From positions 2,580,692 to 2,604,691 of the forward strand of contig NZ_CP031093.1 in the NCBI RefSeq assembly GCF_004851605.1: a stretch of DNA of 24,000 nucleotides, read 5' to 3'. The notes under the pieces are model-generated. The model was not told where the DNA came from, did not search any database, and saw only the letters and a list, made by a program, of their open reading frames with translations. Origin of the DNA: Hydrocarboniclastica marina. Lineage in GTDB: Bacteria; Pseudomonadota; Gammaproteobacteria; Pseudomonadales; Oleiphilaceae. A program made the position numbers and the translations under genes. Below are positions 1 to 24,000 of the stretch, one piece after another (position 1 is the stretch's first letter; each line of letters opens with the position of its first letter).

Positions 1-718
1 CATCATTCACGTAGAGCCGCTGGTTGCCGGGGGCAAGCACCATATGCTCTGGGTTGCCGCCAACTCGCAAATTGCGCTCGACGAACCAGTGCTCGGTATC
101 CACTTCGCTGACCGTGCCATTACCGGTATTGCTGACCAGAAGGGATTGGCCGTCGTCGGTTTGCACCAGATAGTTGGGGGCCGGCCCCGTCGCCACAGTT
201 TTGACCAACTGACCGGAATCCAGATCCACAACGCTGATACTGCCACGGGCAGGATGCGTGGAAACGGCATAGCGACCGTTGGAAGTCACCAGCACATGGT
301 GCACAGGCCCCGGCACTTCCAGTTTGCGGTCAATCGTCTTTGTGGCCGTGTTCACCAAATAGAGCAGCCCGGTACTCCCTGCTTCCAATTCAGTAGACTT
401 CCCGCCCCCATGATGAGCGGCGTGTTCATCTTCTGAAACGCCTTCGGGGCGACTAACCGGCTCCTGACGATCATGCGCCGACAAACTACCCACCACCAGA
501 TGCCGGCCATCCGGGGTCAGTGCCGAACCGTGGGTATTCAGTGTGCCGCCAATGTACGAAGTCACCTTGCGGTTTTCCAGATCAATAACGCCGACGGCAT
601 CCGCCGTGCCCATGGGAACAAATGCCCGGTTCGTGTCTGCGGCCACCATCAGCGAAAAACTCATAGCGACACTGGCCGTAATACCAGCAATACACTGCTT
701 GCGCAACGAATGGTTCAT
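1..718 (-). CDS. YVTN-family beta-propeller repeat protein, secreted/periplasmic (N-terminal 239 aa; 3' end lies beyond the left edge)
   Basis: Absent from the ORF track because it runs off the edge. ATG at 718-716 (minus). Translation MNHSLRKQCIAGITASVAMSFSLMVAADTNRAFVPMGTADAVGVIDLENRKV... has a signal peptide and repeated blade-like segments (GSALTPDGRHLVVGS, VHHVLVTSNGRYAVSTH, PNYLVQTDDGQSLLVSN, PEHMVLAPGNQRLYVND), plus a His-rich insert EDEHAAHHGGG. Confidence 0.75.
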   Translation of the reverse strand, partial: MNHSLRKQCIAGITASVAMSFSLMVAADTNRAFVPMGTADAVGVIDLENRKVTSYIGGTLNTHGSALTPDGRHLVVGSLSAHDRQEPVSRPEGVSEDEHAAHHGGGKSTELEAGSTGLLYLVNTATKTIDRKLEVPGPVHHVLVTSNGRYAVSTHPARGSISVVDLDSGQLVKTVATGPAPNYLVQTDDGQSLLVSNTGNGTVSEVDTEHWFVERNLRVGGNPEHMVLAPGNQRLYVND

Positions 719-819
719 AGCGTGCCCTTTTTGGTCAGAGGGTTTCAGTAAGATCTCCTCGCCCGGTAAGCAAGATCCCGAACAGGCATGGTCATTACTT
801 GGCAATCCATCACACCAAG

Positions 820-836
820 CTGAAACAGGCCTGAAA
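820..836 (-). promoter_or_regulatory. PhoP-type direct-repeat box (minus strand TTTCAG-GCCTG-TTTCAG), 102 nt upstream of the YVTN gene start
   Basis: Plus strand reads CTGAAA-CAGGC-CTGAAA. The hexamer-N5-hexamer pattern recurs at 7691, 10963, 10997 and 14338. Confidence 0.45.
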
Positions 837-849
837 ACAGTTGCGAAAC

Positions 850-2199
850 ATGCATTCGTTTGACCAGAATCAAGGTGGAACGATTCACAATGACCATGGA
901 CACCCAATGCAAGACGTGCCCCAGGAAAACCAGCGAACAACCAAAACCCACGCCGACCAGCTCAACCGGCAGTGTTACTGCATCACCCTTGACCGAAAAG
1001 CGCTCACTGACAGCCTCCAGAAGCAGTTTTCAGACACTGGGAACGAGGCGCCGGCCACTCCCGAGATCCATCATTTCTTTTCAAACACGCCGGTTTTTGT
1101 TCCCCAGGCTGACATCGCGACGATGGAGCGGATTGTTCAGGCGATCGAATCCGCAGCCGAGCTTCCGCCCTATAAGGAAAAAGCTCTGTCCTGGGCGCCG
1201 GACATCGCCGGTTTTGATCCAGGCCCCATCGGGGCCTTCATGGGCTACGACTTTCACCTGGGCGAGAACGGGCCTCGGCTGATCGAAATCAACACCAACG
1301 CCGGCGGCGCATTTCTGAACACGGTATTGGCCCGGGCTCAACACCGATGCTGTGACCCGTCCCAGCAGACCGCTGGCACCAACCGTGCACTGGATGGGTT
1401 CGAGGACGCGGTGTTTGCCATGTTCCAGCAGGAGTGGCAACGGCAAGGTGGCGACTCGACGCCCGGTTGCCTGGCCATTGTGGATGATGCCCCTGAATCC
1501 CAGTTTATGTTCCCGGAATTCCAACTGGCCCAGCAGTTATTCCAGGCCAGAGGCATTGAGACCTTGATCCTCGACCCATCGGAGCTTGAGTATGTTGATG
1601 GCGCTCTGAGCGCCCACGGCAAGCCTATCGGCATGGTGTACAACCGCCTGGTGGATTTTGCCTTGGAGGCCCCGGCTCTTGGGGCGCTGAGGCGCGCCTA
1701 CCTCGACGGCGCGGCGGTCGTCACGCCCAATCCACGCGCCCATGCGCTGATGGCCGACAAACGGAACCTGATCCTGCTATCTGATGCCCAAACCCTGCGC
1801 GACTGGGGCCTGAGTGAAACCGAGGCAGGATTTCTGGATAGAGCTGTACCGAAGACCCGGCTGGTTTCAGCAAGTGATGAGGCGGAGTTGTGGAGCAACC
1901 GGCGTAAACTGTTTTTCAAACCGGTAGCGGGCCATGGCAGCAAGGGCGTCTATCGGGGCGAAAAACTAACCCGCCGCGTTTTCGAAGAGATCCTGAAGGG
2001 TGATTACATCGCGCAGAACTTCGTTCCCGCCGGAGAACGCACCCTGAGAGTGGATGGCACGGTCACCACCAGAAAGGTCGATATCCGTTTGTACACCTAT
2101 GCCGGGCAACATCTGCTTGCCGCTGCCCGTGTGTACCAGGGCCAGGCCACCAACTTTCGAACGCCGGGAGGTGGCTTTGCGCCCGTCTTTGAGGTGTGA
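850..2199 (+). CDS. Uncharacterized ATP-grasp-fold-like enzyme
   Basis: Long ORF (track 841..2199). Motifs suggest an ATP-grasp or glutathionylspermidine-synthase-like fold: GAFMGYDFHLGENGPRLIEINTNAGG, LFFKPVAGHGSKGVY, VDIRLYTYAG...ARVYQGQATNFRTPGGGFAPV. Start uncertain (TTG 841, ATG 850, ATG 907); none has a clear SD. Confidence 0.6.
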   Translation: MHSFDQNQGGTIHNDHGHPMQDVPQENQRTTKTHADQLNRQCYCITLDRKALTDSLQKQFSDTGNEAPATPEIHHFFSNTPVFVPQADIATMERIVQAIESAAELPPYKEKALSWAPDIAGFDPGPIGAFMGYDFHLGENGPRLIEINTNAGGAFLNTVLARAQHRCCDPSQQTAGTNRALDGFEDAVFAMFQQEWQRQGGDSTPGCLAIVDDAPESQFMFPEFQLAQQLFQARGIETLILDPSELEYVDGALSAHGKPIGMVYNRLVDFALEAPALGALRRAYLDGAAVVTPNPRAHALMADKRNLILLSDAQTLRDWGLSETEAGFLDRAVPKTRLVSASDEAELWSNRRKLFFKPVAGHGSKGVYRGEKLTRRVFEEILKGDYIAQNFVPAGERTLRVDGTVTTRKVDIRLYTYAGQHLLAAARVYQGQATNFRTPGGGFAPVFEV

Positions 2200-2259
2200 A
2201 GGTGAGCCTCAATTGGAAACATTCAAAGGGATTAAGCCGTCAGCAAAAGTGCTCGGATC

Positions 2260-2718
2260 TCATAGATCCTGCATTCGGCCAACCTGACGAGCCAGTCTCA
2301 TCGACTCATTTTCCTCCATCGCCAAAAGAGATTCGAACAGCTCTTTTGCTTCTGGAATTTCGGCTTTTCCAATCAGCGTTTTGTAGAGATCAATAATCTG
2401 ATCATGAAAGTCGAACACTTCCCGGCAGATACCATCAAAATCAAGCTTCGCGTAAGGCTCGTCGCAGGTTCGATGAGTTTTGATCGGATTATGGGACAGG
2501 TAGTCGTACACCCGAGTTTCCAGTGCCTTCTTATCCCCTTGGTGCTCAAACTCGTTCACGATCCGCTCTATTTCCGATTCATGAGCTGCCAGATAATCCA
2601 AAAGCGCACGGGCCCGTTCTTCCTCGTGCTTTGTTGCGCAATGGGACAGACAGCTCGCCAGATGTGAGTGCAGATCGCGCGTCCAGTCGATCAGTTGTCC
2701 AAAAGTCTTTATATCCAT
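2260..2718 (-). CDS. Hypothetical helical protein (152 aa)
   Basis: ORF track 2260..2769. I prefer the internal ATG at 2718 (MDIKTFGQLIDW...) because AAGGA lies about 8 nt upstream. The longer start would translate a homopurine tract as RRKKEKRKK. No family recognised. Confidence 0.55.
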   Translation of the reverse strand: MDIKTFGQLIDWTRDLHSHLASCLSHCATKHEEERARALLDYLAAHESEIERIVNEFEHQGDKKALETRVYDYLSHNPIKTHRTCDEPYAKLDFDGICREVFDFHDQIIDLYKTLIGKAEIPEAKELFESLLAMEENESMRLARQVGRMQDL

Positions 2719-2720
2719 AT

Positions 2721-2750
2721 CTTTTTTCCTTTTTTCTTTTTTTCTTCTCC
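2721..2750. repeat. 30-nt homopyrimidine (plus) / homopurine (minus) tract immediately 5' of the 2718 start codon
   Basis: Plus strand is cttttttccttttttctttttttcttctcc. Minus strand is GGAGAAGAAAAAAAGAAAAAAGGAAAAAAG followed by atATG. Confidence 0.85.
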
Positions 2751-2902
2751 ATAATATGACTGACATCAAATAGGTATCCCGTCGTCAAATGAGGAGTCCT
2801 ATTTGCATTTCCAGTGTTCAGTTGGGCTATGCGCTCGCCTGGCTAATTCGCTAATCCATTGCAAACCGCAGGCACTGCAGCAAATCGACGCCTCTACCGG
2901 CT

Positions 2903-3288
2903 TCAGATCGATTCCACAACCTCAGAGAGCATATCCCTGACCTTCCCGGCAACCTGCTTGAGCTCGTCATTATCGATGGCGCTCATGGAAGCCAATGGAT
3001 CCACTGCACTTACCTCAATGCCCTCCGAAACCTCACGAAGAATAACGTTGCAAGGCAGCATGGCACCCACGCGAGGCTCCACACCGATGGCTTCCCAGGC
3101 CATGCCAGGATTGCAGGTCCCGAGAATCCGATAGGCCTGCATATCCTTGTCCAGCTTTTCTTCATGGTGGCTTTGACATCAATTTCTGTCAGCACACCGA
3201 AGCCGTGATCAGTGAGGGCCTGACGCGCTCTTCTGTCCACGTCCTCGAAATCGACATCTTTGATAACTCGATCGATTGTGTATGACAT
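2903..3288 (-). pseudogene. DUF302-family protein interrupted by a frameshift (or by a homopolymer sequencing error)
   Basis: Two overlapping track ORFs (3010..3300 and 2903..3142) are the two halves of one DUF302 protein: MSYTIDRVIKDVDFEDVDRRARQALTDHGFGVLTEIDVKATMKK / (K)LDKDMQAYRILGTCNPGMAWEAIGVEPRVGAMLPCNVILRE.... Adding one A to the A4 run (plus T4 at 3156-3159) restores ...TMKKKLDKDMQAYRILG.... GGAGG SD precedes the ATG at 3288. Confidence 0.75.
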
Positions 3289-3312
3289 AGCTACCTCCAA
3301 TGATTCAGAAGT

Positions 3313-5673
3313 TCATTGCTTTGACCCGAGTTTCACCACCCTCAAACGCAGCGCATTCACAATCACGCTGACCGAGGACAGCGACATGGCGGCCGCTGCA
3401 AAAATGGGCGACAGCAGTATCCCGAAAAACGGGTACAAAACCCCTGCCGCTATCGGAACACCGGCGGAGTTGTAAACGAAGGCGAAAAACAGGTTCTGAC
3501 GGATATTGCGCATGGTCGCCAGAGACAAACGGCGCGCCTCGACAATGCCCATCAGGTCGCCGCGCAGCAGCGTAATGCCGGCGCTTTCGATGGCGACATC
3601 GGTCCCGGTGCCCATGGCCACACCGACATCCGCCGTTGCCAGTGCAGGCGCATCGTTTACGCCGTCACCCGCCATCACGACAACACGGCCTTCGTCTTTC
3701 AGGCGCTGGACGATCTTGCCCTTATCTTCCGGCAGGACTTCCGCTTCCACTTCGTCGATATGCAGTTTTCGAGCAACTGCTTCAGCTGAAGTGCGGTTAT
3801 CGCCGGTCAGCATGACCACCCGGATGCCGTCTTTTTGCAGCGCGGAAATAGCGGCTTCGGTGGTTTCCTTGACCGGATCGGCAATCGCCAGCAACCCTGC
3901 GACGTTTCCGTCGACAGCAGCAAAAATCACGGTAGCACCATCTTTTCGGAGCTGGTCGGCGTCGCCGTCAAATCGCGTGGTGTCGACATTTTCCGACTCC
4001 ATGAGAAGGCGGTTACCAAGTAGCACCCGCTTGCCGTCTATTCGACCGGTAACCCCTTTACCATTCGGAGAGTCAAAGTCTTCCGCATCCGGAAGCTTCA
4101 GGTCCATGCCCTTGGCTTTATCGAGTATGGCGTGAGCCAGTGGGTGCTCACTGCCTTTCTCCAGGCCACCTGCATAACGCATGAGACTACTGTCATCGAA
4201 CCCGTTGGCCGCGACAAGCCGGGTGACTTGCGGCTTGCCCTCTGTCAGCGTGCCGGTTTTATCCACCACCACGGTGTCCACCTTCTCCATACGCTCCAAG
4301 GCTTCCGCATCGCGAATCAGAACGCCACTTTGAGCACCGCGTCCGACACCCACCATGATGGACATGGGCGTCGCCAAGCCAAGTGCGCAAGGGCAGGCAA
4401 TGATCAGAACACTGACCGCTGCAATCAGCCCGAACGCCATAGGCGGTGCGGGTCCAAAGAAGGACCAAGCAATAAAGGCGACAATAGCAATCACAATAAC
4501 TGCCGGCACAAACCAGCCTGCTACCTTGTCAGCCAGCCCCTGGATCGGTGCGCGGCTACGCTGGGCGCTGGCCACCATCTGGACAATCTGGGACAGCATG
4601 GTATCGCGGCCAACTTTGTCGGCCCGCATGATGAAGCTGCCCTGCTGGTTTATGCTGCCGCCGATCACTTGGTCGCCGGATTTCTTGCTGACCGCCAGGG
4701 GCTCGCCGGTCACCATGGACTCATCCACGTTGGAGCTGCCTTCAAGCACCTCGCCGTCCAGCGGCACCTTGTCACCGGGGCGCACCCGCAGGCGGTCGCC
4801 CACCTTGACCTGATCAAGCGACACATCGGATTCGCTGCCATCGTCGTCCAGTTTTCTGGCCGTCGCCGGTGCCAGATCCAGCAGGGCCTTGATGGCACCA
4901 GAGGTTTTCTCTCTGGCGCGCAATTCCAGCACCTGCCCCAGCAGCACCAGCACCACGATGACAGCAGCCGCCTCGAAGTAGACGGCGACCGACCCGTCTT
5001 CCTGCCGGAAGGCGCCTGGGAAGATCTGCGGCGCCAGGGTCGCCACCAGGCTGTAGATCAGCGCGACGCCGGTACCAATGGCAATGAGCGTAAACATGTT
5101 CAAGTTACGGCTAACCACGGATTTCCAACCCCGGACGAAGAAGGGCCAACCGCACCAGAGCACCACAGGCGTTGCCAGCACCAGTTGAATCCAGTTGGAC
5201 ATCTGCGGGGCTATAATGTGATCGAGTCCGGTGAGGTGCCCACCCATCTCCAGCACCAGTACAGGCAGGGCCAGCACCAGGCCGATCCAGAATCGGCGGG
5301 TCATGTCTTTGAGTTCTTCCGAAGGCCCGTCGTCCAGGCTTACCTGCTCGGGCTCCAGGGCCATGCCGCAGATTGGGCAGTCCCCTGGCCCTTGCTGCCG
5401 AATCTCGGGGTGCATGGGACAGGTATACATAGTGCCCGGCGCTACCGGCTCTTGCTGTTTCTTTTCCCAATCGAGGTACTGCTCAGGGTCCTCGTCGAAT
5501 TTGGACTGGCAACGCGACGAGCAGAAGTACCAGGTTTTACCGCCATGCTGGCTGCGGTGTTCCGCGGTATGCGGATCCACTGCCATGCCGCAAACCGGAT
5601 CCTTGGCGGTGTGCTCGCCAGGTTCTTTATCGGTGTGGTGATCGTGGTCATGGGCGTGATGGTGCTCAGCCAT
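3313..5673 (-). CDS. copA: Copper (Cu+/Ag+)-translocating P1B-type ATPase
   Basis: Motifs [25 protein letters not shown] and MLTGDN. N-terminus is His-rich ([13 protein letters not shown]), followed by a TRASH/YHS-like domain (DPVCGMAVD...[11 protein letters not shown]) and YTCPMHPE...CPICGM. AGGAG SD lies 7 nt before the ATG at 5673 (the track ORF starts at 5715). Confidence 0.92.
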
Positions 5674-5893
5674 TGCGATCTCCTGTTTTGTCGGCGGGCC
5701 AGTCTGCAAATGCAATAAAATACAGCAGAACCAGATTGACGATGGGGATCAATATCAGCACACCCATCCACCCCGGATACCCGGTGCGCTGGCAAATACG
5801 CCAAGCCGGAATGACCACCACAATGGCAATCACCAGCATCCACAGCCAGTGGCCTGCCCACATGGTATTCCCGAACATGTTATCTCCCATCAT
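5666..5893 (-). CDS. Small two-TM membrane protein, translationally coupled to copA
   Basis: 75-aa ORF with two hydrophobic helices ([37 protein letters not shown]). Its stop overlaps the copA ATG by 8 nt. GGAAGAGAGG lies upstream. Confidence 0.55.
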
Positions 5894-5920
5894 GGCAATA
5901 GCCTCTCTTCCTGATTCAGA

Positions 5921-7273
5921 TTAATGATGATGCGCATGACTCTCTTCCTGTTTCGCTTGCGCCGATTCCGGTGATCTTTTAAGGAAAATCTGCTCGGATA
6001 CTGCAATCACGATCATGGTCACGACTGCCACGCTGATGACGAACGGGTCCGTATTAAGCTTTACCCAGACGAAGCCGCCCAGCGCCAAAAGATCCAACAA
6101 GATGGCTGTTGCTGGCACCCAGGTGTTGGCCTTAATGTCTTTGCGTAGATAACGGAGCACACCCCAGTGAATGGCAATGTCCATAATCAGATAAAACACG
6201 ATACCCAACGCAGCAATGCGTGACAGGTCAAAGAAGGCGGTCAGAATCAGACCCAGGACAACGGTATACACCAGTGTGTGCTTCTGAATGCTGCCGGGCA
6301 TCCCGAAATGCCGATGAGGAACCAGTTTCATCTCCGTCAGCATGGCCAACATGCGGGACACAGCAAATACACTGGCCAGAATTCCTCCCGCCGTGGCCAT
6401 CATGGCAATCGCAACAGTAAACCAGACGCCGTATTCGCCGAGAGCGGGGCGTGCAGCAGCGGCGAGAGAGTAATCCTGCGTTTCGATAATTTCAGCCAGA
6501 GATAGATTGCTGGCGACCGCAAACCCCACCAGCGTGTAGATCACCACACAGGCGGCAATGGAAATCACGATGGCGCGCCCAACGTTTCGCTTCGGGTCGA
6601 TGACTTCCGAACCACTGTTGGTGATGGTCGTAAAGCCTTTGAACGCAAGAATGCCCAACGCGGTCGCGCCCAAGAAGTTGCCCAGCGTTCCGGCTTCACC
6701 GGGCTCCGAAAAATCAACCGCGACTGAGTCGGCAATCCAGACCCCGACCAGACCGAAAATCAGTATGCCGCCGATTTTCAGGATCCCGATAAAGGAAGCC
6801 ACCCCTTGAATCATCCGATTGCCCAGCAGGTTGATCAGAAAGGCCGCAAGAATGAGCGCCACGCCGAGAATGGGCACCATGCGGCCACTGTCATCCCCGC
6901 CGAAAAGTTGCATGGTGTAAGAGCCAAAGGTCCGGGCCAGGAAGCTCTGAGCGATGACCATGGAAAAATACATCAACAGGGCGTTGAAAGCCGTTGGCAG
7001 CCGGTTTCCGTAGGCTTTATGCAAGTACATGCCAATGCCCCCGGCCGACGGGTAGGCGTTGGAAATCTTGATATAGGAATACGCGCTGAAGCCAACAATC
7101 AAGGCCGCCGCGAGAAAGGCCAGCGGGAAAAGGACGCCGGTCATCTGCGCCATCTGCCCGGTCAGAGCAAAAATACCGGCGCCAATCATGACGCCGGTAC
7201 CCAGCATCACCGTCCCTGGCAGAGTGAGACTACCTTCCTGGTAGCGAGTGCTTCGATCTTCCTCCCTGCTCAT
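5921..7273 (-). CDS. APC-superfamily amino acid/polyamine permease
   Basis: 450 aa with about 12 predicted TM segments. N-terminal GTGVMIGAGIFALTG motif is typical of APC transporters. AGGAG SD. Start is 11 nt after the stop of the upstream gene. Confidence 0.8.
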   Translation of the reverse strand: MSREEDRSTRYQEGSLTLPGTVMLGTGVMIGAGIFALTGQMAQMTGVLFPLAFLAAALIVGFSAYSYIKISNAYPSAGGIGMYLHKAYGNRLPTAFNALLMYFSMVIAQSFLARTFGSYTMQLFGGDDSGRMVPILGVALILAAFLINLLGNRMIQGVASFIGILKIGGILIFGLVGVWIADSVAVDFSEPGEAGTLGNFLGATALGILAFKGFTTITNSGSEVIDPKRNVGRAIVISIAACVVIYTLVGFAVASNLSLAEIIETQDYSLAAAARPALGEYGVWFTVAIAMMATAGGILASVFAVSRMLAMLTEMKLVPHRHFGMPGSIQKHTLVYTVVLGLILTAFFDLSRIAALGIVFYLIMDIAIHWGVLRYLRKDIKANTWVPATAILLDLLALGGFVWVKLNTDPFVISVAVVTMIVIAVSEQIFLKRSPESAQAKQEESHAHHH

Positions 7274-7284
7274 TCAATCTCCTG

Positions 7285-7638
7285 TTATTTTTTCATGGGT
7301 GGAATCTTGGAACAGCAGAACGGCTCATGCTTGGCATTTGCCCGGACGTTGTCGTCGGTAAACCGGTACCAGGCCAGTTTGCGCCGGGTCCACCATCCGG
7401 TTTTCAATCGGCCACCGTAAGCCTTGATCAGTTCCAGTAATTCATCGACGGACCAGTGGGTTCCATCGTACGTCACCTGCAATGTGCCATTTGGCTTACG
7501 CTCGGCGAAATCAACGCATGGGTGGTGATTCAGATCGTGGATGAGCCCCTCCCACTGATCCTCTCCAAGCCCCTCGACGGTCATTTTTCGGCGCAACAAA
7601 AACTGCTCCTGGTTGGTTGCTTTGTGTGCTTTGGTCAT
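7285..7638 (-). CDS. HMA-like (ferredoxin-fold) protein lacking the CxxC motif, with a C-terminal CC pair
   Basis: The segment MTVEGLGEDQWEGLIHDLNHHPCVDFAERKPNGTLQVTYDG...LLELIKAYGG resembles a heavy-metal-associated beta-alpha-beta-beta-alpha-beta domain with GEDQ in place of CxxC. The C-terminus is ...AKHEPFCCSKIPP. Start chosen at 7638 (GAGAGG SD); the track start is 7689. Confidence 0.5.
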   Translation of the reverse strand: MTKAHKATNQEQFLLRRKMTVEGLGEDQWEGLIHDLNHHPCVDFAERKPNGTLQVTYDGTHWSVDELLELIKAYGGRLKTGWWTRRKLAWYRFTDDNVRANAKHEPFCCSKIPPMKK

Positions 7639-7690
7639 GGGGTGACACCTCTCTTCCTGATGACTTCTCCCTGTATCAAAACACTTCAAC

Positions 7691-7707
7691 CTGAACTGCG
7701 GCTGAAA
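7691..7707 (-). promoter_or_regulatory. PhoP-type box (minus strand TTTCAG-CCGCA-GTTCAG), 53 nt upstream of the 7638 start
   Basis: Plus strand reads CTGAAC-TGCGG-CTGAAA. It lies in the intergenic region between the copB terminator and the HMA-like gene. Confidence 0.45.
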
Positions 7708-7754
7708 ATGGACACATGCTTTCGGTGAATTTGAGTTACATCAAATCATAGACG

Positions 7755-7781
7755 AAAAAAGGCCATGGGTTTCCCATGGCC
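7755..7781 (-). terminator. Rho-independent terminator of the copI-MCO-copB operon
   Basis: Perfect 9-bp stem GGCCATGGG-TTT-CCCATGGCC (7761-7781). It is followed on the minus strand by T6 (plus A6 at 7755-7760) and sits 9 nt after the copB stop. Confidence 0.85.
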
Positions 7782-7789
7782 CTTCAGCA

Positions 7790-8539
7790 TCAGAATGCGA
7801 TTCGAGCGCCGATTACGGCAAACCAATCTTCTGTGCCGCCGCCGCTCGCCTCGGCCAGGTCGGCACTATCGCCATACTTACGCTCGTGCACCACACCCAC
7901 ATAAGGCGAGAACGCACGGTCTATCAGGTCGTAGCGGAGCCGGAGGCCGGTTTCGGTGGAAACCAATCCTTTGCCGACACCAATCTCTTCATCCTCACTG
8001 AACGCTACCGAGGCATCCAGAGTTGCCGCCAGGATCCAGTAATTGGTGAACAGCAATTCGTACTCAGCGTCCAGTTCGGCTGACGTATCACCATCGTTGC
8101 TGACGTACAGGTTTGCATCGATCTCAAACCATTGGGGCGCCAGGCCGGCGACACCGAGAACGGCGTATGTCCGGTCCGGCCCCTCGGGCGTATCGAAACG
8201 CACGCCCGCTTTGGCGTCGAAGAACTTGGAAATGGGGATCTGGCCGACCAACTGGTTTTCCAGCGTTTCGTAGGCCTGCTCCTCTATTTCGTATTCGCCG
8301 GTTGTGAGCAACCGGACTTTAAAGTCGTCGGTGCCATAGAAGGCATCCGCATTCCAGACGCCCAGCTCCTCGTCATCGTCGCTGTAGCGGTACTCAAATT
8401 CCTCGAATAGAACGCCCCAGGTTGTGAGCGGCTGTTTTCGAGCGGTCGTGTCGGAGATCATTTCCTGAGCTGTCACCGCCGTTGAGACACCAATAGAGGC
8501 AAGGAAGCTGACTGCGACAATTGATCGAATACAGCTCAT
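7790..8539 (-). CDS. pcoB: Copper resistance protein B (CopB/PcoB), outer-membrane beta-barrel
   Basis: Signal peptide MSCIRSIVAVSFLASIGVSTAVTAQE. Alternating beta-strand pattern and terminal ...GARIAF. ATGA start/stop overlap with the upstream multicopper oxidase. Confidence 0.85.
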   Translation of the reverse strand: MSCIRSIVAVSFLASIGVSTAVTAQEMISDTTARKQPLTTWGVLFEEFEYRYSDDDEELGVWNADAFYGTDDFKVRLLTTGEYEIEEQAYETLENQLVGQIPISKFFDAKAGVRFDTPEGPDRTYAVLGVAGLAPQWFEIDANLYVSNDGDTSAELDAEYELLFTNYWILAATLDASVAFSEDEEIGVGKGLVSTETGLRLRYDLIDRAFSPYVGVVHERKYGDSADLAEASGGGTEDWFAVIGARIAF

Positions 8540-10246
8540 ACCTCACCTCCATCTTTGGCAATCACGTCTGTTTTGGCCTGCGTCGACTCTGGCCCACCTT
8601 CAACAATGACCTTGCGGAACATACCAGCGGCCGCGTGATAGGACAGGTGACAGTGGAACGCCCACTGACCGGGCGCGTCGACCTCGGTTTCCATGTAAAC
8701 CGTGGTGCCTGGCTGCACACTGACCGTGTGCTTGATCGGGTTCCATTGGTCTGCACCAACATCGAGAATGGACCACATACCGTGCAGGTGCATAGGGTGA
8801 GTCATCATGGTCTCGTTCACGAATTTGAAGCGAACTCGCTCACCGTATTTGAGACGAATTGGGTCTGCGTCTTCGTACTTGACGCCATTAATGCTCCAGG
8901 TATAGCGCTCCATATTGCCGGTCAAACGAAGCTCAATTTCCCGGGTCGGTTCGCGGTCTTCATACAGTGGATCTTGGGCCTTCAGGTCAGCATAGGACAG
9001 GAACTTGCCGCCATTGGCTGCCGTGGGTACAAGGCCACTTCCCTTGGCGTAAAAGGGGTCGCTTTGGCCGCCTTTTCCCATCGCCATGGAACCATGATCC
9101 ATGCCTTCCATGTTGGAATGATCCATTCCGGACATCCCTTCTGAGCTATTCATATCCATGTCGCCATGATCCATACCGGCCATGTTGCCATGGTCCATGC
9201 CGGGCATACCGCTCATGTCTGCCATAGTCAGGCGCGCCGGATCACGCAGTTGCGGAACAGCCGCTTCCATACCTTCTTCGGGGGCCAACGTTGCCCTGGC
9301 ATAGCCGGAACGCCCCATGGATTCAGCGAAAATGGTGTAGGCCTGCTCATCTTTCGGGTGGACGATCACATCATAGGTTTCCGCCACACCGATCCGGAAC
9401 TCGTCCACGTTAACGGGCTGAACGTTGTTGCCATCGGCCTGTACAACCGTCATGTCCAGACCGGGAATCCGTATGTCGAAGTAGGTCATGGCCGAGGAGT
9501 TGATGAACCGCAGCCGGATGCGTTCTCCGGGCTCAAAAAGGCCAGTCCAGTTCTGCTCGGGACCTTTGCCGTTGATCAGGCCCGTAAAGCCCTGCAAGTC
9601 CTCAACGTCCGCTTTCATCATCCGCATGTCACCCCAGGCCATGCGGTCCCGAATGGTGTTCATCAGACCGTTTTTGGACGCGTCCGAAAAAAACTCCCCC
9701 ACGGTTTGCTGCTCACGGTTGTAGTAATCCGGCATCATTTTCAGGTTGCGCATGATGCGGTCACCGGAATGGGGGTGCTTGTCAGTCAGCTGCACCACGT
9801 ATTCACGATCGTAGCGGAATGGCTCACGGCCCTCGGGCTCGATGACAATGGCACCATAGGCGCCGTCCGGCTCCTGAAAACCAGAGTGGCTGTGGAACCA
9901 GTAGGTGCCTGCCTGCTGGATAGAAAACTCATAGGTAAAGGTTTCACCCGGCTTGATGCCCGGGAAACTGATACCAGGCACACCGTCCTGGTTAAAAGGA
10001 AGGATCAGGCCGTGCCAGTGAATGGACGTCATCTCATCCAGGTTGTTGGTCACGTTGATCCGGACGTTCTCGCCTTCCTTGAAACGCATTACCGGTCCCG
10101 GAGATGCGCCGTTGTATCCAATGCCTTCCTTCACAAAATCGCCGGTATCAATTTTTACCCCGGTCGACCGTAAGGTCGTATTCGCCGGCCAGAACCATGG
10201 CTGGCATCAGCAGGCTCAAAAGCCCTGTCAAAAAGCGTGGTTTCAT
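8536..10246 (-). pseudogene. pcoA: Copper-resistance multicopper oxidase (CopA/PcoA type); a frameshift separates the signal peptide from the enzyme body
   Basis: Body 8536..10134 carries HWHG, WFHSHSG, HPMHLHG and HCHLSYH copper sites and a Met/His-rich MDHGxM repeat. A 32-codon ORF (10246..10148), MKPRFLTGLLSLLMPAMVLAGEYDLTVDRGKN*, encodes the signal peptide and first strand in another frame. Removing one G from GGGG (plus C4 at 10158-10161) gives ...EYDLTVDRVKIDTGDFVKEGIGYNG.... GGAG SD precedes 10246. Confidence 0.8.
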
Positions 10247-10330
10247 CTGTGTTGCTCCGAACTACACGTCATTGAAGCCGGGCCGAGAAACGTGTCTCAG
10301 CCCCGCGCTCGCGGACCTCAGTTAAGCGAG

Positions 10331-10864
10331 TTACTCGAAATTGACCTCACCGTACATCCCGGCCTGATAGTGGCCCGGCACGTTGCAGGCAAATTCGATA
10401 TTGCCTTTATCAGAGAACTTCCATACCACTTCTTTACTTTGGCCCGGTTCCAGCAACACGCTGTTCGGGTCGTCATGCTTCATGGAATGGCCATTCCCCA
10501 TATCCATATTCATCATGTCGTGGTTCAGCTTGCCGCCCTGGATGACGCCATGCTCAACCATCATCATCATTTCCTCTTGATGAGCTTCGTGCATGTCGGG
10601 AGTGCCAACACTGAACTCATGGACGAGGTTTCCCTTGTTCTCCACCACGAAGCGAACGGTTTCACCCGGCTTTACACTGATTTCTTCGGGTTCGTAGTAG
10701 TTGTCGTACATCTCGACAGTTACGGTTCGGCTGGCCTCCGACGCTTTGCCAGGTTCACCGCTTGTAGCGCCGTGCCCGTGGCCACCATCATGGGCGCCAG
10801 CCGCAAACGCTGTTGCCGACATTGAAAGCGCCATACCCGCTACGAATAGTTTTGATGCATTCAT
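10331..10864 (-). CDS. CopI-like periplasmic cupredoxin with a His/Met-rich region
   Basis: Signal peptide MNASKLFVAGMALSMSATAFA. Type-1 Cu ligands: VHEF...CNVPGHYQAGM. Met/His-rich MHEAHQEEMMMMVEHG...HDMMNMDMGNGHSMKH. GAGGA SD precedes the ATG at 10864 (track start 10918). Confidence 0.8.
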   Translation of the reverse strand: MNASKLFVAGMALSMSATAFAAGAHDGGHGHGATSGEPGKASEASRTVTVEMYDNYYEPEEISVKPGETVRFVVENKGNLVHEFSVGTPDMHEAHQEEMMMMVEHGVIQGGKLNHDMMNMDMGNGHSMKHDDPNSVLLEPGQSKEVVWKFSDKGNIEFACNVPGHYQAGMYGEVNFE

Positions 10865-10962
10865 CTTTTTATCCTCTGTAAAATATTGCTCGAAAAACAC
10901 TGCCGGATTGAGCCCCAATCTTGAGCAATGTCCAGAATCGGTTGTTACCTTCTCTCACTAAC

Positions 10963-10979
10963 CTGAATTCTTTCTGAAA
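10963..10979 (-). promoter_or_regulatory. PhoP-type box (minus strand TTTCAG-AAAGA-ATTCAG), 99 nt upstream of the copI-like start
   Basis: Plus strand reads CTGAAT-TCTTT-CTGAAA. Both hexamers are identical to the box at 14338. The flanks (A-TCGA...TTCC) are also similar. Confidence 0.5.
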
Positions 10980-10996
10980 AACTCGAACTATTTTCC

Positions 10997-11013
10997 GTTC
11001 AGGCTGAATTCAG
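10997..11013 (+). promoter_or_regulatory. PhoP-type box (plus strand GTTCAG-GCTGA-ATTCAG), 51 nt upstream of the response-regulator start; probable autoregulation site
   Basis: This is the only copy on the plus strand, and it faces the only plus-strand target (the TCS operon). It is part of an inverted arrangement TAACCTGAATTC...GAATTCAGGTTA. Confidence 0.5.
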
Positions 11014-11063
11014 GTTAATCAGTCACACTTTCGACCGCGGACCATACATAGAAGGAAAAACTC

Positions 11064-11729
11064 ATGCGTTTACTGCTCGTCGAAGATGACCGCTTGCTTG
11101 CTGAGGGTCTGGTCAGGCAGTTGGGAAAAGCAGGTTTCAGCGTTGATACAACTCCCAGTGCCCGAGAAGCCGTCGTTCTGGGTGAGCAAGAGGATTACCG
11201 TGCTGTTGTTCTGGACCTGGGTCTACCTGATGGCAACGGGCTGGACGTATTGAGAAAGTGGCGAACGAATCACGTCAGCTGTCCGGTCTTGATTCTGACC
11301 GCGAGAGGCGATTGGCAGGATAAGGTTAACGGCTTAAAAGCCGGGGCAGACGATTACCTGGCAAAACCTTTTCAGACAGAAGAGCTAATCGCACGCCTCA
11401 ACGCACTCGTGCGTCGAAGTGAAGGAAGGATCCATACTCAGGTTAAAGCCGGCCGCTTTGAACTGGACGAAAACCGCCAGAGTCTCAAGATGGACGACGG
11501 CGTGGAACATACACTTACCGGCACCGAATTCCGGCTGCTACGTTGTTTGATGAGCCGCCCTGGCCACGTCTTTTCCAAAGAACAACTAATGGAACAGCTT
11601 TACAACTTGAATGATAGCCCGAGCGAAAACGTCATTGAGGCGTATATTCGGAGGTTAAGGAAGCTAGTGGGCAGCGAAACCATCTCAACACGACGCGGCC
11701 AGGGGTACATTTTTAATGCGATTCCTTAA
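11064..11729 (+). CDS. OmpR/PhoB-family response regulator, PhoP-like
   Basis: Receiver domain (VEDD...DLGLPDGNGLDVLRKWR...LILTARGDWQDKVNGLKAGADDYLAKPF) plus a winged-helix C-terminus (...TRRGQGYIF). From memory, the LDLGLPD..GL...R.WR.N.VS.P.L.LTAR..WQDKV pattern closely follows enterobacterial PhoP. Confidence 0.9.
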   Translation: MRLLLVEDDRLLAEGLVRQLGKAGFSVDTTPSAREAVVLGEQEDYRAVVLDLGLPDGNGLDVLRKWRTNHVSCPVLILTARGDWQDKVNGLKAGADDYLAKPFQTEELIARLNALVRRSEGRIHTQVKAGRFELDENRQSLKMDDGVEHTLTGTEFRLLRCLMSRPGHVFSKEQLMEQLYNLNDSPSENVIEAYIRRLRKLVGSETISTRRGQGYIFNAIP

Positions 11730-13050
11730 AAAGCCTGCGTCCGTAAAAGGAACCTTGCTTGCGCTGTTACTGCCCGCCGGAATTGGTCTAATGGGGGTGG
11801 CGTGGTTGGTCCATGGCTTGCTGCTCGACCGAATGTCTCGGGAATTCGTTGAAAGCCGACTGAAAGATGAAGTCGTTTTCCTTGAGCACCAGATTCGCGA
11901 CGCGAATGGTGAAGTTGACACTCTCCAGACGGGCGATTATTTCCAGGATGTTTTTCATCATGCCTTTGCCATACATACACCCGAACAGACCATCATTTCA
12001 CCCGATACTTGGGAGCCCTTGTTAACGCCTCTGATTGAAAACGAAGAAGACGGAACCGTTCGCGTAGAAGATGCCGAAACCACTGATACTCCCTTAGACA
12101 TCCTCGCCTACCGAAAGTCTTTTCAGGTCGGTGAAACACCCATCGTCGTAATCGTTTCTGAAGATCTGGGTGCGCTGAAACGCAGCCAAGCTGCACTTCA
12201 TACCTGGACCGCCGTAGTATCAGTTCTGTTGATTATGCTCTTGGTCGCCGTGCTCTGGTTCGGAATCACGATGTCCATGCGACCGGTTGTCACACTCAAA
12301 GCCGCATTAAAAAGACTCCAGGACGGAGAGATCTCCCGAATCAACGTTCAGTCGCCAGAGGAGTTCCACCCGCTGGTTCTTCAACTAAATCAGTTGCTGG
12401 ACTCCTTAGATCAGCGACTGGAGCGCTCCAGGGACGCTCTCGCAAACCTGTCTCATAGCGTCAAAACCCCCATCGCAGCCGTCCGGCAGATACTGGAAGA
12501 CGACACACGTCCTCTCGACACCAATCTAAGGCGCCAGATGGTGGAGCGACTAAGCGATATCGACAGGCAATTAGAAGCTGAAATGCGTCGAAGCCGTTTT
12601 GCAGGGCCCCAGATTGGAAAAAGCGCCTACCCCATAAAACAGGCACGGGATCTTTTGTGGATGCTCGGTCGTTTATATCCGGAAAAGTCGTTTGAACTAT
12701 CGAGTTCTCTGCCTGAAGACAGCCGATGGCCGATAGAAGAACATGATCTAAATGAAGTATTGGGCAACTTACTCGACAATGCTGGCAAATGGTCTTCGAG
12801 ATGCGTAGAGCTCTCTGTGGAACAAGGCAGCGGCTTCAAGCGAATAGTTGTTGCTGATGATGGCCCAGGGGTTAATCACAAGGATTTAGCCAGTTTGGGC
12901 CAAAGGGGTCTGCGGCTAGATGAGCAAACACCTGGGCACGGTCTCGGCCTTGCTATCGTTCGAGATATAGTGACTCGCTATGAAGGTAAAATCAGCTTTT
13001 CGACTAAGTCCTGTAGCGGTTTACGCGTTTCTATCGAATTATTAAGATAA
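11716..13050 (+). CDS. Sensor histidine kinase, PhoQ-like
   Basis: Two TM helices flank an acidic periplasmic domain of about 150 aa. HAMP region. H-box LSHSVKTPIAAV, N-box LGNLLDNAGKW, DDGPGV, GHGLGLAIV. Overlaps the regulator gene by 14 nt. Confidence 0.9.
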   Translation: MRFLKKPASVKGTLLALLLPAGIGLMGVAWLVHGLLLDRMSREFVESRLKDEVVFLEHQIRDANGEVDTLQTGDYFQDVFHHAFAIHTPEQTIISPDTWEPLLTPLIENEEDGTVRVEDAETTDTPLDILAYRKSFQVGETPIVVIVSEDLGALKRSQAALHTWTAVVSVLLIMLLVAVLWFGITMSMRPVVTLKAALKRLQDGEISRINVQSPEEFHPLVLQLNQLLDSLDQRLERSRDALANLSHSVKTPIAAVRQILEDDTRPLDTNLRRQMVERLSDIDRQLEAEMRRSRFAGPQIGKSAYPIKQARDLLWMLGRLYPEKSFELSSSLPEDSRWPIEEHDLNEVLGNLLDNAGKWSSRCVELSVEQGSGFKRIVVADDGPGVNHKDLASLGQRGLRLDEQTPGHGLGLAIVRDIVTRYEGKISFSTKSCSGLRVSIELLR

Positions 13051-13116
13051 AATCGAATGTTCGCTTTTGTTTAAAAGCCCATCTTTGAGACTGGTCAAAG
13101 CTCGAATAATCATGTT

Positions 13117-13332
13117 CTATGAAACAGCTCCCTCTTGCCATTTTTTAATCACGTTCCGCAGTTTTAAGAGCCCCGCCTCAGTGTCCATCAGCGTGACCGG
13201 CGCTTGATTGCCTATAGCCCGGATCGGAGATGACAGCCATAGTTCAGCTTTCAGTCTATCGTCTTCGAAAAGCTCCAGAACCTCACAATAGACCTGCTCT
13301 CTCAGCTCGGCCACAGCCCGCTCTTCACTCAT
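13117..13332 (-). CDS. Stand-alone DUF2384 (ParS/MbcA/Xre antitoxin toxin-binding domain) protein, copy A
   Basis: MSEERAVAELREQVYCEVLELFEDDRLKAELWLSSPIRAIGNQAPVTLMDTEAGLLKLRNVIKKWQEGAVS fits the DUF2384 pattern W(L/M)..P...LGG..P..L..T..G...V...L..I..G. AGGAG SD lies 7 nt before the ATG at 13332 (track start 13401). Confidence 0.65.
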   Translation of the reverse strand: MSEERAVAELREQVYCEVLELFEDDRLKAELWLSSPIRAIGNQAPVTLMDTEAGLLKLRNVIKKWQEGAVS

Positions 13333-13393
13333 ATCAATACTCCTGTAGTGATCAACTAATCCCCGACAAATTGGTTGGCTCCTGGCCAATTGC

Positions 13394-13436
13394 TTGGTCA
13401 AACACTGTGATCGTGTATTGTGGAATTCGACCGGTC
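13394..13436 (+). promoter_or_regulatory. Candidate sigma-70 promoter (TTGGTC-N16-TATTGT) and palindromic operator GACCGGTC for small-protein gene A
   Basis: -35 at 13394-13399, -10 at 13416-13421, palindrome at 13429-13436. All three elements are conserved in the diverged inverted copy at 18301-18343. Confidence 0.4.
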
Positions 13437-13465
13437 AAAAATCTAATTTCACAAGAGATTTATCT

Positions 13466-13714
13466 ATGAAGAACGTACTCGACCAAATCAGTTCATTGCT
13501 CAAAGAAGCGCTGGCTGTCGCAGAAACTCTCGATGGCTTCAAAGGGAGCACAGCGACACTGGATTTGTCCTGTTTCGACGGCAGCACCGCCACTATCACC
13601 GAGACGCTCGACAACCTGTGCGATGACACCGACACCTCAGGATCGTGCTGCGCAACCAGACCGTTGCAGCAGGCCCTGGTAACTGGGCATGGACACGGCG
13701 TAGAGCAGTCGTAA
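13466..13714 (+). CDS. Small acidic Ser/Thr-rich protein, paralog A (82 aa), unknown function
   Basis: MKNVLDQISSLLKEALAVAETLDGFKGSTATLDLSCFDGSTATITETLDNLCDDTDTSGS.... By hand alignment, 31 of the first 60 residues are identical to the protein at 18264..18010. The in-frame upstream extension in the track is in a different frame relative to the homologous DNA of copy C, so the ATG at 13466 is preferred. Confidence 0.55.
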   Translation: MKNVLDQISSLLKEALAVAETLDGFKGSTATLDLSCFDGSTATITETLDNLCDDTDTSGSCCATRPLQQALVTGHGHGVEQS

Positions 13715-13892
13715 ACTCCGGAGAAATTCCGCCCGCGACCAGTAGGATGCGCGCGTGTCGAGGAGAACGGACCCAATGTATGCGCAGATCCAGCGCCATA
13801 TCCTGTATCAAATGCTGCGCATGGGAGCCGATAGCCGGATAGACAGATACCGGGGCTTTAGACGCTAGACGGGCAAGCCAGGTCACTGCCAT
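13596..13892 (-). pseudogene. NuoB-like (complex I 20-kDa subunit family) fragment lacking the Fe-S cysteines and the C-terminal half
   Basis: MAVTWLARLASKAPVSVYPAIGSHAQHLIQDMALDLRIHWVRSPRHARILLVAGGISPEFTTALRRVHAQLPGPAATVW.... By recollection of the NuoB pattern, it aligns with ...FGLACCAIEM...RFG...ASPRQAD..IVAGT......ALR.VYDQMPEPK.V. The CC pair is replaced by HA. Recognisable similarity stops near 13653. The ATG overlaps the nuoA-like stop by 10 nt and GGAGG lies upstream. Confidence 0.5.
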
Positions 13893-14236
13893 TTGAAGGC
13901 ACCCTCCCGCCAGCCATAAACGATACCCACGGAAAGGATGGCCAGAAACATCCCCATCTCGACCAGGGCCTTGACCCCCTCCTCCACGTAGACAACCGCC
14001 CATGGATACATGAACATCATCTCCATCTCGAAAGCGATCAAGAGCAGCGTCATGGGATAATAGCGGACGTGGAACCGGCTCCAGGCGTGGGTGTCAGGTG
14101 CTCCGCCCCCAAGAAAGGGCGCACGTTGAGGCCAGGACGGTTTTGCCGTCGAGAAAGGACTGCAGATCACCAGCAGCCCTGCTGTGAATGTCGCGATGCT
14201 GATAGTCATCAGTGTCGCTAGCTCCGTTAGCTCCAT
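13883..14236 (-). CDS. NuoA/ND3-like three-TM membrane protein (orphan)
   Basis: 117 aa. ...RFHVRYYPMTLLLIAFEMEMMFMYPWAVVY...LVEMGMFLAILSVGIVYGWREGAFKWQ matches the NuoA/Nqo7 layout (F.V.FY.VA..F..FD.E..FL.PWA......G.Y.W..G...W). The usual YE(S/C)G is replaced by FLGGG. GGGAG SD. Confidence 0.7.
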   Translation of the reverse strand: MELTELATLMTISIATFTAGLLVICSPFSTAKPSWPQRAPFLGGGAPDTHAWSRFHVRYYPMTLLLIAFEMEMMFMYPWAVVYVEEGVKALVEMGMFLAILSVGIVYGWREGAFKWQ

Positions 14237-14337
14237 GCCAACAGTCTCCCTTCCATCTTTGCCAGAGCCGGATCCATCCGTTGGGTTCTAGGACTATCTT
14301 AAGGCAGCGTGCAACGCTTTGAGGATCTCAGCCAAAA

Positions 14338-14354
14338 CTGAATTCAAACTGAAA
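14338..14354 (-). promoter_or_regulatory. PhoP-type box (minus strand TTTCAG-TTTGA-ATTCAG), 102 nt upstream of the nuoA-like start
   Basis: Plus strand reads CTGAAT-TCAAA-CTGAAA. Both hexamers are identical to 10963-10979. An extra GTTCAG half-site (plus CTGAAC at 14365-14370) lies 11 nt upstream on the minus strand. Confidence 0.5.
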
Positions 14355-14677
14355 ATTCGATGTTCCTGAACGGTTGGTAATTCTCACTCCTCCATTGCCG
14401 ACAGGTTGCCGCCAACTGTATCGTGATTCTAGGCGCCTCTGAGCCGTACCGACGGTGTGTTACGTCATTATTGAACAGAGCTGAAGCTGGCGGTCTAATC
14501 TCGCTTATGAACACGTATTAGGGGCCATGCCCTAGTGACCCGCTCCCCTCTGCTAAAACTGAGGGCTTACCCTTTCAGCATATATTGGCTCGTCTTGAGC
14601 TCAGATCTGCCAACAGAAAGCCAACCAGATTTCTCGCGAGCCTCACAGAAAGTTCAGTAACAAATCGTGGGACTGGC

Positions 14678-14887
14678 TTAGCTGAAGTCACCGGCCTCTA
14701 TCTTACGGAGCACTTCCGAAACCCTACATCGTCCTTCAGTCGTATTTAGAAGCTCGATCGGACTTTTGCCGCCCAGAGCTAGAACCGGGCTGTGGAGCCA
14801 TTCTTCTGCAGCGACCTGTGACTCCCATACCTCACGAGCTTGACGAAGTACGCGAGCGGTGTCGTGATTTCCTACGATGTTCTCCAT
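14678..14887 (-). CDS. Stand-alone DUF2384 antitoxin-domain protein, copy B
   Basis: MENIVGNHDTARVLRQAREVWESQVAAEEWLHSPVLALGGKSPIELLNTTEGRCRVSEVLRKIEAGDFS carries the canonical DUF2384 core WL.SP..ALGGKSP..LL.T..G. Start is 14887 (GAGG upstream) or 14902. Confidence 0.65.
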   Translation of the reverse strand: MENIVGNHDTARVLRQAREVWESQVAAEEWLHSPVLALGGKSPIELLNTTEGRCRVSEVLRKIEAGDFS

Positions 14888-14965
14888 ACATGCAGACCTC
14901 AATGATTAAGTGACCTGTCCACTAGAGAATAAGTGGCCGCTGATCTGGCAGCGACAGCGCCAAGC

Positions 14966-14995
14966 TTAAGATAGCAGCAGGTCATTCGATATAAT
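14966..14995 (+). promoter_or_regulatory. Candidate sigma-70 promoter TTAAGA-N18-TATAAT reading into a region with no convincing ORF
   Basis: Perfect TATAAT at 14990-14995 and TTAAGA at 14966-14971. It is divergent from DUF2384 copy B. Confidence 0.3.
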
Positions 14996-15816
14996 GTTGC
15001 CCCACCTTGGTGTTGCCACGAAGCGAAGTGCACCAAAAGTGTATCTTTAGTCAACTTTCTGATCCTTGGATGGGCTATGGGTGGCCGGGGATTTCAGCAA
15101 AGGTTCACGATTGGTACACAATTGGTCGACTGTCAGCATTACGTCGAAGCCAGCACCACCGATGTGCACGCTTGTTTCGCTATTTCAGATTGCACTCATT
15201 CTCGGCTAATTACGTCAAAGTCGCGTTTACTCTACTGGACATCGACACACTTGTTTCAGACAATACCCGTGCATTGAGGCATTGCCTCAGCTGCGTCTAG
15301 CTGGGACCGTAAAATAAACAGCACGCGAAAATATCGGGTTAAACGACTCGCTCAGCAATGCCCTTCTTCGGGGCCCCTCCTATAAAGTTCCTCAGGACTC
15401 CCTTAAACGCCAGGTTTGGCATCAATAGCACCAACATCTCTCAATTTCTCTGTTCTGGTTATATGACCTTAAAAAATTGAGATGCATTAGGCTGGATGGA
15501 GCTCACCGCCTGCTATCAGGCATTCCTAAGCTTTATTCCAACATCACGAGCAACGAAACCCTGAACGAAACCTCAGGCTGGGTGGACTACCCGTAGTCAG
15601 CGGTGCGTCATCATCGTCACCACTCAATCATCGCTCTCGCCCTAACCCACCACAGAACTGGTGCCCCAACCTCACATCTCGCGCTGACTGCGTGAAGCCC
15701 ACCCCGGCCAGAAATGGTACCGCTGGTTTGTGAGGAACAATCAATCGCGCACGCAGCAGCGCAAACGGAGACCCGGAGCCATGATCTGGAAATGGTTAAA
15801 ACTGACTCAGCAGACG

Positions 15817-15858
15817 GGGGCAGGGTCTACGAGTGTGGAAACCAGACGGCCCTGCCCC
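15817..15858 (+). other. Stable hairpin (9-bp GC-rich stem, 24-nt loop) about 70 nt upstream of the recombinase gene
   Basis: GGGGCAGGG (15817-15825) pairs with CCCTGCCCC (15850-15858). CAGACGG occurs as a direct repeat just before each arm. No T-tract follows. Confidence 0.4.
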
Positions 15859-15930
15859 AGATGCTGAGGGTTTGCCACACAACATGCTGCACACAATGAG
15901 AGGAGAAGATCGTTAACAGGAAAACATGAG

Positions 15931-16932
15931 ATGCAAAAAATACGCTTTAGCAGGAACAAGAACCAGCGCAATTTCGGTCTGGGCCACCACCCGGGCTACG
16001 CCGCGCAGGTCGCTCTCGCACAAATGTATGGAGGAGACAAGCATTACTACACCCGCTTCACCCATCGTGCCAGATTTGAGCATTGTCTGAACTGGGCGTC
16101 GGAACTCGACATCCCAATTCGCGATCTGCGCCAGATCACATTGGCACACGCCGTCGAGTACGGACAGGCCCTCGCGGATTCTGTCGCCTCTGGAGGTATG
16201 GAGGTTGCCTATGCACAGAACCTCATCTCGACGTTGAATGTCGTCATGCGGGCAGTCCGCCGAGACCGAAAAGTTTGGCTATCGCCGGCCGGCGTGGTCG
16301 GCAAACGATCCTACGTTAGAACGGTTTTGCCAACGGCCACATGGGATAAAGTGATAGAGGCAGTGAGGTTGGCAGAAACCGCGGGCAACTATCGAGGAGC
16401 AGCTCTGGTTCTGCTGTGGCGAGCGTTCGGTATGCGCTTCAGGGAAGCGGCCCAGGCTAACCTCCACCGGATGATGACTGAGGCTCAAGCCTACGGTACC
16501 GCGCGGGTATTGGAAGGAACGAAAGGAGGTTTCAGATCTGATGATAGGAGGATCAGGATTGAAAGTGTCCAGTGGCAAGCTCTTGACTACGCACTTCACA
16601 CAATTTCCATTTCGGGGACGTGCCTGATTGATACAAACACATCCCTCAAAGAATTCCTCAATCGGCACGCCAGCCCCATGCGCCAGATTCTCAAACAGGT
16701 CGGAATCCAATGCCCGAAAGATTTACGTGCGGAGCGATTTATAGACGTCTACGAGCGAGCGAGCGGTCAGCCAGCTCCGCTGAAACAATACGGGTCGTTC
16801 GACAGGGAAGCGGACGCCATAGGCAGACTCGCTGTAGGTCATGAGGGGGGTCATAAACGCCCGACAATCTCAACGTCTTACGTGGGCGAACGGCATCGGA
16901 CCAACCACGGAGAAGGGAGACCCAGGCGATGA
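15931..16932 (+). CDS. Tyrosine recombinase / integrase-domain protein (Integrase_1-like with an N-terminal SAM-like domain)
   Basis: 333 aa. Candidate catalytic residues: Arg in AFGMRFREA, Lys in EGTKGGF, KDLRAERF (HxxR-like), GHEGG, and Tyr in TSYVG. The N-terminus (...THRARFEHCLNWASELDIPIRDLRQITLAHAVEY) resembles phage-integrase N-terminal SAM-like domains. Confidence 0.65.
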   Translation: MQKIRFSRNKNQRNFGLGHHPGYAAQVALAQMYGGDKHYYTRFTHRARFEHCLNWASELDIPIRDLRQITLAHAVEYGQALADSVASGGMEVAYAQNLISTLNVVMRAVRRDRKVWLSPAGVVGKRSYVRTVLPTATWDKVIEAVRLAETAGNYRGAALVLLWRAFGMRFREAAQANLHRMMTEAQAYGTARVLEGTKGGFRSDDRRIRIESVQWQALDYALHTISISGTCLIDTNTSLKEFLNRHASPMRQILKQVGIQCPKDLRAERFIDVYERASGQPAPLKQYGSFDREADAIGRLAVGHEGGHKRPTISTSYVGERHRTNHGEGRPRR

Positions 16933-17279
16933 ATCTCAGCTACATCTATAGACGCATCAAGGCCAAGGAAGGCGCTGAGAGGGCGCGAAGGCGCCATCTT
17001 AACCGTATTGCGAAAATGACTTCGGCTATCGAGCAACGGTTTCCCAAGGTCAAACGCGTGCAGCAGATAGATCAGAAACATTGCAAATGGCTGATTGAGC
17101 ACTGGTGCAACCCGTCCACGGAGAAAGATTATCGAAGCTCGCTTCGTCTCTTGTTGGAGGCCTCCGACCGTAGTCCGGAGTGGCTAAAACAGCTGGGAAT
17201 GGCCTCGACCTCAACTGGTGGACGTCCACGAGAAGTGTCCGTTGTGCGTTCACGATCATCGAGGTACTGGATGGAGTGA
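16929..17279 (+). CDS. Hypothetical protein, possibly a stand-alone integrase N-terminal SAM-like domain
   Basis: ATGA overlap with the recombinase stop. RFPKVKRVQQIDQKHCKWLIEHW resembles the I(G)xKHxxW core of integrase N-terminal domains. Basic protein. Confidence 0.45.
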   Translation: MNLSYIYRRIKAKEGAERARRRHLNRIAKMTSAIEQRFPKVKRVQQIDQKHCKWLIEHWCNPSTEKDYRSSLRLLLEASDRSPEWLKQLGMASTSTGGRPREVSVVRSRSSRYWME

Positions 17280-17417
17280 GACACGCTGCGTCTGGTGTAT
17301 TATGCAAGCTGAAGTCGGTACTGTGTCCGACACTATTCACTAATGAGCTCCGGACCAAAACTCAGCAGTACTGAGCCGAAGATCCTCTGGTTCATATGTG
17401 CGAAGTGGTGAGGAAAC

Positions 17418-17717
17418 GTGAGCAAGGTGAAGCCAGCTGACAACCTGAGAGAATTTGTGCGGATACGCCATGATCTTGCCGACTTAACAGAATGCCGGGA
17501 GGATGTCAGTGAGCAGAGTATGGAGGAACTCCAGAACAGAGCGTGGGAAGAGGTCCTTGCGTTGTTCGAGGGGGATGAAACTGGTGCTCGGGGGTGGATG
17601 AAACGAAACAGACCGTATCTGGGCAACGTCACGCCAGAGGAAATGCTGGATTCTGCAGAAGGCATTCGCCGTCTACGGCAATTTGTTCAACAGTTAGAGA
17701 GAGGCGTCCTTCCGTAG
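17418..17717 (+). CDS. DUF2384 antitoxin-domain protein, copy C (with a 34-aa N-terminal extension)
   Basis: ...MEELQNRAWEEVLALFEGDETGARGWMKRNRPYLGNVTPEEMLDSAEGIRRLRQFVQQLERGVLP aligns with copy A along its whole core. GTG start at 17418 with GAGG 5 nt upstream; alternative ATG at 17520. Confidence 0.6.
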   Translation: MSKVKPADNLREFVRIRHDLADLTECREDVSEQSMEELQNRAWEEVLALFEGDETGARGWMKRNRPYLGNVTPEEMLDSAEGIRRLRQFVQQLERGVLP

Positions 17718-17740
17718 TACGACGAAAAATCAGCGAATTA

Positions 17741-17764
17741 CCTCGATCGCGCTTGCGATCGAGG
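17741..17764. terminator. Hairpin between convergent genes (possible bidirectional terminator)
   Basis: Perfect 10-bp stem CCTCGATCGC-GCTT-GCGATCGAGG. On the minus strand a T5 run follows 12 nt downstream. Confidence 0.5.
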
Positions 17765-17785
17765 CTCCGGACAGAAACCTCCCTT

Positions 17786-17997
17786 TCAGTGGCTCTTTAT
17801 CGCGTCGCGCATAAAATCAGCACCAGTCTCAATGTTCATCGTGGCGTGAAGCCGGTGCGGCTCGTCAGAATTGCGGTACATATCCAGAGTAATCCAGTCC
17901 TCACCTCGCCGCATTTGGATTGTCAGGTGCATCTCGTCAAAACCGACTGCTTAGAAAGAGCAGCAGCCAGTTGCTGTGCCTGCGTCATGTATTCCAT
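17786..17997 (-). pseudogene. 70-aa hypothetical protein split by a homopolymer frameshift; second gene of the small-protein C operon
   Basis: GGGAG SD lies 6 nt before the ATG at 17997, which is 12 nt after the upstream stop. Frame 1 is MEYMTQAQQLAAALSKQSVLTRCT*. The adjacent frame is ...FDEMHLTIQMRRGEDWITLDMYRNSDEPHRLHATMNIETGADFMRDAIKSH*. Adding one T to TTTT (plus A4 at 17939-17942) fuses them. A 48-aa ORF starting at MHLTIQ could alternatively stand alone. Confidence 0.4.
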
Positions 17998-18009
17998 TGG
18001 GTGCTCCCG

Positions 18010-18264
18010 TCAGAACCAAGTGTCGGTTTTGATATCGCCAAGCTGGTCCGCCGCCGCACTGAGCCCGGGGGAACTCTGTATTGATGATCCGGAAATGTCC
18101 GTTTTGGTGTCCAGGGCTTCCATCGTCTCGGTAATAGTGGCTGTCTGGCCGTCAGAACAAGTCAGTTCAAGTGTCACTTTCGCGTTTTTGAAGTGTTCGA
18201 TGGTCCAGGCAATAATGAGCGCCTCCTTCAAGACATCACTGGTCTGACTGCATTGATACTGCAT
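18010..18264 (-). CDS. Small acidic Ser/Thr-rich protein, paralog C (84 aa), unknown function
   Basis: MQYQCSQTSDVLKEALIIAWTIEHFKNAKVTLELTCSDGQTATITETMEALDTKTDISGS... is paralogous to 13466..13714. GAAGGA SD. The 59-codon N-terminal extension in the track covers the conserved promoter and is probably not translated. Confidence 0.55.
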   Translation of the reverse strand: MQYQCSQTSDVLKEALIIAWTIEHFKNAKVTLELTCSDGQTATITETMEALDTKTDISGSSIQSSPGLSAAADQLGDIKTDTWF

Positions 18265-18300
18265 CTGCGAATTCCTTCTGAAATAGTGGTTAAGTTGTTC

Positions 18301-18343
18301 GACCGGTCTGATTTCAAGATACACGAATTCACCGTTTGACCTA
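18301..18343 (-). promoter_or_regulatory. Conserved promoter (TAGGTC-N16-TATCTT) and GACCGGTC palindrome of small-protein gene C
   Basis: By hand count, 44/60 nt are identical to 13377-13436 in inverted orientation. Spacing of -35, -10 and palindrome is identical. Confidence 0.4.
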
Positions 18344-18556
18344 GCGATTGGCTCCGAGTCTGGGTGAAGGTATCCTTGAGGAAGGTGTGAGCAGTCGGAT
18401 AGGAAGCTGGATAGCACGAGGAAAGCGTTCCGCGCAGGCATAGATTAGTTGCGCAGCGGTAGAAGATTGGTCGCTTTCTAAGCGATCCGGGGATGATGGG
18501 ACTAATGATGGGACAACCACACAGCTCATTCTAATCAATTGATTCGAAAGAGATAG

Positions 18557-18632
<76 letters not shown>

Positions 18633-18805
18633 GCGGGAGGAATTATAGAGGGGTGAATAGTAGGAATCCACGCAATTTTTCAGGCACGACGCAGTCGCAG
18701 GCTCGAGCCAAAAAAGTCACTCTTTCACAGTTCTATCGTTACCGGGGGTATTTAGGTCAAACAAATTATTCTGAGGTTAACACTGTTCTCACTTTTTGGA
18801 TGGCT

Positions 18806-18846
18806 AAAAACGAAGAGCGCCCCTAAAGGGACGCTCTCTTTTTTTA
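18806..18846 (-). terminator. Bidirectional rho-independent terminator downstream of pilA
   Basis: Stem AGAGCGCCCC-TAAA-GGGACGCTCT with one mismatch. It is flanked by A5 (18806-18810) and T7 (18839-18845) and lies 18 nt after the pilA stop. Confidence 0.75.
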
Positions 18847-18863
18847 GCTAAACCAGTCAGCCG

Positions 18864-19364
18864 TTAGACCTGGGCACCAGCAAGCGTACAGCCAGAGGGT
18901 ACGTACGAGTTCTTAAATGCGCCCGGAGGAGTTGTAAGATCGCAAGTCCAAGTGCCATTGGCAGCGCGGGTCAAAGTAATAGTTGTCGTCGCAACCGGCG
19001 CACTCGCGTCACCACCCAAGATCACTACGAGGGTACCAGTGCCACCGTTCGCAGCGGCAAATGTTGGAACGAAAGTATCAGCGCCTGCAGCATTTTCTGT
19101 GATGTTGGAGGCAGTACGACCCAGAGTCGCCGCAGCCATTGGTGTATTAGCACTATCGGTAAATTTGCCACGAGACAGATGCTCTTCCACGGCCGTCTTA
19201 AGCGAGGAAACCTCACCGTAAGCGCGGTTGACCTGCGTGCGTGCAATGTAATCCTGATACTGCGGGATAGCGATCGCAGCCAGAATACCGATAATCGCTA
19301 CAACAATCATCAGTTCGATAAGGGTGAAACCCTTTTGAGCGTGGTTCATTTGAATGCTTTTCAT
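18864..19364 (-). CDS. pilA: Type IVa major pilin
   Basis: Leader ...AQKG followed by [28 protein letters not shown]-terminal disulfide loop [19 protein letters not shown]. The GGAG SD supports the ATG at 19364. An ATG at 19349 would give a canonical 7-aa leader. Confidence 0.9.
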
Positions 19365-19446
19365 CTATTGAATCTCCAGTGGTTTTACAACTTATCGACT
19401 TCGCGATCGCTGTCAGTTTGAGACGTCGTGAGCCTTGACTGGTTGG

Positions 19447-19463
19447 TTGCAGGCGACGTGCCA
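19447..19463 (-). promoter_or_regulatory. Sigma-54 (-24/-12) promoter of pilA
   Basis: The minus strand reads TGGCAC-GTCGC-CTGCA with GG-N10-GC spacing. It lies 83 nt upstream of the pilA ATG. Confidence 0.65.
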
Positions 19464-19572
19464 ATTGCAAGAAAATGTTAAATCCTTCTGAAGAAACAGA
19501 TACATACCTGTTTTTCCTAAGTGGATCCCAGCACAGCTGCGGCTCGGTAAATGACGCGTGCGGGCAGCCGGG

Positions 19573-19589
19573 GTGACGTGGAGCGTCAC
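19573..19589. promoter_or_regulatory. Perfect dyad GTGACG-N5-CGTCAC; candidate enhancer-binding-protein (PilR-like) site
   Basis: 17-bp inverted repeat about 110 bp upstream of the sigma-54 promoter. An AT-rich stretch lies between them. Confidence 0.4.
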
Positions 19590-19784
19590 TTCCATCCTCA
19601 CCAGGGCCGAAACCTCAACGGGAAACTCCGGTCAGGCTTCTAGCGAAGCCGACTTCCTTTCCAAACCCAGGACCAACATCTAAACTGCTGAATTCAGACG
19701 CCGTTACGCGCAAAGTCATACGCATGTACACCCTGACGCGCCTTCCCGGTGGTTCGGTCAACCTCCAGATAGACAGCAGGACCT

Positions 19785-21500
19785 ATGGCTCAACTAACAT
19801 CCAACGTCGTTCTCACCGGTCTGGCCCGTCGCTTTGTTGACGATGGTCTGCTGGAGGAGTCTGTTGCTAGGGATGCCTTTGTTCAGGCGAACCAGAACAA
19901 GATTCCGCTCATTGCCTACCTGGTGCAAAAGGATCTGGCAAACAGCCGTGCGTTGGCTTACTCAGCGGGCATGGAGTTTGGAGTGCCGGTGCTGGACCTG
20001 GCGGCGTATTTGCCAGAGAGCATGCCCGAAGGCTTGGTCGACGATAAGCTGATACGCAAACATAACGCATTGCCTCTCTTTAAGCGGGGCAATCGCCTGT
20101 TTATTGCTGTGTCCGATCCTACCAACGTGCAGGGCCTGGACGAGATAAAGTTCAACACCGGCCTGAGTACGGATGCGGTGCTCGTTGACGAACGCGGCCT
20201 CGGAGAGGCCATTTCCCGGTACCTCGACTCTCAAGATACTTCCATGGAAGGCATGGACGATGCCGATCTGGAGGATGTGGAAACGTCCGGTGGGGATGAG
20301 GAAGACGAGTCGGCCGCAATAAAGCCTAGCGATGTTGACGATGCGCCGATCGTTAAATACGTCAACAAGATGTTGCTCGACGCGATTCGCCAGGGGTCGT
20401 CGGATGTTCACTTTGAGCCTTACGAGAAAATCTACCGAGTACGCTACCGGACTGATGGCATTCTGCGGGAGGCTTCCAAGCCGTCCGTTAAACTGGGCAG
20501 CAAGATTGCGGCCCGAGTAAAGATCATGGCGCAATTGGACATTTCCGAACGTCGGGTGCCCCAGGACGGTCGGATCAAGATGAAGCTGTCCAAGACCAAG
20601 GCCATCGATTTTCGGGTGAACACCCTGCCGACGCTATGGGGTGAGAAAATCGTGCTGCGGATTCTGGACCCCAGCCAAGCCAAATTGGGCATTGACGCGC
20701 TAGGGTACGAGGAAGATCAGAAAGAGCTTTATCTCAACGCTCTTAAACAGCCCCAGGGTATGATTCTTGTTACGGGACCAACGGGGTCAGGTAAGACCGT
20801 TTCCCTTTATACCGGTATAAACATTCTCAATACGCACGAAATCAATATATCCACGGCGGAAGACCCGGCGGAGATCAACCTGGAGGGAGTAAACCAGGTC
20901 AATGTGAATAACCGGGTGGGCCTGACCTTTGCTGAAGCACTGCGGTCGTTCCTGCGGCAGGATCCGGATGTGATCATGGTCGGGGAGATCCGGGACCTGG
21001 AGACGGCTAACATCGCCATCAAGGCCGCGCAAACCGGCCACTTGGTGCTTTCTACCCTGCACACGAATAGCGCCGCGGAAACGCTGACCCGCATGATCAA
21101 TATGGGCGTTCCTGCGTTTAACATTGCCACGTCTGTGAGCCTGATCATCGCCCAGCGCCTGGGCCGCCGGCTCTGTAGTTGTAAGGAGAAGGCGGATATT
21201 CCGCGTGACGTCCTGCTCAAGGAAGGGTTCACCGAGGCACAGCTGGACGCAGGCGTGACGATATACAGGCCCAAAGGCTGTGAGAAGTGTGTCGGAGGCT
21301 ACAAAGGCCGTGTAGGGATCTATGAGGTGGTAAAGATCACGCCGCAGATGTCTTCCATGATTATGGAAGAAGCCAGTTCAATTGAAATTGCCCAGCAGGC
21401 GAAATCTGAAGGCTTCCGTAACCTCCGGGAGTCTGCCTTAAGGAAAGTTATGGAGGGGGTTACGAGCCTTGAGGAGGCCAACCGGGTTACCAAGGATTGA
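19785..21500 (+). CDS. pilB: Type IV pilus assembly ATPase
   Basis: 571 aa. Walker A GPTGSGKT, Asp and His boxes, tetracysteine CSC...CEKC, and a GspE-N-like N-terminus. Confidence 0.95.
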   Translation: MAQLTSNVVLTGLARRFVDDGLLEESVARDAFVQANQNKIPLIAYLVQKDLANSRALAYSAGMEFGVPVLDLAAYLPESMPEGLVDDKLIRKHNALPLFKRGNRLFIAVSDPTNVQGLDEIKFNTGLSTDAVLVDERGLGEAISRYLDSQDTSMEGMDDADLEDVETSGGDEEDESAAIKPSDVDDAPIVKYVNKMLLDAIRQGSSDVHFEPYEKIYRVRYRTDGILREASKPSVKLGSKIAARVKIMAQLDISERRVPQDGRIKMKLSKTKAIDFRVNTLPTLWGEKIVLRILDPSQAKLGIDALGYEEDQKELYLNALKQPQGMILVTGPTGSGKTVSLYTGINILNTHEINISTAEDPAEINLEGVNQVNVNNRVGLTFAEALRSFLRQDPDVIMVGEIRDLETANIAIKAAQTGHLVLSTLHTNSAAETLTRMINMGVPAFNIATSVSLIIAQRLGRRLCSCKEKADIPRDVLLKEGFTEAQLDAGVTIYRPKGCEKCVGGYKGRVGIYEVVKITPQMSSMIMEEASSIEIAQQAKSEGFRNLRESALRKVMEGVTSLEEANRVTKD

Positions 21501-21526
21501 GGTGACAGTGGCCGAGCGGTGTTAGT

Positions 21527-21714
21527 GGTGGGCATTGCCCACCCTACGGGGTCGAGTTGGGCGTAGGATGCGCAATGCGCATCATGATCCGGCCGTCGAT
21601 ATTTGTTGGTGCGCGGTGCGCACCCTACGGGTCGAGTTGGGTGTAGGGTGCGCAATGCGCACCATGGTCCCGCCGTCGATATTCGCTGGTGCGCGGTGCG
21701 CACACTACGTGTCC
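21527..21714. repeat. REP/BIME-like cluster: about 2.3 tandem copies of an 80-81-bp unit built from alternating palindromes
   Basis: Units start at 21527, 21608 and 21688. The palindromes are GGTGGGCATTGCCCACC-CTAC, GTAGG-ATGCGCAATGCGCAT, GGTGCGCGGTGCGCACC-CTAC, GTAGG-GTGCGCAATGCGCAC and GGTGCGCGGTGCGCAC-ACTAC. Confidence 0.85.
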
Positions 21715-21865
21715 ACACTGGGAGCACTCCAACCTTACGATGCCGCCAAATTGTGAGCAGATTGTCAAAAACCGGCTATGCTCGATCTATGGAACTTCTA
21801 AATACTCAAGCTCACCACGTAGCTGAGTAGTCGGCCCCCTCCAAGCATTGCAGACCAGGTAAACC

Positions 21866-23086
21866 ATGGCAGCGAAAGCGGAAAAAGTATCCACCTTCAT
21901 CTGGGAAGGCAAAGACCGCAAGGGTAACAAAGCCCACGGCGAAATCACTGGCACCAACCCGGCTCTGATCAAGGCTCAGCTGCGCAAGCAGGGCATGATG
22001 CCGCAGAAGGTCAAAAAGAAACCCAAGCCTCTTTTTGGCGGCAAAAAGAAGATTACACCCTTTGATATTGCCCTGTTCACACGCCAACTGGCAACCATGA
22101 TGCGCGCGGGCGTTCCGCTGGTGCAGTCGTTTGATATTGTTTCTGACGGTGCGGAAAACGCTGCGCTGCAGGAACTGATCCAGAATATTCGCAATGATGT
22201 TGCTTCGGGTAACAGTTTCGCCAATGCGTTGCGCAAGTTTCCGCGACACTTTGATGATCTGTATTGCAATCTGGTGGACTCGGGAGAGAAGGCTGGTGCG
22301 CTTGAAAGCTTGCTTGATCGCATCGCAACCTATCTTGAAAAAACAGAACTCCTTAAGAAAAAAATCAAAAAGGCGATGACGTATCCGATCGCCGTTGTCG
22401 TAGTCGCAATCATCGTGACGGCGATTCTGCTTGTTAAAGTGGTACCTCAGTTTGAAACCCTGTTCCAAGGGTTCGGTGCCGACCTTCCGGTCTTTACTCA
22501 AATGGTAGTAAACCTTTCAGACTGGATGCAGACGTGGTGGTTCGTAATACTTATTGGTATTGTCGGAACCGTAATGGGCTTCAAAGAAGCTGTGCGCCGA
22601 TCCCAGAAGTTTTCCGATGCAGTGGACAAATACATCCTCAAGCTCCCCGTGGTCGGCGACATTCTCGACAATTCAGCGGTAGCGAAATTCGCCCGCGTTC
22701 TCTCTACGACTTTTGCTGCAGGGGTTCCTCTGGTGGATGCGCTCGATTCTGTGGCCGGAGCCACGGGTAACGCGATCTATCGGGATGCCGTATTCAAGAT
22801 CAAAGATGACGTCTCCAGCGGTACTCAGCTACAGGTTTCTATGAAACAGACCGACGTATTCCCAACTATGGCGGTCCAGCTGACAGCTATCGGCGAGGAA
22901 ACCGGTAACCTGGATGAGATGCTGAGCAAAGTTGCAGAACACTACGAGGCCATGGTCGACGACATGGTCGACAATCTCACAGCCCTGATGGAACCCATGA
23001 TCATGGCGGTGTTGGGGGTTCTGGTTGGTGGTTTGATAATCGCCATGTACCTGCCGATATTCCAGATGGGCCAGGTCGTCGGTTAA
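21866..23086 (+). CDS. pilC: Type IV pilus inner-membrane platform protein
   Basis: 406 aa with duplicated GspF/PilC domains. MAAKAEKVSTFIWEGKDRKG... is a typical PilC N-terminus. Confidence 0.95.
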   Translation: MAAKAEKVSTFIWEGKDRKGNKAHGEITGTNPALIKAQLRKQGMMPQKVKKKPKPLFGGKKKITPFDIALFTRQLATMMRAGVPLVQSFDIVSDGAENAALQELIQNIRNDVASGNSFANALRKFPRHFDDLYCNLVDSGEKAGALESLLDRIATYLEKTELLKKKIKKAMTYPIAVVVVAIIVTAILLVKVVPQFETLFQGFGADLPVFTQMVVNLSDWMQTWWFVILIGIVGTVMGFKEAVRRSQKFSDAVDKYILKLPVVGDILDNSAVAKFARVLSTTFAAGVPLVDALDSVAGATGNAIYRDAVFKIKDDVSSGTQLQVSMKQTDVFPTMAVQLTAIGEETGNLDEMLSKVAEHYEAMVDDMVDNLTALMEPMIMAVLGVLVGGLIIAMYLPIFQMGQVVG

Positions 23087-23197
23087 GGCTTAATCCAGCC
23101 ATCGGCCAAATTAGAAGAGCTCTTCCCTGTCACGGGGCGGAGCTTTTTGTTACTGAGGCCTAGCTCCCTGCCACTGCAGCAACAACCGAGTCTGATT

Positions 23198-24000
23198 ATG
23201 GATCTGATCGAACTGTTCATCGCCAGCCCGGCCTATTTCTACCCGGTCGTGTTTGTGGTCTCGCTCTGCATTGGCAGTTTCCTGAATGTGGTTATTTTAC
23301 GCCTGCCCAAGATGATGCAGGCCAAGTGGCGCTGTGATTGCGAGGAGTTTCTGGAGATTCCGCGCGAAAAGCGTCAGCCGCCGTCAGACCTGAGTCTTTC
23401 TCACCCCAATTCGACCTGCCCGAACTGCAAGCATGAGATCCGCCCCTGGGAGAACATCCCAGTAATCAGTTATCTGGCGCTCGGCGGGAAATGTGGCAAA
23501 TGCAAAACCCGGATCTCGCCCCGCTATCCCATTATCGAGGCGGTCACGGCCCTGCTCTCTCTTGGAACCGTTCTGATGCTGGGCCCCTCGGTTGGCTCCC
23601 TCCTTGCCCTGATTCTGGTCTGGTCGCTGGTGGCGTTGACCTTTATTGATTTCGATACCCAGCTTCTGCCCGACGATATCACCCTGCCGCTCCTGTGGCT
23701 GGGGCTGGTAATCAACTATTTTGAGATTTTGGTGCCATTCAGCAGTGCGTTCTGGGGCGCCATTTTTGGTTACCTCGCACTCTGGCTGGTCTACCACGCT
23801 TTCCGTCTGATCACCGGTAAGGAAGGCATGGGTTATGGAGACTTTAAACTGCTGGCGGTTCTGGGCGCGTGGCTTGGCTGGGAAATGCTACCGGCTGTTA
23901 TTTTGTTGTCGTCACTGGTCGGCGCCGGGGTTGGCATCAGCCTGATCCTGTTCCGCGGCCAGGGCCGGGAGGTACCGATTCCGTTCGGGCCGTACCTTGC
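23198..24000 (+). CDS. pilD: Prepilin peptidase / N-methyltransferase (5' part; continues beyond the right edge)
   Basis: Absent from the track because it runs off the edge. MDLIELFIASPAYFYPVVF...CPNCKHEIRPWENIPVISYLALGGKCGKCKTRISPRYPIIE...FIDFDTQLLPD...GKEGMGYGDFKLLA carries the two Cys pairs and both catalytic Asp motifs. Confidence 0.9.
   Translation, partial: MDLIELFIASPAYFYPVVFVVSLCIGSFLNVVILRLPKMMQAKWRCDCEEFLEIPREKRQPPSDLSLSHPNSTCPNCKHEIRPWENIPVISYLALGGKCGKCKTRISPRYPIIEAVTALLSLGTVLMLGPSVGSLLALILVWSLVALTFIDFDTQLLPDDITLPLLWLGLVINYFEILVPFSSAFWGAIFGYLALWLVYHAFRLITGKEGMGYGDFKLLAVLGAWLGWEMLPAVILLSSLVGAGVGISLILFRGQGREVPIPFGPYL

Follow-up and report, generated by a model that had tools for sequence, protein, structure and literature searches.

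PhoP-type direct repeats at five promoters of a mobile copper-resistance island in Hydrocarboniclastica marina as candidate operators of a PhoPQ-related two-component system

The window analysed here is a stretch of 24,000 nucleotides from Hydrocarboniclastica marina (contig NZ_CP031093.1, positions 2,580,692 to 2,604,691 of the forward strand). It holds a tRNA-Thr/integrase island, the boundary of which (15931-18632) contains an integrase gene (15931-16932, plus strand) and a tRNA-Thr gene (18557-18632, minus strand) and is adjacent to pilA, pilB and a T2SSF-family (pilC-type) gene. Two copper operons are located on the minus strand. The first begins with copI (10331-10864), which encodes a periplasmic cupredoxin (Pfam cupredoxin matches; NCBIfam CopI, 192.8 bits), and continues with copA (8536-10246), a multicopper oxidase gene that has its true ATG at 10246 and an extra G near 10158 shifting the frame relative to the related locus L002, and copB (7790-8539), encoding an outer-membrane copper-resistance protein. 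A terminator-like hairpin with a T-run can be read directly in the sequence 3' of copB (7755-7781, minus strand). The second operon comprises orf117 (7285-7638), a conserved hypothetical gene whose product ends in Cys-Cys, an amino-acid-permease-family transporter gene (5921-7273) and the gene for a P1B-1 Cu(I)/Ag(I) ATPase (3313-5715) with CPC, YN and MxxSS motifs, an N-terminal His-rich tract, YHS and HMBD. The minus strand also carries the 5' part of a YVTN/YncE-like beta-propeller gene (1-718), the rest of which lies beyond the window, and a NuoA-like gene (13883-14236; 117 aa; Pfam Oxidored_q4, 84.7 bits) that is translationally coupled to a truncated NuoB/D-fusion-like gene of 98 codons (13596-13892). 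A response regulator (11064-11729) and a sensor histidine kinase (11716-13050) are encoded on the plus strand.

A direct repeat of TTCAG occurs five times in the window; its sequence is given here as read on the strand of the downstream gene, and its spacing as the number of nucleotides between box and ATG. Box 1 (820-836, minus strand; TTTCAG-GCCTG-TTTCAG) lies 101 nt 5' of the YVTN gene (ATG at 718, minus strand) and is an exact match known from this window alone. Box 2 (7691-7707, minus strand; TTTCAG-CCGCA-GTTCAG) lies 52 nt 5' of orf117 (ATG at 7638), box 3 (10963-10979, minus strand; TTTCAG-AAAGA-ATTCAG) 98 nt 5' of copI (ATG at 10864) and box 5 (14338-14354, minus strand; TTTCAG-TTTGA-ATTCAG) 101 nt 5' of the NuoA-like gene (ATG at 14236). 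Box 4 (10997-11013, plus strand; GTTCAG-GCTGA-ATTCAG), the proposed autoregulatory site, is found 50 nt 5' of the response-regulator gene (ATG at 11064). All five boxes are intergenic and aimed at the adjacent gene, at distances that fall into two classes, 50-52 nt and 98-101 nt. The five positions listed in the initial annotation are confirmed, as is its observation that every box reads NTTCAG-N5-NTTCAG on the strand of the downstream gene; its distances of 102, 53, 99, 51 and 102 are the same as ours (101, 52, 98, 50 and 101) under another counting convention, and the two spacing classes are therefore real.

The boxes are not a product of chance. On both strands of the window CTGAA-N6-CTGAA (equivalent to TTCAG-N6-TTCAG) has five matches, against a mean of 0.05 and a maximum of one in 100 dinucleotide-preserving shuffles. 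With one mismatch permitted, the window has only three more sites (11849, 15093 and 22516), none of which is placed like a promoter element. Beyond the boxes no alignment of the five upstream regions is obtained; columns average 48% identity, and those that never vary belong chiefly to the pentamers. Boxes 3 and 5 have some flanking bases in common.

The boxes are deeply conserved alongside the regulator and copper genes. Conservation in orthologous islands had been named as a check in the initial annotation, and the exact divergent pair is indeed kept: among 69 related loci that retain the regulator's upstream region, a set anchored on the regulator ATG and independent of the motif, the regulator-side counterpart of box 4 is exact in 66 and the copI-side counterpart of box 3 in 68. 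Over 59 unique sequences, conservation is 0.987 for the 20 pentamer columns and 0.873 for the spacers, compared with 0.697 for the 207 other intergenic columns; across loci with kinase identities of 70-100%, the pentamers stay invariant and the spacers and flanks diverge. Altogether, 80 loci and the window contain 215 exact boxes where roughly three are expected, with 67 facing the regulator (49-57 nt from the ATG), 65 facing copI (about 98-105 nt) and 39 facing orf117 (51-53 nt, with variable spacers). Second P-type ATPases and a TolC-like efflux gene also have exact boxes facing them, as do genes for small proteins with signal peptides, among them a Met-rich family. Where other DNA has taken the place of the regulator and cop genes upstream of a kinase copy, no boxes are present. 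The earlier proposal of a single regulon spanning both copper operons and the regulator is strongly supported by this conservation in about 65 independent loci, in which the core regulon consists of CopI, the CopA multicopper oxidase, CopB and the Cu(I) ATPase. Homologues of the YVTN gene lie downstream of orf117 in L020 and L021.

A link to the NuoA/B-like genes had also been suggested and is supported, with one correction: what was taken for a pair is the truncated remnant of a longer cluster. NuoA-like homologues (65-91% identity) head complex-I-like clusters elsewhere, and intact homologues of the second gene encode 422-436 aa. One locus (L088) has TTTCAG-ATCTA-ATTCAG 99 nt 5' of an intact eight-gene complex-I-like cluster, another (L014) carries a Nuo-like module with a heavy-metal-binding domain inside a box-controlled operon, and a third (L081) has a copy identical to box 5. 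The box is absent from three of the five nuoA-like clusters examined elsewhere.

The response regulator, a member of the OmpR/PhoB family with 221 aa, has receiver Asp51 and a winged helix and is paralogous to Pseudomonas-type PhoP. It is 46-47% identical over its full length to genuine Pseudomonas and Alloalcanivorax PhoP (BLASTP), with which it has the recognition-helix NVIE...RLR and wing T.RGQGY motifs in common. Its NCBIfam scores are 206 bits for PmrA and 181 bits for PhoP; it fails the heavy-metal response-regulator subfamily model TIGR01387 (156 bits; cut-off 279), and its closest solved homologues are 8jo2 and 4s04 (E about 2e-42). The kinase (444 aa, two transmembrane segments, His247) carries HAMP_PhoQ, as does its exact cluster, and a PhoQ-like ATPase domain. 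Its best family is PhoQ (165 bits, against 83 for PmrB), PhoQ catalytic domains are its best solved relatives, and it reaches 86 bits with the heavy-metal kinase model, the cut-off of which is 293. The initial annotation called the regulator PhoP-like and not CopR/CusR-like; the identity to PhoP, the failure with TIGR01387 and the affinity of the kinase to PhoQ support such an ancestry. The window encodes no regulator of the CopR type.

The resemblance of the kinase to PhoQ is limited to HAMP_PhoQ and the catalytic core. Its periplasmic domain of about 125 aa, in which H58, H81, H82 and H162 are invariant, is unrelated to that of PhoQ; fold matches are weak (best E = 8e-3) and of the generic PAS/PDC kind, with the Zn sensor CzcS among the weak ones, and no Met-rich or CusS-like metal site is present in this domain. 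Copper sensing is therefore argued from the content of the regulon and the four conserved His residues, and the system, derived from PhoPQ, is probably a copper-sensing one.

The published consensus of the P. aeruginosa PhoP box is GTTCAGNNNNNRTTCAG (PMC3156716), as the initial annotation had stated, and box 4 matches it exactly. Both operators are direct repeats of TTCAG hexamers with an 11-bp period, although the first hexamer of the island boxes is mostly TTTCAG, and PhoP-PhoQ is autoregulated with its box replacing the -35 element, as is predicted for the island system. We reject the identification of the system with PhoPQ itself: it is a paralogue with an unrelated sensor domain, it lacks the oprH-phoP-phoQ context, it coexists with genuine phoPQ in Alloalcanivorax, an island host genus, and its regulon would consist of mobile copper-resistance genes in place of LPS and Mg2+ genes. 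In role it resembles CusRS, CopRS, PcoRS and CzcRS, which are encoded divergently from copper-resistance genes, autoregulated from the shared intergenic region and often borne on islands or plasmids (PMC11195947). Both proteins nevertheless belong to a different lineage from these TIGR01386/TIGR01387 systems, and the operators differ: the canonical cop/cus/czc motifs ATTCATnnATGTAAT, CTGACAn5GTAAT and TGACAAnnTTGTCAT occur at or below chance, and none is found in the island promoters. PmrA/BasR-PmrB shares the domain organisation and gives the regulator its top NCBIfam score and best PDB matches, but that score is under the equivalog cut-off of 330 and the kinase is far nearer PhoQ. The PmrA box, moreover, consists of CTTAAG-type repeats and differs from TTCAG.

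Taken together, the five boxes are most likely operators of the island two-component system, with a regulon comprising its own operon, copI-copA-copB, the ATPase operon, the YVTN gene and the truncated complex-I-like cluster. From sequence we infer binding, activation as opposed to repression, the -10 and transcription-start positions and copper as the signal. Periplasmic copper would be sensed by the PAS/PDC-like domain of the kinase, which includes the invariant His81-His82 pair, and the kinase would phosphorylate the regulator on Asp51. A phosphorylated dimer is predicted to bind head-to-tail to the direct repeat (T/G)TTCAG-N5-(A/G/T)TTCAG, with its 11-bp period. A putative -10 hexamer, CACACT (11024-11029, plus strand), lies exactly 10 nt past box 4, and a GACACT block is conserved across 49 unique promoters; at copI and the NuoA-like gene the equivalent positions read GAAGGT (10947-10952, minus strand) and GATCCT (14322-14327, minus strand), respectively. 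Such conserved -10-like blocks (xAxxxT), 10 nt past the box in the regulator, copI, NuoA-like and L088 promoters, are weak matches, with a poorer fit at the orf117 and YVTN promoters. Since the promoter-proximal pentamer ends 10 nt 5' of this hexamer, the box would occupy the -35 position, suggesting class II activation as in PhoB- and PhoP-activated promoters. In PhoB pho-box and enterobacterial PhoP-box promoters the -35 element is likewise replaced by a direct-repeat box, with about 10-12 bp between its end and the -10 hexamer downstream; the half-site sequence is different. The regulator would thereby activate its own operon in a positive feedback, as well as copI-copA-copB, orf117-permease-Cu(I) ATPase, the YVTN gene and the truncated complex-I-like cluster.

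It appears unlikely that this system and its boxes answer to a signal other than copper, such as Ag(I), another metal or metal-caused envelope or redox stress. The generic character of the sensor domain, with its weak CzcS match and no recognisable copper site, would suit such a signal, as would regulon members outside the classical copper set, such as a GAPDH-like gene, an EamA transporter and a complex-I-like cluster; Ag(I), too, is handled by P1B-1 ATPases and Cus-like systems. The core copper regulon of about 65 loci and the invariant periplasmic His residues speak for copper. We give still less credence to a reading in which the canonical PhoP of the host, responding to Mg2+ limitation or cationic peptides, reads the boxes and the island plugs into the host PhoP regulon. 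Alloalcanivorax has an oprH-like/phoP/phoQ locus with a PhoP 86% identical to a Pseudomonas-type query and a one-mismatch box 82 nt 5' of the oprH-like gene, and the island box equals the P. aeruginosa consensus; the Alloalcanivorax PhoP likely recognises this motif as well, and sequence by itself does not decide which protein binds. The boxes, however, accompany the island regulator from genus to genus and vanish when it is lost, one lies in its own promoter, the regulator retains PhoP-like DNA-reading residues, and Mg2+ control of copper oxidase and copper ATPase genes has no apparent rationale; cross-talk from host PhoP is plausible as an extra layer. That the repeats are non-functional, as chance matches or leftovers of a duplicated promoter cassette (islands are mosaics, and some flanking bases recur at boxes 3 and 5), or serve canonical CopR/CusR or another factor is scarcely credible and largely refuted by conservation, given invariant pentamers amid drifting spacers, upstream regions that do not align outside the boxes, canonical motifs lying outside promoters and a window devoid of a CopR-type regulator.

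Copies of the kinase with 99-100% identity occur in Marinobacter, Alcanivorax, Alloalcanivorax, Halopseudomonas and Pseudomonas abyssi, at least six genera being represented, which is consistent with a module that moves as a self-contained regulatory cassette. Our literature search found no paper on this two-component system. If the assignment of the boxes to the island system is true, this would be a copper-resistance island regulated by a relative of PhoPQ instead of the usual CopR/CusR lineage.

The pattern CTGAA-N6-CTGAA has five matches in the 24-kb window, at 820, 7691, 10963, 10998 (minus strand) and 14338, where dinucleotide-preserving shuffles of the window average 0.05 matches and never exceed 1; the boxes are genuine and lie well outside chance expectation. 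Read in the direction of the adjacent gene, all five take the form NTTCAG-N5-NTTCAG, with the pentamer TTCAG as half-site core. Each box is intergenic and directed at a start codon: box 1 at the minus-strand gene of a YVTN/YncE-like beta-propeller (ATG 718, 101 nt from the box), box 2 at orf117 (ATG 7638, 52 nt), box 3 at copI (ATG 10864, 98 nt), box 4 at the response regulator (RR; ATG 11064, 50 nt) and box 5 at a NuoA-like gene (ATG 14236, 101 nt). The coordinates, orientation rule and two spacing classes reported in the initial annotation, which proposed a PhoP-type regulon, proved correct, as did the intergenic, start-codon-directed position of all five sites; its distances differ from ours by one as a matter of counting convention. 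Allowing one mismatch adds just three sites in the window, none of them promoter-like. Duplication of a promoter cassette as the source of the boxes was rejected because the five upstream regions can be aligned at the pentamers alone. At 850-2199 on the plus strand lies a gene, recurrent in these islands (L020-L023), for a protein of 449 aa whose ATP-grasp similarity is only faint; the gene directly adjoins a box pointing away from it, namely box 1 in the window and a box at 18437 in L020.

Alignment of the sensor kinase (HK) retrieved 80 loci from species-representative genomes. Related loci totalling 1.46 Mb contain 215 exact boxes, where approximately 3 would be expected by extrapolation from the window shuffles. 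The regulator is the target of 67 of these boxes, copI of 65 and orf117 of 39; other targets include orf169, second P-type ATPases, a TolC-like efflux gene, two families of small signal-peptide proteins (one of them rich in Met), an EamA transporter and a GAPDH-like gene. The initial annotation had suggested looking for the boxes in orthologous islands, and TTCAG-N6-TTCAG is indeed kept in approximately 65 loci. Conservation was also assessed independently of the motif by anchoring loci on the RR start codon and requiring at least 230 nt of upstream sequence (n = 69). An exact RR-facing box is found in 66/69 loci and an exact copI-facing box in 68/69, the exceptions being a point mutation, a small deletion and a locus whose upstream DNA is unrelated. 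Among 59 unique sequences, column conservation is 0.987 in the pentamers, 0.873 in the spacers and 0.697 in other intergenic positions. The distance from box to ATG is likewise fixed across loci (49-57 nt for RR, 51-53 nt for orf117 and approximately 98-105 nt for copI). As a negative control, kinase copies lacking a box had lost the regulator and the cop genes to insertion or replacement; these loci were dismissed as counter-examples, since the DNA upstream of the kinase had been replaced. The boxes are under strong purifying selection jointly with the adjacent PhoP-like regulator and the copper genes.

The published consensus of the Pseudomonas aeruginosa PhoP box is GTTCAGNNNNNRTTCAG (PMC3156716). 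Box 4 matches it exactly, and in boxes 1, 2, 3 and 5 the first base of a hexamer is the sole deviation. The heavy-metal lineage uses the operators ATTCATnnATGTAAT, CTGACAn5GTAAT, GAAACn6GTAAT (CzcR) and TGACAAnnTTGTCAT (PMC11195947). A search of the window for ATTCATnnATGTAAT, CTGACAn5GTAAT and TGACAAnnTTGTCAT, with 2-3 mismatches allowed, gave counts at or below chance and no match in a promoter. Canonical CopR/CusR operators were rejected: the palindrome-like box of GTAAT/TGTCAT half-sites is missing from the divergent promoter.

The RR comprises a receiver domain (PF00072, 91.5 bits) and a winged-helix Trans_reg_C domain (PF00486, 73.6 bits), and its Asp51 is invariant. This two-domain arrangement, with half-sites of approximately 11-bp period near the regulated promoters, its own included, is that of the OmpR/PhoB family, and we infer from sequence that the RR binds the repeats as putative operators. 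Its best-scoring families are PmrA (206 bits) and then PhoP (181 bits), TctD, RppA and QseB. It falls below the cut-offs of both the PhoP equivalog NF008078 (181.5 bits; cut-off 336) and the heavy-metal subfamily TIGR01387 (156 bits; cut-off 279.2). Its best homologues of solved structure are BasR/PmrA; DrrD, a CarR receiver and the receiver of E. coli PhoP come next. For comparison with Pseudomonas-type PhoP, the protein database was queried with a P. aeruginosa PhoP sequence, which retrieved entries annotated as PhoP and 85-95% identical to it. The window RR is 47% identical to one such database PhoP (P0181) and 46% identical over its full length to the PhoP of Alloalcanivorax xenomutans (P0285); it shares with PhoP the residues NVIE, with which the recognition helix starts, as well as RLR and the wing motif T.RGQGY.

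The kinase gene (11716-13050) overlaps that of the RR (11064-11729). Its product scores best with PhoQ (NF008077, 165 bits), in the cytoplasmic part only, and falls below the cut-off of the heavy-metal model TIGR01386 (86.2 bits; cut-off 292.55). Its best PDB matches are PhoQ catalytic domains, and its exact-sequence cluster and orthologues carry PF26769 (HAMP_PhoQ). A Pfam search of the kinase gave no match to PhoQ_Sensor. When compared by BLASTP with the PhoQ of the Alloalcanivorax phoPQ locus (L083), residues 185-440 alone align, at 31% identity, and the periplasmic part has no similarity to this PhoQ. The periplasmic domain, as modelled by AlphaFold (pLDDT 79.9), has a PAS/PDC-like fold; a fold search with the model returned weak, generic PAS/PDC matches (best E 8e-3), the zinc sensor CzcS ranking 11th and the PhoQ sensor being absent from the PDB matches. 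Four periplasmic histidines, H58, H81, H82 and H162, are invariant in 13 orthologues; the sole Met of the periplasmic stretch is M40, adjoining the first TM segment, and Cys is absent. Database names of the pair are generic or automatic ('CarS', 'PhoQ'); the automatic orthologue labels were excluded as evidence. No publication describing this system was found in the literature.

Since PhoP/PhoQ-like cores are combined with an unrelated periplasmic part and with heavy-metal scores below cut-off, the RR/HK pair is, judged by its sequence, a PhoPQ paralogue with a different sensor, and neither PhoPQ itself nor a CusRS/CopRS-type system. It resembles PhoP-PhoQ in HAMP_PhoQ, the PhoQ-like catalytic core and the Pseudomonas-type box GTTCAGNNNNNRTTCAG, but differs in that the RR lies under the equivalog cut-off, the HK lacks a PhoQ-type periplasmic sensor and the oprH-phoP-phoQ context is replaced by copI-copA-copB in approximately 65 loci. 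Nor is the pair a single-copy Mg2+ sensor, as Alloalcanivorax keeps a separate oprH-like/phoP/phoQ locus. Unlike CusRS, CopRS, CzcRS and SilRS, the island RR and HK fall outside TIGR01387/TIGR01386, and the cop/cus box is missing. A second two-component pair lies 3' of the kinase in a Marinobacter subset (L046, L051, L052, L054, L059, L060, L063-L066 and L070; for example L052, 11566-15527), its regulator being 46% and its kinase 30% identical to those of the window. The first kinase has lost its own regulator and cop genes in several loci of this subset.

A conserved xAxxxT hexamer lies exactly 10 nt past the proximal pentamer in the promoters of RR (GACACT; CACACT in the window), copI (GATGGT; GAAGGT in the window), the NuoA-like gene (GATCCT) and a related nuoA-like cluster, L088 (GATTGT). 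In the orf117 promoter a conserved TGTTGTGATAGA block takes a comparable position. The box promoters have no -35 element. A generic sigma-70/terminator scan found fewer promoter-like sites than in shuffles and none at the boxes, which would fit promoters that depend on an activator and do without a -35 element. Class II activation by PhoB and PhoP uses this arrangement of a box without a -35 element near the -10, and a class II-type architecture is the probable one at the boxes. It predicts leaders of approximately 25 nt for RR and orf117 and approximately 75 nt for copI, the YVTN gene and the NuoA-like gene. Within the predicted copI 5' leader (10900-10935), a minus-strand block, CATTGCTCAAG, is conserved across loci almost like the boxes. 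A candidate leader hairpin (ATTGCTC...GAGCAAT) was dropped, its second arm not being conserved across loci.

Two minus-strand transcription units lie to the left of RR. One contains copI (a cupredoxin; NCBIfam CopI, 193 bits), copA (multicopper oxidase) and copB, and ends in a hairpin and T-run read directly from the sequence at 7755-7781; the other contains orf117, an amino-acid-permease-family transporter and a P1B-1 ATPase with CPC, YN and MxxSS motifs, an N-terminal His-rich tract, YHS and HMBD. Exact protein records for window genes are QCF26529, QCF26530 and QCF26533 (Hydrocarboniclastica marina). The order copB-copA-copI, divergent from RR-HK, is kept in nearly all of the 80 loci, usually with orf117-permease-ATPase beyond copB, so that in most of them the RR is linked to both copI-copA-copB and the P1B-1 ATPase operon. 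The most likely mechanism would be that copper, the candidate signal, triggers phosphorylation of the RR, and that the phosphorylated RR would bring about class II activation of the five promoters, including its own. At the 5' end of copA (10100-10246), an extra G in a G-run near 10158, relative to the 98%-identical L002 copy, splits the signal peptide (ATG 10246) from the remaining ORF; copA is either a frameshifted pseudogene or carries a homopolymer sequencing error. orf117 (7285-7638) encodes a conserved hypothetical protein, is always first in the permease-ATPase operon and is without a match in Pfam and NCBIfam searches; its C-terminus, HEPFCCSKIPP, is a possible metal or lipid-anchor motif.

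To the right of RR/HK are an Xre-type antitoxin fragment and, on the minus strand, a NuoB-like stub and the NuoA-like gene. The latter encodes 117 aa and is followed by the translationally coupled stub of 98 codons, which stops where a converging small ORF and the antitoxin fragments start. Homologues of the NuoA-like protein (65-91% identity) head widespread eight-gene clusters (nuoA, a B/D fusion, H, J, K, L, M and N) encoding a complex-I-like machine without an N-module in Marinobacter, Halomonadaceae and Stutzerimonas (L085-L089, around 9001-17400 in each; 4956-13485 in L088), and the window copy is thus a truncated remnant. A box upstream of the cluster is missing in L085, L086 and L089, and L087 has a one-mismatch box 97 nt upstream. 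L088, whose cluster is intact and whose NuoA-like protein is 91% identical, has an exact box (TTTCAG-ATCTA-ATTCAG) 99 nt upstream, with a spacer different from that of the window box but an equal -10-like offset, and neighbours RND and OEP efflux genes. An exact box accordingly lies 99-101 nt upstream of the nuoA-like gene in the window, in L088 and in the Tara metagenome contig L081. In L014 (M. bryozoorum) the place of the ATPase downstream of orf117 and the permease, inside the box-controlled operon, is taken by a Nuo-like module (121-3259, minus strand) with a more distant NuoA-like gene, a NuoH-like gene and a 627-aa protein combining a NuoB-like part, HMBD, a long His-rich tract and a NuoD-like C-terminus. 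The tie between Nuo-like genes and metal stress put forward in the initial annotation is thus supported, at least for some islands, by the exact box of L088 and the in-operon module of L014. It is a speculative and rather improbable extension that the regulon takes in this N-module-less machine, as a membrane complex for redox reactions or ion translocation that copper would regulate and that might itself handle copper, and that the island in addition links copper stress with the host PhoP regulon.

The copper cluster island is bounded by an integrase and tRNA-Thr and adjoins pilA (window 15931-18632; L001-L016), its right end reading integrase, tRNA-Thr, pilA, pilB and a T2SSF-family (pilC-type) gene. 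Kinase identity is 99-100% in Marinobacter spp., Alloalcanivorax, Alcanivorax, Halopseudomonas oceani, Pseudomonas abyssi and a Methylococcales MAG, and 70-89% in many further Marinobacter, Vreelandella, Allohahella and Ketobacteraceae genomes; several genomes have two copies. Near-identity across genera and multiple copies argue that the module is mobile, and 99-100% kinase identity over at least six genera indicates recent horizontal spread. A plasmid search with the copI-RR-HK region matched copI-like genes and nothing else, and the module is accordingly absent from known plasmids. The right-hand flank, with the Nuo-like remnant and Xre fragments, is confined to H. marina and L081. Xre/ParS-type antitoxin fragments without an adjacent RES toxin (window 13117-13401 and 13473-13714; L081 4520-9120) and the small converging ORF that interrupts the Nuo-like cluster point to repeated rearrangement at this end of the island.

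Upstream of the oprH-like gene of the Alloalcanivorax oprH-like/phoP/phoQ locus, at a distance of 82 nt, lies GTTCAA-GTTCC-GTTCAG (L083 3189-3204). This near-identical box suggests that, in a genus hosting the island, the cell's own PhoP probably recognises almost the same operator. Given coinciding operators and a genuine phoPQ in at least one such genus, it is plausible that host PhoP also reads the island boxes. The pseudomonad PhoP regulon governs Mg2+ responses and polymyxin resistance; an island operator equal to the host PhoP box could couple copper stress to that regulon, and the reverse, and cross-talk is predicted. Copper islands are usually wired through CusRS/CopRS/PcoRS or CueR. 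Here, the dedicated regulator of a copper island is a PhoPQ-lineage pair with another sensor domain and a PhoP-type operator through which regulation is predicted, a natural example of sensor-domain replacement within a two-component lineage. Five promoters and a 17-bp operator provide a candidate regulon ready for testing, with orf117, the permease, the YVTN propeller and the complex-I-like cluster as candidate copper-stress functions. The system is a predicted OmpR-family two-component regulon for metal resistance, on an island common, almost unchanged, to the marine Gammaproteobacteria Marinobacter, Alcanivorax, Alloalcanivorax, Halopseudomonas, Hydrocarboniclastica and Pseudomonas abyssi.

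Follow-up and report, generated by a model that had tools for sequence, protein, structure and literature searches.

Open reading frames and rearrangement junction

The locus lies within the window, the whole stretch of 24,000 nucleotides of the Hydrocarboniclastica marina genome that was analysed, and consists of an intact nuoA-like gene, an overlapping second open reading frame (ORF) that begins with NuoB-like sequence, and a small ORF that converges on the latter from the opposite strand. The nuoA-like gene (positions 13883–14236, minus strand; 117 aa) was identified as an ORF, by its Pfam match, and by alignment with its family. The encoded protein matched the Oxidored_q4 profile (PF00507) with 84.7 bits, against a cutoff of 23.3, over profile positions 7–99 of 99, and aligned to solved NdhC/NuoA chains with E values of 1e-17 to 1e-9, which bears out the original prediction that the full NuoA layout is present. 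Opposite the YE(S/C)G motif of the solved chains these alignments place FLGG, and the YE(C/S)G motif is absent from the window protein, confirming the replacement by FLGGG that had been read from the sequence. In canonical NuoA, the YE(C/S)G motif is located in the loop between transmembrane helices (TM) 1 and 2 and lines the quinone cavity. All five NCBIfam models of NuoA equivalogs scored far below their cutoffs, the best of them reaching 79.2 bits against a cutoff of 163.

The second ORF starts with an ATG at position 13892 and ends at 13596 on the minus strand (98 codons). Its start overlaps the stop of the nuoA-like gene by 10 nt, as had been predicted, and this overlap is shared by 75 of 79 loci of the family. 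Codons 1–83 (13644–13892, minus strand) represent the N-terminal, NuoB-like and Cys-less domain of a gene coding for a NuoB/NuoD fusion; they are 84% identical to residues 1–83 of a 424-aa protein encoded in a related locus (L005). Within this part the segment SPRHA..LLVAG..ALRRVHAQLPGP aligns to NuoB/PSST, and the NuoB core noted earlier is thus indeed retained. The profile searches proposed for the two proteins gave the expected match to Oxidored_q4, whereas the second ORF stayed below the cutoff of Oxidored_q6 (PF01058; 18.3 bits, cutoff 27, profile positions 12–72 of 128) and reached 21 bits with TIGR01957 (cutoff 142.7). Four cysteines of NuoB/PSST ligate the Fe-S cluster N2. The 83 NuoB-homologous residues contain no cysteine at all, including the region of the N2 ligands. 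The earlier description as a Cys-less NuoB-like gene therefore holds for the missing N2-region cysteines, but not for the notion of a gene in its own right, as merely codons 1–83 are NuoB-like and form the 5′ end of a fusion gene for about 424 aa. The remaining 15 codons and the stop (13596–13643, minus strand), which close the chimeric 98-aa ORF, could not be aligned to L005 or L006 and run antisense to the small gene, which is itself truncated. A function as canonical NuoA and NuoB of an NADH:quinone oxidoreductase is rejected, given the scores against the equivalog models, the lack of the YE(C/S)G loop, and that of the N2 cysteines.

The DNA homology to the three closest loci (L005, L006, and L007) ends exactly at position 13644, the last base of codon 83. 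In blastn comparisons, window positions 13644–14445 corresponded to positions 10593–9790 of L006 (84.7% identity), 13644–14359 to L005 (84.5%), and 13644–14137 to L007. The block inherited from the parent operon (13644–14445, minus strand) hence encompasses the promoter region, the nuoA-like gene, and the 5′-terminal 249 nt of the B/D fusion gene, and since the homology to the parent locus extends upstream to 14445, the native regulatory region has been kept. The three-way alignment collapses directly after ...GGTTGCGCAGCACG; where the L005 protein continues as ...TVWLRST-PPAELVNE..., the window reads ...TVWLRST-ILRCRCHRTGCRASR followed by the stop.

A corresponding break is found on the other strand. 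The small ORF (13466–13714, plus strand; 82 aa) has a paralogue at 18010–18264 (minus strand), with which it shares 52% identity over residues 1–60 (31/60) and three identities in the last 22 residues. Proteins of this small family have 84–86 aa and a conserved C-terminus (...QTPP..SLADQLGDIKKNxWF) that is absent from the 82-aa ORF. According to the comparison with the paralogue and the family, residues 1–60 belong to the family and residues 61–82 are read-through into the antisense strand of the nuoB/D fragment; the codon of residue 60 ends at position 13645. Since homology ends at 13644/13645 on both strands, a single rearrangement junction (13644–13645, located to within about 2 nt) truncates two convergent genes. 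Each of the two truncated ORFs is evidently closed by accidental codons from the antisense strand of the other, and the 98-aa ORF, judged by its sequence, is the 5′ end of the approximately 424-aa NuoB/NuoD fusion gene plus unrelated codons 84–98 from across the junction. In none of the related loci does the small gene adjoin the operon.

The junction was recovered in independent assemblies, on seven contigs in all, and is therefore not an assembly artefact. Among these, a Tara contig (L003; ERZ907630) with 99.97% identity over 5.7 kb and an 827-bp contig (L004; ERZ23491054) with 100% identity both span the junction. A repeat search at the junction detected no insertion sequence ends or inverted repeats bracketing the fragment. 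One inverted pair of 23 nt (83%) was found near the junction and is probably due to chance. No partial tRNA-Thr copies that could represent att repeats of an island were found near 13400–14500, and no remnant of a RES toxin was found between the antitoxin-like gene at 14678–14902 and the nuo fragment. A scan against Rfam returned a tRNA as the sole match. As a whole, the region is made up of short fragments and of modules that occur more than once, among them three antitoxin-like genes and two paralogues of the small gene.

The parent operon in related genomes

For comparison, 80 related genome loci were retrieved and searched by tblastn using the eight proteins encoded in L005 as queries. When the 83-aa B-like fragment was used as query for homologues, it matched the 98-aa ORF of the window alone; this outcome reflects a word-index effect and not biology, because tblastn and a search with the full-length protein returned hundreds of matches. 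The nearest non-identical relative (P0002, encoded in L005) shares 91% identity with the window NuoA-like protein and heads a full operon. In Chromohalobacter, Stutzerimonas, and L005 the gene order is a nuoA-like gene, a gene for a protein of 424–436 aa with a weak match to Complex1_49kDa, and nuoH, J, K, L, M, and N. All 80 related loci with sufficient downstream DNA contain nuoA, a NuoB/NuoD fusion of 290–440 aa, and nuoH-J-K-L-M-N, and NuoC, E, F, G, and I are absent from the family operon. A stop at residue 83 of the B/D protein occurs in the window and in the identical metagenome copies L003 and L004 only. In agreement with the original prediction, tblastn with family-specific queries found no homologues of nuoH to nuoN in the window, nor does the window contain the full-length B/D fusion gene, of which codons 1–83 alone are present. 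The proposed autonomy of a NuoA/B module located away from respiratory complex genes is contradicted by the presence of the partner genes in every one of these 80 loci.

The family is distributed among the Halomonadaceae, Marinobacter, Stutzerimonas, Wenzhouxiangella, Rhodobacterales, Aurantimonadaceae, Actinomycetota, and others, and its operon is sometimes plasmid-borne. Two contigs of one metagenome-assembled genome (MAG; L051 and L081) each carry a copy. The NuoA-like relatives number hundreds, have a length of 112–121 aa, and include operon-family members that are 63–91% identical to the window protein. FLGGG is kept at 90% or more across this family, and in the columns that are at least 90% conserved among 81 sequences the window NuoA has no substitution. 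In 45 of 69 full-length members of the B/D family the first 110 residues contain no cysteine, and no Cys column is conserved. The retention of the Cys loss and of FLGGG across some 80 diverse genomes agrees well with the suggested long-term evolution of a distinct family. The accompanying view that the pair is unlikely to be a fresh fragment of a nuo operon stands insofar as the operon is not a canonical nuo operon, but the pair is nevertheless a fragment, namely of the family's own eight-gene A-B/D-H-J-K-L-M-N operon. The pair's traits, together with a full-length B subunit, recur among the related loci, whereas the two-gene arrangement does not. It had also been considered that the closest relatives might be ordinary nuoAB genes and the sequence changes unique recent lesions; the relatives turned out to be eight-gene, Fe-S-free operons in which the Cys loss and FLGGG are family traits, and it is the truncation that is private. 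By comparison of these sequences, the Cys loss, FLGGG, the 10-nt overlap, and the regulator box described below are evidently all traits of the family, with the truncation as the only private lesion.

The ratio of nonsynonymous to synonymous substitution rates (dN/dS) between the window nuoA-like copy and those of L005 and L006 was 0.10–0.16, and most of the divergence has therefore built up under selection. The ratio is perhaps slightly higher on the window branch, where counts are very small. Given the unchanged conserved NuoA columns and this dN/dS range, the truncation is evidently recent.

An alignment of 30 members of the B/D fusion protein (A2) revealed a NuoB-like N-terminal half-domain, a Gly/Met-rich segment, and a shortened NuoD-like body. 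The N-terminus matches NuoB and the C-terminus Complex1_49kDa, although in NCBIfam and Pfam searches the NuoB matches were sub-threshold and the NuoD matches weak. Where the NuoD-like part begins, the B-like domain is separated from the D-like one by a nearly invariant sequence, GHGGEGMMGGxPYGRPMAM; SLDLAAV forms the C-terminal end of the protein. In the alignment as read by eye, LGPFxPxLPPGL presumably occupies the position of the canonical NuoD motif GPQHPxxHG, and ETPRG presumably corresponds to E(A)P(K/R)G. An AlphaFold2 model of the fusion protein (pLDDT 88.5, pTM 0.86) was confident except for residues 132–164, which form the Met-rich loop, and the best matches of this model in a Foldseek search against the PDB were NuoD/49-kDa/NdhH and HycE. 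In some sources it is listed as “NADH-quinone oxidoreductase subunit D-related protein.” As the operon lacks NuoC, E, F, G, and I, the parent complex would thus consist of the whole membrane arm of complex I and a cofactor-less cap.

Regulator box, promoter, and association with copper genes

Upstream of the nuoA-like gene lies the direct-repeat box TTCAG-N6-TTCAG (TTCAGTTTGAATTCAG; 14338–14353, minus strand, with an extended match at 14335–14353), a putative site of a CopR-type regulator whose 3′ end is 102 nt before the nuoA-like ATG. The window contains five exact copies of this box, each located 5′ of a gene, and eight matches if up to one mismatch is allowed, compared to 1.5 expected. The other four copies precede a gene for a secreted beta-propeller protein that runs off the left end of the window (820–835, minus strand; 102 nt to the ATG at 718), a cupredoxin gene (10963–10978, minus strand; 99 nt to the ATG), copR (10998–11013, plus strand; 51 nt to the ATG), and ORF7285 (7691–7706, minus strand; 53 nt to the ATG). 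The pair had been described as having a PhoP-type box at the same 102-nt geometry as the metal genes. The box and its geometry proved to be real, the distance to the ATG being 102 nt for the nuoA-like and left-end genes, 99 nt for the cupredoxin gene, and 51–53 nt for copR and ORF7285. A possible −10 hexamer of the retained promoter, TAAGAT, is predicted from the sequence at 14296–14301 (minus strand), and its position is conserved as TAGGCT and TAAGCT in L005 and L006. A consensus scan 5′ of the nuoA-like gene yielded no significant sigma-70 promoter site, and a terminator scan found no credible candidate after the two ORFs.

A two-component system of the copR-copS type, identified by its ORFs and by homology, is encoded at 11064–13050 (plus strand) and comprises an OmpR-family response regulator and a HAMP-containing histidine kinase. 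The two proteins are 83 and 81% identical, respectively, to the pair that adjoins the copper genes of Marinobacter aromaticivorans (L016), and a homologous pair is annotated in the copper cluster of Halomonas sp. KO116. This system is the likely reader of the box.

The box is not confined to the window. In 27 of the 80 related loci the exact motif occurs in the same orientation 106–154 nt 5′ of the nuoA-like start, and its density there (1.13 per kb) is about 87 times the background of 0.013 per kb. In related loci the box is also present 5′ of genes for multicopper oxidases (MCO), cupredoxins, CopR, and permeases. The gene order on a plasmid of Halomonas sp. KO116 is copC-copD-azurin-RR-HK-MCO-copB-hyp-glutaredoxin-APC permease-nuoA-hyp-H-J-K-L-M-N-egtB-egtD, and this plasmid has four exact boxes (0.03 expected), situated 47–95 nt 5′ of the azurin, MCO, permease, and nuoA genes. 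Overall, about 17–25 of the 80 loci have copper genes at a distance of no more than 10 kb from the operon. The sharing of the box by copR, cupredoxin, and other copper-cluster genes suggests control of the parent operon by CopR. Eddie et al. (2021; PMC8233155) reported for Marinobacter atlanticus CP1 that the cassette ACP86_11540–11570, which by its gene order appears to be of the same kind, interrupts a copper-resistance cluster and shares the expression of copA and further genes of this cluster. Box position, co-occurrence, synteny, and the co-expression in M. atlanticus (PMC8233155) together make it reasonable to place the family tentatively in a CopR-type regulon.

These data modify the earlier suggestion that a NuoA/B-derived module had been recruited into a stress regulon. 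The tie to a metal regulon appears to be genuine at the level of the family, given the box, the synteny with cop genes, and the published co-expression (PMC8233155), but it does not concern a two-gene module. Such a recruitment had been noted as not known to be described, but the link of a complex-I-like cassette to copper genes was published previously (Eddie et al., 2021; PMC8233155). A literature search covering CopR regulons with nuo genes in halophiles and partial operons of the nuoAHJKLMN type yielded this M. atlanticus paper as the sole directly relevant report.

Interpretation and comparison with known systems

With high confidence, the pair is interpreted as the truncated 5′ stump of a copper-cluster-associated, complex-I-like operon of eight genes that lacks Fe-S clusters and is found in many marine bacteria alongside copper-resistance genes, and hence as a product of genome decay. 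An illegitimate recombination or a deletion at 13644/13645 would have eliminated the remainder of the fusion gene together with the six membrane-subunit genes, and would have joined the stump tail-to-tail to a small gene of the 84-aa family whose own truncation lies at this point. The surviving parts are the regulatory region with its box, the intact nuoA-like gene, and, from the fusion gene, 83 codons extended by 15 accidental ones. The stump can probably still be induced by the neighboring CopRS-type system when copper is present; its products would be a 3-TM NuoA-like protein without partners and a chimeric 98-aa peptide, and its transcripts would extend, in antisense, across the small gene. 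Most likely the stump contributes neither to respiration nor to ion pumping and is heading for loss. The family of which it is a degenerate representative has already been labelled by annotation pipelines and flagged by one paper. The locus should accordingly be annotated as a pseudogene remnant (nuoA-like gene plus truncated B/D gene) and not as a new two-gene module of respiratory origin; the stump itself is of low interest, whereas the parent family is widespread, uncharacterised, and worth studying.

Three other explanations were weighed against truncation of a larger operon. A stand-alone membrane module of two NuoA/NuoB-derived proteins, functional as it is within a copper or stress regulon, would be compatible with two open and translationally coupled ORFs, an intact NuoA, and a conserved regulator box upstream. 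However, the short form exists as one sequence at 100% identity only, all 80 relatives have the eight-gene operon, the 98-aa ORF closes with 15 codons that lie opposite another truncated gene on the complementary strand, and the NuoB-like portion corresponds to just half of a domain within a larger fusion protein; such a module is thus considered highly improbable. A mis-assembled or chimeric junction at 13644/13645 might be suspected in a region composed of short fragments and repeated modules, but it would have to have arisen identically in assemblies of different projects that agree across the junction at 99.97–100% identity, and this explanation can practically be dismissed.

Somewhat less improbable, yet still unlikely, is that the truncation is real but the nuoA-like gene has been retained because it is functional, either supplying the complex of a complete paralogous operon elsewhere in the genome with a spare or alternative A subunit or encoding a small copper-induced membrane protein with a new role. 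Its nuoA has no lesion, promoter, box, and ribosome-binding site are intact, the identical allele is present in seven contigs from several samples, and some genomes have two family copies, as in the MAG mentioned above. On the other hand, an identical sequence is no evidence of selection after the event, the window supplies no partners, and NuoA subunits of complex I are not known to act on their own. The reading as a decaying operon stump is preferred over all three.

As regards the complete operon, its sequence features point to a parent complex that is probably a copper-induced, ion-translocating machine with a vestigial Q-module carrying the conserved Met-rich loop. A more specific proposal, which is tentative and rather doubtful, is a CopR-controlled derivative of complex I free of redox cofactors, in which the Met-rich loop would bind Cu(I) and the membrane arm would be driven by the proton motive force (pmf) for the handling of copper or other ions; under this proposal, the stump would represent a natural allele with “promoter plus A subunit only.” If true, the scaffold of complex I would have taken on a new role. 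Should the family serve as a copper-stress device, it would illustrate how this scaffold can be repurposed, and the recurrence of the operon as a passenger of marine copper-resistance islands would be explained.

The known system most similar to the stump and its full-length relatives is the M. atlanticus CP1 cassette, to which they were likened by its published gene order (a nuoA-like gene, a “hypothetical” gene, and genes of the nuoH/J/K/L types inside a copper-resistance cluster; PMC8233155). All of them are found in the same kind of copper cluster, but in the window nothing of such a cassette remains beyond the promoter, nuoA, and codons 1–83 of the second gene. The description of the cassette differs in that seven genes were counted, other annotations were assigned, and neither a regulator box nor a Cys-less B/D fusion was described (PMC8233155).

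Compared to the NuoA (ND3) subunit of complex I, the window protein keeps the three TMs, the acidic FExE pair of TM2, the PWA motif, and the GxxYxW end, but lacks the YE(C/S)G loop. Similarly, the SPRQAD..VAG..LRRVYDQMP core of NuoB (PSST/Nqo6) is matched by the B-like segment, which has no N2 cysteines and scores below the Pfam threshold. The family further differs from complex I in that B is joined in one protein to a NuoD-like domain that is shortened and lacks the histidines of GPQHPxxHG, and in that NuoC, E, F, G, and I are missing.

According to secondary descriptions of the work of Marreiros et al. (2013), energy-converting hydrogenase-related (Ehr) complexes are built on the scaffold of complex I and group 4 hydrogenases, with antiporter-like subunits and homologues of the catalytic subunits that are devoid of metal ligands (PMC6349859, PMC4758237). 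Measured against these secondary accounts (PMC6349859, PMC4758237), the parent B/D protein is similar in lacking the ligands and in its NuoD/HycE-like fold, whereas the gene set of the family is of the nuo type (A, H, J, K, L, M, and N, plus the B/D fusion), without NuoI and NuoC, and is linked to copper. As far as such descriptions of Ehr permit (PMC6349859, PMC4758237), the family would belong by analogy to the broad complex-I-like/Ehr-type class. A partnership as in FDH-Ehr, with an FdhA-like gene as general partner, was considered and rejected: such a gene is adjacent in a few loci, and at a distance of up to 10 kb it was present in just 4 of the 80, so that it is not a general partner.

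NuoL, NuoM, and NuoN are homologous to MrpA and MrpD. As in Mrp antiporters and the membrane arms of MBH and MBS, complex-I-related membrane subunits free of cofactors would have to translocate ions in the parent complex. In contrast to Mrp, however, the family retains NuoA, H, J, and K together with the cytoplasmic B/D cap, all of which are missing from Mrp.

A possibly recently mobile block between copS and tRNA-Thr(CGT)

The segment that reaches from copS to the tRNA-Thr(CGT) gene (18557–18632, adjoining pilA) and lies within positions 12947–18650 is a mosaic block that shares 99.97% identity with a Tara Oceans contig (L003), whereas the flanking pilB and pilC genes on the same contig are just 85–88% identical to their counterparts in the window. 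This difference suggests that the block has spread horizontally in recent time. An Integrase_1-type gene (15931–16932) is located inside it. Three genes for Xre/MbcA/ParS-type antitoxins (13117–13401 and 14678–14902 on the minus strand, 17427–17717 on the plus strand) were found within 5 kb, none of them adjoined by a recognisable RES-type toxin partner; the set gives the impression of an accumulation of decayed toxin-antitoxin fragments in the island. Two further genes (13466–13714, plus strand; 18010–18264, minus strand) belong to an unannotated family of proteins of 84–86 amino acids (P0242–P0257), which had no match in Pfam or NCBIfam and share the conserved C-terminal end DQLGDIKKNxWF. 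The same module occurs 5–11 times in large proteins (P0247, 629 amino acids; P0249, 1954 amino acids). One intact copy of the small family adjoins the tRNA-Thr gene. In the pilB–pilC intergenic region (21526–21713), a tandem duplication of approximately 81–108 nt with 87% identity was observed.

Genes at the left end of the window

A gene for a beta-propeller-like protein with a signal peptide (1–718, minus strand) continues past the left-hand edge of the window. The putative CopR-type box (TTCAG-N6-TTCAG) is 102 nt upstream of its ATG, the identical spacing to that at the nuoA stump (13644–14445, minus strand), and both thus probably belong to one regulon. Directly 3' of the copper P-type ATPase gene, a DUF302 gene (2903–3300, minus strand) is broken across two reading frames (ORFs 3010–3300 and 2903–3142) and is therefore an apparent frameshift pseudogene. 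In Marinobacter aromaticivorans, the homologous DNA (L016, 2851–3247) is found with the cop genes on one side and the nuo-like operon on the other.

The parent operon in related genomes

In many Halomonadaceae copies of the nuo-like operon, the ergothioneine biosynthesis genes egtB and egtD directly follow nuoN (18 of the 80 related loci, and L086, 20102–22374). The Stutzerimonas operon instead has a FdhA-like molybdopterin protein encoded directly upstream. The B/D fusion proteins (30 aligned sequences), which are not encoded in the window, carry a nearly invariant Gly/Met-rich loop, GHGGEGMMGGxPYGRPMAM, that joins the NuoB-like and NuoD-like parts (approximately residues 132–164 of P0122) and for which disorder is predicted in the monomer. 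Motifs rich in Met are characteristic of Cu(I) sites, which, given the copper context, makes the loop suggestive of such a site.
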